A stretch of DNA of 64,000 nucleotides from Desulfovibrionales bacterium. Lineage in GTDB: Bacteria > Desulfobacterota > QYQD01. The stretch spans positions 39,474 to 103,473 of the forward strand of contig JAQURM010000008.1 in the NCBI GenBank assembly GCA_028715605.1, given 5' to 3'. Shown piece by piece: positions 1 through 64,000 of this stretch; the stretch's first letter is position 1; each line of letters begins with the position of its first letter. A model generated the notes under the pieces. It saw nothing but the letters and a program-made list of their open reading frames with translations, was not told where the DNA came from and did no database searches. The position numbers were made by a program, and so were the translations under genes.

Positions 1-389
1 ACCCCGCTCCCTGGCCTCTTTATAGCTCCCCACCCCCAGATTCGAACCCAACGCCGAACCGTTATCCAGCTCTTTGTACATATCACAGATGGCCTGGGTC
101 ACCTGGCCTACCGACTTGACCGTCAGGTCTTTCCCGATAATGCCGCGCCAGCCCGAGGTGCCGAATTTGACCGGCGATATGGGCCTGGCTTGCGAGGTCA
201 GGATTTCGTCCCTGACCAGGGAATAAATACCGTCGATCTCTTTCTGATAAAAGGCCCTGTTATCCGGATCGGTATTTCTTAACTGCACCAGTTCAGAAAT
301 GGCCGCAAAATATTTACTCCTGGCATGATTGCCCGGAATGATACACTTATCCCGAATCTCCTTGCTCATCTCCTCACATCGCATCATTA
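1..389 (-). CDS. Phosphoglucomutase/phosphomannomutase family protein, N-terminal part (gene runs off the window start)
   Basis: Minus-strand translation from ATGATG at 389 gives MMRCEEMSKEIRDK...PVKFGTSGWRGIIGKDL, the phosphohexomutase N-terminal motif. No stop codon before position 1. Confidence 0.65.
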
Positions 390-591
390 TATAATTACCC
401 TTAACAGTTCGCCCTATCCCTCAGCTCAATTGCAGCTCATGTTTCAGCCCAGATATGCGTTTTCCCCTTAATTTTCGCCGGGTTTTGGCTCACCAGCGGC
501 GCACGTTCCGGCTCACTTTCGGGCCATTTGGACCCCGAATCGGGCCAGATTCGGGCAAACTGGTCCGAATCACTTGTGGATTAGCAATTGT

Positions 592-644
592 GCCATTATC
601 GCGCCAATCGCGCCATTATCGCGCCAATCGCGCCATTCTGTCGC
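592..644. repeat. 20 bp tandem direct repeat (gccattatcgcgccaatcgc, about 2.6 copies) in the 3' region of the AlbA_2 gene
   Basis: Units at 592-611 and 612-631 are identical, followed by a partial third unit. Confidence 0.8.
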
Positions 645-653
645 TGCTTTCAG

Positions 654-2024
654 TCATTTATTCGGCTCATACCGAGTGGTTTTTCCGGTGCCGCGTTTGA
701 CCAATAGCCCTTTCTTCAGTAAGCCCTGGATGTCACGTTGTAGCGTGCGCTTGGGCATCTTCATAAGCTGAGCAAACTCCGATAGTGTGATCTGACCTCT
801 CTCCGCGATGAGGCTGAGCGCTTTCAACTGCCGCTCGTTCAGTCCCGCTTCCGCGAATCGCCGTTCCACAGGAATAGTCTTCCGAAAGACAACCCTGAAA
901 CTCCCGCCGCGCGACTCAAACTCGGGCTCCGGGATGCCTGCCATCCGGCATTCTTCAATCATTCGGCCGGTCCCGGTTCCAAACTGCTCGATGTAACGGA
1001 TCAGGAAGAACATACGGGCAATCAACTTGTTTCGCGGCTTGGACTCATGGTTCCGGCGCAGATCGTCCACGGTAAGCCCCGCCGGCAACGTTCCGGGATT
1101 CCATACCTCAAGACCGTGATCGAAAATCCGTACCTGGACATTTCCGGAATCGGCATAGTCGCGGTGGCACACCGCATTGGTGATCGCCTCGCGGACCGCG
1201 TCCAGCGGATATTCCCATTGCTCGGTCCGTTCCGGTTTTCCCTCGATCTTTACCGCCATGCTTGTGTTGCGCCGAACAAACGCCATCGCCTCTTCGACCT
1301 GATCGATAACGGATCCTTCTATAACCTTCATGTCGAGGAAATGAACCGTATCGTCGCCCTTGAAACGCGCGCACCGTAAGGCAGACTGGGGCATCAACCG
1401 CTCCGGCTCTTTTCCGAAGAGCAAAATTGCCGCAATAGTGGTTTTCTTGTCCCGAATCAGATTCAGTTGACGCAGTACTTGATCGGCAGGCGTATCGGCG
1501 CCTGCATTCAGTCGCCGTTCATTTCTTGCCCGCCCCAAAAAACTCCGTACTTTTTCAACATTGATGTCCTGGAGGGATGCCTCGTCCAATATCGTCTCAT
1601 CCCAAGTAATTCCACGTGTAGCGAAATAAAGGTCGGCCGCCTCGGCTGGCGAGAGTGTCTGGTTCGTCCTGCCGGAACGACGCAATGGTTTATCGAAGGC
1701 ATATACCGGCTTCGCAGGGTTTTCCGGCACATCGAGCGTAATGACAATCTTACCTTTTCTTTGGATTATAGCAACAGCCGGGACGGTCTTCGGATTGGTG
1801 TTTTGGACTATCTTGTTGGTGAGGTCCTCCAGTGTCCCTTTGCCGATCTGAACACCGACTGGCTGGCCATTATCCGCGACTCCGATAAAGATACGGCCGC
1901 CATGTGCCGTCGCAAAGGCTGCGCAGGTTTTGACGATTTCTTTCCACTCCCCCACGGATTCCTTAAGTTCAACCGCTTCTCCCTCAGTAGGAATCGCTAT
2001 CTTTTCAAAGCTTTTTTGCTTCAC
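654..2024 (-). CDS. Schlafen-like AlbA_2 + HATPase_c_4 ('divergent AAA') + C-terminal winged-HTH protein (RecG-C-like putative DNA-binding ATPase)
   Basis: 456 aa ORF. AlbA_2-type N-terminus (GGRIFIGVADNG). HATPase_c_4-like motifs (AVREAITNAVCHRDY, FGTGTGRMIEEC). C-terminal HTH (LSEFAQLMKMPKRTLQRDIQGLLKKGLL). A paralogue lies at 7264-8706. Confidence 0.8.
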   Translation of the reverse strand: MKQKSFEKIAIPTEGEAVELKESVGEWKEIVKTCAAFATAHGGRIFIGVADNGQPVGVQIGKGTLEDLTNKIVQNTNPKTVPAVAIIQRKGKIVITLDVPENPAKPVYAFDKPLRRSGRTNQTLSPAEAADLYFATRGITWDETILDEASLQDINVEKVRSFLGRARNERRLNAGADTPADQVLRQLNLIRDKKTTIAAILLFGKEPERLMPQSALRCARFKGDDTVHFLDMKVIEGSVIDQVEEAMAFVRRNTSMAVKIEGKPERTEQWEYPLDAVREAITNAVCHRDYADSGNVQVRIFDHGLEVWNPGTLPAGLTVDDLRRNHESKPRNKLIARMFFLIRYIEQFGTGTGRMIEECRMAGIPEPEFESRGGSFRVVFRKTIPVERRFAEAGLNERQLKALSLIAERGQITLSEFAQLMKMPKRTLQRDIQGLLKKGLLVKRGTGKTTRYEPNK

Positions 2025-2350
2025 GCCGGATTCCTCATAGCTTTGCCGAAAAGACTACTCTCCGTCGCGGCCAGCCGTTGATCGATGAGCGCCCGCCAGT
2101 TGGCGACGAGTTTCTTGAGCGCAGCCTCATATTCCAGCACCTCTTCCATACCGGCTTGGGTGCCCTCGATGCGGGAAGAAAGCATGGCCTCTTGGGTGGT
2201 CAAAGGCGAAAGCAGCACTGCCGGGTTGACCACCCCTTGGAGCATGCCGTCATACCTGGCCAGGGCGGCGTTCGCCTGTCCGATCAGGGAAACATGGGCG
2301 GCCCAGTCAACACGGTCGAGGGGCAGGCTGTCCGGTGTAAAGGGTTTCAT
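2021..2350 (-). CDS. Stand-alone Fic_N-like domain protein (about 109 aa, inhibitory-helix motif SxxxEG; no Fic catalytic core)
   Basis: MKPFTPD...LIGQANAALARYDG...LSPLTTQEAMLSSRIEGTQ matches the Fic N-terminal domain. Its stop overlaps the start of the downstream AlbA_2 gene (ATGA). The ORF track starts at 2428, but the likely start is M at 2350. Confidence 0.55.
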   Translation of the reverse strand: MKPFTPDSLPLDRVDWAAHVSLIGQANAALARYDGMLQGVVNPAVLLSPLTTQEAMLSSRIEGTQAGMEEVLEYEAALKKLVANWRALIDQRLAATESSLFGKAMRNPA

Positions 2351-2418
2351 GAAATAACCTCCTCGCGCACGTCGATCTTGCCCATCACCGCTGCCGAGAT
2401 AAGGGCTGAACGGTATTT

Positions 2419-2524
2419 GAACATGCATAGCGAGCGCATTCCCCGCTGCTTGCGGCGGGGTTAGCGAGCGAATACTATGCTTTTTACCTTACATACGGAG
2501 ATTCCCCGCAGCTTGCTGCGGGGA
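2419..2524 (+). repeat. Twin-hairpin intergenic repeat element, copy 1 (hairpins ccccgctgcttgcggcgggg and ccccgcagcttgctgcgggg)
   Basis: About 105 bp is roughly 85% identical to the reverse complement of 25868-25984. Confidence 0.8.
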
Positions 2525-2603
2525 GCTTCAATTTTTCAGAAAAAAGACGCAAGGTCATCATCTCTCGTTTCGTGCCTTTCGTGTGTTTCGTAGCCTCTTT
2601 AAC

Positions 2604-2744
2604 TGTTATCCAGTTCCTTGTACATATCAGAAATGACCGCAAAATAGCTGCTCCCGGCATAATGTATTTATCACGAATCTCTTTGCTCATCTCCTCACAG
2701 CTCATCATTATATAATTACCTTAACAGATTCTCCTATCCCTCAG
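2604..2744 (-). pseudogene. Duplicated, internally deleted fragment of the phosphoglucomutase 5' end plus upstream region (att-like direct repeat of 61-423)
   Basis: gttatccagttccttgtacatatcagaaatgaccgcaaaat...cacgaatctctttgctcatctcctcacagctcatcattatataattacc-ttaacagattctcctatccctcag aligns with 61-423 apart from a roughly 228 bp internal deletion. Both copies end at ...ccctcag. Confidence 0.75.
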
Positions 2745-2926
2745 GTATCCCCCCGATATCCGCCTCGTCGAGCGGTTCGTCCACGGCATTACGCAGCCAT
2801 GATGGATCGAAGCCGGCAGCCGAAGTTCCCTCGACCCTGATCCTGACCTTGGCCCCCTCGGACTTGTCCGCCAGGTTCTCGATGGCCGGGAATGCAAGGA
2901 AACACGCCGACAACTTCTGGCGCCTA
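2737..2926 (-). other. Short open frame without an ATG (...AIENLADKSEGAKVRIRVEGTSAAGFDPSWLRNAVDEPLDEADIGGIPEG*); possible C-terminal remnant of a decayed gene
   Basis: Protein-like 63-codon frame whose stop lies inside the duplicated pgm-upstream segment. No start codon except a possible TTG. Confidence 0.25.
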
Positions 2927-2951
2927 CGTTATTGAATTTCAGTCTGCATTT

Positions 2952-3483
2952 TTATGGCATAGAGGAAAATATTTTTTCAACATAAGATCCTTCCTGTCGG
3001 AAAAGCGGATAATCTTTTTCCAAATCCTCCCAAGTCTTTCCCTTGGCGCCAGGGATTTTGTCCGGGGATGTATCCGCCGGGGCAAGGATGTAGCCGTCCA
3101 ATTCGATTCTCTTTGTCCCGAACTTCTTATTAGCACCAATGACCCGCAGTTTCTCAATGGCCGCAAAGCGGTCATTGTCCACGATCCCTTCATGGTGAAG
3201 CCCGTGGGGATCGAGAAACACGACACGGACCGATTTCGTGTTTTTGTTGCGTATCCAGAGGATGAAGTCGGGCCTAATATCCGTTCTATTCCCCTGCCCC
3301 CGCGCCGGGCGCGGCAGGCAGATCGTGCTCGACCTCCAGGCCATGGTCATACTCGTCCGCCAAGTCTGGGTAGCCCACTGTGGTGACCTCGAGTTGGGTT
3401 TCATCCGGCAGGACGACCGTTAACCATCCTCCTTCTTCATTGCCCTGTCGGATCTCTCCGCTGAATTCGCCATCTGTTTCCAA
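2952..3483 (-). pseudogene. Frameshift-disrupted nuclease-like gene downstream of herA (two overlapping frames: 3483-3286 and 3404-2952)
   Basis: Frame A reads ...LTVVLPDETQLEVTTVGYPDLADEYDHGLEVEHDLPAAPGAG. Frame B reads ...RTDIRPDFILWIRNKNTKSVRVVFLDPHGL...KIFSSMP. They overlap in a GC-rich run around 3290-3310. The 5' end overlaps the herA 3' end. Confidence 0.35.
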
Positions 3484-5155
3484 TCTCCGTCAAGAGTTCA
3501 TCAGGGAGGGGATCATTCTGCCAGCCCCTGTCGAAATCAATGTCGTGCGAACGGGGAAGTTGATCTTTTTGCAATTGTTTCACCAGAATGCGTGATGGGA
3601 GCAATGTCGCTTGCCCAACGAAAATCGCTTCTCGGCGACGAAGACCAGAAAGGATCTTAGTCAACCCGGATAGCGAGTCTGGGAGAATCGCCCGCACGTG
3701 TTCACGGTCGGCGTCGTTCGTAATTCGCATAATGATCCATGAGTTACATTGAGACAAAACTGTCGCCTCAACTTCATTCGGCCGTTGTGATACAAGCATT
3801 AGGCCGATACCGTATTTTCGACCTTCCTTTGCGAGCCTTCGGATAGCGTCCTGGGCGGCCTCATATTGAGCCTCGCCTCTGTTCGGGACATAGCGATGGG
3901 CCTCTTCACATACAACAAGCATAGGTGACCGCTCCCTTTCTTTCACGGTCTGCCACACTTTAATCGAGAAAAGTGTTCTGGCGATCGCCGAGCTCGCCGC
4001 GCCCGCAACCTCGTTGGGAACTCCTGATAGATCCACAATTCGTATCGCCTCACCACCGCCAAGAAATTGGTGCACGATCGAAGCAAACTCATCCGTGCTT
4101 CCGTTCCAGTCGTTCATCATGAAGCGCAAACGCGCATCGCGGCGTAACACCTCTAACTTTTGAAGAATGGAATTGTGCGAATCCTGCTTACTCGCCTGTG
4201 TCGGCCTGTCAGCTTCCACCAATTGTTTAAACTTGTCTAGGGAATAGGGAACTGGGGAATCAACAGTAATCTCTTTTGCGTCCACGCCAATTGCCGTTGC
4301 CCCCTCTTGGCGAACAGTTAGAAGCGCAGTCTTGACAATGTTCGCTTGCGAAGTAGCAACGAATTCGGTTTTCCCAATTAGAAGGCTGATTGTCTCCTGG
4401 AAATTTAAAAGCCAATAAGGCAAGGATAGTGTTCTCTCGTCCGTTGAAAGCCGTTTGTGCCCTGGAAAGGCATCTCCGTATTCATTATGTGGGTCGAGGA
4501 TCACGATCCTGGGGTTCCAGCGTACGTAGTTCTTGTCACTTCCTCGCGCTGTAATCGCATGAAGGATAGAGGCAACCGCTCCCGACTTGCCCGCACCTGT
4601 TGAACCGAGAATTGCTGTATGCTTTCCCAGCAACTCATTCATGTTTGCGTATGCAGGGGTCCCGCCTGATCCCACGTGCTCGCCGATTTCGATTGGTACA
4701 CCCTCGCCTTCGCCGAATACGTATTTCAACTCTGTCTTTGGCGTGAGGTAGACCTTCTGTTGGGGCAATGGGAACGTCGATACGCCGCGCTCGAACCGCA
4801 GTCTCCAGCCCTGGTGAGTTCCATCCCCTTCGTGTACCCACTCGCCTTCACCGAAAAGGTCTGCTTCAACTACACGAGCCGTAGAGCTGGTCTCCGACAC
4901 GATTCCCTTCTCTCTTTGATATTCAGCCTTCATGCGAAGGCGACTCACATATCCATAGATGAGCGTTCTGCCGTAGTGAATCCTAATGATCGAGCCAAAT
5001 TGTCCAATGGGGTAGATGACCCCACCGTAGACCCGTGACAGCTCGGATATCTGAGCATCGAGCTCGGCGACAATATGGGTCCCATCGACTTCGATAATTG
5101 TCCCTATGGATAGGTTTTCAATCGGGTCACCGGGTTGTTGGCGAGTCTTGCTCAT
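3437..5155 (-). CDS. herA: HerA-like helicase/ATPase (DUF87), SIR2-HerA antiphage system component
   Basis: Walker A GSTGAGKSG, Walker B MLVVCEEAHRYVP, HerA-like N-terminal barrel. Start taken at M (MSKTRQQ...), overlapping the sir2 stop by 4 nt (ATGA). Confidence 0.85.
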   Translation of the reverse strand: MSKTRQQPGDPIENLSIGTIIEVDGTHIVAELDAQISELSRVYGGVIYPIGQFGSIIRIHYGRTLIYGYVSRLRMKAEYQREKGIVSETSSTARVVEADLFGEGEWVHEGDGTHQGWRLRFERGVSTFPLPQQKVYLTPKTELKYVFGEGEGVPIEIGEHVGSGGTPAYANMNELLGKHTAILGSTGAGKSGAVASILHAITARGSDKNYVRWNPRIVILDPHNEYGDAFPGHKRLSTDERTLSLPYWLLNFQETISLLIGKTEFVATSQANIVKTALLTVRQEGATAIGVDAKEITVDSPVPYSLDKFKQLVEADRPTQASKQDSHNSILQKLEVLRRDARLRFMMNDWNGSTDEFASIVHQFLGGGEAIRIVDLSGVPNEVAGAASSAIARTLFSIKVWQTVKERERSPMLVVCEEAHRYVPNRGEAQYEAAQDAIRRLAKEGRKYGIGLMLVSQRPNEVEATVLSQCNSWIIMRITNDADREHVRAILPDSLSGLTKILSGLRRREAIFVGQATLLPSRILVKQLQKDQLPRSHDIDFDRGWQNDPLPDELLTEIGNRWRIQRRDPTGQ

Positions 5156-6345
5156 CGCTCGCCTCCCAACAATCGAACGAGTAGCTCGAACCGCCACCAT
5201 GGTAAGGGTGTCTCAGATTCGGTCCGTGTATCTGCATGGAAGAAACCCTTGTTCGCGTGAATACGCACGTGCTCTTTTACCGATGAATCGTCTAGCCAGT
5301 CTTTCAAGATCCCGGTTGGTGTGTCGTCACTGGTAAAAATGACGAACGATACTCGTCCGTCAGACTCGTGCAGCGCTCGATTAAGTTCATAATTGATGTG
5401 GGAATCGCCAAATGAATAGCCAATGATGGCAAGCACGACCTCGTTGCTGGGGCCAGGCCGCAGCGTGGTCCGTAACCTGCCAATGATCTGCGCATAGGGG
5501 TCTCGTTGTGTTTCGCGGTATTTTGTCGCCGCTGGCCAGATTAGAACCGGCTCTCGCTGCTTATCATCCTTCAGGCTCGGGCGTATTCGTGACGGAAGCA
5601 CATCGTCTTCGATCAGGCACCAATCAATCGAACCATGCACTTTGAAAACTCGCGCATGAACGCCGCGTTCGTCATACGCATCGGTGCTCCACCAGCCCGT
5701 TACGCCACCATTGAAGCCGTCCGCTATCGGAATTCTCTCTAGCGACAACGCATCTTCAACGAGCGTGTCATAGTTGAGGGTGAAATAATCCACCGGCTGA
5801 ACCGCCCCGGATTTGCCCGATTGAAGCCTACCGTGGATTGCCTTCACGAAGCTGCGATGGTGCTGGATGTCTACCTGCCTCTTAACAATCGCTTGTTCGA
5901 TCTGCTGCTTTATGGCAGCCAAGGCCTCCTCCAATTCCTTGGCTGAATAGGATGTAGCCTCGATGGTGACGTTCGCCTTAGTAGAAAATCGAAACGCTCT
6001 TCTCGTCGCAATGGAGATAAAATCTACAAGCTCGCTCATGTAGTCCTCGATAGTACAACCCTGTGCTCCCTGAAATTGCTGAATAAGCTCTTGAAGTATC
6101 TGATGGGCTTTGTCCGTCGAAGGGATCGCCGTGAGAACCTCCTGTGTTAGTTCTTCCATCAGCGGCAAGCCCGCGCACTTGCTGCACCCTGCGCCAATCA
6201 AGAAAGCTCGCCTGCTTTGAGATAAGAGTTTCACGAACTCTTCGACTAGTTCATAAAACTGGGGTGCCTTCAAAGCCGACATGACATCCTCTGCTTCGAT
6301 AACCGAGGTTTCCGCTGACGCTTGGGCTTCCCGTTTCTTAGCCAT
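5152..6345 (-). CDS. SIR2-family (SIR2_2) NAD+-binding protein, SIR2-HerA antiphage system component
   Basis: FLIGAGCS glycine-rich NAD motif, FTLNYDTLVE, VFKVHGSIDW. Start chosen at MAKKREAQ (6345) with a GGAGGTG Shine-Dalgarno sequence 8 nt upstream. Confidence 0.85.
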   Translation of the reverse strand: MAKKREAQASAETSVIEAEDVMSALKAPQFYELVEEFVKLLSQSRRAFLIGAGCSKCAGLPLMEELTQEVLTAIPSTDKAHQILQELIQQFQGAQGCTIEDYMSELVDFISIATRRAFRFSTKANVTIEATSYSAKELEEALAAIKQQIEQAIVKRQVDIQHHRSFVKAIHGRLQSGKSGAVQPVDYFTLNYDTLVEDALSLERIPIADGFNGGVTGWWSTDAYDERGVHARVFKVHGSIDWCLIEDDVLPSRIRPSLKDDKQREPVLIWPAATKYRETQRDPYAQIIGRLRTTLRPGPSNEVVLAIIGYSFGDSHINYELNRALHESDGRVSFVIFTSDDTPTGILKDWLDDSSVKEHVRIHANKGFFHADTRTESETPLPWWRFELLVRLLGGER

Positions 6346-6580
6346 GTAACACCTCCACGCCTTGGTCATATATCGCAGGCAACTCGATCTCGCCGTTCAC
6401 GAATTTGGCAAATTGAGTGCCTCGTAGACAACCCATCTGTACGCGCGCCCCGCCACCTACCTGTGCCGCGCCATGGCTTGGCGCGACTGAGAAATCGGCG
6501 CAGGTCGCCTGGATCGCCTCGCCTGCGTCAAGGCTTCGGCAAGCAGACAGGAAGTCTTCTGTCAATCTACGGTCATTCAT
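6338..6580 (-). CDS. Hypothetical small protein (80 aa), translationally coupled upstream of sir2
   Basis: MNDRRLTEDFLSACRSLDAGEAIQ...VEVLHG. Its stop TAA lies inside sir2 codons 2-3 (ATGGCTAA). Its start overlaps the upstream ORF stop (ATGAATGA). Confidence 0.45.
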   Translation of the reverse strand: MNDRRLTEDFLSACRSLDAGEAIQATCADFSVAPSHGAAQVGGGARVQMGCLRGTQFAKFVNGEIELPAIYDQGVEVLHG

Positions 6581-7018
6581 TAGAATATCTTTCTTGGTAA
6601 AAAGCATTTAAGCCATTTATGATCCCTTTGTCCCCTTTATGTCCCTTTTTGTCATCGGGTATTACATGCCCCCTTTGTCTGGTTTCGCCATCCAGTGGGC
6701 CTTTGTCGGGTTTTTGTTCGTCCCACATCTCGCGATAGGCGTGGACGTATGAAACCGTTGCCTCCGGGTCAATATCAAAGTAGTGGCGGCAAAGCTTCTT
6801 GTATAGTACCAGCATGCCCTCATCGAAACAGAAATCGAGCATGCCGTCAAGGCATCTTTCGATACGCCTTGCATCACGGTCTTGCGCCTTCAGGATGGCC
6901 TCAACTTCAGCCGAATATTGCTGTACAGCAACACGAGCAAGCTTTTGTGCGTCCCTGGCCAGCTCGCCTATGCGATTAACGAGATCATCCTTCCGTGATT
7001 CCGTTTCACTCTTCATCT
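6573..7018 (-). CDS. Hypothetical protein (148 aa), first gene of the putative 4-gene operon with the 80-aa ORF, sir2 and herA
   Basis: MKSETESRKDDLVNRIGELARDAQKLARVAVQQYSAEVEAILK...; charged and helical, protein-like composition. The upstream R/K-rich extension to 7157 is judged non-coding. Confidence 0.5.
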
Positions 7019-7263
7019 GTACTCGCTTTTTGCGCCTGTTTCTTTCCGGTTTGTGTCCGATTTCCCTTCTTCTGGATGCTGGTGGCCAGCTTCGCCCACA
7101 AGGCTGATTCGACCGCTCTTGTCGTAGGCCCTTTGAGCCCTTTGTGAGCCTATGCATCTATATTTACCAAACCATGGCGATGTCCCAATTGTCCCATAAA
7201 TGTCTCATATTGCACCGCAAGCAATCCACTTTTTCTTGATGTCTCATATGTCCCATTAATGGC

Positions 7264-8706
7264 TCATTTCTTTCTCGCCAAGACATAATGCACGCCCCGC
7301 TTCGAACCTACGCGTTTCAGAACATCTTTTGCCACAAGATCATCGAGATCGCGCGCAGCCGTTTTCCGGATAATGCCTGCCAGTACCTGATACTCTGAGT
7401 TCGTGATGCGCCCATGTACTTTCACATAAGTTACAGCCTTTGTCTGCCGGTCGCTCAAGCCGAGCCCGGTCATCACCTGCGCCGTCAGCCAGTCCCGCCA
7501 CAGAGTCACCACCCACTGCCCGGCCCGTTGCTCGAAGTCCGGTTCTGGAAGGCTAATGTCCCTGCAGCGCTCGATCATATCAAGAGTGCCGCTTCCCGCC
7601 TTTTCGATGTAGCGGGCCAGGTATAAAGGCTCAGCTATGAGTGGATTGCGCGGGATGGAAGCATGAGGTTGCCGAAGCAGCGCCGGGGTGAGCGGCGGCG
7701 GCAACTCGCCGGGGTTCCATACCTCCAACCTGTCGGCGAAGAGCATGACCTGCACGCTGGCGTTGCTTGTGTAGTCCCGATGGGCCACGGCATTGACGAT
7801 GGCTTCCCTTACCGCCTCCAGCGGCAGTTCGTAGTCCACAGGGGCTTGAACGCTGTGTTCACGGGTGCCGATGCGCCGATTGATCTTGGAAAGCACGAAG
7901 TCCAAAGCCTGATCCACCAACTCAAATACAGTGCCCTTATATATTTGGTAGGACGGAATGGGCTTGCGAACCTGGGTGCCATGGAAATGAAGACACTTCA
8001 CTTCCGACGTAATCAGAAACCGTTGGGGCTCCTTGCTGAACAGAAGGACGGCCGCGTGGTTTGGTCTGCCCTCATCCACGAGATTGAGGTGGGCAAGCAC
8101 CTTTTCGCGGCCGGCATTCGCCAGCAGAGGATAGTTTCGTTCCCGCCTTGCCACAGCAAGAAACGCCTTGATCTTCTCCCGGCACAGATCGTCCATCGTC
8201 GCCCGCTCGCAAGCGGAAGCATCGAAGGGCAGCCTTCTCAGATCGCCGGAGTGTTCCATGTGCTCTACGAGAGAGGCGTACAGGGAAGCCGTCAGATCGG
8301 GGATACCCGCAAAACGGCGGCGGATGAGCTGGCTGCGGGCTTTACGGATCAATTGCAATGCCTTCGGATGCCGTGCCTTGTCGTCTGCTCCCTTGACGAA
8401 AATGAGACGCGGCTTGCCTTTGGCGGTTGCCTCGTCGAATTCGAGTTCGGTCGGGGAAACGCCGTCAATGCTTTCGAATCCGTATTCGTTGCCGAACAGA
8501 CCCAGATAGATATCGCACCGTCCGACTTCTTCCAGATAGACTTCATCGGCCCTACGGTCCTGTGCGGGCAAGTCCTCGAACAGAAAGACCTCAAAGAAAC
8601 GTCGGAGCAAGGGGTCATTCCCCACGAATTCCTTGATGGCCCATCGCTCTGCCTGGAGTTCCTTCCGGACGCTGCTGACAAAGATTGTCTTCCGGTGCTC
8701 CGTCAT
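7264..8706 (-). CDS. DUF4062 - AlbA_2 - HATPase_c_4 - HTH fusion protein (Schlafen-like ATPase with a defence-associated N-terminal domain)
   Basis: N-terminal TIFVSSVRKELQAERWAIKEF (DUF4062). Then VAHRDYTSNASVQV / AGSGTLDMIERC (HATPase_c_4) and a C-terminal HTH. Paralogue of 654-2024. Confidence 0.8.
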   Translation of the reverse strand: MTEHRKTIFVSSVRKELQAERWAIKEFVGNDPLLRRFFEVFLFEDLPAQDRRADEVYLEEVGRCDIYLGLFGNEYGFESIDGVSPTELEFDEATAKGKPRLIFVKGADDKARHPKALQLIRKARSQLIRRRFAGIPDLTASLYASLVEHMEHSGDLRRLPFDASACERATMDDLCREKIKAFLAVARRERNYPLLANAGREKVLAHLNLVDEGRPNHAAVLLFSKEPQRFLITSEVKCLHFHGTQVRKPIPSYQIYKGTVFELVDQALDFVLSKINRRIGTREHSVQAPVDYELPLEAVREAIVNAVAHRDYTSNASVQVMLFADRLEVWNPGELPPPLTPALLRQPHASIPRNPLIAEPLYLARYIEKAGSGTLDMIERCRDISLPEPDFEQRAGQWVVTLWRDWLTAQVMTGLGLSDRQTKAVTYVKVHGRITNSEYQVLAGIIRKTAARDLDDLVAKDVLKRVGSKRGVHYVLARKK

Positions 8707-8797
8707 CAGGAAAAGCCTCCTTCACGAATCGCCGCCTGTTGTACCGCCTCCGCCGGAATCTCGTAGAACCTCACTGCCGCGATCTCCCGTTTGATCC

Positions 8798-9892
8798 TTA
8801 AATCAAGTTTTCCATTATAGCATCATGGATGAGCGGCCGGAAGGCCTTTATTTTTTCATTGGTCCGGCTGGGGTGAATACGGTTGGTAAGCAGGAGAATG
8901 ATTATTTCTCTCTCCAGGTCTATCCAGAAAGATACACCGGTAAACCCGAGGTGGCCGACGGTTTTTCGGGAAAAATACCGGCCGGCGCTCGAACCCTCTT
9001 CGGATGGGGTATCAAAGCCGAGCGCCCAGGTGGTTCCAGGGGGCGACCCCTGCCGCGCCAGGAAAATCGACATTAGTTCGCGGCTGAAGATTCCCGCCTC
9101 TATTTCTCCCCGATAGGCCTTTAATATCATCTTCAGCAGGCCATATAACTCCCCCGCCGTGCCGAAGAGTCCGGCATGACCGCACACCCCGCCCACGGCA
9201 TAGGCGTTGTCGTCATGCACCTCGCCGCACAAGACCTTTTTGCGCCAGGGGCACTCCTCGGTGGCCGCTATCATCCCGGGTTCAGGTAAACCGCGGCTGT
9301 TAAGGGGCCGGAATCCGGTAAAAAACAGGCCCAGCGGCCGGTAAATCCTGGCCAAGACAAACTCATCCAATCCCTGGCCGGAGGCCTTTTCAATTATCCA
9401 TTCGAGCAGCATGAACCCCAGGTCGCTGTAAAGGGCCGCTTCCCCGGGGACAGCAGCCAGGGTTTCATCCAGGAGCCACCCGCGTAATATCTTCTTTCGT
9501 TCCCCCGGAGGATAAGTCCTTAACCGCTCAAAATAAGGTTGATAGGCAGGCATACCCGAGGAGTGGGAGAGAAGCTGTCTCAAGGTAATCCCCTCCTTGG
9601 GGTTATCCCGGCCAAGACCCAGAATATCCCCTATTTCTTGATCGATCTTCAGCTCACCATTGGCCACCAGGGTCATAATCGCCATAGTGGTGGCCAGGGG
9701 TTTGGTAAGCGAGGCCAGGTCAAACAGCGTATCTGTCGTCATTAATTGTCTGGACGGAATAAGGGAGGCATGTCCGTAGGCGCGATGGGATAAGACCTTG
9801 TCCTCAGCCGCTATAAGGAGCACGGCGCCCGGAAAAACGCCTTCCTCTACGGCCCGATGCATAAGGGTGTCAACTTTTGAAAAAACAGGCAT
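8798..9892 (-). CDS. Serine hydrolase, beta-lactamase/PBP (AmpH-like) family
   Basis: S-x-x-K motif DLASLTKPLAT; beta-lactamase fold-length ORF (364 aa). Confidence 0.75.
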   Translation of the reverse strand: MPVFSKVDTLMHRAVEEGVFPGAVLLIAAEDKVLSHRAYGHASLIPSRQLMTTDTLFDLASLTKPLATTMAIMTLVANGELKIDQEIGDILGLGRDNPKEGITLRQLLSHSSGMPAYQPYFERLRTYPPGERKKILRGWLLDETLAAVPGEAALYSDLGFMLLEWIIEKASGQGLDEFVLARIYRPLGLFFTGFRPLNSRGLPEPGMIAATEECPWRKKVLCGEVHDDNAYAVGGVCGHAGLFGTAGELYGLLKMILKAYRGEIEAGIFSRELMSIFLARQGSPPGTTWALGFDTPSEEGSSAGRYFSRKTVGHLGFTGVSFWIDLEREIIILLLTNRIHPSRTNEKIKAFRPLIHDAIMENLI

Positions 9893-9911
9893 GTTAGCTG
9901 TTAATGCAGGC

Positions 9912-10835
9912 CTATTGTATGCAAGGTTCGGTCAATTCCAGCGCCCCTTCGTATCCATCCAACCTGAACATGGCGCCGATAGGCACGGCCATATTTTCCT
10001 TACCGTGCCCAAAGGGGAAGCCCGCAACAATCGGGATATCCAGGTCCCGCAGGTTCTGATGGGCAAATTCCCACACCTCTTCCTGCCCGACTCCCTCTGT
10101 GAATTGCCCCAGGACCAATCCGGCCAGCTTCGAAAGCCTCCCGGCGAGTTTAAGCTGGGTAAAAAGGCGATCAATGCGATAGAGTTTTTCCCCGCATTCT
10201 TCCACAAAAAGGATGCGGCCCTCCCAGGAAGGCTCGTAAGGCGTGCCTAGCAGGTGAACCAGGGTAGTAAGATTTCCTCCCATAAGCCGGCCCTGCGCCC
10301 GGCCCTTCTGGATAATCTCCCGGCGCGAAGGCGCTATAATCAGAGGCGATTCTCTGGTAAGGAGGTCCAGGAAGCGGCGCAGCCCATCATCAGAAAGACC
10401 GGGCAGCCCGGTCAGCATCGGCCCGTGAAACGTAACCAGGCCGCCGGAGTCAAAGGCAAAGTTCAGGAGGGCGGTGACATCGCTAAAACCCAGGATGATC
10501 TTGGGATGGGTCTTAAATAGCGAGGCATCTATATGACTCAACATCCGCAGCGTACCATAGCCGCCGCGCACACAGAGCACGGCCTGAACCTCGTCATCTG
10601 TAAGCGCCCCGGTTAAAAGGCGGGCCCGATCTTCATCAGAACCGGCCAGATAACCGTTTCGTTCGAATAACAGGGGATGATGCTTGACTTCAAAACCCAG
10701 GGAGACCAGAACCTGTACGCCCCTATCAAAATCCTCTCTCTCAAAGGGGCTGCCGGTAGCCACCAGGGCGATCCGGTCGCCTTTGCTCAATCTCCTGGGT
10801 CTGATTATTTCAGAATATCTAGACGTTCTGCTCAT
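9912..10835 (-). CDS. ldcA: LD-carboxypeptidase (peptidase S66, LdcA-like)
   Basis: ILGFSDVTALL nucleophile motif; overall match to muramoyltetrapeptide carboxypeptidases. Confidence 0.75.
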   Translation of the reverse strand: MSRTSRYSEIIRPRRLSKGDRIALVATGSPFEREDFDRGVQVLVSLGFEVKHHPLLFERNGYLAGSDEDRARLLTGALTDDEVQAVLCVRGGYGTLRMLSHIDASLFKTHPKIILGFSDVTALLNFAFDSGGLVTFHGPMLTGLPGLSDDGLRRFLDLLTRESPLIIAPSRREIIQKGRAQGRLMGGNLTTLVHLLGTPYEPSWEGRILFVEECGEKLYRIDRLFTQLKLAGRLSKLAGLVLGQFTEGVGQEEVWEFAHQNLRDLDIPIVAGFPFGHGKENMAVPIGAMFRLDGYEGALELTEPCIQ

Positions 10836-11586
10836 AGATGAGGCGCAGCCCTTCCAGGGTAAGATGGGGTTCGACTACCTTTATGGTCCTGGATTCAGAG
10901 GCGATTAGAGAAGCCAGCCCTCCTGTGGCCATTACCTTAACCGGGCTTTTAATATCCTTTTTCATGCGGGTAACGATACCATCGGCCATATCTGCAAAAC
11001 CATAGACAATACCGGCATTCATGGCCGCTACCGTATCTCTGGCCATAACCGACCGGGGTCTGGCAAATATAGCGGCACGGGGCAGCCTGGCGGCCTTGGC
11101 AAAGAGGGCTTCACAGGAAATAAGCACACCGGGCGCGATGGCCCCGCCCAGGTACTCCCCGCGTCCCGAGACATAATCAAATGTGGTGGCGGTGCCGAAA
11201 TCCACGACAATCACGCCCCCCGGATACCGGGCAAAGGCCGCTACGGCATTGACCAGGCGGTCAGCCCCTAATTCTGCCGGGTTATCTATACAGATCTTTA
11301 TTGGGGACGCAATCCCCGGCCCAACCACCAGCGGCTTGACTTTCAGGTATTCCTGACAAAAGGTCTCGACCGCATAAAGCATGGAAGGGACCACACAGGA
11401 AATGGCCGCACCGCGAATCTCAGGAATGGCTATGTTTTCACGGGATATAAGGCAGGAAAAGCTGACAAAAAGCCCGTCGGCGGTCACCTTCGGGTCTGTA
11501 CGCAACCGCCAGTCTCTAAGGAGACGGTCTCCTTTAAAGAGGCCGAATACGATATTTGTATTGCCTATATCTATCGCCAGGAGCAC
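10819..11586 (-). CDS. coaX: Type III pantothenate kinase
   Basis: LLAIDIGNTN, VVDFGTATTFD, ATGG motifs; 255 aa. Confidence 0.85.
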   Translation of the reverse strand: MLLAIDIGNTNIVFGLFKGDRLLRDWRLRTDPKVTADGLFVSFSCLISRENIAIPEIRGAAISCVVPSMLYAVETFCQEYLKVKPLVVGPGIASPIKICIDNPAELGADRLVNAVAAFARYPGGVIVVDFGTATTFDYVSGRGEYLGGAIAPGVLISCEALFAKAARLPRAAIFARPRSVMARDTVAAMNAGIVYGFADMADGIVTRMKKDIKSPVKVMATGGLASLIASESRTIKVVEPHLTLEGLRLIYEQNV

Positions 11587-11600
11587 AGGGCATCCCTTTC

Positions 11601-12950
11601 TTATTTCAAGGCCTTTTCCAGAAATAAAGCCAGATCCTGTGCCAGGGCCTCGATCTGATCTTCTCTTTCCCCTTCCACCATCACGCGGACTAACGGCTCT
11701 GTGCCGGAGAAACGCACCAGAACCCGGCCCCGGCCCCCAAGCTCACGCTCTGCCGCGGCCAGCTTTTTCTTGAAGCCGTTAATCTCGTCCAGATCTTTTT
11801 TCACACTCACCCGCATATTTATCAGCTTCTGGGGATATGATTCCATGATCTTCGCCAACTCGGAAAGGGGACGGCCGGTCTTACAGATGATCGCGAGGAG
11901 CTGCAGCGCCGCCAATATGCCGTCGCCGGTAGTAATGTGATCGAGAAAGATCAGATGTCCGGATTGCTCTCCTCCAAAGTTATATCCGCCCCTGACCATC
12001 TCTTCCACCACATAACGGTCACCGACCTGGGTGCGGACAAGGTTGCCCCCCATATTCCTCATGCACACCTCAAGCCCCATGTTGCTCATGACCGTGGTAA
12101 CCAGGGTCTTTTTGCGTAGTTTTTTCTCCCCGGCCATCATAGAGGCGCAGATGGCCATGATATGGTCTCCGTCAACCTTATTCCCTTTCTCATCCACAAA
12201 GATAACGCGGTCTGCGTCCCCGTCGAGGGCGATCCCCATGTGAGCGCCCTGTTCACGGACGCTATTTTGCACCAACTTTGTGTCGAGGGCCCCGCAACCA
12301 CGGTTGATATTCGTCCCATCCGGGTTGACTCCGAGCAGAGTCAGGGCGGCGCCAAGCTCGCCAAAGACGATCGGAGCCACTTTATACGCCGCGCCATGGG
12401 CGCAATCCAGCACGATCCGCAGGCCATCCAGGCTATAAGCAGAGGGAAACGTGTTCTTGAGAAAAACGATATAACGCCCGGTGGCGTCATCGATGCGGTA
12501 TGCCTTTCCCACCTCATCTGCCGTAGGCCTCAGGGAGTCAATTTCCTTGGAAAAAATAAGGTCTTCGATCTTTTGTTCTGTGGCATCTGGAAGCTTAAAA
12601 CCGCTGCCGGCAAAAAATTTTATTCCGTTGTCCTGAAAGGGATTATGAGAGGCCGAGATAACGACCCCGGCGTCAGCGCGCATATTCTTGGTAAGAAAGG
12701 CTATGCCGGGTGTCGGGAGCGGACCGACCAGGAGCACATCCACCCCCATGGAACAGATACCGGAGGCAATGGCATTCTCAATCATGTAACCCGAAAGCCG
12801 CGTGTCCTTTCCAATAACTATGCGGTGTCGCCGGTTTTTGTCCTTAAATACATAGGCTGCGCCGCGCCCCAATTGCATGGCTATTTCCGTGGTCATGGGA
12901 TAGATATTGGCCACACCGCGCACGCCGTCCGTACCAAAAAGTTTACGCAT
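11601..12950 (-). CDS. glmM: Phosphoglucosamine mutase
   Basis: [31 protein letters not shown]; 449 aa. Confidence 0.9.
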
Positions 12951-12962
12951 ATATCAACCCTG

Positions 12963-13889
12963 TTACTTCTTCAAAATAATTACCCTGGCCGATTTCGGCT
13001 TAACCTTCTCTATCTCTACACCTGACGGGGCGTTAATAACAGGCCGCCTCACATACGTGCCGGGACCGAGTCCCCCCAATTGCACCACAGCCCGAATATC
13101 CTGTTTCCGGGCCGCATTTCGCAGCACACTCACCGGTCCCTGCATTGATACTTCTATGTTACGGGGGTCAATCTTATACCCATAGGCCGCACCCGCACCC
13201 TCCACAGGTATAACCAGGCTTTTCCGTATAATCTTTTCTTCAACCTGTATATAGGCAGTCACCTGCGGTTCACCCACCACCCTCAGGTGATACCTCTGCA
13301 GGTCAAGACCTGCTACAGCCTTCGTGCTTACACTAAGTCCTGAAATATCAATGGGCCGGGTCAAGACCTTTTTTACCTTAGCCACTTCTCTGACCGCACC
13401 GGACAAAACTACCTTAGCCGGTTTAAGTTCCACGCCCTTTAGCTCATAATCAGCGGCTATTGCGCCTTTTAACACGGCCTCAACCGGCGCTTCCCGCCGG
13501 GCCAGCGGCTCCAGTACCAGGTTCACCTGAGAAGGATGAATACGTGTTACCTGGACCTCCCCCGGGAGACGGATACCTTCGGGAGTAATATGTAATGTCA
13601 TCTTCCCCGGTGTGGCCTTAGCCAAATCCACCACATGGCTAAGACGCCGGGTGACCAGTTCACGCACCAGACTACGCGGCCCATAGACACGCACATCTAT
13701 CGCGCCGTTAAACTCATTGCTGATAACCAGATCATCGGGCATGTTAACCAATTCCAGGGGGACACTAAGACTTACCTCGGCCTTTTCCTCCCCCACCACA
13801 AAGAACCATAAAAATAGGGCAAACGCCAGGGCTAAGAGCTTAAGCCCGATATTCTTTCTCCAGAATCTCTGTGTCTTGCCGGCCTTCAT
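12963..13889 (-). CDS. cdaR: YbbR-domain protein, CdaA regulator
   Basis: N-terminal transmembrane segment followed by YbbR-like repeats. Sits between cdaA and glmM in the conserved cdaA-cdaR-glmM order. Confidence 0.7.
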   Translation of the reverse strand: MKAGKTQRFWRKNIGLKLLALAFALFLWFFVVGEEKAEVSLSVPLELVNMPDDLVISNEFNGAIDVRVYGPRSLVRELVTRRLSHVVDLAKATPGKMTLHITPEGIRLPGEVQVTRIHPSQVNLVLEPLARREAPVEAVLKGAIAADYELKGVELKPAKVVLSGAVREVAKVKKVLTRPIDISGLSVSTKAVAGLDLQRYHLRVVGEPQVTAYIQVEEKIIRKSLVIPVEGAGAAYGYKIDPRNIEVSMQGPVSVLRNAARKQDIRAVVQLGGLGPGTYVRRPVINAPSGVEIEKVKPKSARVIILKK

Positions 13890-13920
13890 TTTTGTAACCG
13901 TTCACCACATTCTATTCACC

Positions 13921-14000
13921 GCTGAGAACGCGGAGATCGCAGAGTATGAAAACACAATATTTTTAAAATTTATATTCTCTCTGCGTTCTCTGCGCACTCT
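13921..14000. mobile_element. Short MITE-like remnant (imperfect inverted repeats related to the 26644-26859 element) in the cdaA-cdaR intergenic region
   Basis: Arms cgctgagaacgcggagatcgcagag and ctctgcgttctctgcgcactctgcggtgc flank an AT-rich core. The right arm matches the TIR ctctgtgttctctgtggc at 16 of 18 positions. Confidence 0.45.
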
Positions 14001-14015
14001 GCGGTGCACTATTAC

Positions 14016-14816
14016 TCATTTTTTAATCTTTGTACCCATGAGTTTCTTCCACCACTGCCTGCCGTCCTTTTCCTCTCTCCAGATACCCTGAAGCATATTT
14101 CTTAAGGTCGCAGCGTCGAGATCGCGTGTTATTTTGCTGTCAATAGCCGCAGAGATAGTCCCGGTCTCCTCTGAGACCACTACTACCACCGCATCGGTAT
14201 GCTCGGTCAGGCCAACTGCAGCCCGGTGGCGCGTACCCAGTTTTTTGCTCAAAAAAGGGTTGGTGGAAAGAGGCAAAAAACACCCCGCATGCGAGATGCG
14301 GCCATTACGAATGATGACTGCTCCATCATGTATGGGTGAGGTCGGATAAAAGATACTCAAGAGTATCTCCCGGCTGACCCGGGCATCGATAGGTACACCG
14401 GACTCCAGGTAATCCTTCAGGCCGGCCTCCCTCTCGATAGCTATTAATCCACCAATTCCCTTATTCGACAGCGATACAGCCGACCGGACCACCTCTTCCA
14501 AAATTTGCAGCGTGGCTGTATCTGCCTTTAGAAACGGGGTACGGCCAACCTGCATTAAGGCCCGGCGAATGTCATCCTGAAAAATGATGACCACTAAAAG
14601 AAAAAAGGAGCTTAAAAAGGTGCCGAGCAGCCAGTGCAGGGTTTGCAGTCCCACCTCGCGCGCCATGAAATAGAAAACGACCAGAATAGCCAGGCCGGCC
14701 ACCATCTGCACGGCCCGGGTACCGCGAATAAAAAGGATTATCTCATAGATAATAAAGGCTACCAGCAAGATATCCAGGACATCCTGCCAGCGCAATGTAG
14801 TCAAATATTCAATCAT
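14016..14816 (-). CDS. cdaA: Diadenylate cyclase (c-di-AMP synthase, DisA_N domain) with N-terminal transmembrane helices
   Basis: GTRHRAAVGLTE, DGAVIIRNGRI motifs; three N-terminal transmembrane segments. Confidence 0.85.
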   Translation of the reverse strand: MIEYLTTLRWQDVLDILLVAFIIYEIILFIRGTRAVQMVAGLAILVVFYFMAREVGLQTLHWLLGTFLSSFFLLVVIIFQDDIRRALMQVGRTPFLKADTATLQILEEVVRSAVSLSNKGIGGLIAIEREAGLKDYLESGVPIDARVSREILLSIFYPTSPIHDGAVIIRNGRISHAGCFLPLSTNPFLSKKLGTRHRAAVGLTEHTDAVVVVVSEETGTISAAIDSKITRDLDAATLRNMLQGIWREEKDGRQWWKKLMGTKIKK

Positions 14817-14852
14817 TTTCCTGCGTGCTTTCCAGCGCTCATTGCTCAGTAC

Positions 14853-15791
14853 TCAGCACTCATCACCACTTCTGTCTCCTGACTCCTGTCTTCTGTCTGC
14901 TGACTGTCGATCCGCCGGAGACGGAACTGCTGTATGCTGAACGCTGCCCTTTCTGATGGCTTCTACTATGCGGACCGTGTGTACGGCAGAACGCACATCA
15001 TGTACCCGCACTATATGCGCGCCCTCCCAGACACCCACAGCCGTTACGGCCTGCGTAGCCCCATCCCTTTCCCCAACGTCGATATCCAATATCTTGCCTA
15101 TAAAACTCTTGCGTGACGGCCCGATCAGGATGGGCCGCCCCAGTTCCTGAAAAGCAAAGATAGACCGAAGAAGCATTAAGTTGTGATCCGCGTCCTTGCC
15201 AAAGCCGATGCCGGGATCGAGAATAAATCTATCTCTATCCAGCCCCATTTTCCCGGCCCAGGCCAGGCGTTCACGCAAAAAAGCCATTACTTCCCCCACC
15301 ACATCGTCATAATAAGGCCTTACCTGCATGTCTTGCGGCATTCCCTGCATGTGCATAAGGATGGCCGGGACCTGATGTTTGAGAAGCACATCAACCATGG
15401 CCGGGTCATAACGCAGCGCCGTAACATCGTTGACTATGTCCGCGCCGGCAGAAACGGCTGCACCGGCTACTTCGGCCTTATAAGTATCTATAGAGAGCAG
15501 GACATCCCATCGTCTTCGGATAGCCTCTATCACAGGCACCACCCGGCACAGTTCTTCCCGGACGGAGACAGGCTGCGCAAAAGGACGGGTGGATTCTCCG
15601 CCTACGTCAATGATGTCCACCCCGGCCCCGATCATATCTTCCGCGTGCTTAAGGGCCGCATCCGGCGCCGTATAGCGTCCGCCGTCAGAAAATGAATCCG
15701 GCGTGACATTAAGTATGCCCATTACATAGGTCTTTACACCAAAGGACAGCACCCTGCCCTTGCAGACCAATGTCAAACCCTCTTCATTCAT
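14853..15791 (-). CDS. folP: Dihydropteroate synthase
   Basis: VMGILNVTPDSFSDGG, DIIDVGGESTRP, ILIGPSRKSFIG. The C-terminal 30 aa is a low-complexity extension (SADRRQESGDRSGDEC). Confidence 0.85.
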   Translation of the reverse strand: MNEEGLTLVCKGRVLSFGVKTYVMGILNVTPDSFSDGGRYTAPDAALKHAEDMIGAGVDIIDVGGESTRPFAQPVSVREELCRVVPVIEAIRRRWDVLLSIDTYKAEVAGAAVSAGADIVNDVTALRYDPAMVDVLLKHQVPAILMHMQGMPQDMQVRPYYDDVVGEVMAFLRERLAWAGKMGLDRDRFILDPGIGFGKDADHNLMLLRSIFAFQELGRPILIGPSRKSFIGKILDIDVGERDGATQAVTAVGVWEGAHIVRVHDVRSAVHTVRIVEAIRKGSVQHTAVPSPADRQSADRRQESGDRSGDEC

Positions 15792-15868
15792 GATGACCGT
15801 CTTAAAGAAATACCGGAAACTTTAACTCAATAAATGTAAGGAAGGTCCCTTACCAGGCGGATCTGGCG

Positions 15869-17680
15869 TTAAGCTGCTGTTGGCTCTCTTCTTCCGTTTA
15901 ACCCTAAAATTTTGTCGATGTCTCCTGCATCCAGAGACTCCCGCTCCAATAAGGAGCCGGCCAGCTTATGCAGGGACTGGATATTCTCATGGATAATGTC
16001 TTTGGCGCGTTGATAACTTTCCGTTACCAGCCGCTTAATCTCCTCATCAATCCGAACCGCTGTTGCCTCGCTATAATCCTTGTGCTGAGCTATTTCCTTA
16101 CCCAAAAAAATGTGCTCTTCCTTCTTGCCAAAAGACAGCGGCCCCATATCTTCGCTCATACCCCAGTTACAAACCATCTTACGTGCCAATTCGGTAGCCC
16201 GTTCGATATCATTGCCGGCTCCGGTAGTAAACTGTTTTAAAACAAGCTCCTCGGCCGCCCGTCCTCCCAGGAGAATGACGAGATTATTAATCAGATAGTC
16301 CTTTTGATAGGTATGCCTCTCATCAATAGGTAGTTGTTGGGTAAGACCCAGTGCCCTGCCGCGGGGAATGATGGTTACTTTATGGATGGGATCAGCCCCA
16401 GGCAGGAGTTTAGCTACCAGGGCATGGCCGGCTTCATGAAAGGCGGTTATGCGTTTTTCTTCCTCAGTGATGATCATACTACGCCTCTCCGTGCCCATCA
16501 TGACCTTGTCCTTGGCCTCCTCAAAATCAGACATCTGGAGTTTTTCCTTATTCTTCCGGGCTGCGAGTAAGGCTGCCTCATTAACCATGTTTTCCAGATC
16601 CGCTCCGCTGAAGCCGGGCGTGCCCCGCGCCAGGACGCTCAAATCCACATCACTATCCATGGGCATATTTCGCGAATGCACTCTCAAAATACCTTCACGG
16701 CCGCGGATATCAGGCGTGGGTACGACTATCTGCCTGTCAAACCGGCCGGGCCTGAGTAAGGCCGGGTCAAGGACATCCGGCCTGTTGGTGGCGGCGACGA
16801 TAATAACCCCCTCGTTCGACTCAAACCCGTCCATCTCTACGAGAAGCTGATTGAGGGTCTGTTCCCTTTCATCATGGCCTCCTCCCAGTCCGGCGCCCCG
16901 GTGGCGGCCCACCGCATCGATTTCATCGATGAAAATAATGCACGGGGCGTTTTTCTTCCCCTGCACAAAGAGGTCTCGTACTCTGGAGGCGCCCACACCT
17001 ACAAACATTTCCACAAAATCAGAACCGCTTATACTGAAAAAAGGCACTCCGGCTTCTCCGGCTATGGCCTTAGCCAGTAAGGTCTTCCCCGTCCCCGGCG
17101 CTCCCATGAGGAGCACACCCTTGGGAATCCGTCCTCCGAGACGCGTGAACCTTTTGGGATCTTTCAAAAAATCGATAATCTCGGCCAGCTCCTCCTTGGC
17201 CTCATCTATACCCGCTACATCGGCAAATGTTGTCTTGACAGTCTGGCCGGAAAGGAGTCTGGCCCGGCTCTTGCCAAAAGAAAGGGCCTTGCCGCCCCCG
17301 GCCTGCATCTGACGCATAAAAAATATCCAGACCCCTATGAGAAGCAGCATGGGCAGCCATGAGATAATAAGTGTCCAATACCATGGCGATTCTTCCGCCG
17401 GTTTTACCGCTATTTTGACGCTAGCCTGCCGCAGAATTTTAACCAGGTCAACATCCTTTGGGGCGTACGTCTTGAAGGCCCGGCCATTAACATACTGCCC
17501 ATGGATGCGCTCTCCCTGCACCGTTACCCGCGACACCTCCCCCTTTTCCACCTTATCCAGAAAGTCGCTATAGGTTACCTCACCGCTCTCCTCTCCCGGA
17601 CGATTGAAGAATTGAAACAAAAGGATCATTACCAGGCCGATAACCAGCCAAAGGGATAAATTCTTATAAAACGTATTCAA
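15869..17680 (-). CDS. ftsH: ATP-dependent zinc metalloprotease FtsH
   Basis: GAPGTGKT Walker A, HEAGHALV zinc motif; 603 aa. Confidence 0.95.
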
Positions 17681-17968
17681 AAAATCCTCCCTGCTCTGCT
17701 TCTCAGTAAGATTTAATAGGGACGTCCGCCTGAGGCGGACCGATACCCGCAGAAAATTATCTTCTTAAATTTAAAAATCCTAACAATCTGCGTTCATCTG
17801 CGTCCAAAAAAGAATTTCACCTTTAAACTAAGGGAAAATGCCATTTTTTGCAAGCAAAACATATGCCTTCGTGCCCTTAAGCCACCAAGGCACTAAGATT
17901 ATAGAATAATTCTCTTAATGTCACACTCATTCTTTATGTCTTGGTGCCTTTGTGGCTAAACAGGCACC

Positions 17969-19384
17969 TTAGTCTAGTGAAACCCTGAGTATCTGTTCTG
18001 TCTTTTCGGTAACTTTAAACCGTTCGTCAACCCGCCATCCAGGTATCCCCACAATCTGACCGCCTTGCTCAATTATGGGTATTTTTGACCTGAGAGGCCG
18101 TGGTATTTTTTTGTTAATAAAATAGTCCTTGACCTTTTGACTGCCGCCCATGCCGTCCGGATAAAACCGGTCGCCCGGCCGAAAATTACGCACTACCATG
18201 GGAAAAAAGATCCGCCCATAATCAAAACAAGAGGCGGGGTGCGAAGTTTCATGGAGAGAAGGCCCTACCCCACCCACTACTTCAAAAGAGACAGATTGTC
18301 CGATCTCCGGCAAAAAATACCGGCCCACGCCGTTTATCTCATATAAAAAATCTTTTGGCATCTTATCGATCCTCTTCCGGCTAAATCTCAACTCCTGATA
18401 AATCCTCTCTACTGTTACTTCGCCGGGCAGAGAAATCCTCCTATAAGGGCCGTCTTTCATGGCCAGGGATTGAATAGATTCCAGATGCCTGAACCCGATG
18501 TCCTTCAATCTTGTCCCGCTTAATTCAAGGCCCTTTTGCATGACCCTCATCTGAACCGGCCCTGGGATCTCATGATAACGCCTCAAATCCAGCGCTATCA
18601 CCCGTCCCTCCGGTCCTTCTTCCAATTTAGCGAGGCCTGTCCAAGCCTCCTCAGCCATACTCGCCAGCAGGGTCTCATCCTCCCGCAGTATGGAAGCAGT
18701 CTGGAGCAAGATTCTACGGATGCGCGGATTAAAATTGGTTTCCAGCATGGGCAATAAATCGTGCCGGATACGATTTCGCAGGAAACCCCGCACCTCGTTT
18801 GAACTATCGATCCGAAAAGAAAATTTATTGGCCGTTAGATAAGATAAAATATCGGCTCGCGAGGCCTCGAGCAAAGGCCTGATAAAAATCCCTTCCCGGA
18901 TAAAGGGCATGCCGGATAGCCCCCTGGCCCCGGCCCCCCGGATCAATCGCAATAAAAATTCCTCGGCCTGGTCATCGGCCGTATGTCCGAGGGCTACCCT
19001 CCGGGCCCCTGTCTTCTCCGCTGCTTCCCGCAAAAACTTATAACGAAGTTCGCGGCAGGCCTCTTCCAGAGAAAGTCCTTCTTTCTCTTTTAAGGCAAGG
19101 GCATTGCCCTGGCCCATACGAAAAGGCAGGCCGAGTTCCTCGGCCAGGTTTCCGACAAAAATGGCATCTTCTGCAGATTCTCTCCCGCGGAGGCCATGAT
19201 CAAAATGGGCAATGGAAAGGTTGAGTGGACTGGTCTCTCTCAGTTCGCACAGGAGATGGAGCAGGGCCACCGAATCCGGGCCGCCGGAGACTGCCGCCAC
19301 CACGTTATCCCCGGCACGAAACATGCCGCATCGGGCCACCGTCTTCCGAAATATGGATATTAAGGGTACTTGTTTCTCTTTCAC
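17969..19384 (-). CDS. tilS: tRNA(Ile)-lysidine synthetase
   Basis: SGGPDSVALLHLL PP-loop motif; 471 aa. Confidence 0.85.
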   Translation of the reverse strand: MKEKQVPLISIFRKTVARCGMFRAGDNVVAAVSGGPDSVALLHLLCELRETSPLNLSIAHFDHGLRGRESAEDAIFVGNLAEELGLPFRMGQGNALALKEKEGLSLEEACRELRYKFLREAAEKTGARRVALGHTADDQAEEFLLRLIRGAGARGLSGMPFIREGIFIRPLLEASRADILSYLTANKFSFRIDSSNEVRGFLRNRIRHDLLPMLETNFNPRIRRILLQTASILREDETLLASMAEEAWTGLAKLEEGPEGRVIALDLRRYHEIPGPVQMRVMQKGLELSGTRLKDIGFRHLESIQSLAMKDGPYRRISLPGEVTVERIYQELRFSRKRIDKMPKDFLYEINGVGRYFLPEIGQSVSFEVVGGVGPSLHETSHPASCFDYGRIFFPMVVRNFRPGDRFYPDGMGGSQKVKDYFINKKIPRPLRSKIPIIEQGGQIVGIPGWRVDERFKVTEKTEQILRVSLD

Positions 19385-19477
19385 TTAGGCTAAATATAAT
19401 CTTTTTGCCCAATGCTGACAAGAAGAGGATTCTCTGCGGATGGGTCCATAAGCGAATATGACTGTTGGAAAACTAAA

Positions 19478-19506
19478 AAGCCGGCAAGACATGCCGGCTT
19501 TTTAGA
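19478..19506 (-). terminator. Rho-independent terminator (gccggca-aga-catgccggc plus a T-run), bidirectional
   Basis: aaaaagccggcaagacatgccggcttttt lies downstream of the DUF1634 gene. Confidence 0.6.
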
Positions 19507-19529
19507 ACCATTGTTTCAACGTTGTGCCA

Positions 19530-19958
19530 TTAATGTCCGCCAGTCGCAATTAAACCTGATGCGGCGGCAGACAGGACAATGACCTCAAGTAGGGCCAGCA
19601 CGGCATAAACAATGTCCTTTTTCCGCAACAAGGTGGGGATGATAGCGGCATAACAGATGATCGTTACACCGGCCAGCAGGACTATGCCGATGAAGTTTAA
19701 AAAATCACCCTTACCCAGTTGGGAGGCCCACCACCAGCCAGGGGTAATATTGGCCGCCTGAAGGTAATCATGGACATTCATAGACCAATATCGACTTAAG
19801 TCTTCTACCGGTATACATGGTTCAAGGATACCCAAGACGTACACAACGAAGGTTATAACCAGGATTCCCAGCCCTGCGAGCATGCCCTTTTCAAGGACAC
19901 TGGCATATAGAACTTGTTCCTCGGCTGCTCCCGGTTTCTTTATCGCATTGGTTGCCAT
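19530..19958 (-). CDS. DUF1634 membrane protein (partner of a TauE/SafE transporter)
   Basis: 142 aa hydrophobic protein directly downstream of a TauE/SafE gene, a common pairing. Confidence 0.6.
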   Translation of the reverse strand: MATNAIKKPGAAEEQVLYASVLEKGMLAGLGILVITFVVYVLGILEPCIPVEDLSRYWSMNVHDYLQAANITPGWWWASQLGKGDFLNFIGIVLLAGVTIICYAAIIPTLLRKKDIVYAVLALLEVIVLSAAASGLIATGGH

Positions 19959-19983
19959 TAGACGTCGCCTCCTTAATATCTCA

Positions 19984-20934
19984 TTAAAAAAGTGTTATCC
20001 CTAATCCCTTGGTCAGGGCCTTGAGTCCGGCAAAGGCCAGAATGCCGATAACCATCCAGCGGATAAAGGTGGGCTTTGCCTTGGCCAGGATCTTAACCCC
20101 GATCAAAGATCCCAGCATGATGCCGATCAAACTCGGAACTACCATCATCGGTATGACACAGCCTTTATTCAAATAAATCCACGCGGCCGAGGTGTCGGTG
20201 ATGGATAAGAGGAATTTGCTCGTAGCCACGCTGATCTTAAGCGGAGCGCCCATCATGAGGTTGAGCACCGGCACATTCGCCCAGCCGGCACCCAGACCAA
20301 ACATACCGGCCATGACGCCAATGATGATAAAGGTTGCCAGTCCCAGAGGCGTCCGGTGTACACGCCACTCGATATCCTTACCGGTGCTTTCCTCGCGATA
20401 TATGCCTGTGATGTGTAAAGCGGTGGACAGGGCATCGGGTTTCTTGACCTCGGGAAATTCAGATTTCTTGGCGGTGAGCATGATAACACAAATACCAAGA
20501 ATCGTTGCCCCCAATGCGGTCTGGACGACATTCGTGGGAAGGGCCAGACCCAGCATGGCTCCCACTATGGCACAGGCCGAGGCGATTACCGCCACCGGTA
20601 TAGCCAGACGCAGACTGGCCATGTTCCTCTTGAGGAGACCGGGCCCGGCAGCCAGGGCCCCGGAAAGGGCCACCAGTAAACCACACCCGCGCACGAAATC
20701 AAGGTGAAAGGGGAAAAATCCGCTGATGATCGGGACGAACAATACCCCGCCGCCCACACCGCCCAAAACAGCGACAATCCCCATGACAAAGGTGACCACA
20801 AAAAGTATAATCGGCCACTGCCACCATGGCCCGCCGGCATCCGCCGCCGCGGCCGGATCAACCGCAGCCAGCGCCGGGCTTATCCAAAGAAAGACGAGTA
20901 AAAAAATGGCAATTGGAAACAAGTATCGTTTCAT
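19984..20934 (-). CDS. TauE/SafE family sulfite/anion exporter-like membrane protein
   Basis: Multi-transmembrane protein with duplicated GxGGG(V/F) motifs. Start placed at MKRYLFPIAIFLL (signal-like) with a GGAGA ribosome-binding site; the ORF track extends to 21021. Confidence 0.7.
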   Translation of the reverse strand: MKRYLFPIAIFLLVFLWISPALAAVDPAAAADAGGPWWQWPIILFVVTFVMGIVAVLGGVGGGVLFVPIISGFFPFHLDFVRGCGLLVALSGALAAGPGLLKRNMASLRLAIPVAVIASACAIVGAMLGLALPTNVVQTALGATILGICVIMLTAKKSEFPEVKKPDALSTALHITGIYREESTGKDIEWRVHRTPLGLATFIIIGVMAGMFGLGAGWANVPVLNLMMGAPLKISVATSKFLLSITDTSAAWIYLNKGCVIPMMVVPSLIGIMLGSLIGVKILAKAKPTFIRWMVIGILAFAGLKALTKGLGITLF

Positions 20935-21115
20935 TTTGCATCTCCAGTGTTGTAAAATTACAATGCGTCGTTTTATAAATGAATTGTTCTTCAATGTCAA
21001 GTATGATTTGACATCTGTCACTTTTTTGTTGACTTTTTAAACGCAATATTGAAAAGTCTTTTTATATCTGCCGGAACAGATCAGGGCTTTTCCGGCGTAT
21101 ATTATCCGGCGTAAT

Positions 21116-21178
21116 TATAGTGAATGTCGTTAGTTAATAGTCATTTGTCACTGATAAAAGAGAGCAATCTTCCACAGT
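21116..21178. promoter_or_regulatory. Conserved roughly 60 bp intergenic motif, copy 1 (attatagtgaatgtc-N-tagt-N-tagtc-N-tttgtcactg)
   Basis: About 85% identical to 49218-49279. Lies in the divergent tauE/usp promoter region. Confidence 0.5.
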
Positions 21179-21266
21179 TAACCAATGATCGGTGACTAAT
21201 GACTGACGTTGTCTATAAGCATAGACTGAGATAGACTATTATGGTTAGAGGGGGGGTATTTCGGCT

Positions 21267-22142
21267 ATGAAAAGCAAGGAGACTATCGCCACCACCTGTA
21301 AGCTATGCCCTTTGAGCAGACACGAAAAAATACTCGTGGCCACAGATGGGTCAAGGTATAGTGAGAAGGCCTTGGATGGGGCAGTGAATATAGCTGGAAA
21401 GTGTGGAAGCAGCCTTTATGTCTTAAACGTCGTGGAACTCAACCCCGAGTTTATGTCTCTGGCCCCTGAAGCCGTAGAAAAGATGGAAAGGGATTCCAGG
21501 ACGTTACTGGAGGAAACAAAAGAACGTGTTTCCCAAAAGGGCATAACGTGTGAGACCGTTATTCATGAGGGTGAGCAGCCTTATGAGTTCATTGTTAGTG
21601 AAGCAAAGAGAAAAAAAGCCGACCTTATAGTCATAGGGACACATGGAAGAACCGGACTTAAAAAACTACTTATGGGTAGTGTAGCCGCTCGCGTCATTGG
21701 CCATGCACCGTGTCCGGTAATGGTCATTCCTCTTCGAGGATCGGTTGGTCTGAAAAATATACTCGTGGCCACGGATGGTTCAATATATGCTGAAGCGGCC
21801 GTGAAGGAGGCCATAAGTATTGCCGCAGCCTGCGACAGCAAACTTAGTGCAGTGTGTGTAGTTAAAGGCCAGAGACCTACAAAATACACGAGTGAAGCAG
21901 AAAAAATCGTTGAAAGGGTCGTAAAGGGCGCCGCCAAATCCAATATCCAAGCCGAAGGAATAGTCCGTGAAGGCGAGCCCTATGAGGTTATAGCGGATCT
22001 GGCCAGGGAGAAACAGGTTGATATTATTATAATGGGCAGATACGGCCGGACCGGACTGACCAAACTATTAATGGGAAGCGTCACCAAAAGAGTAATCGGC
22101 CATGCATCCTGTGCAGTGCTGGTAATTCCGGGAAGTGTATAA
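21267..22142 (+). CDS. Universal stress protein, tandem UspA domains
   Basis: Two UspA repeats (ILVATDGS...GTHGRTGL...GSV; second repeat ILVATDGS...GRYGRTGL...GSV). Confidence 0.85.
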   Translation: MKSKETIATTCKLCPLSRHEKILVATDGSRYSEKALDGAVNIAGKCGSSLYVLNVVELNPEFMSLAPEAVEKMERDSRTLLEETKERVSQKGITCETVIHEGEQPYEFIVSEAKRKKADLIVIGTHGRTGLKKLLMGSVAARVIGHAPCPVMVIPLRGSVGLKNILVATDGSIYAEAAVKEAISIAAACDSKLSAVCVVKGQRPTKYTSEAEKIVERVVKGAAKSNIQAEGIVREGEPYEVIADLAREKQVDIIIMGRYGRTGLTKLLMGSVTKRVIGHASCAVLVIPGSV

Positions 22143-22214
22143 CCGTCCTATAGCTAACCATGATATGTTAACATCATAAATTTAAGGAGTTTTAGAGTAC
22201 AGGAGGTATAATTC

Positions 22215-23069
22215 ATGTGGGAAAAGATTCTTTTGGCCAGTAACGGAGTGGAACAGGACCGCCTGGCAATCGAAGAGGCAGTAGCGATAGCTAAACGCTT
22301 CGGGAGTTCGCTCGATATAGCAGCGGTGGTGGATGTGAACGAAGAGTTTGAAACTACGGCCCCAGGACTGACTGACAAACTCAGGGCCAAAATGAAAAAA
22401 ACCATAGACGAGCTGGTCGCTCGGGCTGCCAGGGACGGTGTAAAGGCTACCGAGTCTGTGTCTGTTGGGGAAGCACATGTGCGTTTCAGTGAAAAAGTCA
22501 AGGAACTCGGGACAGATCTGGTCGTGATGGGGACGCGTGGCCGGGCCGGTCTGAAAAAGATTTTCATGGGAAGTTTAACTGCAAACGTAATCGGCCATGT
22601 GGGATGCAGTGTCCTGGTGGCCAAGGGAGAGCCCAAACGTGGTGAATACAAATCACTTCTCGTCCCCACAGACGGATCAGAGTCCAGCAACCATGCCATT
22701 CACGCGGCCTGTCGCCTCGCCAAAAAACTGGGTTCCAAGGTTACCATCCTGAATGTCGTTCCGGTGTACGGTGATCAGGTTGACCTGGCCACCAAGACCG
22801 GCCTCAGCGAGGTATTTTCCGTGGAATCTAAGGCAATTATGACGAAAGCAGAACAGATCGCTAAAGAGTACGGGCTATCCGTAACCGGCATAGTGATCGA
22901 CGAAGGGTACCCCGCTGATGAAATTGCGCGTGTAGCAAAAGAGGGGAAGAGCGATCTGATTGTTATCGGGAGTCACGGAAGTGCTGGCATTACCCATGCG
23001 GTCATGGGGAGCACTGCCCAACAGGTTATCGAACAAGCGCCTTGTCCCATCCTGGTAGTAAAGCAATAA
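22215..23069 (+). CDS. Universal stress protein, tandem UspA domains
   Basis: Two UspA repeats (GTRGRAGLKKIFMGS; GSHGSAGITHAVMGS). Confidence 0.85.
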   Translation: MWEKILLASNGVEQDRLAIEEAVAIAKRFGSSLDIAAVVDVNEEFETTAPGLTDKLRAKMKKTIDELVARAARDGVKATESVSVGEAHVRFSEKVKELGTDLVVMGTRGRAGLKKIFMGSLTANVIGHVGCSVLVAKGEPKRGEYKSLLVPTDGSESSNHAIHAACRLAKKLGSKVTILNVVPVYGDQVDLATKTGLSEVFSVESKAIMTKAEQIAKEYGLSVTGIVIDEGYPADEIARVAKEGKSDLIVIGSHGSAGITHAVMGSTAQQVIEQAPCPILVVKQ

Positions 23070-23146
23070 TTCTACTCAGGGGCAATTAGGGAGTTGGGAG
23101 CGACAGTCGGGAAGCATCTTTCATTATGGCGTCTCCCAACTCCTTG

Positions 23147-25834
23147 TCAGGAACTTAATTCTTCAAACTCTGGTCCCTTATGTTCGTTAACTTTCAGCCC
23201 TAGAATAGGGGCCGTATTCTCTTCCTTTCGTTCTATCTTCACGAACGAATATATGTCATCGAGCATTTTTTTCAGATAATAGTTGACAAGGGCCTCATTG
23301 GACATAATCATATCCATCTGCCGGGTATGCAAGACGAGGTAGCCCAGAACTTTCAAACGCTCTTTGAGGAATTCCTGATCGCACCCTTCCAGGCGGGCAG
23401 AGACTACGTCCTCTTTTGCCTCAACCCGGAAGTCAAATCTACTGAGTATCTCACCGATAAAGGCAACGCGGCGGTGGCGACGTGTCACGTCGGCCGCTCC
23501 CCCCTTGAACATAAAACTCGCGTAATTTTCTCCCGGTATATCTCCAACAAAGGCCTCCACCGTGGAAAAGTGAAACCCGAGCTTTGAGCTGAGATTACAG
23601 AAATGCCGGGAGATCATGAAGTAATTCCGTTCGGCAAAGTTTGCCCCCGTATCTGGACCTATCTCCGGGCGCATGGTGGCTTCGAACATAACGGATACCA
23701 TGCCCTTGGTGTCCACGGCCGGTCCCTTCCAGGGTATGGCGGTAATCCCCTCCCACAGGGCGAGCATAGGGATTGAAGCGATGTTATCAATTGAAACTCT
23801 CTTTCCCTCGACTGGGACGTTGAAGCCATCCTCGAGATCGACCACCCACCATTGCATCGGCACGCCGCAGACCAATCTCTTACTTGCTCTCCGCGAAAGA
23901 TGATATTGATCGCCGGATTCAAACATTTCCCGGACCGATACCTCGTGAATGAAACGAGTAATGTCGTGCACCGTTCGGCATTTTGACGGGGTAAAATCTA
24001 CCGAATCGGGATCGGTCAGGTTGAGGGGCGTGATATTGGTGAGAACCTGTTCGAGGGTCTTGTATATCGGACTTCCCTTCATGAGACTCAGCCTTTCGGG
24101 TCGCACGCCCAAGAGCGATTCGATCCGCCCGGAATAAATCCTGCCGTTATCCGCATCCACAGTAATCAGATCGCCATTTTTTATCTTAGTGGCGGCCGCA
24201 GGCACTCCAACCAACGCCGGGACGCCAAATTCCCGGGAAACGGTGGCCAGATGTCCGGCGACGCCGCCCTGTTCAGCCACTACTGCCGCGGCCTTGTGCA
24301 GTATTGCGGCCCAACGCGGATAAGCAAATTTGGTAACCATAACCGCACCATCAGGAAAGTGCGCCATGTCATCCTCATGTTGTAGCAAAAACGCCGGACC
24401 TGCAGCCACCCCTGGACTAGCCGTGATATCACCGTACAGTAGTGGCTCAGGTCCTTTCTCCTCACTCGGTATAACGGGCTTCCTTCGTTCCATGGACGAC
24501 TTCAGGCGGATTAAAGGACGACATTGGAGTATCACTACAGAACCGTCGCCTGTGATGGACCATTCCACATCCTGTGCTCCGCCGAAATGGGCCTCCAGGC
24601 GCGAACAGATCTCAGCCAGAAAAAGTGCCTGCTCATCCGTAACAGAGGGAACCTCACGTTCTTTTTCCGGGACTTCGACCGCACCAAGTCCGCCTCCGGC
24701 AGCCGGAACTAATTTTATCCCCTTTGGGCGAATAGTTTTAGCCAGTATTTTTACAGGCTTGGTATGCGACAGCACGAAAAGATCGGGGGAGGTCGTACCG
24801 TCAACCACTGCCTTGGCCAGTCCCCAGGTGGCATTGATGATTATCTGGTCTTTGCGGAAGTCCTCTGGATCTCTTGAATACGCCACCCCGCTGGCTACCG
24901 GATCGACCATGGCCACAACGCCCACACACATGGCAATATCCTCATCACGGAAACCCATATTCAGTCGGTAGGCAATAGCTGAGAGGGAATATTTACTGGC
25001 AACCACTTCCTTATAGGCGTTGACAAGGTTTGTACCGTCAACATTTAGGATCGACCGGTACTGGCCGGCAAAGGTAGCCTTCTGTTGGTCTTCACCGAGG
25101 GCGCTGCTTCTGGCAGCAACTTTGACCCCTGGTGTTGTTTTTCCCTCAAGCTGCCGGTAGGCAGCCTTGATGGCCTCTTCAAGTTCAGGAGGAAGCGGGG
25201 CCTGAAGAATGGCGGCGCGAATCCTGGAGGCTTCCTTCTCCAGTTTCTCGATATCCGAGAGATCTACGGAACTGATCCAACGGTTAATTTCATCTTGTAG
25301 CTTATTGTAGATTATAAATCTCTCATAGGCGGCGACCGTAACAGTGAACCCTTCCGGTACCCGTACACCGGACACTTTGGCAATGGAGCCGAGGTTTGCC
25401 ATCTTGCTTCCCACCTGCCCGGCCATGGTTTCATCAACGTGGTCAAGGGGAATAACGAATGCTCCTCCAGCCAGGACCTTTCGTTCGGCCAGCGCGGTGT
25501 CGATCTTACCGAACACGTCCTTTGCAGCCTCAAAAAGCCGCCAGTATTTGCCTCCCCCCAGTTCATTGATACCCTTTATCATCTTATATAGGTTCACAGA
25601 GATAGCAGTACAGTTTGCCCTGACAAAGTCCATGCCGAAACTGCGCTTACCGTGCAGCATCTTTTCCATGTCGGCCATTATTTCAAGGACTTTATTATTA
25701 GAACCCAGCAGGGTCGTAAAGTGCCAATAACGAAGCTTAAAGGCGGCATATAAGTCCGCTTCCTCCGCTGCGCTCAGACGTTGTTGGGGTTCTTCTTTTG
25801 AAAAAAGCCTTTTTATTGATTCCCAGAAAGCCAA
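23147..25834 (-). CDS. PEP-utilising enzyme family protein (PPDK_N ATP-grasp + mobile phospho-His domain) with a non-canonical C-terminal domain
   Basis: AGQVGSKMANLGSI (PPDK_N) and GGVAGHLATVSREFGVPALVGV (swivel His domain). The C-terminal roughly 330 aa lacks the GSNDLTQ TIM-barrel motifs of PpsA/PPDK. Confidence 0.7.
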   Translation of the reverse strand: MAFWESIKRLFSKEEPQQRLSAAEEADLYAAFKLRYWHFTTLLGSNNKVLEIMADMEKMLHGKRSFGMDFVRANCTAISVNLYKMIKGINELGGGKYWRLFEAAKDVFGKIDTALAERKVLAGGAFVIPLDHVDETMAGQVGSKMANLGSIAKVSGVRVPEGFTVTVAAYERFIIYNKLQDEINRWISSVDLSDIEKLEKEASRIRAAILQAPLPPELEEAIKAAYRQLEGKTTPGVKVAARSSALGEDQQKATFAGQYRSILNVDGTNLVNAYKEVVASKYSLSAIAYRLNMGFRDEDIAMCVGVVAMVDPVASGVAYSRDPEDFRKDQIIINATWGLAKAVVDGTTSPDLFVLSHTKPVKILAKTIRPKGIKLVPAAGGGLGAVEVPEKEREVPSVTDEQALFLAEICSRLEAHFGGAQDVEWSITGDGSVVILQCRPLIRLKSSMERRKPVIPSEEKGPEPLLYGDITASPGVAAGPAFLLQHEDDMAHFPDGAVMVTKFAYPRWAAILHKAAAVVAEQGGVAGHLATVSREFGVPALVGVPAAATKIKNGDLITVDADNGRIYSGRIESLLGVRPERLSLMKGSPIYKTLEQVLTNITPLNLTDPDSVDFTPSKCRTVHDITRFIHEVSVREMFESGDQYHLSRRASKRLVCGVPMQWWVVDLEDGFNVPVEGKRVSIDNIASIPMLALWEGITAIPWKGPAVDTKGMVSVMFEATMRPEIGPDTGANFAERNYFMISRHFCNLSSKLGFHFSTVEAFVGDIPGENYASFMFKGGAADVTRRHRRVAFIGEILSRFDFRVEAKEDVVSARLEGCDQEFLKERLKVLGYLVLHTRQMDMIMSNEALVNYYLKKMLDDIYSFVKIERKEENTAPILGLKVNEHKGPEFEELSS

Positions 25835-25867
25835 AGCGATTACCTCATATCTCTAAAAATTAAAGCT

Positions 25868-25984
25868 CCCCCCAGCCCGCCTTGCGGCGGACGGGGAATC
25901 TCCATATGCAAGGTAAAATACATCGTATTCGCTCGCTAACCCCGCTGCAAACAGCGGGGAACGCGCTCGCGCTATGCATGTTCA
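25868..25984 (-). repeat. Twin-hairpin intergenic repeat element, copy 2 (inverted relative to copy 1)
   Basis: The reverse complement aligns with 2419-2524 and contains ccccgctgcaaacagcgggg and gcccgccttgcggcgg hairpins. Confidence 0.8.
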
Positions 25985-26167
25985 CAGGCCCTTTGTTTTA
26001 TAATGAATTATACAGCACAAAACGTCAACCGGAAAGGGGCTGTAAGTTAAAAGACCAGCCCCGGTGTACGCATCAACGGTATCTTGCGCGGATATGGACC
26101 TCACACAAAAAAGGGCCTCTAGTGATAGAGACCCTTTTTCATGTGGATATCCCACTGGATGCCTTGC

Positions 26168-26602
26168 CTATTTTTCCATCCTTACCACCAGCACCGAGCA
26201 GGGGGCATGGTTTACCACTCGTGAGGCCACACCTCCCAGGATGATCCGAGCCGTGGCCCCTAACCCACGGCTGCCTATGGCAATAATGTCAAACCTACCT
26301 TTCTTGGCGGTGGTAATGATGGCATCAGACACCGAATTTGATGAAACCACTGAAGTCTTCGGGCTTATACCAGCCGCTGAGAGAACCTTCTGAGCCTCTT
26401 CTAACGCCCTTTCTGCATAGGCAGTAACTTTTTTCTCAAGGGACTCCCGTTCACGGGCCGTATATTCAATATCTATATCGGCAATAGAAGGCGTTACGGT
26501 CATAAGGGCTACCTGAGCGCCTGTGGCCCTGGCCATATCGGAGACCATCTTGACCGCCTCCATGGCATATTTGGAACCGTCGATCGGCACTAATATCTTC
26601 AT
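26168..26602 (-). CDS. Universal stress protein (single UspA domain); left paralogue of 58560-58994
   Basis: MKILVPIDGSKYAMEAV...GSRGLGATARIILGGVASRVVNHAPCSVLVV. Confidence 0.85.
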   Translation of the reverse strand: MKILVPIDGSKYAMEAVKMVSDMARATGAQVALMTVTPSIADIDIEYTARERESLEKKVTAYAERALEEAQKVLSAAGISPKTSVVSSNSVSDAIITTAKKGRFDIIAIGSRGLGATARIILGGVASRVVNHAPCSVLVVRMEK

Positions 26603-26643
26603 GTTTACCTCCTGTCTTAGATTGTAGTACTGTCAAGAATCTT

Positions 26644-26859
26644 GCCACAGAGAACACAGAGATATCATCAGGGTAAGACAGCATCTGGTTCCTCCCTGGC
26701 TTCTCCAATGTTCTTGTTTGTCCCTATAACATGGCTTAATCACAGCCCTGGAGAGTGTACAGGTTCCGGAAGTGCCATAAAACTATTTCTTTTTTCATTG
26801 CTCTGTCTTTTTCTTTTGATTCCTTTACCTTGCTCTGTGCACTCTGTGTTCTCTGTGGC
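26644..26859. mobile_element. MITE-like element (about 216 bp) with perfect 18 bp terminal inverted repeats gccacagagaacacagag / ctctgtgttctctgtggc
   Basis: The TIRs at 26644-26661 and 26842-26859 are exact reverse complements. The element sits in a roughly 272 bp insertion that is absent from the paralogous spacer at 58537-58559. Confidence 0.7.
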
Positions 26860-26896
26860 TTATTTTTCATGAACCTTTTGACATTACCAGGTTTTT

Positions 26897-27610
26897 TTAT
26901 TCCTTCTTGGCCTTGGATTTGGTCATGGTCAGTCCTATTCCGTTGAATAACTCGTAGATCGAATAACCAAACCACAACGTGTAGATGACGTAGCCACCCA
27001 GCAACGCCACCAGAAGCGCCACGTGGTCTTTGACCTTCTCCTGCGTTATACCGTAAAAATTGTAGCCGGGCTCAATAACCTTGCCTATTACCTCATCCAG
27101 GAAAAGAGACTCCTCAAAACGTTCCTGCTTATCCAGATCCTTCTTGACCCCCTTTAAGGCCGAATGCCAGATATACATGACCTCCTTCTCATCGTAACCG
27201 TATTTGGCGGCCACCTCCGCCCCCCGGTCATTAAACATAAGATCAGCATCGTTCTCCGCGACCAGCAGCGTCTTGCCAAAGTCTCCGCCGCTTAGAGTGA
27301 CCTTGTCTCCTGCTACCACGGCATTCGAGCCGTTTTTACTGAAAAGTATGGCGGCTTTTTCTGCCTCGGATCCATCTTTCATCTTGATGGTCATATCCAG
27401 GGGGGTACCCGCAAACTTGTGCGTCTTTTCCACGTACTTCGGGATAAAGTAGGTCGATCCCTTGGCCAGGGAGTTGAACATGTCATCCGCATAGATAATG
27501 GTCGTTTTCCCCTTAAAAAGCGGCACAAACATGATAACGTAAAATACTATGGCAAAAGAGACTAACAGAAGCAGACCCAGGTTGAATGCCTTGCTGTTTT
27601 TTACCAACAT
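26897..27610 (-). CDS. Membrane-anchored hypothetical protein (237 aa; N- and C-terminal transmembrane helices); left paralogue of 57823-58536
   Basis: ORF with predicted N- and C-terminal transmembrane segments; about 85% aa identity to the right-hand copy. Confidence 0.6.
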   Translation of the reverse strand: MLVKNSKAFNLGLLLLVSFAIVFYVIMFVPLFKGKTTIIYADDMFNSLAKGSTYFIPKYVEKTHKFAGTPLDMTIKMKDGSEAEKAAILFSKNGSNAVVAGDKVTLSGGDFGKTLLVAENDADLMFNDRGAEVAAKYGYDEKEVMYIWHSALKGVKKDLDKQERFEESLFLDEVIGKVIEPGYNFYGITQEKVKDHVALLVALLGGYVIYTLWFGYSIYELFNGIGLTMTKSKAKKE

Positions 27611-27613
27611 GGT

Positions 27614-28879
27614 TTATCCCTCCCCTCTCAATGTTCTCATGTTCCCAAAAAACTTACCAAAGACAAACGCGCCGAATGTCGTGACCACTGCAAAGAAGAG
27701 GACTATGCCTATGGTATCAAACATACCGGCGGTCGATTTGGCTATGTCAATCCACCCTAACTCGTTGAATTTATTCGGAAGGGCAAAGAGCCGGTTGAAG
27801 AAACCGGCCAGAACGGCCATGGCATAAAAGGCACGGATATAGATGCCGCGCACCACCTTGGTCGTCAACGCCCCGATCTGGATACCAATGAGGGAGCCGA
27901 GGAGCATGCCCATGGCCAAGGTGTAGAAGACAAAGCCATAGATGGCATATTGCGAGATAGAGGCAAAGCCGGCCGTCATGATGATCTGAAGAATATCAGT
28001 ACCCACCGTGGTAAACGAAGACACACCGAGCATGTAGACAAATATCGGAAAGGTCAGGAAGCCGCCGCCGACACCCATGATGGCCGCCACAAAACCGACA
28101 AAGGTCCCGCAAATACCCACAATCCAGGCCGAGAGTTTCCTGCCGCCGGGAACCAGGTCCTCATCAAAAGCGATCATGGGCGGCATGTTGATGGCCTGGA
28201 GTTTTCGGGGCAGGCCGGTCAACTCGCCAACCGGGCCACCGCCGTGTGCCCCACCCTCGTCGCCTTTCTTGCTGGCTTTCACAAAGTCCAGCATGGCATA
28301 GATGCCGAGAAAACCGAGCAGTAAGGCGTACACGATGCTGATAAAGGTGTCACTGATAACCGGGTTCATGTTGTAGAGGGCCCGGTTGATAACTCCGCCG
28401 CCAAGCACGCCAAAGATGGACCCGCCGACAAAGGCGATGGCCAGTCCCACGGAGACGTTGCCCAGTTTCTTGTGCACGGCCGTCCCCATGATGGCCTTGG
28501 CAAAGATGTGGAAGAGGTCTGTACCCACGGCCGTGATACCCTTGATACCGGCGCTCATCAGGGCCGGGGCGATAACAAAGCCGCCTCCTGCGCCGATGCA
28601 ACCCGTAATCAGTCCGGCGATAAGGCCGATGGCTATCGAGGACAGAAATATAGTAGTCGTATAGGTGGCCGGGGCGTATGCCTTCTTGCCGCCCAGGATG
28701 TGCGGAAGGTCTGCCGCCGAGGCCACCATTACGGCCAGGATCGGCAGCAGCAATGCAAGTAATATCAACAACTTTTTCCTGTTTTTCAAGATGGACATGG
28801 ATGCTTCATAGTCCCATCTGGCGTGTGCGGCGGACGCCATAACTAACACCTGATAAATTTTTCTCGTCGTTTTCATCAA
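27614..28879 (-). CDS. TauE/SafE-family transporter with internally duplicated domain; left paralogue of 56557-57819
   Basis: Repeated GCIGAGGGFVIAP / GVGGGFLTFP motifs; about 93% aa identity to the right-hand copy. Confidence 0.8.
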   Translation of the reverse strand: MMKTTRKIYQVLVMASAAHARWDYEASMSILKNRKKLLILLALLLPILAVMVASAADLPHILGGKKAYAPATYTTTIFLSSIAIGLIAGLITGCIGAGGGFVIAPALMSAGIKGITAVGTDLFHIFAKAIMGTAVHKKLGNVSVGLAIAFVGGSIFGVLGGGVINRALYNMNPVISDTFISIVYALLLGFLGIYAMLDFVKASKKGDEGGAHGGGPVGELTGLPRKLQAINMPPMIAFDEDLVPGGRKLSAWIVGICGTFVGFVAAIMGVGGGFLTFPIFVYMLGVSSFTTVGTDILQIIMTAGFASISQYAIYGFVFYTLAMGMLLGSLIGIQIGALTTKVVRGIYIRAFYAMAVLAGFFNRLFALPNKFNELGWIDIAKSTAGMFDTIGIVLFFAVVTTFGAFVFGKFFGNMRTLRGEG

Positions 28880-29246
28880 TATCCCCCCTGTTGGTTTGGT
28901 TAGTTATAGCATGGGCGAAGGTGCGAAATACGGACGTCCACGCTTGGTAAATTTTGTATACTAAACCTTGGTTACCGTGCCTCTACCCCCCCTTAATTAA
29001 AAAAAGCCCCGCCGTCTTCATAGTGCCTCCCTCCTCGCCGTTTTTATTTGAAAAAGCCTTACGTAAGATCGTATGAACAGCAATTCATTGTTTCTATACC
29101 AATATTAGATAAATGGCAAACAAAATTGTAAAAAGGCATCTATTCCCCCTCTCTGTTACTCGGAAAATCCTTTTAAATCCCCCTAGGAGACTGTGGCGTA
29201 ATAAGTGAGGAGATTATCAAGTAAAATAGGACATTTCTAAATTGGC

Positions 29247-29296
29247 TTGACAGGAATTTTTCTCTTCTTGACTTAAGTTATTATCTGCATTAAATT
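29247..29296 (+). promoter_or_regulatory. Putative sigma70 promoter for the tRNA-Leu / tig transcript (TTGACT-17-TAAATT, with an upstream TTGACA)
   Basis: -35 TTGACT at 29268-29273, a 17 nt spacer, and -10 TAAATT at 29291-29296. The mature tRNA 5' end is at 29307. Confidence 0.35.
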
Positions 29297-29306
29297 TAAC
29301 GCGTAA

Positions 29307-29393
<87 letters not shown>

Positions 29394-29426
29394 TTACTAA
29401 TTCAAGAGGTCAGGAGTACAAAAAAC

Positions 29427-30728
29427 GTGAGATGCAGAGTTGAGGATATAAGCGCCGTCCGCAAGAAGATCTATGTTGAGATTCCTCAAGAAGTCGTGGC
29501 TGAGGAGATTGAAAACGCTTACAGGGCCTTAAACAAGAAAGTGAGGATAAAGGGGTTCCGTCCAGGCAAGATCCCCAGGGAGATTTTAGAACGTTACTAC
29601 CGTCAAAATGTGGAAGTAGATACCCTGGATAAACTTCTCAACGATTCCTACCCCAGGGCCGTTCATGAGACAGGGCTTTCTCCGGTGGCCAGACCCGTGA
29701 TTGATGAGGAAGAATTCAAGCCCGGGGAGTATCTTAAATACACAGCTACGGTAGAGGTTAAGCCGCTTATAGAAGTGAAGGATTACCTGGAACTGGAGAT
29801 TGAGAGGAAGGAGTCGCCAGTTACCGACCAGGACGTGGACAAAAAACTGGATGAGCTCCGGCAGATGAATGCTCATTTTAAATCCATTGATGAAGACCGG
29901 CCGATCAGAGAGGGAGATGTAGCGGTTATTGATTATAAGGGATTTCGGGACGGCAACCCCGTGGAGGGAAGTAACGGACAAAGTTATCATCTGGAGGTCG
30001 GCTCCGGGCTTTTCAATCCGGATTTTGAAAGGCAATTAATTGGTTTGTCGAAAAATGCCGAAACAGAAATAAAGGTGACCTTCTCAGAGGATTTTGCAAA
30101 TAAAACAATGGCCGGAAAGACTATGGATTTCCAGGTTGGTGTAAATGACATAAAAGAAAGGGTTGTCCCGGCCTTAGATGATGCATTTGCTGTGGATCTG
30201 GGCGCTGACTTTAAGAACCTCGAAGACCTGCGCAATAAGGTCAAAGAGACCCTGGTTGAGGCCCAAAAAAAGCAGTCTGAAGCCGATATGCGGCGCCAGG
30301 TTATGGATATGCTGATAGCAAAATGTGATTTTGAATTGCCGGAGAGTCTCCTGGAAGGAGAAATAGACGCTATAGTGGATGAGTCCCGGCGTAAGCTGGC
30401 AAGAATGGGCATACCCGTTGAATCTACGGGTATTTCCGATAAAGAACTACGTAACAAATTTAGAGAAGAGGCGGGGAAGCGAGCCCGGGGCTCGCTCATC
30501 CTGGAGGAGATAGCACGCAGGGAAAATCTAAAGGTGGAAGAGAAGGATATTGACGAAGAATTCGCCAAGGTAGCCCGCACGCTCAACATGAAGCCGGAAG
30601 AGGCTAATCACCTGCGCGCCAACCCTAACCTTATGCAATCATTGCCGGATTATATATTACCCCAGAAGACACTGGATTATCTTATAGAACATGCGAAGAT
30701 AAAATTGGCTCAGGCTGCTGTGGAATAA
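29427..30728 (+). CDS. tig: Trigger factor
   Basis: GTG start after AGGAGT. KGFRPGKIPREILERYY and the PPIase (FKBP) region are present. The track's longer ORF (29313) overlaps the tRNA and is rejected. Confidence 0.9.
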   Translation: MRCRVEDISAVRKKIYVEIPQEVVAEEIENAYRALNKKVRIKGFRPGKIPREILERYYRQNVEVDTLDKLLNDSYPRAVHETGLSPVARPVIDEEEFKPGEYLKYTATVEVKPLIEVKDYLELEIERKESPVTDQDVDKKLDELRQMNAHFKSIDEDRPIREGDVAVIDYKGFRDGNPVEGSNGQSYHLEVGSGLFNPDFERQLIGLSKNAETEIKVTFSEDFANKTMAGKTMDFQVGVNDIKERVVPALDDAFAVDLGADFKNLEDLRNKVKETLVEAQKKQSEADMRRQVMDMLIAKCDFELPESLLEGEIDAIVDESRRKLARMGIPVESTGISDKELRNKFREEAGKRARGSLILEEIARRENLKVEEKDIDEEFAKVARTLNMKPEEANHLRANPNLMQSLPDYILPQKTLDYLIEHAKIKLAQAAVE

Positions 30729-30755
30729 GTATTGAAAATAGATGGAGATTGGAAG

Positions 30756-31361
30756 ATGACATTAATACCTATTGTTGTAGAACAGAGCTCACGCGGTGAA
30801 CGGGCTTATGATATCTATTCGCGCCTTTTAAAGGAAAGAATAATCTTTTTGGGGTCTTCAATAGATGACGACCTGGCTAATCTGGTGATTGCGCAGATGC
30901 TTTTTTTGGAGGCTGAAGACCCGGATAAGGATATTACCCTGTACATTAATTCCCCCGGGGGAATAGTGACGGCCGGACTGGCCGTCTATGATACCATGCA
31001 GTACATAAAACCAAATATTGTGACTCTGTGCATGGGGCAGGCTTCCAGTATGGCCGCACTACTCCTGGCCGCAGGGGCTAAGGGCAAACGCTATGCGCTG
31101 CCGCATTCGCGTATTTTGATTCATCAGCCCCTGGGCGGCGCCCAGGGTCAGGCCACAGACGTAGATATTCAGGCGCGGGAGATTTTGCGGCTGCGTGAAG
31201 AGCTGAACAAGATTTTGTCGGATCACACCGGCCAATCCATTGAGCGGATCAGCAGGGATACGGACCGCGATTTCTTTATGGGCGGCGGGCAGGCCATGGA
31301 ATACGGCCTCATTGATGAGGTTATAGCTAAACGGCCTGTGCTTAAAAAGGAGGAAAATTAA
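30756..31361 (+). CDS. clpP: ATP-dependent Clp protease proteolytic subunit
   Basis: [25 protein letters not shown]...[13 protein letters not shown] (catalytic Ser). Start chosen at the internal ATG with a GGAG ribosome-binding site. Confidence 0.9.
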
Positions 31362-32617
31362 TGTCAAAAAAGGCTGATAGAAAGGGAAGCGATTTACTCT
31401 GTTCTTTTTGCGGTAAAAGCCAGGACGAGGTCAAGAAGCTGATCGCAGGGCCGGCTGTCTATATCTGTGATGAGTGTATAGAACTCTGTAATGATATTAT
31501 GGCTGAGGAGTATGAGAAGGAAGAGGTGGCCAAGAGGAGCGGCTCGATACCAAAGCCTCGAGAGATCAAAAATATCATGGATGAATATGTAATAGGCCAG
31601 GAAAGGGCAAAAAAGATACTGGCCGTAGCGGTTCACAACCACTATAAAAGAATTGACAGCCGGGTCGATACCCAGGGCATAGAACTGCAAAAGAGTAACA
31701 TCCTCCTTGTCGGCCCAACGGGTTGCGGGAAGACTCTTCTGGCCCAGACCCTGGCCAAGATACTGAATGTCCCCTTTACTATTGCCGATGCCACTTCTCT
31801 CACCGAGGCCGGTTATGTGGGTGAGGATGTTGAGAATATTATCTTAAGCCTGTTGCAGGCGGCTGACTACGATGTGGCCCTGGCCTCGCGGGGTATAGTT
31901 TACATTGATGAAATCGATAAGATCGCCCGAAAATCAGACAACCCGTCTATCACCCGTGACGTCTCCGGCGAAGGCGTACAGCAGGCATTACTCAAGATTA
32001 TAGAAGGGACTACGGCCAACGTCCCGCCCAAGGGTGGTCGCAAACACCCCCAGCAGGAATTTGTCAAGGTGGATACTACCAATATCCTTTTCATCTGCGG
32101 TGGGGCATTTGTTGGCCTGGAAAACATCATCAGAAACAGGATCGGGGTCAAGTCCATGGGCTTTGGCGCCGATATTCGCGGGGCGTCCCAGTCCAGGCTT
32201 GGTGATATCCTGGGTGAGGTCAAGCCGGAAGACCTCTTGCGTTTTGGTCTTATACCGGAATTTGTGGGAAGATTGCCGGTCGTGGCCACACTGGAAGAAC
32301 TGGATGAAGAGGCGCTTATCAAGATATTGAAAGAGCCTAAAAATGCCCTGGTCAAACAGTATAAGAAGCTTTTCGAGCTTGATCATATTAACTTACGCTT
32401 CACCGAAGGGGCGCTGGTGGCCGTGGCCCGTGAAAGTATGAAAAGAAAGTCCGGCGCCAGAGGATTAAGATCTATTCTTGAGAATGCCATGCTGGACATA
32501 ATGTATGAACTCCCCTCTAAGGGGGACGCAAGGGAATGTGTGATCAGCGAAGAGGTAATACTCAATAGAGAGGAACCCATTATCCTGTATGAGACAACAA
32601 AGGCTCGTAGTGCATAA
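31361..32617 (+). CDS. clpX: ATP-dependent Clp protease ATP-binding subunit ClpX
   Basis: Zinc-finger CSFCGKS...CDEC; GPTGCGKT Walker A; IYIDEIDK Walker B. Confidence 0.95.
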
Positions 32618-32628
32618 GGGGTATATTT

Positions 32629-35073
32629 ATGTTTGGTTCTAACGCAAAGGGGAAAGAGGATGCCTTGAAAAGGGAGAAGATCGTTGTCCCGCTTTTACCG
32701 CTGCGTGATATAGTGATTTTCCCGCACATGGTAGCGCCGCTTTTTGTGGGAAGGGAGAAGTCCATCCAGGCATTGGAAGATGCTATGGGTCGAAAGGCGG
32801 ATCTTTTCCTTACAGCGCAAAAGGATGCCAAAAGAGACGAGCCCGGCGAAAGAGATATAGAACCCATTGGAACCATAGGCAGTATATTACAACTCCTGCG
32901 TCTGCCGGACGGTACGGTGAAACTCCTGGTCGAGGGTAAGAGGCGCGGGAAGATAACGCAATTCCTGCCCCATAAAAACTTCTTCCTGGTTGAAGTCGAG
33001 GAGATGGCTGATACGGGTGAGCATGGTCTGGAAAAAGAGGCGTTGGTGCGCACCGTACGTTCTACCTTTGAGGAGTATGCAAAATTTAACAAAAAGATAC
33101 CTTCAGAAGTACTGTTATCTATTGCTTCTATTGATGATGTCTCTAAGTTAGCCGACACCATGGCATCTCATTTGACCTTGCGCCTCGCAGACAAACAGGC
33201 CGTTCTGGAGACGTTGAATCTGGCCAAGCGTCTGGAAAAGCTTTATCACCTGATGTGCGCCGAGATAGAGGTCGCTCAGATCGAGCATCGCATAAAAGAC
33301 CGGGTCAAAAAGCAGATGGAGAAGACCCAGAAGGAATATTATCTCAGCGAACAGATGCGTGCCATCCAGAAGGAGATGGGCGGTAAAGATGACTTTAAAA
33401 GTGAGATGAATGAACTCGAGCAAAAGATTAAACGGAAGCGGATGTCGAAAGAGGCCGCAGCCAAGGTGCGTAATGAGTTCAAGAAACTGAAGATGATGTC
33501 GCCTATGTCCGCTGAGGCTACTGTTGTCCGTAATTATATAGACTGGTTGATTTCCCTCCCCTGGTATGAAAAGAGCAGGAATCAGATAGATATTAACGAG
33601 GCAGAGAGGATCCTGGAAGAGGATCATTATGGTCTTAAGAAGCCGAAGGAAAGGATTATTGAATACCTGGCGGTCCAGAGTCTTGTCAAAAAGATGAAAG
33701 GGCCGATTCTCTGTCTGGTAGGCCCGCCCGGAGTAGGAAAGACTTCTCTGGCCAAGTCCATAGCGCGGGCCACCAGGCGAAACTTTATCCGCTTATCTCT
33801 GGGTGGAGTAAGGGATGAGGCGGAAATCCGGGGTCACCGGCGGACATATATAGGGGCTATGCCCGGGAAGATAATACAATCTTTGCGCAAGGCCAAAGTC
33901 AATAACCCGGTCTTCTGTCTGGATGAAGTGGACAAGATGAGCATGGATTTTCGCGGCGATCCTTCCGCTGCCCTCCTGGAGGTGCTTGATCCGGAACAAA
34001 ATCATAGCTTTAATGACCATTATCTCGATATCGATTATGATTTATCGGAAATTCTCTTTATAACTACGGCTAATACCCTCCACGCTATTCCACCTCCCTT
34101 ACAGGACAGGATGGAGGTTATTCAACTTTCCGGATATACGGAAGAAGAGAAATTAAATATTGCCAGGAAATTTTTAATCCCAAAGCAGATTCAGGCTAAT
34201 GGTCTTCAGAAGGGTGACCTGGATATTACAGATAATGCTATTCTGGGAATCAGCCGCCGTTATACCCGGGAAGCCGGCGTCCGTAACTTAGAGAGGGAGA
34301 TTTCCAGTATATGCCGTAAGGTGGCCAAGGAGATTGCCAAAAACAAAGAGGAGAGGCGAAAGGCGGTGGTTAATGCCCAGTCCCTGGAGAAATATCTTGG
34401 TGTTCCTCGTTACCGCTATGGCCTGGCTGAAGAGAAGGATGAGATCGGGGTGGCTACCGGACTGGCCTGGACAGAGTTCGGCGGGGAGATACTGCAGATT
34501 GAAGCAGTTATCATGCCCGGGAAAGGCAACCTGACCATCACAGGTAAGCTGGGCGATGTCATGCAGGAATCGGCCAGGGCCGCCCTCAGCTATGTCCGTT
34601 CCAGGGCTGAAAGCCTTGGACTGGATGCTGATTTTTACCAGAAGATAGATATCCATATTCATGTGCCGGAAGGAGCTATCCCCAAAGATGGTCCGTCGGC
34701 CGGTATTACCATGGCCACGGCTATAACCTCGGCCTTGCTTAAGATCCCGGTCCATAAAGATACGGCCATGACAGGCGAAATTACATTGAGGGGCCGTGTA
34801 CTGCCTATTGGCGGGCTTAAAGAAAAGATGCTGGCGGCAAGGCGGAGTAATGTGAGTGCGGTGTTTATCCCTCGTGAGAATGAAAAAGACCTCAAAGATA
34901 TTCCCCCTAGGTTGATTAAATCTATCCAAGTGGAAATGGTTGAAAGCATGGACGAGGTGCTCAAGAAGGCGCTGGTATTGGATGACCCGGAGTCTTTATT
35001 CAAGGGTCCGGCATCCTCTCCGGTAGGCGTTTTCCCTAAAGGGGAGGTCCTTCCAGAAATTACCGCCCATTGA
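32629..35073 (+). CDS. lon: Lon protease (full-length LonA)
   Basis: N-terminal LON domain, GPPGVGKTS Walker [13 protein letters not shown] catalytic Ser; 814 aa. Confidence 0.95.
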
Positions 35074-35151
35074 TGTATTGCTTCTTATAACTTTATGTAC
35101 ATTTTGCTTGACTTGCCAAAATGGAGTTGTTAATAGTACAAACCTGATCAG

Positions 35152-35227
35152 GGGCGGATAGCTCAGTTGGGAGAGCATCGGCCTTACAAGCCGGGGGTCA
35201 CAGGTTCAAGCCCTGTTCCGCCTACCA
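35152..35227 (+). tRNA. tRNA-Val (anticodon TAC)
   Basis: gggcggatagctcagttgggagagc...ccTTACAAgccggg...ggttcaagccctgttccgcct-a-cca. Cloverleaf pairs; encoded CCA. Confidence 0.85.
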
Positions 35228-35250
35228 TTTCTTGTCTTAAAATAATCGTC

Positions 35251-35328
35251 GGGGTCGTAGTTCAGTTTGGTTAGAACGCCGGCCTGTCACGCCGGAGGTC
35301 GCGAGTTCGAGTCTCGTCGGCCCCGCCA
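35251..35328 (+). tRNA. tRNA-Asp (anticodon GTC)
   Basis: ggggtcgtagttcagtttggttagaacgccggcctGTCacgccgg...ggttcgagtctcgtcggcccc-g-cca. Confidence 0.85.
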
Positions 35329-35337
35329 ATAACGTTA

Positions 35338-35372
35338 AGGGATTAGTCATGATGGCTAATCCCTTTTTTATT
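35338..35372 (+). terminator. Rho-independent terminator after the tRNA pair
   Basis: gggattag-tcatgatgg-ctaatccc followed by ttttttatttttg. Confidence 0.6.
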
Positions 35373-35479
35373 TTTGACTGGGGATTCGTGACCCCGCTGC
35401 CCCAGAAATGACTTGACACTTCCGCCCCATTTATTATAGTCAGCCCCGTTTGACTGCTATTTTAAAAAATATTATATGT

Positions 35480-36598
35480 ATGGATGACTTGTATTACTGG
35501 ATGGCCCTCCACCTGATCCCGGGGGTTGGAGGTGTCACCTACCGGCAGCTTATCAAGGTTTTTGGCGCACCTGAAGAAGTATTCAAGGCCAAAGAAACTG
35601 AGCTTACGGCCATAAAAGGAATTCGGTCGGCGACCATAGAGGCTATACGCAAATTTGCCTCCAAAGAACGCGCCGCACAGGAACTAAAATTACTACGTAA
35701 GTATGGGGTAAAGATACTCACCTTTCAGGATGAGGCCTATCCTCAAAATCTGGCAAATATCTATGACGCGCCGGCCCTGCTTTACATTAAGGGGAATTTG
35801 AGTGAGGCCGATACCTTTAGCGTGGCAGTGGTCGGATCACGCCATGCCACCTATTATGGACAGAAGGCAGCGGAAGGGCTCTGCCGCTCTCTGGCCGGCC
35901 ATGGCCTGACCATCGTGAGCGGTATGGCGCGCGGCATCGACACGGCTGCCCATCTGGGCGCCCTCTGGGGCAAAGGCCGAACCATAGCGGTACTGGGTTC
36001 AGGACTGGACATCGTCTATCCCGAGGAAAACAAGGACCTATATCACCGTATAACTGAAAACGGGGCGGTTATATCCGAATATCCCCTGGGCACGCCCCCT
36101 GAACCTAAAAATTTTCCGATACGTAACCGGATTATCAGCGGCCTGGCCTTGGGTACGGTTATCGTGGAGGCCACCGGGAAAAGCGGCTCTTTAATCACCG
36201 CCAACTTAGCCCTTGAGCAGGGGCGCGAGGTATTTGCCGTGCCCGGGAGCATAAACTCGCTCCGGAGCAGTGGAACACACAAGCTCATTAAGCAGGGGGC
36301 AAAATTAGTTGAATCTGCCGAGGACATAGTAGAAGAACTGCGCCCCCTGAAAAAATTCTCCCCAGAGCCGGCATTACAGGGCGAAAAAACTACAAATTGC
36401 CCACCGGTCTGTATCCCTCAGGATATTTTGCCTGAAGAAAGGGATATTCTGGCGCTGGTGGAAGAATATCCTCAACATATTGACGAATTAGTCCGAAGAG
36501 GAGACTTAGTTGTGCAAAAAGTAAGCGGCATACTTCTTAATTTAGAATTAAAGGGCCTGGTTCAGCAGTTACCCGGAAAACTATTTGTCAGAAAATAA
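35480..36598 (+). CDS. dprA: DNA processing protein A (Smf/DprA)
   Basis: LYYWMALHLIPGVGGVTYRQLIKVFG...VVGSRHATYYGQK...GMARGIDTAAH (Rossmann DprA core). Preceded by a TTGACA-16-TATAGT-like promoter near 35413-35445. Confidence 0.8.
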   Translation: MDDLYYWMALHLIPGVGGVTYRQLIKVFGAPEEVFKAKETELTAIKGIRSATIEAIRKFASKERAAQELKLLRKYGVKILTFQDEAYPQNLANIYDAPALLYIKGNLSEADTFSVAVVGSRHATYYGQKAAEGLCRSLAGHGLTIVSGMARGIDTAAHLGALWGKGRTIAVLGSGLDIVYPEENKDLYHRITENGAVISEYPLGTPPEPKNFPIRNRIISGLALGTVIVEATGKSGSLITANLALEQGREVFAVPGSINSLRSSGTHKLIKQGAKLVESAEDIVEELRPLKKFSPEPALQGEKTTNCPPVCIPQDILPEERDILALVEEYPQHIDELVRRGDLVVQKVSGILLNLELKGLVQQLPGKLFVRK

Positions 36599-36609
36599 CA
36601 GGGGATAAT

Positions 36610-38856
36610 ATGTCCAAGTCGCTTCTCATCGTAGAATCGCCGACCAAGGCCAAAACGCTACAAAAATACATAGGGAAGAAGTTCACGGTAAAGGCCTCGG
36701 TAGGTCATATTAAAGACCTCCCGAAAAACAGCCTGGGCGTGGATATTAAGGATAACTTTCAGCCTGAGTATAAGGTAATAAAGGGCAAGGCAAAGATCAT
36801 CCAGGAATTAAAAAAAGCGGCCCAGGAGGCAACGGACATCTACCTTGGCCCTGATCCGGACCGTGAAGGTGAGGCCATAGCCTGGCATATCCAAGATGAA
36901 TTAAAGTCCACCGGCAAGACCTTCCATCGCGTGCTCTTCAATGAATTTACGCCCAAAGCTATTGCCGGGGCGCTGGCAACGCCCGCCTCTCTTGATATAC
37001 ACAAGTTTGAATCCCAGCAGGCCAGGAGGATACTGGACCGCCTGGTCGGTTACCAGATTTCCCCCCTCCTCTGGAAAAAAGTGCAAAAGGGCCTCTCGGC
37101 CGGCCGCGTGCAGTCCGTAGCAGTGCGCATTGTCTGTGAACGGGAGCGGGAGATTCAGGCCTTTGTGCCTGAAGAATACTGGTCTATTACCGCCGGATTA
37201 GAGGGTAAAGAGCCCCCTTCCTTCGAGGCTAGGCTGGTCGCCATTGACCAGAAAAAAATAAAGATCAATGACCAGGCCCAGGCCGAAAACATACTGAAAG
37301 ACTTGGAGGGACATGCCTACCGGGTTGCAAACGTGGAGCGTAAGGAGAAAAAACGTCATCCCAACCCGCCTTTCATAACCAGTACCATGCAGCAGGAGGC
37401 TTACCGCAAGCTGCGTTTTTCCGCTAAAAAGACCATGCTCCTGGCCCAGCAACTCTATGAAGGAATAGACTTGGGTGAGGAGGGACCGGTCGGTCTCATT
37501 ACCTATATGCGTACTGACTCTACGCGCCTTAGCGCCGAGGCCGTGACGGCCGTCAGAGAGGCAATAAAACAGACCTTTGGCCCGGAATATCTTCCTGCCA
37601 GGCCAAATGTCTATAAAAGCCGTAAAAGCGCTCAAGAGGCCCATGAGGCCATACGGCCGGCTGACCCATCGCTTCTTACACCGGAAAAGGTAAAAGACTT
37701 CCTCTCTAAAGACCATTTCCTATTATATGACCTGATCTGGAAGAGATTCACGGCCAGCCAGATGTCCTCAGCCGTTATGGATCAGACCATGGTAGATATA
37801 GAGGCCGGTTCTTACGGATTCCGTGCCACCGGAAGCATAATGAAATTTCTTGGATTTATGGCCCTCTATGTAGAAGGACTGGATGAAAACGGAGAAGTGG
37901 GCGAGGTAACCCTCCCCAAACTTGCAGCCGGAGAGGCATTAAAACTCCTGAACCTGACCCCCAAACAACACTTCACCCAGCCGCCGCCGCGTTTTACTGA
38001 GGCCACCCTCATAAAGACCCTGGAGGAGAGCGGCATCGGCCGGCCAAGTACTTATGCCACCATCCTTTCACATATCCAGGCCCGGAAATACGCCAGCCTT
38101 GAAAAAGGATGTTTCAGACCTACAGAGTTGGGCTTTCTGGTCACCGACCTCCTGGTCAATCACTTTCCGGATATACTTAATGTGAAGTTTACCGCCCGGA
38201 TGGAAGATGAACTGGATAAGATCGAAGAGGCCCGGGCCAACTGGGCGGACACCCTGCGCCACTTCTACGGTCCCTTTAAGGAGCGGCTGGACCAGGCTGA
38301 GAGCAATATGGTTTCGCTGAAGGGGCAAGGGCTGCCCACGGATGTGACCTGCGATAAATGTGGAAATCCCATGGTAATTAAGACCGGCAAAAGCGGCCCC
38401 TTCCTGGCCTGCTCTAACTACCCGGCATGTAGAAACACCAAGGATTTTAATCGCGATCGAAATGGAAAGATCGAGATACAAAAAGAGGACGAAAAGTCAT
38501 ACGGGACCTGTGAAAAGTGCGGACGGCCCATGGTGCAGAAACGTGGCCGGTTTGGGGCGTTCCTGGCCTGTTCCGGTTATCCGGATTGTAAAAACACACG
38601 GCCTCTGGGTACCGGAATAAAGTGCCCTGAACCGGACTGTGACGGAGAGATCATTCAAAAACGTACGAAAAAGGGGCGGGGTTTCTATGGCTGCAGCAAG
38701 TATCCAAAATGTCAGTTTGCCACCTGGGAACAGCCCGTAGCCGAAGAATGCCCCAGATGCAAAGCCCCTTTCCTGCTCCTCAAAACTGACAAGAACGGCA
38801 CCAAGCAGGTCCGCTGTCCGCAAAAAGAATGCGATTATAAAGAAAAACGGGGTTAG
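36610..38856 (+). CDS. topA: DNA topoisomerase I with C-terminal zinc-ribbon repeats
   Basis: MSKSLLIVESPTKAKT (Toprim), the active-site Tyr region (GLITYMRTDS), and four C-terminal C4 zinc ribbons (CDKCG...C, CEKCG...C and others). Confidence 0.9.
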   Translation: MSKSLLIVESPTKAKTLQKYIGKKFTVKASVGHIKDLPKNSLGVDIKDNFQPEYKVIKGKAKIIQELKKAAQEATDIYLGPDPDREGEAIAWHIQDELKSTGKTFHRVLFNEFTPKAIAGALATPASLDIHKFESQQARRILDRLVGYQISPLLWKKVQKGLSAGRVQSVAVRIVCEREREIQAFVPEEYWSITAGLEGKEPPSFEARLVAIDQKKIKINDQAQAENILKDLEGHAYRVANVERKEKKRHPNPPFITSTMQQEAYRKLRFSAKKTMLLAQQLYEGIDLGEEGPVGLITYMRTDSTRLSAEAVTAVREAIKQTFGPEYLPARPNVYKSRKSAQEAHEAIRPADPSLLTPEKVKDFLSKDHFLLYDLIWKRFTASQMSSAVMDQTMVDIEAGSYGFRATGSIMKFLGFMALYVEGLDENGEVGEVTLPKLAAGEALKLLNLTPKQHFTQPPPRFTEATLIKTLEESGIGRPSTYATILSHIQARKYASLEKGCFRPTELGFLVTDLLVNHFPDILNVKFTARMEDELDKIEEARANWADTLRHFYGPFKERLDQAESNMVSLKGQGLPTDVTCDKCGNPMVIKTGKSGPFLACSNYPACRNTKDFNRDRNGKIEIQKEDEKSYGTCEKCGRPMVQKRGRFGAFLACSGYPDCKNTRPLGTGIKCPEPDCDGEIIQKRTKKGRGFYGCSKYPKCQFATWEQPVAEECPRCKAPFLLLKTDKNGTKQVRCPQKECDYKEKRG

Positions 38857-39054
38857 TTTCCGATCAATTTGTAAAAAATCATTTCACCGCTTAGTATTCA
38901 CTATCCATTGTCATTTGAGTTATGAGCTGGGAGTTACGGGTTCTTTAACCCGGACAGTGGAACTCATAACGCATCACTCATGACTTAATCTATCAATTAC
39001 TGACTTCCGACTCTTGACTATCGACTATAATACAAGTACAGGATACAGATAACA

Positions 39055-40089
39055 ATGGCAATGCCGTGCTACCTCCAGACGGGTCAGGCCCGGTGCTACG
39101 ATGCGGCCGGCCGTGAGATCCCCTGCGCCGGGAGCGGCCAGGATGCCGAATTTAAAAAAGGCACGCCATGGCCGGAGGGGCGTTTTGCGGTCAAGGCGGA
39201 GGTTGTTCTGGATCGCCTGACCGGGCTAATATGGAGTCGCAATGCCGATTCGGCCGGGTTTCCATTGCCGTGGGGGGAGGCCCTGGACTTTGTAGCGGCT
39301 ATGAACGGCGAGCGTGCCTTGGGGTTTACGGACTGGCGGCTGCCCAACCGGCGGGAGCTGCGCAGCCTCCTGAGCCACCAGACCAGGAAACCTGCCCTGT
39401 CCGATGGCCACCCTTTTACCAATGTCTTTCCCGGCTGGTACTGGACTTCCACAAGCGCGGCCATTAACCATGCCTATGCCTGGTATGTGCACATGGAAGG
39501 GGGCCGCATGTTTTACGGCCGGAAAGATGAATATCACCTCCTCTGGCCGGTGCGGGGAGAAAGTAGTGTTCTGCCGGTTACAGGGCAGAGGCGTTGTTTT
39601 GATGCAGAGGGTCGGGAGGTCGGTTGCGGCGGCCAGGAGATGCCTGCGGCCTTTCGTGGGCAGGATGGGGAGATAGAATCCGGCTGTCCCTGGCCTGTGC
39701 CCCGCTTCGACGTTCAGGGTGAAACGGCTATAGACCGCCTCACCGGGCTCAGATGGATGCGGAAGGCGGATCTGGCCGGACGCGGAGTGGCCTGGCCGGA
39801 TGCCTTCAAGGCGGTAGAGTCGTTAAACCGGGTTGGCCTGGGCGGGAGCAGCCAATGGCGTCTGCCGAATATAAACGAACTGGAATCGCTTGTGGATTGT
39901 TCGGCGCACAGCCCGGCCCTTCCTTCCGGTCATCCTTTTGGAGAGGTACAGGAGGTGTACTGGTCATCCACGACCAGTGTATTCGAGCCGGACTGGGCTT
40001 GGGCGCTTTATTTGCATAAAGGGGCGGTAGGGGTAGGCCGGAAGGAGGTGGGACATTTTCATGTCTGGCCGGTATGCGACCTGCCATAG
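39055..40089 (+). CDS. DUF1566 (Lcl C-terminal-like) domain protein, two tandem repeats
   Basis: Two repeats, each with QTGQ..CYD...C.GSGQD followed by the TDWRLPNxxEL motif. No obvious signal peptide at the annotated start. Confidence 0.65.
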   Translation: MAMPCYLQTGQARCYDAAGREIPCAGSGQDAEFKKGTPWPEGRFAVKAEVVLDRLTGLIWSRNADSAGFPLPWGEALDFVAAMNGERALGFTDWRLPNRRELRSLLSHQTRKPALSDGHPFTNVFPGWYWTSTSAAINHAYAWYVHMEGGRMFYGRKDEYHLLWPVRGESSVLPVTGQRRCFDAEGREVGCGGQEMPAAFRGQDGEIESGCPWPVPRFDVQGETAIDRLTGLRWMRKADLAGRGVAWPDAFKAVESLNRVGLGGSSQWRLPNINELESLVDCSAHSPALPSGHPFGEVQEVYWSSTTSVFEPDWAWALYLHKGAVGVGRKEVGHFHVWPVCDLP

Positions 40090-40252
40090 GCGGCACAAAT
40101 TTTTGCAGCCTCGCGCCGCAATACATCCCAAGAAGTCCCAAAAACCATTCCAAATATATTTCTCTTTCCAAAACCAGGCCGCATAAAAATTTTCACACAG
40201 TCGAAGGATTTCTGTCCACAAGTTGTTTATACATATAAACTGAGTGAAAAAG

Positions 40253-40278
40253 GAGGTAGTCTATAGAGGTAGTCTATA
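40253..40278 (+). repeat. Perfect 13 bp tandem direct repeat (gaggtagtctata x2) about 160 bp upstream of the ECF sigma gene
   Basis: 40253-40265 is identical to 40266-40278. Confidence 0.8.
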
Positions 40279-40437
40279 ATGGAGACGACTCCAGTGTTGA
40301 CATACCCTGGACTAAGCGTTGGACCCTTGGTAAAAAGCGCTACGACCACGTGGAATATGGGTGCCGCATTCCTGGCGGGAATCATACTCTACCAGGCGCT
40401 TGAGCAGAAACGGATAAGGGTGTAAGCTGCAGCGGAG

Positions 40438-40986
40438 ATGGGTAAGGCTCTCGAATACAGCGACAAGTCGGATGAGGAGTTGATGGCGCTGATAGCGCGA
40501 AGGGATTATAACGCCGTTGCCACGATGGTTTCTCGTCACCAACGCGGTCTACTCAACCTTTTCTATCGCTACACCAACGATCGGTTGCTGGCTGAGGACC
40601 TGACTCAGGAGGTTTTCCTGCGGGTGTACAAATCGGCGCCGCTATATGAGTCGCGATCACTCTTTAAGGTTTGGCTCTACCGCATTGCCAAAAACGTTTG
40701 TTTGAACGAGCTTAAGGCCCTGCGGGTACTGGAGAAGTTAGCGGAACAGAAGGCGGAACCCGAATCTCCACAGGAGAAGGCGATCCAGGCGGAAAGGGAG
40801 ACCCGCGTCAGGCAGGCTATAGAGAGGCTCCCGGAAAGACAGAGATTGGCCCTTATCCTGTGCCGCTTTCAGGGGCTTTCCCAGGAGGAGGCAGCCGAGG
40901 TGATGGAGACGACCTCCGAGGCAATTGAAAGTCTGCTGACCAGGGCGAAGGCAAGATTGAGGTCGGCTCTGGCTGACCTGCAATAG
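40438..40986 (+). CDS. ECF-subfamily RNA polymerase sigma-70 factor
   Basis: Region 2 (DLTQEVFLRVYKS...FKVWLYRIAKN) and region 4 (LPERQRLALILCRFQGLSQEEAAEVM). Confidence 0.85.
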   Translation: MGKALEYSDKSDEELMALIARRDYNAVATMVSRHQRGLLNLFYRYTNDRLLAEDLTQEVFLRVYKSAPLYESRSLFKVWLYRIAKNVCLNELKALRVLEKLAEQKAEPESPQEKAIQAERETRVRQAIERLPERQRLALILCRFQGLSQEEAAEVMETTSEAIESLLTRAKARLRSALADLQ

Positions 40987-41002
40987 TAATGTACAGGAGA
41001 AG

Positions 41003-41326
41003 ATGATGGAATGCAAAAAGGCAAGAACAATGATTGAGGCACGCAGGAAAGACAAAGAACTTGTTGCACACCTGGAGGTCTGCGCCGATTGCCGGGGAGA
41101 GCGTGCCCTCTGGAACCTGTTAGGTGAGGCCCAGGGGCTTGAGCCAGGGCTTGAATTTACTGAGCAGGTGCTGGAGAAGTTGAAGGAGGAAGAGCGGCGC
41201 ACATCCTGGGGGCATATCAAGGATAGGTTGGGCAGAGGTTTTATCTGGAGCGGAACCCTGGATGAATTCTCGGATTTTCCTCCGGACTCCTTCGGGGCAT
41301 TTCTCTTTGGTTCGAGGAGGGCCTGA
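41003..41326 (+). CDS. Putative zinc-finger (zf-HC2) anti-sigma factor
   Basis: VAHLEVCADCRGE is an H-x3-C-x2-C motif. Lies immediately downstream of the ECF sigma gene. Confidence 0.55.
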   Translation: MMECKKARTMIEARRKDKELVAHLEVCADCRGERALWNLLGEAQGLEPGLEFTEQVLEKLKEEERRTSWGHIKDRLGRGFIWSGTLDEFSDFPPDSFGAFLFGSRRA

Positions 41327-41328
41327 GT

Positions 41329-41775
41329 ATGATTTCGGTAGAAGGATTTCTTGTTGGGATAATTTTCGGGGCGGCCGCCGCCTGCGGCACCATATACGGG
41401 GTCAAAAAATGGTGTAGGCGGGAGATACGCGGCTATCTCGACCTGATAAACCTCACCGCGGATCAAAGACACAAGGTTGAAAAGATACGCGAGGGTTTTC
41501 TGCCACGCGTAGCTGGAATCCGGCAGGAGCTGCGCCGCCGCAGGATGCATCTGGCCGATTTGCTTTTCTCCACTCCATTAGATCACGAAGAAATCAGGGC
41601 TGCAGTGGAAGAGATATCAGGCCTCCAGCTCAAACTAGAGCAGGAGGTCATCGAGCATATTATCGAGGAAAATGAAATTCTTACCTTGGAGCAACAGAGC
41701 CGGTTTCATGGGGTGATCATTGAGCAGTTCCGGGGCGGCGGCCTGGGCATCCACGATGTGCCGGGACGGCGATAA
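41329..41775 (+). CDS. Periplasmic LTXXQ-motif (Spy/CpxP-like) protein
   Basis: N-terminal transmembrane/signal segment; LTADQ and LTLEQQ motifs. Confidence 0.55.
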   Translation: MISVEGFLVGIIFGAAAACGTIYGVKKWCRREIRGYLDLINLTADQRHKVEKIREGFLPRVAGIRQELRRRRMHLADLLFSTPLDHEEIRAAVEEISGLQLKLEQEVIEHIIEENEILTLEQQSRFHGVIIEQFRGGGLGIHDVPGRR

Positions 41776-41871
41776 GAGCCATCTTCTATTGAGAGGTATG
41801 AAACCAGATATGTTCGCATAGAGCCATTCAGTGACAGGAAACCCGACTCAATTCCTTAAAGGAGCACGAAC

Positions 41872-42402
41872 ATGACATCCCTCAGAAATATCTTCCTGGC
41901 CTTCTTCAAAATAGGCACCTTTTCCTTCGGCGGCGTCTATTCCATGATTGCGTTTTTCGAGCGCGAATTGGTCGAACGGCGGAAGTGGATTACCCATGAT
42001 GAGTTCATAGAAAGCTTTGCTCTCGGCTCGATGACCCCTGGCCCCCCCATCGTCAACACGGGTATCTGTATCGGTTACAAGCTGCACAGGCTTCCCGGGG
42101 TACTGGTAGCTACCCTGGGACAGGCCTTTACCGGCACGGTATTGGCCATTATACTGGCGGCCTTCTACCTCCAGGCAAAAGACAATCCCTTGCTCCAGTC
42201 GGTAATGAAAGGCGTGGCTGCAGCGGTGGTCGGACTCCTGGGGTCTATCATCTATAAGATGGCAAAGAAGCTGGTCACCGGCTATAAGAGCGTGGCGTTG
42301 GCAGTTGGCGCCTTTGGCGCGTTGGCCATTTTTAAGCTTAACCCCATCGGCATTATTCTGGCGGCTGGTGTTCTTGGCCTGATTCTCAATTGGAGGCGCT
42401 AA
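41872..42402 (+). CDS. chrA: Chromate transporter family protein, first half (short-chain ChrA)
   Basis: FGGVYSMIAFFERELVERRKWITHDEF signature; 176 aa. Confidence 0.8.
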   Translation: MTSLRNIFLAFFKIGTFSFGGVYSMIAFFERELVERRKWITHDEFIESFALGSMTPGPPIVNTGICIGYKLHRLPGVLVATLGQAFTGTVLAIILAAFYLQAKDNPLLQSVMKGVAAAVVGLLGSIIYKMAKKLVTGYKSVALAVGAFGALAIFKLNPIGIILAAGVLGLILNWRR

Positions 42403-42403
42403 A

Positions 42404-42919
42404 ATGGAAATACTGAAGCTTGCTGCTATCTTGTTTGTGATAAACGGCCTGACTATCGGCGGTGGATATGCCATGGTGCCGTTGCTTCAAAAAGAGCTGG
42501 TAGAGAATCACCATTGGCTGACGAACAAGGAATTCATCGACGCCATCGCCATTGGCCAGGTTACACCGGGGCCGCTTACGGTCATGAACGCCTTCATGGG
42601 TTTTAAGGTCGGGGGCCTGCTTGGGGCGATCATAGCCATGGTGGCCAGCTACCTGCCGAGCATCATCATTGTCACTCTGGTAACGAGACACTACCTCCAG
42701 TACAAAGAGTCATGGATCGTCAAGGGCTCGTTCGCAGGGATCAAGCCAGCGATAGTGGGGCTCCTGGCGGCTGTACTCATCTTTCTGGGAAAGAGTTCCC
42801 TTACGAGCGTACCCTTGGGCGCTGTTGCGGCCGTGAGTTTCGGTCTTATCACTTTTACCAAGATCGATCCGACCTTCATTATCATCAGTTCCGGCATCCT
42901 GGGGGCTTTTCTGTTCTAG
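42404..42919 (+). CDS. chrA: Chromate transporter family protein, second half (short-chain ChrA)
   Basis: GGGYAMVPLLQKELVENHHWLTNKEF signature; 171 aa; adjacent to the first half. Confidence 0.8.
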   Translation: MEILKLAAILFVINGLTIGGGYAMVPLLQKELVENHHWLTNKEFIDAIAIGQVTPGPLTVMNAFMGFKVGGLLGAIIAMVASYLPSIIIVTLVTRHYLQYKESWIVKGSFAGIKPAIVGLLAAVLIFLGKSSLTSVPLGAVAAVSFGLITFTKIDPTFIIISSGILGAFLF

Positions 42920-43016
42920 GAGTGGTGGCACGATACGTTGTGTCGCAATTTCACAACGTATTTCAATCATAGAGATTGCCATGCTCCCTTTGGCCGCTCG
43001 CCATGCATGTTCAATA

Positions 43017-43050
43017 AAAAAAGCCGCCCGCCTGAGGCGGGCGGCTTTTT
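43017..43050. terminator. Bidirectional rho-independent terminator between chrA and the porin gene
   Basis: aaaaaaagccgcccgcctgaggcgggcggctttttcg. Confidence 0.7.
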
Positions 43051-43071
43051 CGTGTTCCTAGACGGGACAGT

Positions 43072-44586
43072 TTACGGGGTCAGGATGATGCGGAACATAG
43101 CGGCCGTTTCCTTGTCCATGGCCCGCGTAGTCTTCGTCTGTCCGGCTACCGGTTCATCTGTGTACATCGAACCCTCGGTGCTCTTGCAGTGGTTGATATC
43201 GAGCATGAGCCGGCACTTGGGGTTCCATATCCAGCGGAGGCCGCCGGTTATGGAGTAACCCTGGCTGCTTCCTTGCAGCATGGCGTTTGAGCCAGTAAAT
43301 AGCTCGTTAGAAGTGGTGTGGAAGGCATACCTGGCCAGAAGCTCCCAGGCACCCCAGGTCCCTTCCTTCAGACTGAAGTTCTTCTTCGGCTTGGGCTGTC
43401 TCCAGGAGAAGAAGACGTCCTCAATCTGCTTCTCCTCTCCGGTCAGGAAGTGGCTTATCCATACCTGGTGGACGTCGGAGTGGTAGCGGTCCGGGAATCT
43501 CCTTAAGACTCCGCCAGCAGACGAATAAGCTGTAAGGTCTTCCCACTGCACGCGGTTAAACTCGTAGCTGAACGCGGTCGGCCCGCAAAGCCAGTGGAGT
43601 TCGCCGCCGTAGCGTATACGCTTATCAAGCTCATAGTATTGTGAGGTTGTTGACGTTGGTGATATTGTTGTTAACCACCGAAACCACCGGGACTCGTAGT
43701 TTTCCGTCCGGTTGGTGGCCTCACCCCTTACCGTCTTGATGGACTGGATGCCGTCTTGATAGCTTCCGGCCAGATGCAACCCCTTCAGGTAGGAATGTCC
43801 TGAATCCTTGAAGGGTATAAGGAGAAGTCGCGCCACATAGTCCTTGTTGTTGTCATAGTCGCCCTGGTTTACATCTACGTCCACACCGGTGCCGGTGAAG
43901 GCGGCCAGAGTGGCCTGGATCTTATTGCCCAGGAAGTTTTTCTGGACCCGGATGCCCCGATCAAAGAACGGGCTGACGGGCGTACCGGTGGCATACTCCA
44001 CAAAGTTTACGTGGGCCTCTTCGGTCAGCCAGTCGGCCCCGCCGGAAGGTATCTTGAACTGCCCGATCTGGAAGCTGAGATCCGGACTGGGCTTAAACAT
44101 CCAGTAGGCATTCCGGAGGTAAGGGCTATCGGCCATCTCGATCTGGAGGCGGAAGATGTGCTCCAGATCGCCCCGGTAGTGGTAACCACGCATGTCGTAA
44201 CGGGCGCGGCGTATATCAAAACCGCTGGCGCTGCGGCCGGACTCAAACTGCCGGTAGTCGAAGTGGAGGACGCCCCCCAGTTGCAGCCTGAACTGCTTGT
44301 CCGGGGTCTCGATATTAAAGCCGTCCCTCCAGTAGGAGATAGCCCGGGTCTTCTTATCCTCTTTTAGCTGGGCCTCTTCTTTTTGTATCTGGGTGGTTAC
44401 CTTCTCTGCCTCTTCCAGCTTCTTTTCCAAAGCCCTTAATCTCTCCTGAAGGCCCTTCATCTCATCCAACTGTTTCTTTATGGCCTTCATTTCCTCCAAC
44501 AAATTCTGGTTGGTCTCAGCCATGGCCGGCACGTGCCAGGCCAGAAAGACCACCAATACTATAAAAATAAAAAATACCCTCCTCAT
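43072..44586 (-). CDS. Phosphate-selective porin O/P (OprO/OprP) family outer-membrane protein with N-terminal coiled coil
   Basis: Signal peptide, coiled-coil stretch (LEEMKAIKKQLDEMKGLQERLRALEKKLEEAEK), then a beta-barrel with a C-terminal aromatic residue. Confidence 0.65.
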   Translation of the reverse strand: MRRVFFIFIVLVVFLAWHVPAMAETNQNLLEEMKAIKKQLDEMKGLQERLRALEKKLEEAEKVTTQIQKEEAQLKEDKKTRAISYWRDGFNIETPDKQFRLQLGGVLHFDYRQFESGRSASGFDIRRARYDMRGYHYRGDLEHIFRLQIEMADSPYLRNAYWMFKPSPDLSFQIGQFKIPSGGADWLTEEAHVNFVEYATGTPVSPFFDRGIRVQKNFLGNKIQATLAAFTGTGVDVDVNQGDYDNNKDYVARLLLIPFKDSGHSYLKGLHLAGSYQDGIQSIKTVRGEATNRTENYESRWFRWLTTISPTSTTSQYYELDKRIRYGGELHWLCGPTAFSYEFNRVQWEDLTAYSSAGGVLRRFPDRYHSDVHQVWISHFLTGEEKQIEDVFFSWRQPKPKKNFSLKEGTWGAWELLARYAFHTTSNELFTGSNAMLQGSSQGYSITGGLRWIWNPKCRLMLDINHCKSTEGSMYTDEPVAGQTKTTRAMDKETAAMFRIILTP

Positions 44587-45044
44587 CTATCGCCTCCCTT
44601 TTCATAAAATTAAGTTTTCAAAAGTTACTTCGGAACTAAGCCTATACTCCAGTCATCCCCCCCTTCTTTTAGTTAGCTTTCTGCCAAGCCGGTAAAAGTT
44701 AGGCTTCCACCGGCCAAAATGAATCTCGACTCACAATTGTTTTTGCAATAAATATGCCTATATTATTTTTAACAACAGAGCCCGAAGAGAATAACATTAA
44801 GAATCATTAAGTAGGACAGATGTCCCACTTGTCCTCCGGATGGGGTTTCCAGATAAACCCTATCTAACCCTTGTTATTAAATAAATTATCTGCGTTACCG
44901 GTGGTTACTTTCTGAGGGGTTATTTAAAATGTCTTGGAATCGACGTTTGTTCCCCGCATCAGACGATGGAGATACTGCCTTTTCAGCCCTAATTCCTTTG
45001 CTGCGCGGGAGCCAGGGATACCCGGCCCGGCATCGAGATATCTG

Positions 45045-45165
45045 TCACTTGCGGGGTGTCACCTGTCCGATGGCAATTGCGTCAATGGACTCCTTGTTGG
45101 TCAGCCAATGGTGATTCTGCACCGGTTGTTTCTGCAGCAGGGGTACCATGGCATATCCACCACCG
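45045..45165 (-). pseudogene. Relic fragment of the chrA second half (about 80% nt identity to 42455-42565), in inverted orientation
   Basis: Minus-strand translation ...GGGYAMVPLLQKQPVQNHHWLTNKESIDAIAIGQVTP matches ChrA 42404 residues 19-57. Confidence 0.7.
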
Positions 45166-45195
45166 GGATTAAGCTTGATAAATTCGCAGGATATG

Positions 45196-47100
45196 CATAA
45201 GATGACAGCTATAACACTAGATAAGGGGCCGGTTATCAGAGCTAAGAAGTTTCTCATTATTGCCGTAGGCGTTTTCATTCTTGTTTCCGGCATCATCGGT
45301 TATCTGGGCTATAGCGCCAATCAGGAGATTGAAAAGACCGTAACGGATCAATTCAATCGGCAACAGCTACTCCTGGCACGCAAGATAGCCCATGACATCA
45401 ATAACCACTTTAATTTTCTCGATACCATCTTACGGCGCGTCAATCAGTTCTGGCAGCGGGGTGGGAGGAACATAGAGACAATAGAGGAAGATATCACCTC
45501 GTTCTTTCCGCTGCTCAGGGGCTGGGATGTCCTGGCGATTGTGCATTTCGGCCGGGACGAAAAGTTCCCTGTGGTTTTTACCGAGCAGGGATTTACCGGC
45601 GCGGAGGGATTAGGAATCTATTATGACGATTACCGGCGATGGGGCAGTCGGCCGGAATACAGAGACAGCATAATAATCGGCCGGACCTTTCGGGCGGAAA
45701 AAGGTATTTTTAAGGACAGATGGCTGATGCTAATGGCCACGCCCACCTGGAAACGTGCCGCCGGGCAAAAGGGCGTTCCGGCCTGGAGGTTTGAGGGCCT
45801 GACTTTTATTGTCGTTGATCCTATAGGGATCGCGCAGCGCTATACCCGGGGCGTCCGTTCGGGTGCGACAGGCTACGGATGGGTAGTTGATGACCGGGGG
45901 ATTTTTCTGGCGCACTACGAGCAGACCTTTGTTGGCGAGGATTCCTTTACCGTCAGACAAAAGAAGAACCCGGATATCTCCTATGCGAGGATAAACAGGA
46001 TCGTGCGAGAGTATCTGCTCAAAGGCAAGGAAGGAACGGATTGGTATATCTCCGGATGGCACCGCGGGGTAACCGGTGAGATGAAAAAATTATTTGCCTA
46101 TAGCCCTGTTTTCCTATCCAAAGAGGATCGGGGCAATCTATGGTCGGTGGGGGTGACCGCCCCCGTGACCGAGGTCTATGGAATCATAGAGTCGGCCATC
46201 ATAAGACAATGGCTGATTGCAGGCATCTTTCAATTGATAGTATTTTCCTGCCTGGGTGTGGCCATTTATCTTTCCCTGCGCTGGTCACGGATTCTGGCTG
46301 CGGAGGTTGACGCCAAGACTGCTGACTTGAGGCTTTCTGAGGCGGAGGTGCGGCAGGAGAGGGATAAGGTCAAAGAGAGTATGCAAAAACTCATTGAGAT
46401 GCAGGAGAGGCTTGTCCGTTCGGAGCGTTTTGCGGCCATAGGAGAGGCGGCTGCTTACCTTTCGCACGAGATAAAAAATCCTTTGATGCTTATTGGTGGA
46501 TTCGCCGGCCAGGTAGAGAAATCCCTTTCAGACGATGATGCCAACCGGGAAAAATTAGGGATAATACAGGCCGAGACCAGACGTCTGGAGTTGATGTTGG
46601 CGGAGGTCAGAGACTTTACGCGTCCGGCCAGGCCGCAAAAGGAACTGAAAAACATCAATGGAGTCATTGAAGACACGTTAGCCCTTATGGAGAACAAAAT
46701 GATTGATAAGGGCATTGAGTATGAAAAAGCCTTGGATGACCGCCTGCCGGACGTACTCTTTGATCCTCAGCAGGTCAAGCAGGTATTGATTAACCTCATC
46801 AAGAATGCCATTGAGGCTATGCCGGAGGGTGGTAAACTGGTTGTCTCGTCCGGGCGTGAAGGCGGGCAGGTTAAGGTTGCAGTCCTGGATAGCGGTATGG
46901 GTATGCCCCATGAGGTGGCTAAGAAGATATTTGATCCGTTTTTTACGACCAAGAAAAAGGGAACCGGGCTGGGACTCGCTGTTTCTCGCAAGATCATGGA
47001 AGACCATGAGGGTGAAATCTCTGTTCAGAGCGAAGAAGGAAAGTGGACCAAGATTACTATTGCCTTGCCGATTAAACCGGTTAATATGGAAGCACGCTGA
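45196..47100 (+). CDS. Sensor histidine kinase (periplasmic Cache-like sensor, transmembrane, HisKA, HATPase_c)
   Basis: SHEIKNPL H-box; DSGMGMPHEV...GTGLGL G-boxes. The start is probably at MHKMTAI (or M at 45205); the track's 45148 start is antisense to the chrA relic. Confidence 0.8.
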   Translation, partial: HKMTAITLDKGPVIRAKKFLIIAVGVFILVSGIIGYLGYSANQEIEKTVTDQFNRQQLLLARKIAHDINNHFNFLDTILRRVNQFWQRGGRNIETIEEDITSFFPLLRGWDVLAIVHFGRDEKFPVVFTEQGFTGAEGLGIYYDDYRRWGSRPEYRDSIIIGRTFRAEKGIFKDRWLMLMATPTWKRAAGQKGVPAWRFEGLTFIVVDPIGIAQRYTRGVRSGATGYGWVVDDRGIFLAHYEQTFVGEDSFTVRQKKNPDISYARINRIVREYLLKGKEGTDWYISGWHRGVTGEMKKLFAYSPVFLSKEDRGNLWSVGVTAPVTEVYGIIESAIIRQWLIAGIFQLIVFSCLGVAIYLSLRWSRILAAEVDAKTADLRLSEAEVRQERDKVKESMQKLIEMQERLVRSERFAAIGEAAAYLSHEIKNPLMLIGGFAGQVEKSLSDDDANREKLGIIQAETRRLELMLAEVRDFTRPARPQKELKNINGVIEDTLALMENKMIDKGIEYEKALDDRLPDVLFDPQQVKQVLINLIKNAIEAMPEGGKLVVSSGREGGQVKVAVLDSGMGMPHEVAKKIFDPFFTTKKKGTGLGLAVSRKIMEDHEGEISVQSEEGKWTKITIALPIKPVNMEAR

Positions 47101-47194
47101 TATCCGTAGCTTGAGCGCAGGCGATTACTGCGGGTTGGAATAGCCGGCTTTAGTAATAAGGGTTATATACCGATCCCTATTTAAAAAGTGTATC

Positions 47195-49201
47195 ATGAAA
47201 TTTTTTGGTTCTAAAAAATCTGAGCAGATGCCGCATGAGGCAGAAATAGAGGATCTGCGCCTGGCCATCGATAAGGCGCACATGCCTGCCGAGGTGCAGG
47301 AAGTTGCCCTCCATGAGTTGAAAAAACTGTCCAAAATGGGACAGATGACCGCCGAATATGGCATCATACTGAACTACCTGGAGTATCTGATCTCCCTGCC
47401 GTGGGATAAGACAACTGAAGACAATTTAGACCTTGCCCGTGCCGAAACAATACTTCACCAGGATCACTATGGACTTGAAGATATAAAAGCCAGGATTCTT
47501 GAGTACCTCGCCGTCCGGTCATTGCGATCTAAGATTAAATACCGCATCATGGTGGCCGACGAAGACGAGAACGTCCGTAGAAATTTGCAGGATATGCTCG
47601 AAAAGGAAGGCTACACTGTGGTTACTGCTACCGATGGAACGGGGGCCCTCCGGTTAATCGAGTCTTCTGAGTTTGATTTAATATTGGCTGACTTAAAGTT
47701 GAAAGGTCTCGACGGCCTGGCGTTTCTGGAAAAGGCCAAGGCTACCTGGCCGGAAACCGAATTCATTATGATGTCCCGGTATGCTATTCTCGACTCTGCT
47801 GTAGAGGCCATAAAAAAAAGCGCCTTTCATTACCTGTCCAAACCCTTTAACACGTCGGAATTACAAGAAACCGTTAAGAACGCCCTGCAAAGAAAGATGT
47901 GCGTCCAGGATACAAAAAGCCCCATTCTTTGTTTTATGGGACCGCCGGGAACCGGAAAGACTTCCCTCGGCAGGTCGGTGGCACATGCCCTGGGACGCAA
48001 ATTTGTCCGGATTTCCTTGGCCGGCATGAAGGATGAGGCTGAAATCAGAGGCCACCGCCGCACCTATGCCGGAGCAATGCCCGGCCGAATTATCCACGAA
48101 ATTCGCCGCGCCGGGTATAAAAACCCCGTGCTTATGCTGGATGAAATAGACAAGATAGGTCAGGATTTCAGGGGCGATCCGGCATCTGCTCTCCTTGAAG
48201 TACTCGATCCCGAGCAGAATGATAAGTTTACAGATTATTATCTGGATGTCCCTTTCGATCTTTCAAAAGTCATGTTCATCACCACGGCCAACACCGCTGA
48301 TGGTATCCCCGGGGCGCTTCGTGACCGCCTGGAGATAGTGAAACTTTCCGGTTACACGGAAGAGGAGAAAAAAAATATTGCCACGCGATATATTATCCCG
48401 CGTCAGATCAGGGAAACCGGCCTAACGGCCTATCCGCCGGAGTTTACAGATGCGGCTCTATATAAAATTATTCGTGAATATACAAGGGAAGCAGGGGTAC
48501 GTGACTTAGAGAGACAAATTGGCTCTATTTGCCGAAAGATGGCGCGGGCGATTATTGCAGGGCCAGGACATAATATGTCTCGGCGAACTATATTCCCGGA
48601 TTCCATTGAGAAGTACCTTGGGCCGCGCAAGTACCTGTTCGAGGCCACAGAGGCCAAGAACCGCGTTGGCGTAACGACCGGACTGGTCTGGACGGAGGCC
48701 GGTGGCGATATCATCTTTGTCGAAGCTACCAAGATGAAAGGTCGTAAGAAGCTTATTATGACCGGCTCGCTTGGCGAAATTATGCAGGAGTCCGCCCAGG
48801 CGGCTCTCAGTTATATACGGTCCAATGCCTGTATTTTTAATATCGCAGAGAATTTCTTTGACTTCCAGGACATCCATATCCATGTTCCATCGGCCGCTGC
48901 ACCTAAGGAAGGGCCGTCGGCCGGGATCACTATAGCCCTGGCCCTGATCTCCGCACTCACTGAAAGACCGGCCAGGCGTGACGTGGCCATGACCGGAGAG
49001 TTGACCCTGACCGGACGGGTCTTACCCGTGGGGGCCATCAAAGAGAAGATACTGGCTGCGCGGAGGGCCGGGGTAAAAGTGGTCATTCTGCCCCAAAAGA
49101 ACAAAGTAGACGTGGATACGCTACCGGCTGACGCAAAAGATGGGATTAGGATTGTCTTTGTTGACAACCTTACAGAAATTGTAGACATAGTCCTGGAGTA
49201 G
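47195..49201 (+). CDS. Lon-protease paralogue lacking the N-terminal LON domain, with a response-regulator receiver (REC) domain inserted before the AAA+ module
   Basis: Residues 1-115 match the Lon pre-AAA helix (ILNYLEYLISLPW...HYGLEDIKARILEYLAV). Residues 120-235 form a canonical REC (MVADEDE, DLILADLKLKGLDG, MMS, SKPF). Then GPPGTGKTS Walker A, and the protease domain PKEGPSAGITIALA with K in AIKEKILAARRAG. Confidence 0.8.
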   Translation: MKFFGSKKSEQMPHEAEIEDLRLAIDKAHMPAEVQEVALHELKKLSKMGQMTAEYGIILNYLEYLISLPWDKTTEDNLDLARAETILHQDHYGLEDIKARILEYLAVRSLRSKIKYRIMVADEDENVRRNLQDMLEKEGYTVVTATDGTGALRLIESSEFDLILADLKLKGLDGLAFLEKAKATWPETEFIMMSRYAILDSAVEAIKKSAFHYLSKPFNTSELQETVKNALQRKMCVQDTKSPILCFMGPPGTGKTSLGRSVAHALGRKFVRISLAGMKDEAEIRGHRRTYAGAMPGRIIHEIRRAGYKNPVLMLDEIDKIGQDFRGDPASALLEVLDPEQNDKFTDYYLDVPFDLSKVMFITTANTADGIPGALRDRLEIVKLSGYTEEEKKNIATRYIIPRQIRETGLTAYPPEFTDAALYKIIREYTREAGVRDLERQIGSICRKMARAIIAGPGHNMSRRTIFPDSIEKYLGPRKYLFEATEAKNRVGVTTGLVWTEAGGDIIFVEATKMKGRKKLIMTGSLGEIMQESAQAALSYIRSNACIFNIAENFFDFQDIHIHVPSAAAPKEGPSAGITIALALISALTERPARRDVAMTGELTLTGRVLPVGAIKEKILAARRAGVKVVILPQKNKVDVDTLPADAKDGIRIVFVDNLTEIVDIVLE

Positions 49202-49217
49202 GTTCAGTTGCCGGTCG

Positions 49218-49279
49218 CCGGACGATTATAGTGAATGTCAGTAGTCAGTAGTCCTTTGTCACTGGAAAAAGATGCCAAT
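49218..49279. promoter_or_regulatory. Conserved roughly 60 bp intergenic motif, copy 2
   Basis: ccggacgattatagtgaatgtcagtagtcagtagtcctttgtcactggaaaaagatgccaat aligns with 21116-21178. Confidence 0.5.
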
Positions 49280-49522
49280 ACAGCCTCTATTTAGTTAGTT
49301 GGATTCCATTTGGACTTTGAGCTTTGGCATTTGTCATTCTTCTGACTCCTTACTTCCGTCTTCCCCCTCCTGCCCCCTGTATTCTATAACTTGTCTCCTT
49401 TTAGTTTCACCTGTCACCTGGTATTTTCAAAAAACCTGCCGTAAGTTTCCCGCGCAGGGTTTCTTATTAACATAAATCGAATTATTACAGTTAGTTATAC
49501 TTATGTCCATAACCGGACAAAT

Positions 49523-49539
49523 CTGGCACGAATCTTGTT
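49523..49539 (+). promoter_or_regulatory. Putative sigma-54 (-24/-12) promoter: cTGGCACGaatcTTGTt
   Basis: GG and the -12 element have the correct 11 nt spacing. The -12 reads TTGT rather than TTGC. Lies 90-110 bp upstream of the small ORF at 49631. Confidence 0.3.
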
Positions 49540-49630
49540 ATTAATATAAACAAAGGCTGGTTATTTGAGCATTGCGAACCCGGCGGGAGATAAACCCTGT
49601 CAAAAATATCAACTAACAGAGGAGGATGCC

Positions 49631-49801
49631 ATGAAAGGATTAATTAGAAGATTTGAGCAGTGGATGGTGGCGATTACTTTTGCTGAGGTCGGAGAATTCG
49701 ATACGGCAAGGGAGATCATGAATGAACCAGATCAACCTATGGACGTTCCTAGAAAGAGGCGGACAGATACCCCTTATATCCAGGCACAGCCGGGACGGTA
49801 A
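49631..49801 (+). CDS. Small hypothetical protein (56 aa) with a strong Shine-Dalgarno sequence
   Basis: GAGGAGG sits 6 nt upstream of ATG. Reads MKGLIRRFEQWMVAITFAEVGEFDTAREIMNEPDQ... The track's longer form starts at 49565. Confidence 0.3.
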   Translation: MKGLIRRFEQWMVAITFAEVGEFDTAREIMNEPDQPMDVPRKRRTDTPYIQAQPGR

Positions 49802-49968
49802 TGGAGTTTAAAGCACACCCAATGGCTAACTGCTTCGCCTTGGGCGGTTTTCCGATTAGCCGGTTTCAGGGATAGACCGGCTAATCGGGTAAGGATTAAA
49901 GTTAAAACGGGGAAGATCGGTTTTGATCTGCTGAACAGCCATATCCAGTGTCGGCGCAGACGTTAACT

Positions 49969-50400
49969 TTAAGAAGGCGTACCGGACGGTTGATTTGCCT
50001 CTTTCCTTAATCTGATGTTCTCTTTTTGTAACCGGCGATACCTCATAACCCTTTCTATTGTGAGCAGGATATGCTCCTTGCGGAAGGGCTTGGTTATATA
50101 GTCAAAGGCGCCATTTTTCATCGCCTCAACTGCCGATTCAATGGTTCCATAAGCGGTGATAACGACAAACGGTATCTCCAGCCCGCTCTTTTGAGCCTCT
50201 TCGATGATCTCCATCCCATCCTTTTCAGGCATGCGCAGGTCTGTGATTACCAAGTCGAAATCCCCCCCGGCAATTAATCCGGGAACCTCCAGAGGATTAC
50301 TTGTGGTTGTTACGTTATAATCGGTTTTGTCAGTGATAATGACCTCAAGCAGTTTAAGCATATCAGGTTCATCATCCACAATCAGAATTTTCTCGGCCAT
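49969..50400 (-). CDS. Stand-alone response-regulator receiver protein (REC + linker only; paralogue of the N-terminus of the NtrC-type regulator at 53887)
   Basis: ILIVDDEPDM, DLVITDLRMPEKDG, ITAYG, DYITKPF. About 55% identical to residues 1-135 of the sigma54 activator, with no AAA+ or HTH domain. Confidence 0.7.
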   Translation of the reverse strand: MAEKILIVDDEPDMLKLLEVIITDKTDYNVTTTSNPLEVPGLIAGGDFDLVITDLRMPEKDGMEIIEEAQKSGLEIPFVVITAYGTIESAVEAMKNGAFDYITKPFRKEHILLTIERVMRYRRLQKENIRLRKEANQPSGTPS

Positions 50401-50430
50401 GATGTCTTTTCCTCCAACTATTGAGTTCTC

Positions 50431-52659
50431 CTATCTATCAAAGGAGCACAAGAAAGCAGGCAAAGACACGATAAAGGTCGTCCCTTTCTTGTCACCTGCC
50501 TCCTCCGCAGTCTTTGTTATGAAGTTAATCGTTCCTCCGTACCCGTTGACTATATTGTAGGAAACCGTGAGTCCCAGACCAGTCCCTTCCCCAGTCCTTT
50601 TGGTAGTAAAAAATGGATCAAATATCTTTGTCCTGGACTCCGGCGGGATACCACAGCCGGTATCAGAAAAACATATCCGGACCAAATTATTATCCGTATC
50701 AAAGGCAGTAGAAACAGCCAGATCTCCCCCACCCGGCATAGCCCCTATGGCATTGTTTATCAGGTTGAGGAAGACCTGCTGAACCTGTGTGGGATCCGCC
50801 TTGACTTTAGGCAGATCAGGAACCAGGTCCAAGTTAACCTTGATTTTTTTCATCAGAAGTGTGTTCCCAACTACCTTAATGATATTTCCCAGCTCCTGGT
50901 TAATATCCGTAAGATCCTCGGCATACTCGGAGGCGCGGCTAAAACTCAAAAGCTGCGATACGATCCTTTCGCATACCTGTGCCTGGTGGATTATCCTTTT
51001 TAACATATCATGCCGCTCGTCTCCGGGAGGACATTTTTCCAACAGGACTTCGGAGAACCCCATGATAATAGCGATCGGATTGTTTATTTCATGAGCCACT
51101 CCGGCAGCCAGTAGCCCCAGTGATGCGAGCTTCTCGGTGTTGGCCATCTGACCGGCCATCTTGTTTTGTTCGGTAACATCGCGCGAGATGCCAAGCAGGG
51201 CCCTTACCACCCCAGTTGTGTCCTTTATAGGGATTAAGTGGGTGCTAAACCAGTATTCTTTCCCGCCGATCTCAGCCCGATGTTCGAGGTCCTGGGGTTC
51301 CCCAGCGTCAAATATCCTATGGATGGTCGCCAGGTTTAATTTATCGCAAACGCACATTTTGAGAAAATTCCGCCCTTCAATGGACCCGGGCGGGACACCG
51401 GACAGATTACCAGAAAGAAGGTTTATGGCATAACGGTTGATGGAAATGATATTTCCATCCCTGTCCAGGGAATAGATCATGTCCTCAGCATTCTCTACTA
51501 ACGATCGATAACGTTCTTCAGATCTTCTCAGGCTCCGTGTTTTTTCCTCTACTTCCTCGGAAAGCTTCTTTTCCCAGCGCCGCTCGTACATAAAAGCGGT
51601 CAGCCCTACCATAATGATGGATAGGACAATCACTCCATGCATAACATGTAGCCGCGTCAGATCCTTCTTAATGACCTCTTCTACTTCACTTATCGGGGCG
51701 ACAACAGCCACCGACCAGGAAGGCCGCGACCCGGGATGACCGACAATTACCGGTGTGTAGGCGATCAGCTTTTCTATAGGACCTTTGGTCTCCCGATGCC
51801 AGCCGGAAATATACCAACTGGTTCCCTCCCGGCCCGCGAGCATCCTTTCCTTTTGAATGCGATGGATGCGGACAAAGGATATTTTAGGCGCTTTTTTCGG
51901 GCGTACCTCAAATGCGTTTGCACCCATGAACTCTGCCAGTGGATGATATAAGAAGACCCCGCGGTCATCGATCACCCATGCATAGCCGGTCTCTCCTGAA
52001 CGGATATCCATTACAATCCTTTTTACGAAGGTCGTAATATCCAGGGTAACCTCTGTTATCCCGACGAAATTCCCCGTGGGCACCGGATGCGCTTCATCGA
52101 TCGACTCCTGATAGGTGGGTATGCCCATGGTGAGAAGCAACCTTCCCGGATAGCGCTCCTCGTCCCGAAAGGCATCGCTGACGAAGACCTTGTCCTTATT
52201 GTCTGTTGCCGAAGCAAGCTCAAGCGTATCTCTTAGACCTGCCCTGTGACTAACATCCAAAATGAAGTGTTTCCCATGGTTATCGACGGAATACTCCTTC
52301 TTTCCATCCTGATCGATGCGGGAGATCAAGAGGACACCGCTTTGCTTCAGAACAGACATGGTTATCTCTATCCGTCTCGCCCATGCCACGGGGTCAAGAT
52401 ACTGGAGGGAAGGGGAATAGTTTAACACCCGCAGCTCGTCGCAAATAAGTTCAAGGTTATTCTGTAGTTGCCGCGCTGCGTACCGGGCAAGGAGGAGTTG
52501 CTGTTGATTGAATTGCTCCACCGCGATCTTTCGCGTCTGCTTCTCCAAAAAGATGCTCAAAAAAAGCGCCCCGCCGAGTAATAAAACCATGGCCGCATAG
52601 ACAGCAATGGCTATACTCTTCCCTCTATAGGGGGAGGTGGTTTTTTGGGTAGTCGTCAT
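50431..52659 (-). CDS. Sensor histidine kinase (Cache-like periplasmic sensor, PAS, HisKA, HATPase_c); paralogue of 45196-47100
   Basis: AHEINNPI H-box; DTGCGIP...GTGLGL. The N-terminal sensor is about 45% identical to HK 45196. Confidence 0.85.
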   Translation of the reverse strand: MTTTQKTTSPYRGKSIAIAVYAAMVLLLGGALFLSIFLEKQTRKIAVEQFNQQQLLLARYAARQLQNNLELICDELRVLNYSPSLQYLDPVAWARRIEITMSVLKQSGVLLISRIDQDGKKEYSVDNHGKHFILDVSHRAGLRDTLELASATDNKDKVFVSDAFRDEERYPGRLLLTMGIPTYQESIDEAHPVPTGNFVGITEVTLDITTFVKRIVMDIRSGETGYAWVIDDRGVFLYHPLAEFMGANAFEVRPKKAPKISFVRIHRIQKERMLAGREGTSWYISGWHRETKGPIEKLIAYTPVIVGHPGSRPSWSVAVVAPISEVEEVIKKDLTRLHVMHGVIVLSIIMVGLTAFMYERRWEKKLSEEVEEKTRSLRRSEERYRSLVENAEDMIYSLDRDGNIISINRYAINLLSGNLSGVPPGSIEGRNFLKMCVCDKLNLATIHRIFDAGEPQDLEHRAEIGGKEYWFSTHLIPIKDTTGVVRALLGISRDVTEQNKMAGQMANTEKLASLGLLAAGVAHEINNPIAIIMGFSEVLLEKCPPGDERHDMLKRIIHQAQVCERIVSQLLSFSRASEYAEDLTDINQELGNIIKVVGNTLLMKKIKVNLDLVPDLPKVKADPTQVQQVFLNLINNAIGAMPGGGDLAVSTAFDTDNNLVRICFSDTGCGIPPESRTKIFDPFFTTKRTGEGTGLGLTVSYNIVNGYGGTINFITKTAEEAGDKKGTTFIVSLPAFLCSFDR

Positions 52660-52711
52660 AGGCTTAACTTGCGATTATCTATGCAGTTCAATTTGAAAAC
52701 CAAGGCGATGT

Positions 52712-53905
52712 GTGGTAAAAGGTGACAGACTTAAGCAAATTATTAATTACTTAAATTTCTTTATTAGTCAAGGAGATATTGGTGCTGGAGTTATGAAACA
52801 CTGCAAACGAAAAAGAGTCGCCCACTTTGAAGAAATCTGTCGTGCCTTAATTGATGGGACAGAAGACCTGATCTATATTCTGGATCGCAAGGGCCGCTAT
52901 ACCTTTATCAATCCATGGATGGCCCGATTCCTTTCCATGGACGTCGAACAGATTATCGGCCACTCCCTTTTATCATTCATGCCGGAGGTGGATGCCCAGG
53001 AACAGATCAGGTTAATCGACCAGATATACGCCGGCACAAAGAGTGTCAAAACGGAATTTACTATCCGGAAAGGAGACGGCGCCTTCTTGTTCAGCGCCAA
53101 CCTGGTACCCATCAGAGATGAAAAAGGAGATGTATGCGGCGTCCTGGGCATTGCCAGAGACATCACCGAGACCCGTAATTTTGAAAAACAACTGATAACC
53201 ACCGAAAAACTCGCCTCGCTGGGCACGCTGGCCGCGGGAGTGGCTCACCAGATAAATAACCCCCTGTCGATTATCTTGGGCTTTTGTGATCTCTTGCTCG
53301 AAAAGACAGATCCGGAGAGTCTAATTCATCGGGACCTTCGGACTATTGAACGTCACGGGCTGTACTGTAAGAAGGTGGTGGAAAATCTTCTCGGCTTCGC
53401 ACGCATTGCGGAAGGAGACGAGGTGTCGGCAGATGTCAACCATGCCCTGGAGATGATCCTGGGTATAATAGACCATACCCTGCTCATCCACGGCATTACT
53501 GTGGAGAGAGACCTCGCCCCTTCTCTTCCCCTGATCTGTGGAGACACCAAACAGCTTCAACAGGTTTTTCTGAGTCTGATCACCAATGCTGTTGAGGCTA
53601 TGAAGAACGGGGGGGCGCTTGGCATCTCGACCGGGATGGACGGGTCTTCTTACGTCTTTATCCGTATTTCGGACACCGGGGATGGCATAGACGAAAACTG
53701 CCTGGATAAGATATTTGATCCCTTTTTCACCACTAAACCGGAAGGCGAAGGGACGGGATTGGGCCTTTCTGTAAGCTATGGAATTATACAAAAGTACGGC
53801 GGGACTATTTCCTGTGAAAGCAAAACAAGCAAGCCATCGGGGACTAACTTTACCATAAAGTTGCCTATATTCAGAAGGAGCACAAGATGTCAGAACGGAT
53901 ATTGA
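52712..53905 (+). CDS. Cytoplasmic PAS-domain sensor histidine kinase
   Basis: PAS region, AHQINNPL H-box, DTGDGIDE...GTGLGL. Confidence 0.85.
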   Translation: MVKGDRLKQIINYLNFFISQGDIGAGVMKHCKRKRVAHFEEICRALIDGTEDLIYILDRKGRYTFINPWMARFLSMDVEQIIGHSLLSFMPEVDAQEQIRLIDQIYAGTKSVKTEFTIRKGDGAFLFSANLVPIRDEKGDVCGVLGIARDITETRNFEKQLITTEKLASLGTLAAGVAHQINNPLSIILGFCDLLLEKTDPESLIHRDLRTIERHGLYCKKVVENLLGFARIAEGDEVSADVNHALEMILGIIDHTLLIHGITVERDLAPSLPLICGDTKQLQQVFLSLITNAVEAMKNGGALGISTGMDGSSYVFIRISDTGDGIDENCLDKIFDPFFTTKPEGEGTGLGLSVSYGIIQKYGGTISCESKTSKPSGTNFTIKLPIFRRSTRCQNGY

Positions 53906-55287
53906 TCGTGGATGATGAGTCCGATATGCTGGAACTTCTCCGAAGGATTGTAGAGAAAAACACCGCCTATGAAGTCTTGACCTGCTCTAATCCGCTGGCC
54001 GTTATGGACTTACTGAAGGAGAACCCGTGTGCACTAGTCATTTCAGACCTTAAGATGCCGGGGATGGATGGCATTAGTACCCTCGAACAAGTCAAACAAT
54101 TAGATGAAAGCACAGCGGTCATTATCATGACCGCTTTCGGTACGATCGAGACTGCAATTGACGCCATGCGCAAAGGTGCCTTTGACTATATCACCAAACC
54201 TTTCCGCAAGGAGAAGATTCTCGTCACCATTGACAAGGCCCTCGAATGGCACCGACTACGTACTGAAAACGAGCGCCTAAAGCAGAAACTCGAAGAAACT
54301 ATGCAATATGGGACGATCATTGGATCGAGTCCGATTATGAAGCAGATTTATGAAAAAATCAACCAGGTTGCCAAGACATCCGCGACAGTCTTGATTACCG
54401 GGGAAAGTGGTTGTGGGAAAGAATTAGTGGCGAGAGCCATCCATGCCCAGAGCCTCCGTAGTAATTATAAAATTGTCCCTGTAAGCTGCTCCGCCCTCCC
54501 TGAGTCTTTGATTGAAAGTGAGCTTTTTGGACATCTGAAGGGGTCCTTTACCGGTGCGATAAGGGAACACAAGGGCCTGATCGAAGAAGCCGAAAACGGT
54601 ACACTATTCCTGGACGAAATTGGTGACTTAAGTCTGCTTATCCAGGTCAAACTCCTTCGTGTTATCCAGGAAGGAGAATTCAAAAAGGTCGGTGATAGCA
54701 AGATCACTAAGGCCAACGTCCGCATCATATCGGCCACCCACCGGAACCTTCTAAAAATGATCAAGGAGAGAACCTTCCGGGAAGACCTCTATTACCGTCT
54801 TAATGTCATCCATATTCACCTGCCTGCGCTACGCGACCGCAAGGAAGACATCCCTATCCTCGCCCACTATTTCCTGGCTAAATACAGCAGCCTCAATAAC
54901 AAGGACATCAAGGGCTTCTCTCCGGGGGCGCTTGCCGCTTTAAAGTCAGATGACTGGCCCGGCAATATCAGACAACTGGAAAATGTGATCGAAAGGGCTG
55001 TGATACTCTGTTCAGGCAACCGGCTCGACACGGAAAATCTGTTTTCCGCCGATTCCGTCTCAGGGCTGCAAGAAACCACAGACGCGGTTCTTACCCTTCC
55101 ATACAAGGATGCCCGGGAAAGATCGATCGAAGAATTTAATCGCCGCTATATTTCCTACGTCCTGGCCCGGCATTCGGGCAACGTATCCCGGGCTGCCATG
55201 GAATCCGGATTAAAACGGCAGTACCTGCACCGCCTTATGAGAGACTACGGCATCCATTCGGCCGGTTTTAAGGCCGCGCAAGAATAA
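53887..55287 (+). CDS. Sigma-54-dependent response regulator (NtrC family: REC + AAA+ sigma54-activation + HTH)
   Basis: REC motifs; GESGCGKE Walker A; GAFTGA-like (GSFTGA) loop; C-terminal Fis-type HTH. Confidence 0.9.
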   Translation: MSERILIVDDESDMLELLRRIVEKNTAYEVLTCSNPLAVMDLLKENPCALVISDLKMPGMDGISTLEQVKQLDESTAVIIMTAFGTIETAIDAMRKGAFDYITKPFRKEKILVTIDKALEWHRLRTENERLKQKLEETMQYGTIIGSSPIMKQIYEKINQVAKTSATVLITGESGCGKELVARAIHAQSLRSNYKIVPVSCSALPESLIESELFGHLKGSFTGAIREHKGLIEEAENGTLFLDEIGDLSLLIQVKLLRVIQEGEFKKVGDSKITKANVRIISATHRNLLKMIKERTFREDLYYRLNVIHIHLPALRDRKEDIPILAHYFLAKYSSLNNKDIKGFSPGALAALKSDDWPGNIRQLENVIERAVILCSGNRLDTENLFSADSVSGLQETTDAVLTLPYKDARERSIEEFNRRYISYVLARHSGNVSRAAMESGLKRQYLHRLMRDYGIHSAGFKAAQE

Positions 55288-55440
55288 TAACTATCCGAGA
55301 CTATCTCCTTCCTTTTTTGGGTACCCCGTCCATTTTTTATATCAACTGTCACCTGAATGTTTCACTTAAATCCTTAACTCCACCTCGGTAAGGATACTAC
55401 CGATTGTTTATTATCACGCTATAACAACAAGATAAGAAAA

Positions 55441-55998
55441 ATGTATCTTGGTTTTGTCATGATGGCACAGGTGTTGAATATGGAAGCGGGCAGATGGGAA
55501 AGGGACTACCAGATGGTTGAAAAACGTATGCGGGAGATTATGTCGGAAGATTTTTTGACTACTGCTAAATCTCAGACTCTCCCGGAAGCGATTAAAATGC
55601 TTTGTAGCGCCCGCGGGAAGCGTGTTGTGCCCGGGGCCGTTGTTGTTTTTGACCAGAATCAATCTTTCTGGGGGCTGCTTACCCTGGAATGTGTTCTTGA
55701 AAGCGTACGCCCGTCTTTTATGAAAAGTTCAAACCAGCGGGGTGTGGTAACGTGGAACGGTATTTTGCTGGAGTCATGCCAGAAACTGGCCGGGCTTAAA
55801 GTAGAAGATGTGGCAGATAAGGAAGTCCCCCGGCTTGAACCTGAGGACAGATTGATTAAGGTTATCCACCTGTTTCTCAAAACCAACCGCCGGGAATTAC
55901 CCGTATTAGAGGACGATACCGTAGTGGGCCTGGTGGATGTGAGCAGGATAATCCAGGAGATTAATGAGCTGATTACCAAATTTTGTCAGGGGAGATGA
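55441..55998 (+). CDS. CBS-pair domain protein
   Basis: Two CBS-like segments. The real start may be the internal M (MVEKRMREIM...). Confidence 0.5.
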   Translation: MYLGFVMMAQVLNMEAGRWERDYQMVEKRMREIMSEDFLTTAKSQTLPEAIKMLCSARGKRVVPGAVVVFDQNQSFWGLLTLECVLESVRPSFMKSSNQRGVVTWNGILLESCQKLAGLKVEDVADKEVPRLEPEDRLIKVIHLFLKTNRRELPVLEDDTVVGLVDVSRIIQEINELITKFCQGR

Positions 55999-56005
55999 TC
56001 TCACT

Positions 56006-56416
56006 TTGATCCCACGGATACTTATCGCCGACAGACAGACGGAGATTCTGGAACTCTTTACAAGGATACTGGAGGGAGACAGTTCTGTCTCATGTTACAC
56101 AAGTGACGACAATGAGGATTTGGTTCGTCAAATCCGGGAGGTATCCTTTGCCATCATGCTGCTTGATGTCCAGATGGTTCTCTACAATAACTTTGCACTC
56201 CTGAGAACGATACGGGAGATATCTCCGGCAACAACGATCTTGATCATGGGATATCTGGAGGAGCTGGAAGCCATGAAGAAGGGGGTCAATTGCGGGGCCT
56301 CCGGGTATATTATCAAGCCGGTCATGGCTAGGGACCTCCGCAAGGAGGTAGGGAAATGCCTCCTCTCTCCCACGCCAAGAAGGGCAGAACCACCGGCAGG
56401 GCAGGTTAGCACGTAA
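56006..56416 (+). CDS. Degenerate receiver-like (REC) domain protein
   Basis: TTG start. ILIADRQ, MLLDVQM, ILIMGY, YIIKPV resemble REC motifs with a non-canonical acidic pocket. Confidence 0.45.
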   Translation: MIPRILIADRQTEILELFTRILEGDSSVSCYTSDDNEDLVRQIREVSFAIMLLDVQMVLYNNFALLRTIREISPATTILIMGYLEELEAMKKGVNCGASGYIIKPVMARDLRKEVGKCLLSPTPRRAEPPAGQVST

Positions 56417-56556
56417 AATTTCACTATTATTTAAAAGGAGGTAGGGACTTATGGTCAGAATAAGATTTCTCTAAATATGGAGGGCATAACCATACCAAAG
56501 AAGTTCTGTTATTTTTATGATGATTCTCAATCTCTCGAAGCAAGGAGGTTTTCTGA

Positions 56557-57819
56557 ATGAAACTATTCAAAACAATTTATCAGGCGTTAGTTATGGCATC
56601 CGCCGCGCACGCCAGATGGGACTATGAAGCATCTATGTCCATCCTGAAAAACAGGAAAAAGTTACTGATATTAATTGCTCTCTCGCTGCCGATCCTGGCC
56701 GTAATGGTGACCTCGGCGGCAGACCTTCCGCACATCCTGGGCGGCAAGAAGGCCTATGCCCCGGCCACCTATACGACTACTATTTTTCTGTCCTCGATAG
56801 CCATCGGCCTCATCGCCGGACTGATTACGGGTTGCATCGGCGCAGGAGGCGGCTTTGTTATCGCCCCGGCCCTGATGAGCGCCGGTATCAAGGGTATCAC
56901 GGCGGTGGGTACGGACCTCTTCCACATCTTTGCCAAGGCCATCATGGGGACGGCCGTACACAAGAAACTCGGCAACGTCTCCACCGGGCTGGCCGTGGCC
57001 TTTGTCTTTGGCTCTATCTTTGGCGTCCTGGGCGGCGGAGTTATCAACCGGGCCCTCTATAACATGAACCCCCTTATCAGTGATACCTTCATCAGTATTA
57101 TCTATGCCGTGCTGTTAGGCTTCCTGGGTATCTATGCCATGCTGGACTTTGTGAAAGCCAGCAAGAAAGGCGACGAGGGTGGGGCCCACGGCGGTGGCCC
57201 GGTTGGCGAGTTGACCGGTCTGCCTGTAAGGATGCAATCCATAAAGATCCCGCCCATGATCGCCTTTGACGAGGATGTAGTCCCGGGCGGAAGAAAACTA
57301 TCTTTTTGGATAGTCGCCATTATGGGGTCCTTTGTCGGTTTGGTGGCGGCCATCATGGGTGTCGGCGGCGGCTTTCTGACCTTTCCGATATTTGTCTACA
57401 TGCTCGGTGTGTCTTCATTTACCACGGTGGGTACTGATATTCTTCAGATCATCATGACCGCCGGCTTTGCCTCTATCTCGCAATATGCCATCTATGGCTT
57501 TGTCTTCTACACCCTGGCCATGGGGATGCTCCTCGGCTCCCTTATCGGCATCCAGGTCGGGGCGTTGACGACCAAGGTGGTGCGCGGCATCTATATCCGG
57601 GCCTTTTATGCCATGGCCGTGTTGGCCGGTTTCTTCAACCGGCTCTTTGCCCTTCCGAAGAAATTCAACGAATTAGGATGGATCGATATAGCCAAATCGA
57701 CCGCCAGTATGTTCGACACCATCGGCATCATCCTGTTCTTTATAGTGGTGACGACCTTCGGCGTGTTTGTCTTTGGCAAATTCTTCGGAAACCTTAAAGA
57801 ACTGAGAGGGGAGGGATAA
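56557..57819 (+). CDS. TauE/SafE-family transporter with internally duplicated domain; right paralogue of 27614-28879
   Basis: About 93% aa identity to the left copy. Confidence 0.8.
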   Translation: MKLFKTIYQALVMASAAHARWDYEASMSILKNRKKLLILIALSLPILAVMVTSAADLPHILGGKKAYAPATYTTTIFLSSIAIGLIAGLITGCIGAGGGFVIAPALMSAGIKGITAVGTDLFHIFAKAIMGTAVHKKLGNVSTGLAVAFVFGSIFGVLGGGVINRALYNMNPLISDTFISIIYAVLLGFLGIYAMLDFVKASKKGDEGGAHGGGPVGELTGLPVRMQSIKIPPMIAFDEDVVPGGRKLSFWIVAIMGSFVGLVAAIMGVGGGFLTFPIFVYMLGVSSFTTVGTDILQIIMTAGFASISQYAIYGFVFYTLAMGMLLGSLIGIQVGALTTKVVRGIYIRAFYAMAVLAGFFNRLFALPKKFNELGWIDIAKSTASMFDTIGIILFFIVVTTFGVFVFGKFFGNLKELRGEG

Positions 57820-57822
57820 ACC

Positions 57823-58536
57823 ATGTTGGTAAAAAACACAAAGGCATTCAACCTGGGGCTGCTCTTGTTAGTCTCTTTTGCCATAGTATTTTACGTTATC
57901 ATGTTTGTACCCTGTTTTAAGGGAAAGACTACCATTATCTATGCGGATGACATGTTCAACTCCCTGGCCAAGGGATCGACTTACTTTATCCCGAAGTACA
58001 TGGAGAGTACACAGAAATTCGTCGGCAGACCGCTGGAGATGACCATAAAGCTCAAGAATGCGGCCGAGGCCGAAAAAGCGGCCATACTTTTTAGTAAAAA
58101 CGGCTCGAATGCCGTGGTAGCAGAAGATAAGGTCACTCTAAGCGGCGGAGACTTTGGCAAGACGCTGCTGGTCGCGGAGAACGACGCAGACCTTATGTTT
58201 AATGACCGGGGGGCGGAGGTGGCCGCCAAATACGGTTACGATGAGAAGGAGGTCATGTATATCTGGCATTCGGCCTTAAAGTCCCTAATCAAGGAGCTGG
58301 AAAAACAGGAGCGCTTTGAAGGCTCGATCTTTCTCGGCGATGTTTTGACCAAGGTCATAGAACCCGGCTACAATTTTTACGGTATAAAGCCGGAGAAGGT
58401 CAAGGACCATATCGGCCTGCTGGTGGGATTTCTGGGCTTCTATGTCATCTATACCCTGTGGTTTGGTTATTCCATCTATGAATTGTTTAATGGAATAGGC
58501 CTGACCATGACCAAATCCAAGGCCAAGAAGGAATAA
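57823..58536 (+). CDS. Membrane-anchored hypothetical protein (237 aa); right paralogue of 26897-27610
   Basis: About 85% aa identity to the left copy. Confidence 0.6.
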   Translation: MLVKNTKAFNLGLLLLVSFAIVFYVIMFVPCFKGKTTIIYADDMFNSLAKGSTYFIPKYMESTQKFVGRPLEMTIKLKNAAEAEKAAILFSKNGSNAVVAEDKVTLSGGDFGKTLLVAENDADLMFNDRGAEVAAKYGYDEKEVMYIWHSALKSLIKELEKQERFEGSIFLGDVLTKVIEPGYNFYGIKPEKVKDHIGLLVGFLGFYVIYTLWFGYSIYELFNGIGLTMTKSKAKKE

Positions 58537-58559
58537 AAAACCTAAGACAGGAGGTAAAC

Positions 58560-58994
58560 ATGAAGATATTAGTGCCGATCGACGGTTCCAAATATGCCAT
58601 GGAGGCGGTCAAGATGGTCTCCGAGCTGGCCAGGGCCACGGGCGCTCAGGTGACCCTTATGACCGTAACGCCCTCTATTGCCGATATAGATATCGAATAT
58701 ACGGCCCGTGAACGGGAATCTCTGGAACAGAAAACCACGGCTTATGGAGAAAATGTCCTGGAACAGGCCGAAAAAGTGCTTGGTGCAACGGGATTAATTC
58801 CAAAGACCCTCATGATGGCATCAACCTCGGTAGCCGATGCTATCATATCGGCGGCCAAAAAGGGCAAGTTTGACCTTATTGCCGTAGGCAGCCGAGGATT
58901 AGGGGCCACGGCCCGTTTTATCATGGGTGGCGTGGCCTCGCGGGTGGTTAATCACGCCCCCTGCTCGGTGCTGGTGGTAAGGATGGAAAAATAG
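58560..58994 (+). CDS. Universal stress protein (single UspA domain); right paralogue of 26168-26602
   Basis: About 80% aa identity to the left copy. Confidence 0.85.
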   Translation: MKILVPIDGSKYAMEAVKMVSELARATGAQVTLMTVTPSIADIDIEYTARERESLEQKTTAYGENVLEQAEKVLGATGLIPKTLMMASTSVADAIISAAKKGKFDLIAVGSRGLGATARFIMGGVASRVVNHAPCSVLVVRMEK

Positions 58995-59024
58995 GCAAGG
59001 CATCCAGCAAAATATCTACAACAA

Positions 59025-59058
59025 AAAGGGTCTCTCTCACCGGAGACCCTTTTTGTTG
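59025..59058 (+). terminator. Rho-independent terminator after usp (gggtctc-tctcacc-ggagaccc + T-run); a second hairpin follows at 59063-59090
   Basis: aaaaagggtctctctcaccggagaccctttttgttg. Confidence 0.6.
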
Positions 59059-59247
59059 CAAAGGGGGGGCGTAATTCTCCCCCTTTTGCGACTGTGTCGT
59101 AATAAATTATTTTCATTGTCCTTTATGTCGCTATGCGACATATGTGTTTCATATGTGATTTTTTATTGATAAAAAATATGTTATATTAATTCAAATGTGG
59201 GTGTTTTACTTTATCGTTCATTTTGTAAACTGGCACAAGGTTTATCA

Positions 59248-59898
59248 ATGTCATCTGCACAACCGGCAATACCGGCAATAACAGAATTTACCTCGGGGCT
59301 TGGCCGTTTCATGGAGCGCCTGAAGACTATCTACCAGGCCATGGACAAGGCTTACGATGAGATAACAGCTTACTATGGCTGCTCCTGTGCGGGTTGTGAC
59401 GGCAATTGTTGCACGAGTTACTTTTTCCATTATACGGTGGCGGAGTATCTCTACCTTGCGAAGGGCTTCCAGGCCCTCAGCCCGGAAAGACAACATGAAG
59501 TGCGGCGTCTTGCCCGTGAATTTGTAAAGGACCGCGACCGGCTGGAGGCTGAAGGGAAAAAGATTGACCTGATGTGCCCGCTCAATGATAGAGGTCTCTG
59601 CGGCCTGTACGCCTTCCGTCCGATGATATGCCGGCTGCACGGAGTCCCACACTCATATCGCAGGCCGGACCTGGCGCTGGTTCGGGGTGAAGGCTGTCCT
59701 AAACTGGTCCCGCCGGTCGTAGATACGCCGGGGCATACCATAGAGAAGCCCGCCCGCCGTGAGCTTGACCGCAGCCGATTTTATAGAGATCTGGCCAGGC
59801 TGGAACAGGAACTACGCCAGGAAATCGGCTTTGGCGAACGTATCAAGATGACCATTGCCGACATGATCACGTCCATGGAGAAACAGGAGGCATCGTAG
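59248..59898 (+). CDS. YkgJ/UPF0153-family cysteine-cluster (putative Fe-S/Zn-binding) protein
   Basis: CSCAGCDGNCC...C motif; start taken at MSSAQPAIP. Confidence 0.6.
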   Translation: MSSAQPAIPAITEFTSGLGRFMERLKTIYQAMDKAYDEITAYYGCSCAGCDGNCCTSYFFHYTVAEYLYLAKGFQALSPERQHEVRRLAREFVKDRDRLEAEGKKIDLMCPLNDRGLCGLYAFRPMICRLHGVPHSYRRPDLALVRGEGCPKLVPPVVDTPGHTIEKPARRELDRSRFYRDLARLEQELRQEIGFGERIKMTIADMITSMEKQEAS

Positions 59899-60132
59899 AT
59901 GGAAAAATTGACTTGCATCTTCTGCGGTGGAGAGGCCACTATCCAGGGAAAGTGATACAATGCCCGGGTAGTCTGCAAGGATTGTGGACAAGAGACGAAA
60001 AAAGAGGCCTATCAGGACCAGATAGAAAAGTGGATAGAATCTGTCTGTCTGAATACTTCCCCCGTCAAGAGGTAAATCCCGGGGCTTCCGGCCTATGGTC
60101 GGTCGCAGACCGGATGTACTCCAGGTAGCAAA

Positions 60133-60528
60133 ATGAAAGGTATTCTCATCCGTTGGATCATAAACGCCGGCGCCCTCTTCCTCGCTGCCCGTGTGGTAGA
60201 AGGGATAGAGATCACCGGATTTCTACCGGCCCTGGCCGGTGCCTTGATCCTTGGGATACTGAACACCTTTATTCGTCCGGTTGTACTGATCTTAACCCTC
60301 CCTCTAAACGTCCTTACCTTAGGGCTTCTGACTTTTATCATAAACGGCCTTATGCTCAAAATCGCGGCCTCCATCCTTAAGGGCTTTGAGGTCCAGGGCT
60401 TTTGGCCGGCGGTCTGGGGCGCCTTGATTATAAGTACCGTAAGCTGGATAATGAACATATTCATTAACTCCCGGGGAAAGATTGAACACATCGAGATGAA
60501 AAAAGGTCGGAACGGGCAATGGGAGTAA
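60133..60528 (+). CDS. DUF360 / phage-holin-4-like small membrane protein
   Basis: MKGILIRWIINAGALFLAA...LILGILNTFIRPVVLIL; four transmembrane segments. Confidence 0.55.
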   Translation: MKGILIRWIINAGALFLAARVVEGIEITGFLPALAGALILGILNTFIRPVVLILTLPLNVLTLGLLTFIINGLMLKIAASILKGFEVQGFWPAVWGALIISTVSWIMNIFINSRGKIEHIEMKKGRNGQWE

Positions 60529-60761
60529 ATGTGAATTAGATAACAAACTTGTTGACAAAATTGTATATTGCGGTAATTGTATCTATATCTGGGGTACGGA
60601 GTGGTACTTCAGAGGTAGACAAAGGCGTCCACTGGACTTATTATTTATACGCGTATCCAGCGGACGTTTTTTTATTTCCCCGGGAAGAAATCTTGACGGC
60701 ATTAATGTATGCACAAAAATGCGCATATCCTATATAGCCGGTCTCTAAGGAGCACATAAAA

Positions 60762-62285
60762 GTGTTACACCAGCCAATAACTAAAAATTACCACGACTTC
60801 ATCATCGAGCGTGATCCGGAAAAGTGCATCCAGTGCCAGGTCTGCGTCCGTCAGTGCTCTTACGGCGCGCATATCTACAATGAAAAAGATGAACGGGTTA
60901 CCGAAGATGAGACCAAATGCGTCGGCTGCCACCGTTGTGAGGCCCTCTGCCCCACCGGGGCCCTGACTATCAGGAGAAACCCGTCCGAATTCAGAGAAAA
61001 CGCACTCTGGGCCCCGCAGTTTATCAAAAATATTTATAAGCAGGCGGATACCGGCGGCGTCCTTTTGACCGGTATGGGCAACCCTTATCCCTACCCCGTC
61101 TATTGGGATCGTATGGTCCTGGATGCCAGTCAGGTGACCAACCCCTCCATTGACCCCCTCCGGGAACCGATGGAACTCAGGACATGGCTCGGCTCTAAAC
61201 CGGATGCTGTCGAAATAGAAATGAAAAAAGGCAGTCCTAAACTCACAACGCAGTTTTCGCCGCAGTTGCAGGTTAACTACCCCATCCTGTTCTCGGCCAT
61301 GTCCTATGGATCTATCAATCTGAATGTTCACGTCGGTCTGGCCCGTGCTGCGGAAGAATTAGGAATTCTTTACAATACCGGCGAGGGCGGCCTGCATCAA
61401 AGCCTGTATAAATACGGTAAAAATACCATTGTTCAGTGCGCTTCCGGTCGTTTCGGCGTGGACAGCAAGTACCTTAATGCCGGTGTGGCTATTGAAATCA
61501 AAATCGGCCAGGGGGCAAAACCCGGTATCGGCGGCCATTTACCCGGCGAAAAAATAGGAAAAGAAATTTCCATCACCAGGATGATCCCGGAGGGGAGCGA
61601 CGCCATCTCACCCGCGCCTCACCATGATATCTACTCCATCGAAGACCTGCGGCAACTCATTTACGCCCTTAAAGAGGCCACCGATTATGAAAAACCGGTC
61701 TTTGTAAAGATTGCCGCGGTTCATAACTCCGCAGCCATCGCCAGCGGTATAGCCAGGGCCGGAGCAGATGTCATCGCCATAGATGGATTCCGTGGAGGCA
61801 CCGGAGCCGCCCCCACCATGATCCGTGACAATGTAGGCATCCCCATTGAACTGGCCTTGGCCTCTGTTGACGAAAGACTAAGGCAGGAAGGGATACGAAA
61901 CCGCGTCTCCCTGCTGGCGGCAGGTGGCATCCGCTGCAGCGCCGATGTAGTAAAGGCCATCGCCCTCGGCGCAGACGCGGTATATATCGGGACGGCAGCC
62001 TTGATCGCCGTCGGCTGTACTGTCTGCCAGCGTTGCTATACCGGTAAATGCCCCTGGGGTATCGCTACGAATGATCCATATCTTGCCAAGCGGATCAATC
62101 CGGATATTGCCCACCGGAGATTGGCCAACCTGATCCGGGCCTGGGGACATGAAATCCAGGAGATGCTGGGAGGCATGGGTCTCAATGCCATCGAGAGCCT
62201 GCGGGGCAACCGTGAGAAGCTTCGCGGTGTAGGGCTGAATGAAATGGAATTAAATATCCTCGGCATTAAACATGCTGGGGCATAG
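60762..62285 (+). CDS. Glutamate synthase domain-2 (GltB FMN-binding)-like protein with N-terminal 4Fe-4S ferredoxin motifs
   Basis: GTG start after AAGGAG. CIQCQVCVRQC and CVGCHRCEALCP clusters, then an FMN-binding TIM barrel with a C-terminal CxxCxxGKC motif. Confidence 0.75.
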   Translation: MLHQPITKNYHDFIIERDPEKCIQCQVCVRQCSYGAHIYNEKDERVTEDETKCVGCHRCEALCPTGALTIRRNPSEFRENALWAPQFIKNIYKQADTGGVLLTGMGNPYPYPVYWDRMVLDASQVTNPSIDPLREPMELRTWLGSKPDAVEIEMKKGSPKLTTQFSPQLQVNYPILFSAMSYGSINLNVHVGLARAAEELGILYNTGEGGLHQSLYKYGKNTIVQCASGRFGVDSKYLNAGVAIEIKIGQGAKPGIGGHLPGEKIGKEISITRMIPEGSDAISPAPHHDIYSIEDLRQLIYALKEATDYEKPVFVKIAAVHNSAAIASGIARAGADVIAIDGFRGGTGAAPTMIRDNVGIPIELALASVDERLRQEGIRNRVSLLAAGGIRCSADVVKAIALGADAVYIGTAALIAVGCTVCQRCYTGKCPWGIATNDPYLAKRINPDIAHRRLANLIRAWGHEIQEMLGGMGLNAIESLRGNREKLRGVGLNEMELNILGIKHAGA

Positions 62286-62732
62286 GTGTGTGCGAAGATG
62301 AAAAAGGTCTATGCAAGGGAAGACGTGTGTATCGGTTGCCGGCTCTGTGAACTCGCCTGTATCGTTGAACATTCTCTATCCAAAGACATCATAAGGGCCT
62401 TTAAGCAGGAAGAGAAAAGGCCTGCGCGCAATGTCGTGGAAGAATGCGGCCCGGTCTCGTTTTCTGTCCACTGCCGTCACTGTGACGAGCCGCCTTGTGT
62501 CCAGGTCTGTATTTCCGGGGCTATGGTCAAGGATGCAAAGACCGGAAGGGTCAGAAATATACCGGAAAAGTGCGTGGGCTGCTGGTCATGCGTCATGGCC
62601 TGCCCGTATGGAGTTATCAAAAGGGACACAAACCAGGGGAAGGTGATAAAATGCGACCTCTGCCCGGACCGCGATCTGCCGGCCTGTGTCTCCGCCTGCC
62701 CCAATGAGGCCCTGTTTTACGAGGAGAGATAG
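62286..62732 (+). CDS. 4Fe-4S dicluster ferredoxin-domain protein
   Basis: CIGCRLCELAC, CRHCDEPPCVQVC, CVGCWSCVMACP, CDLCPD...CVSACP. Confidence 0.7.
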   Translation: MCAKMKKVYAREDVCIGCRLCELACIVEHSLSKDIIRAFKQEEKRPARNVVEECGPVSFSVHCRHCDEPPCVQVCISGAMVKDAKTGRVRNIPEKCVGCWSCVMACPYGVIKRDTNQGKVIKCDLCPDRDLPACVSACPNEALFYEER

Positions 62733-62736
62733 GCTT

Positions 62737-64000
62737 ATGAAATATGTCATTATTGGAAATGGTGTAGCGGCCATAGGGGCGGTAGAAGGAATACGGCATA
62801 CAGACCGGCAAAATCCGGTTACTATCATTGCCGCTGAGCCCTACGCCACATACGGTCGCCCCCTTATTGCCAACCTTTTGCGGGGAAAGATACATGTGGC
62901 AGACCTGGCCTACCGTCCGGAGGCATTCTACCGCGATAATAAGGTAACCCTCTTGCTGGGACGTACTGCCACAAAAATCGATGTCGCGGCGCGCCGGGCG
63001 CTATTGGAAGATGGAGACAAAGTCCCCTACGACAAACTCCTCATCGCCACGGGCGGCAAGCCTTTTATCCCGCCCATCCAGGGTAAAGACGGACCCGATG
63101 TCTATACCTTCACCACCCTCGATGACGCCGGGAAACTGGACGCATTGGTCGGTAAAATAAAACAAATCGTGGTTATCGGCGGGGGTCTTATCGGTCTTAA
63201 GGCCGCAGAAAGCCTCAATGATCGGGGTCTTAAGGTCGCTGTGGTCGAACTGGCCGACCGCATATTGAGCACCGCCTTTGACCAGACAGCCGGGAATATC
63301 ATCGGCAAACGTTTGGCCGAGGCGGGTATAGAGGTCATTACCGAAAATTCAGTTAAAGAGATCGTACGCAAAAATGATCGGGTAAAAGGCATTAAACTGA
63401 ACGACGGTCAAAGGCGGAGTTGCGAGGCTGTAGTAATAGCCATCGGGGTTATCCCCGACAAGGATATCGTCAAGGGAACCGGCATAGAGACAAATCGCGG
63501 CATAGTGGTCAACGACTATCTGGAGACATCTGTCGCCGGTATTTACGCAGCCGGAGACGTGGCCGAGGCCCTCGATCTTCTCTCCGGTGAAAGGCGTGTA
63601 GTGCCGATCTGGCCCAATGCCTATACCCAGGGACAGTACGCCGGCCGGAATATGGCCGGGGCCAGAGTGGCCTATAAGGGCGGGCTTCCCATGAATTCCA
63701 TTGAGTTTTATGGTATTCCCACCATGTCCATGGGTATGGCCAATCCAGCCGGTGCCGGCTATGAGGTCATAACCAAACTTATCCCTGAAAAGAATGTCTA
63801 TCGGAAGCTGGTCCTCAGGGATGGGATACTGGTCGGCGCCATGCTGATTGGCGAAGTAGAAAGGGCGGGGATACTGACCGGCCTCATCAGAAACAGGGTG
63901 AAGGTCAACAGTTTTAAAGAGGAATTAATGAAAGATACCCTTAGCCTTGGTTCTCTGCCCGGGGAAATACGGGCGGAGCGGTTAAGTAATCAAGAACTAT
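62737..64000 (+). CDS. FAD-dependent pyridine nucleotide-disulfide oxidoreductase (NADH oxidase-like), 3' end outside the window
   Basis: MKYVIIGNGVAAIGA (FAD GxGxxG), VVIGGGLIGLKAA (NAD), YAAGDVAE; no stop before the window end. Confidence 0.75.
   Translation, partial: MKYVIIGNGVAAIGAVEGIRHTDRQNPVTIIAAEPYATYGRPLIANLLRGKIHVADLAYRPEAFYRDNKVTLLLGRTATKIDVAARRALLEDGDKVPYDKLLIATGGKPFIPPIQGKDGPDVYTFTTLDDAGKLDALVGKIKQIVVIGGGLIGLKAAESLNDRGLKVAVVELADRILSTAFDQTAGNIIGKRLAEAGIEVITENSVKEIVRKNDRVKGIKLNDGQRRSCEAVVIAIGVIPDKDIVKGTGIETNRGIVVNDYLETSVAGIYAAGDVAEALDLLSGERRVVPIWPNAYTQGQYAGRNMAGARVAYKGGLPMNSIEFYGIPTMSMGMANPAGAGYEVITKLIPEKNVYRKLVLRDGILVGAMLIGEVERAGILTGLIRNRVKVNSFKEELMKDTLSLGSLPGEIRAERLSNQEL

Follow-up and report, generated by a model that had tools for sequence, protein, structure and literature searches.

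How does a phosphorylation receiver come to lie inside a Lon protease, and what would it do there? Regulated proteolysis by Lon is usually attributed to degrons in the substrate, to adaptors or to allosteric ligands, and a Lon motor with its own two-component receiver would directly link, in cis, environmental sensing to the destruction of proteins. One gene raises the question in the stretch of DNA analyzed here, 64,000 nucleotides from a Desulfovibrionales bacterium (the window). Its product, REC-Lon, is 100% identical to P0001, a protein annotated as "endopeptidase La" in a Desulfovibrionales genome. A sequence-only reading had described it as a Lon paralogue rebuilt as a response regulator.

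REC-Lon is a LonA-type ATP-dependent serine protease devoid of the N domain, with a REC domain placed in the loop that joins helix alpha0 to strand beta1. The profile-HMM scan that had been proposed recovers Response_reg, AAA and Lon_C in a single open reading frame. Pfam bounds are residues 245-382 for AAA, 407-456 for Lon_lid and 468-667 for Lon_C (271 bits). The NCBIfam model TIGR00763 scores above its cut-off (733.4 vs 608 bits) and NF008053 below (603.6 vs 891). The AAA+ module is Lon-type, and Pfam gave no match to the sigma54-interaction domain PF00158 in the protein. Both the AAA+ module and the Ser-Lys protease are preserved, as had been read from the sequence. The ATPase residues comprise Walker A GPPGTGKT (G249-T256), Walker B D316-E317, pore-loop Y291, sensor-1 N366, the Arg finger R378 and sensor-2 R436. 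The dyad S575 and K618 is invariant in 120 relatives and in a second alignment of 40 sequences (A1), and D166 of the receiver is likewise invariant among the 120. The REC, ATPase and protease residues are invariant or at least 90% conserved in the family, with the exception of N366: it does not vary among the 40 sequences of A1 yet falls below 90% among the 120 relatives.

Comparison with the housekeeping lon of the same window (32629..35073) delimits the insertion. BLASTP bears out the supposed kinship, with 51% identity over a long alignment in which true Lon homology starts near residue 240 (Lon 355) and ends at 663 (Lon 778); residues 15-120 pair with Lon 257-362 at 42% identity. As the Lon alignment resumes on either side, the receiver is a clean insertion of about 126 aa between "...LEYLAV(R/Q)SL" and "xKxPILCxxGPPG". 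This is the splice site first read as LEYLAV-RSL/SPILCFMGPPG, and the MAFFT alignment with 120 relatives places it there as well. The deletion once assigned to the N-terminus is smaller than supposed. The globular N domain and the long helix are indeed missing, since PF02190 (LON_substr_bdg) is unmatched in the Pfam scan vs 180.8 bits in the housekeeping Lon, but some 100 aa of three-helix bundle (NTD3H) and alpha0 are retained. In addition to housekeeping Lon 257-362, this remnant aligns with chain residues 8-107 of B. subtilis Lon (3M6A), and AF2 gives it helices at 11-27, 32-46, 53-67, 80-90 and 95-112.

The inserted segment is a receiver by profile and by model. Response_reg covers residues 118-227 (87.8 bits vs a cut-off of 30.2; profile positions 1-110 of 111), and AF2 returns a canonical (beta-alpha)5 fold at pLDDT 74-90. 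The nearest solved receivers are those of Spo0F, NtrC, NtrC1 and DctD. The phosphoacceptor geometry reported from the sequence is intact: D122-E123-D124, D166 (LILADLK), S194 (IMMS) and K216 (SKPF). In the AF2 model, whose inter-domain geometry is uncertain (pTM 0.62), the receiver helix alpha5 (220-240) is followed three residues on by AAA+ beta1 (244-248). One could imagine that the receiver is a degenerate pseudo-receiver with a structural or oligomerization role, and that binding of a partner (for example, a FAEAGEF small protein, discussed below) controls activity in place of phosphorylation. Pseudo-receivers are common, one is located nearby at 56006, and several signatures of the subfamily are gone from the window receiver. 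It nonetheless keeps the acidic pocket, D166, S/T194 and K216-P217, each at least 90% conserved in the family, and we regard this reading as very improbable.

Table 1. REC-Lon gene, its protein segments and neighboring features in the window (positions are those of the window).
Feature	Position	Strand	Remarks
Sensor histidine kinase (TM-dCache-TM-HisKA-HATPase_c)	45148..47100	+	Pfam; candidate phosphodonor; start 45148 or 45196
REC-Lon gene	47195..49201	+	668 aa, ATG start; LonA-derived ATP-dependent serine protease with inserted REC; ORF and Pfam/NCBIfam
Retained Lon N-terminal remnant, residues 1-112	47195..47530	+	Three-helix bundle (NTD3H) and AAA+ helix alpha0 (DHYGL...LEYLAV)
Inserted REC domain, residues ~117-236	47543..47902	+	PF00072, E 7e-25; phospho-acceptor D166 at 47690-47692
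Lon-type AAA+ module with lid, residues 240-467	47912..48595	+	PF00004 and PF22667; ~51% identity to housekeeping Lon
Lon_C (S16) protease domain, residues 468-668	48596..49198	+	PF05362, E 6.5e-81; S575 at 48917-48919, K618 at 49046-49048
Putative sigma54-type -24/-12 element TGGCACgaatcTTGtt	49524..49539	+	91 nt upstream of small gene 49631
56-aa protein, N-terminal motif ...MVAITFAEVGEFDTAREIM...	49631..49801	+	Signature gene of REC-Lon loci
PAS histidine kinase	52712-53905	+	Pfam
Sigma54 enhancer-binding response regulator	53887-55287	+	Pfam; only EBP near REC-Lon gene
Putative sigma54-type element, promoter-like	55463-55478	+	5' of CBS...Usp gene run ending 58994
CBS, then degenerate REC (56006-56416)	within 55463..58994	+	Pfam
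TauE	56557-57819	+	Pfam
Unknown protein gene	57823-58536	+	Between TauE and Usp
Usp	58560-58994	+	Pfam

The architecture is not peculiar to this genome. Homologue searches were run from the window protein and from P0128, a separate REC-Lon cluster by domain scan in the representative search. Among the best 120 clusters (90% identity) in each, all carry PF00072 and Lon_C in proteins of about 666-682 aa (120/120 and 120/120). Two isolates, Thermodesulfovibrio aggregans and Desulfobulbus propionicus DSM 2032, are among the family members, and the family amounts to about two to three clusters at 50% identity. The search from P0128 extended to Desulfobulbus, with no D. vulgaris protein among the clusters listed. 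The window derives from a metagenome-assembled genome, and no evidence for a chimera was found in it. That the open reading frame joins a response regulator and a lon by faulty assembly or annotation is barely credible: the same architecture and length recur in 240/240 listed clusters, which come from isolate genomes and independent assemblies, the Lon alignment is continuous around the insertion, and the REC-bearing Lons are monophyletic. It is the conservation of the architecture throughout the family that refutes the chimera. In a neighbor-joining tree of the AAA+/protease part only (residues 240-666), the 42 REC-bearing sequences (42/42) form one group, with no REC-less Lon under their most recent common ancestor, which shows that they are one clade of single origin. 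The window protein groups with P0002 and P0008.

Two sets of matches were set aside. The top matches of the representative search were considered as sensor fusions and rejected, as they are tandem-AAA Lon proteins with two to three AAA modules; in the same search, the matches of two fragments, P0126 and P0193, extend across the REC region. A contig scan with the whole protein, which relied on Lon-core peptide patterns such as DPEQNDKF, gave 80 loci whose proteins are ordinary Lons, matched by residues 16-667 over only ~524 aa. These 80 loci were reused as a negative control.

The statement that no characterized REC-Lon fusion was known needs amendment. Rajeev et al. (2011) called DVU3303 of D. 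vulgaris a response regulator "containing a lon protease", grouped it with a kinase and a sigma54 activator in a three-component system, DVU3303-3305, and suggested that its proteolysis depends on phosphorylation (PMC3333781), the same hypothesis as was reached here from the sequence. The sigma54 activator of that system binds the DVU3301/3303 intergenic region, and orthologues of the system were reported in Thermodesulfovibrio yellowstonii (PMC3333781). More recently, Trotter et al. (2023) found pairwise cofitness above 0.9 among the genes for the kinase, the sigma54 activator and DVU3303 (PMC10102598). The three genes follow one another on one strand (DVU3303 -> 3304 -> 3305), hence transposon polarity could explain the cofitness of the protease gene. 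The statement stands as regards biochemistry: our literature search found neither biochemistry nor a structure of any REC-Lon, nor any experiment on phosphotransfer to, or phospho-control of, one. REC-Lon is a genuine and conserved family of proteins that had been recorded before in Desulfovibrio. The window gene belongs to the DVU3303-type clade; its presumed orthology to DVU3303 is drawn from the description, the gene layout and the Thermodesulfovibrio link. What the present analysis adds is the paralogy of the receiver with that of the partner activator, the TauE/Usp/FAEAGEF neighborhood and the atypical character of the window copy.

The neighborhoods of the relatives have a set of genes in common. 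Alongside DVU3303 in Desulfovibrio (Nitratidesulfovibrio) vulgaris Hildenborough are the genes for a histidine kinase and for a sigma54 enhancer-binding response regulator (EBP), with membrane and UspA genes adjoining, and the Thermodesulfovibrio relatives of the window protein (60-61% identity) have exactly this layout. All seven relatives' loci with readable flanks contain the EBP, TauE and Usp, and a histidine kinase is visible in six of them; in five of the seven an orthologous kinase, either HAMP-type or REC-fused, is the neighbor. (The HAMP kinase of L087 was left out of the kinase comparison, and the contig of L086 starts at the EBP, with no kinase visible.) In the four loci where it was quantified (L081 and L083-L085), the receiver of REC-Lon is 53-62% identical to that of the adjacent EBP vs 29-48% to other receivers, and the two have the signatures NLEHxLKKE, GYAT and KPFKL(D/E)E in common. 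The receiver of REC-Lon is, on this showing, a close paralogue of that of its partner activator. In these relatives REC-Lon would be one branch of a pathway that leads from a kinase to a sigma54 activator and to REC-Lon, with a TauE/Usp/small-protein regulon. The two-component system with proteolytic output that the sequence-only reading had proposed is the best available reading, but the relatives carry three components, namely kinase, sigma54 activator and REC-Lon.

The same paralogy could be taken to mean that the receiver of REC-Lon is a phosphate sink, a competitor which drains the shared kinase and tunes the transcriptional branch while proteolysis is constitutive or secondary. The near-identity of the alpha1 specificity region of the two receivers in relatives would suit such a role, as would the same fitness pattern of kinase, EBP and REC-Lon. 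A sink, on the other hand, could do without the Walker A/B motifs, pore loop, Arg finger and S575/K618 dyad, which stay invariant across 120 aligned relatives; the rigid connection from alpha5 to beta1 in the model suggests allosteric coupling, and the window has no partner EBP with a matching receiver. We consider the sink improbable.

The window copy is atypical. No conserved HAMP-type kinase and no EBP with a paralogous receiver adjoin its REC-Lon gene; a dCache kinase lies upstream instead, and its receiver is the most diverged of those compared. DD has become D-E, the conserved T is S, GYAT reads RYAI and KPFKLDE reads KPFNTSE. The receiver of the EBP at 53887-55287 is only 30% identical to that of the window REC-Lon, for which reason this EBP is not the conserved partner type. 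In agreement with the earlier description, a dCache/HisKA/HATPase_c kinase (HK 45148) directly precedes REC-Lon on the same strand and ends at 47100; no terminator-like site was found in the 94-nt gap between the two genes. HK 45148 is not orthologous to the REC-Lon kinases of the relatives (29-34% identity vs 34-56% among those kinases), and its pairing with REC-Lon, most simply proposed from adjacency, rests on this genome only.

It is conceivable, if doubtful, that the window REC-Lon is wired to the PAS kinase at 52712 or to a dCache-PAS kinase at 50431, or is an orphan, still phospho-regulated, with HK 45148 incidental. When the three window kinases are compared with those of L083-L085, three of the four relatives examined, HK 45148 shows the lowest similarity; against the kinase of L081 it is marginally the closest. 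The gene upstream of REC-Lon is not a kinase in the closest relative (75% identity), and neighborhoods differ inside the closest subclade: upstream of its REC-Lon gene, P0002 has one that is metallophosphoesterase-like. A sigma54/TauE/Usp island with its own HK-EBP pair also lies 3.5-10 kb downstream of the REC-Lon gene. The 94-nt, terminator-free spacing speaks for HK 45148 instead, and the window receiver is only 29-30% identical to the receivers served by the other local kinases. Its alpha1 departs from the consensus of the family, which a switch to another partner would lead one to expect.

The genes downstream resemble those of the relatives. A small gene preceded by GGAGG 7 nt 5' of its ATG encodes a 56-aa protein with a FAEAGEF motif. 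The protein is annotated elsewhere as a 56-aa hypothetical protein (P0395), belongs to no Pfam family, and has at least four near-identical matches in a homologue search. The motif occurs in one to four copies in each of eight scanned REC-Lon loci (the window and seven relatives) and in no copy in 1.14 Mb of the 80 ordinary Lon loci. It is found on small proteins and also as an N-terminal tag on larger proteins; a "Usp-like" label for the FAEAGEF-tagged proteins of 140-200 aa was rejected, as they have no Pfam match. The small gene of the window is preceded by TGGCAC-N5-TTG at 49524. In relatives, the TGGCA[CT]-N5-TTG element stands 5' of 10 of the 15 FAEAGEF-motif ORFs, and most of the others are internal operon genes; this element was also checked against the 80 control loci. 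The canonical TGGCAC-N5-TTGCW, with up to two mismatches, shows no window-wide enrichment (23 matches vs 28 expected), and only the relaxed, position-specific pattern is informative. The run 55463..58994 corresponds to the TauE/Usp operon found with REC-Lon in the relatives. The SFVHG small TM protein of the relatives' operons was not found in the window, and an Rfam scan of 44000-56600 gave no match.

Our preferred explanation, which we hold at a probability of about 70%, is a DVU3303-type REC-Lon that acts as a phospho-switched hexameric protease within its own stress regulon; architecture, conservation of residues, the single-origin clade, the neighborhood and the paralogy of the receivers are observed, and phosphotransfer, kinase partner, direction of the switch and substrates are the parts that we infer. 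REC-Lon would form a hexameric protease of the LonA type. A sensor histidine kinase would phosphorylate D166, here most simply the putatively co-transcribed HK 45148; in relatives, a HAMP-type kinase would phosphorylate both REC-Lon and the sigma54 activator that bears the paralogous receiver. The change at the alpha4-beta5-alpha5 face may travel through the long alpha5, which leads almost directly to beta1 and Walker A, and so switch either the assembly of the ring or its ATPase, and with it proteolysis, by analogy with receiver control of the AAA+ ring in regulators of the NtrC1/DctD type. As it is without the N domain, REC-Lon probably degrades a few dedicated substrates of its own stress regulon rather than serving general quality control. 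This regulon would consist of TauE, Usp and the FAEAGEF small proteins behind sigma54 promoters.

A more speculative extension, which we think unlikely, is that the receiver of a sigma54 activator was copied once into a truncated LonA, that one kinase drives both transcription of the regulon and proteolysis, and that the FAEAGEF motif is a degron or adaptor that replaces the N domain. If true, the locus would amount to a "make and destroy" module, complete in itself and switched by phosphorylation.

Two papers on Desulfovibrio genomics (PMC3333781 and PMC10102598) have drawn attention to the family, and its compact single clade and small, well-defined set of accompanying genes make it tractable. 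It suits three questions: by what means a receiver governs an AAA+ ring of the HCLR clade, how substrates are chosen by a Lon that has no N domain, and how one kinase coordinates transcription and proteolysis. The window itself contributes mainly a corrected annotation, "response-regulator Lon" in place of plain "endopeptidase La", together with a case in which the partner was rewired.

Several known systems can be set beside REC-Lon. Taking the canonical LonA of E. coli, Y. pestis, M. taiwanensis and B. subtilis as reference (PDB codes 6U5Z, 6ON2, 7FD4 and 3M6A), REC-Lon has in common NTD3H, alpha0, the HCLR-clade AAA+ module, the lid and the S16 Ser-Lys protease. Its Y61 and Y64 correspond to Lon Y294 and W297, the residues that dock the beta-hairpin PS1 (PMC7239648), whereas the position equivalent to the pore Met284 is not conserved in the REC-Lon family. 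Unlike LonA, it is without the ~250-aa substrate-binding domain and long helix and has a 126-aa receiver before beta1; no REC-like insert at this point was found among solved Lon structures. With NtrC1, DctD and NtrC it has in common a receiver of the NtrC-like subfamily and a long alpha5 that leads into the AAA+ module, and plausibly also the logic by which phosphorylation governs ring assembly or ATPase activity. It differs from them in its Lon-type AAA+ module, the lack of a DNA-binding domain, the internal position of the receiver and an output predicted to be proteolysis. RssB and CpdR, to which the receiver has weak NCBIfam matches, likewise tie two-component phosphorylation to AAA+ proteolysis. 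They are separate adaptors that act on ClpXP, whereas the receiver of REC-Lon is inside the polypeptide of the Lon protease.

Pfam places a receiver (REC) domain inside the 668-aa Lon-type product REC-Lon (Table). BLASTP aligns its residues 15-120 with housekeeping Lon 257-362 (42% identity), and a second block, at 51% identity, is truly homologous to Lon between about residue 240 (Lon 355) and residue 663 (Lon 778). Between them, a MAFFT alignment with 120 relatives locates a clean insertion of ~126 aa, flanked by '...LEYLAV(R/Q)SL' and 'xKxPILCxxGPPG'. The three methods agree with the sequence-only reading of a Lon paralogue with an inserted REC that keeps its AAA+ and Ser-Lys protease modules; Response_reg, AAA and Lon_C, the models it had named for a domain scan, all matched. 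The N-terminal substrate domain is gone, as it had stated: LON_substr_bdg is unmatched in REC-Lon in the Pfam scan and present in the housekeeping protein. The endopeptidase La model TIGR00763 (NCBIfam) scores 733 bits (cut-off 608) in two separate stretches, and the stricter NF008053 scores 604 bits, below its cut-off of 891. Because the window also encodes a full-length housekeeping LonA, REC-Lon does not replace it but adds a second, specialised paralogue.

Residues 1-112 comprise a three-helix bundle (NTD3H) and the first AAA+ helix. In 3M6A, the crystal construct of an N-truncated B. subtilis Lon, they match chain residues 8-107, and the portion of the Lon N-region kept is the one that remains attached to the motor in Lon cryo-EM structures. 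The NTD3H of Y. pestis Lon (253-305) makes a pore over the ATPase channel, with Y294 and W297 serving to dock the PS1 beta-hairpin (Shin et al. 2020, PMC7239648); the equivalents of these two residues are Y61, invariant in the family, and Y64. At the position of Met284, M51 varies among the 120 relatives. In the AlphaFold2 model built from a 40-sequence alignment (mean pLDDT 78, pTM 0.62), residues 117-240 fold as a canonical (beta-alpha)5 receiver, which together with the Response_reg score settles that the insert has a receiver fold. Four residues separate helix alpha0 (95-112) from REC beta1, and three separate alpha5 (220-240) from AAA+ beta1 (244-248). With such short junctions the receiver is, in the model, tightly spliced in, which rules against a long-linker tether. 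Solved Lon structures include none with a REC-type insert. The extreme N terminus (47195-47227, residues 1-11; MxFFKKSxEK) is kept family-wide, with M1, F4 and K8 each at least 90% conserved although the segment is predicted to be disordered (pLDDT <50).

Conservation was read from the 120 relatives and a separate 40-sequence alignment. Among the 120, the receiver residues D122, D/E123, D166, S/T194 and K216-P217, the ATPase Walker A, Walker B D316-E317, pore-loop Y291, Arg finger R378 and sensor-2 R436, and the protease S575 and K618 are invariant or at least 90% conserved; sensor-1 N366 is invariant in the 40-sequence alignment and below 90% in the larger set. The phosphoacceptor residues are thus intact, as first described, and by residue conservation none of the three sites looks inactivated. 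Two less likely rival readings take the domain for a pseudo-receiver or for a phosphate sink. The best-supported reading, to which we assign a probability of about 0.7, is that REC-Lon would be a phospho-switched, substrate-restricted Lon. A kinase would phosphorylate D166, the alpha4-beta5-alpha5 change would be relayed via alpha5 to beta1 and Walker A, and ring assembly or ATPase activity would shift, by analogy with NtrC1 and DctD, whose RECs, alpha5 linker included, are among the nearest solved homologues of this one. What we infer in this scheme includes the direction of the switch (activation or inhibition), the partner kinase and the substrates.

The search for similar architectures that had been proposed was productive. 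Queried with the window protein, the 120 best clusters (90% identity) all combine PF00072 with Lon_C in proteins of about 666 aa. Their sources are Desulfovibrionales MAGs, Ca. Desulfofervidus, and Nitrospirota including Thermodesulfovibrio spp., and a database protein from a Desulfovibrionales MAG is 100% identical to the query. A 49%-identical representative retrieved the architecture in another 120/120 best clusters, mostly Desulfobulbaceae, including D. propionicus DSM 2032. This recurrence effectively excludes the explanation of the ORF as a chimera. In an exhaustive search of 50%-identity representatives only about 2-3 clusters have the architecture, the remaining top matches being ordinary LonA or tandem-AAA Lons. 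The tandem-AAA database proteins (P0121, P0122, P0124, P0125, P0127, P0129 and P0130; 889-1379 aa, outside the window) scored above the REC-Lons in that search. Each has one Lon_C domain, preceded by two or three Lon-type AAA+/lid modules in tandem, and they may be real or mis-assembled. In an NJ tree of the AAA+/protease region alone, the 42 REC-bearing sequences all fall into one clade that contains no Lon lacking a REC, which indicates a single origin.

We read the loci of eight relatives, seven with readable flanks (L081, L083-L088) and one a 2.8-kb contig (L089). All seven contain a sigma54 enhancer-binding response regulator (EBP) and one or more TauE transporters with Usp proteins, most often arranged as a divergent operon. 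A histidine kinase is visible in six: the one in L083 is REC-fused, and those in L081, L084, L085, L087 and L088 are HAMP-type. The L086 contig starts at the EBP, so no kinase can be seen there. Comparison of the kinases of L081 and L083-L085 shows them to be orthologues of one another, with 34-56% identity (47-56% among L081, L083 and L085). REC-Lon and the adjacent activator have RECs that are 53-62% identical, a level as high as among the RECs of REC-Lons themselves (46-62%) and clearly exceeding that to other RECs of the same loci (29-48%), and the signatures NLEHxLKKE (alpha1), GYAT after beta4 and KPFKL(D/E)E are common to both. Alpha1 is the main kinase-specificity surface of receivers. 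The paralogy and common alpha1 signature argue that a single kinase would feed both outputs, activator and REC-Lon.

Features of REC-Lon, the window and the relatives' loci
Feature	Location	Strand	Remark
Response_reg	REC-Lon 118-227		Pfam, 87.8 bits, cut-off 30.2
AAA	REC-Lon 245-382		Pfam
Lon_lid	REC-Lon 407-456		Pfam
Lon_C	REC-Lon 468-667		Pfam, 271 bits
clpP-clpX-lon	window 30732-35073	+	canonical; LonA (814 aa), lon 32629-35073
chromate-transporter halves	window 41872-42919
porin O/P family gene	window 43072-44586	-	phosphate-selective; directly upstream of, divergent from, HK 45148
aGGCAt-N5-TTGCA, sigma54-like	window 44744-44759	-	~158 nt before porin gene start
HK 45148	window 45148 or 45196-47100	+	dCache, HisKA, HATPase_c (Pfam)
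REC-Lon	window 47195-49201	+	668 aa
sigma54-type element TGGCACgaatcTTGtt	window 49524-49539	+	91 nt upstream of 56-aa FAEAGEF gene
FAEAGEF protein, 56 aa	window 49631-49801	+	GGAGG 7 nt before ATG
single-domain receiver	window 49969-50400	-
kinase 50431	window 50431-52659	-
EBP	window 53887-55287	+	PAS kinase before it
sigma54-type element	window 55463-55478	+	ahead of CBS/TauE/Usp row
single-domain receiver	window 56006-56416	+	in CBS-TauE-Usp row
FAEAGEF ORFs	L081 10028-10195, 7424-7846
FAEAGEF ORF	L083 5748-5915
FAEAGEF ORFs	L084 13179-13379, 12435-13037
FAEAGEF ORFs	L085 10071-10247, 7136-7630
FAEAGEF ORF	L087 14913-15110
FAEAGEF ORF	L088 7445-7621
sigma54-type elements	L081 7888; L083 7799, 5965; L084 13450, 4888; L085 10292, 1133; L086 7166; L087 15146; L088 7675
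metallophosphoesterase-like C terminus (…VFGHT…)	L089 2-331	+	upstream of P0002

Each of eight loci (the seven readable ones and the window) encodes 1-4 proteins whose N terminus resembles 'xxhxxhxxAh(S/T)FAEAGEFDTAREIh' (...A[VI][ST]FAEAGEFDTAREI...); this conserved motif sits on proteins of 55-66 aa or at the N terminus of proteins of 140-200 aa. These FAEAGEF proteins matched no Pfam family, the counterpart elsewhere of the window's 56-aa FAEAGEF protein is annotated as a hypothetical protein, and the motif has 0 occurrences in 80 ordinary Lon loci (1.14 Mb, translated in all six frames). We consider them candidates for a REC-Lon substrate, degron or regulator. Of the 15 ORFs with the motif in relatives, 10 have TGGCA[CT]-N5-TTG 20-130 nt upstream, the other five being mostly internal operon genes, and two operon-leading, motif-less genes have it within the same range; such sigma54-type elements precede FAEAGEF and TauE operons. 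Their -12 part is often TTGA or TTGT instead of TTGC, and the background in control ordinary Lon loci is 36 matches per 2.28 Mnt. As the window site at 55463 falls within the mechanical ORF 55441..55998, the CBS gene probably begins at ATG 55513.

The Cache-type kinase reported directly upstream of REC-Lon is indeed there; a gap of 94 nt, with no terminator-like site, separates its end from the ATG. This adjacency has to be balanced against the rival reading that REC-Lon has a different cognate kinase, as HK 45148 is only 29-34% identical to the conserved kinases of relatives. The sole nearby EBP has a REC only 30% identical to that of REC-Lon, and among the RECs compared that of the window REC-Lon has diverged furthest (DD to DE, T to S, GYAT to RYAI, KPFKLDE to KPFNTSE). 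The closest relative among the matches listed (P0002, 75% identity) has neither a kinase nor an activator encoded by the gene upstream, and within this subclade the gene neighbourhood is fluid. The island's other parts are present in the window: the 56-aa FAEAGEF gene with its sigma54-type element and, behind the second such element, a row of CBS, degenerate-REC, TauE, unknown and Usp genes. The window copy is an atypical, somewhat rewired member of its kind.

Further paralogy is seen in the island. Kinases 45148 and 50431 have a paralogous periplasmic dCache region (33% identity over 380 aa; FNxQQLLLAR, GYxWVxDDRGxFL and WYISGWHR in common), so the two branches may sense related ligands. Receiver 49969 and the REC of activator 53887 share 51% identity, and their respective kinases, 50431 and 52712, share 43% over PAS-HisKA-HATPase; the two receivers look like a second paralogous pair, possibly of another branched pathway. 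Receiver 56006, with Arg at the second acidic-pocket position (LIADRQ) and Gly aligned to the conserved Thr/Ser, is probably a pseudo-receiver.

The finding is real and its earlier structural description accurate. The architecture, however, is not unknown: the type of DVU3303, from the D. vulgaris Hildenborough three-component system DVU3303-3305, is already published (Rajeev et al. 2011, PMC3333781; Trotter et al. 2023, PMC10102598). Rajeev et al. classed DVU3303 as a response regulator with a lon protease, grouped it with a kinase and a sigma54 activator, and proposed that its proteolysis would depend on phosphorylation. REC-Lons have been noticed and genetically linked, never biochemically characterised; our literature search found no biochemical or structural study. 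New here are the REC paralogy with the activator, the locus-specific small-protein motif and the sigma54-type promoters. The window itself is of moderate interest, and the family, as an experimental system, of greater interest. DVU3303 bears the TIGR name 'ATP-dependent protease La, truncation' and is divergent from DVU3301/3302, with DVU3305 binding the region between (Rajeev et al., supplement); co-occurring orthologues were reported in Thermodesulfovibrio yellowstonii and others (Rajeev et al.). Pairwise cofitness of DVU3303-3305 exceeds 0.9, with a chlorate phenotype (Trotter et al.). A caveat of our own is that DVU3303 is the first gene in DVU3303 -> 3304 -> 3305, so transposon polarity could explain its cofitness. 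The description of DVU3298-3305 fits the layout of the seven readable relatives' loci.
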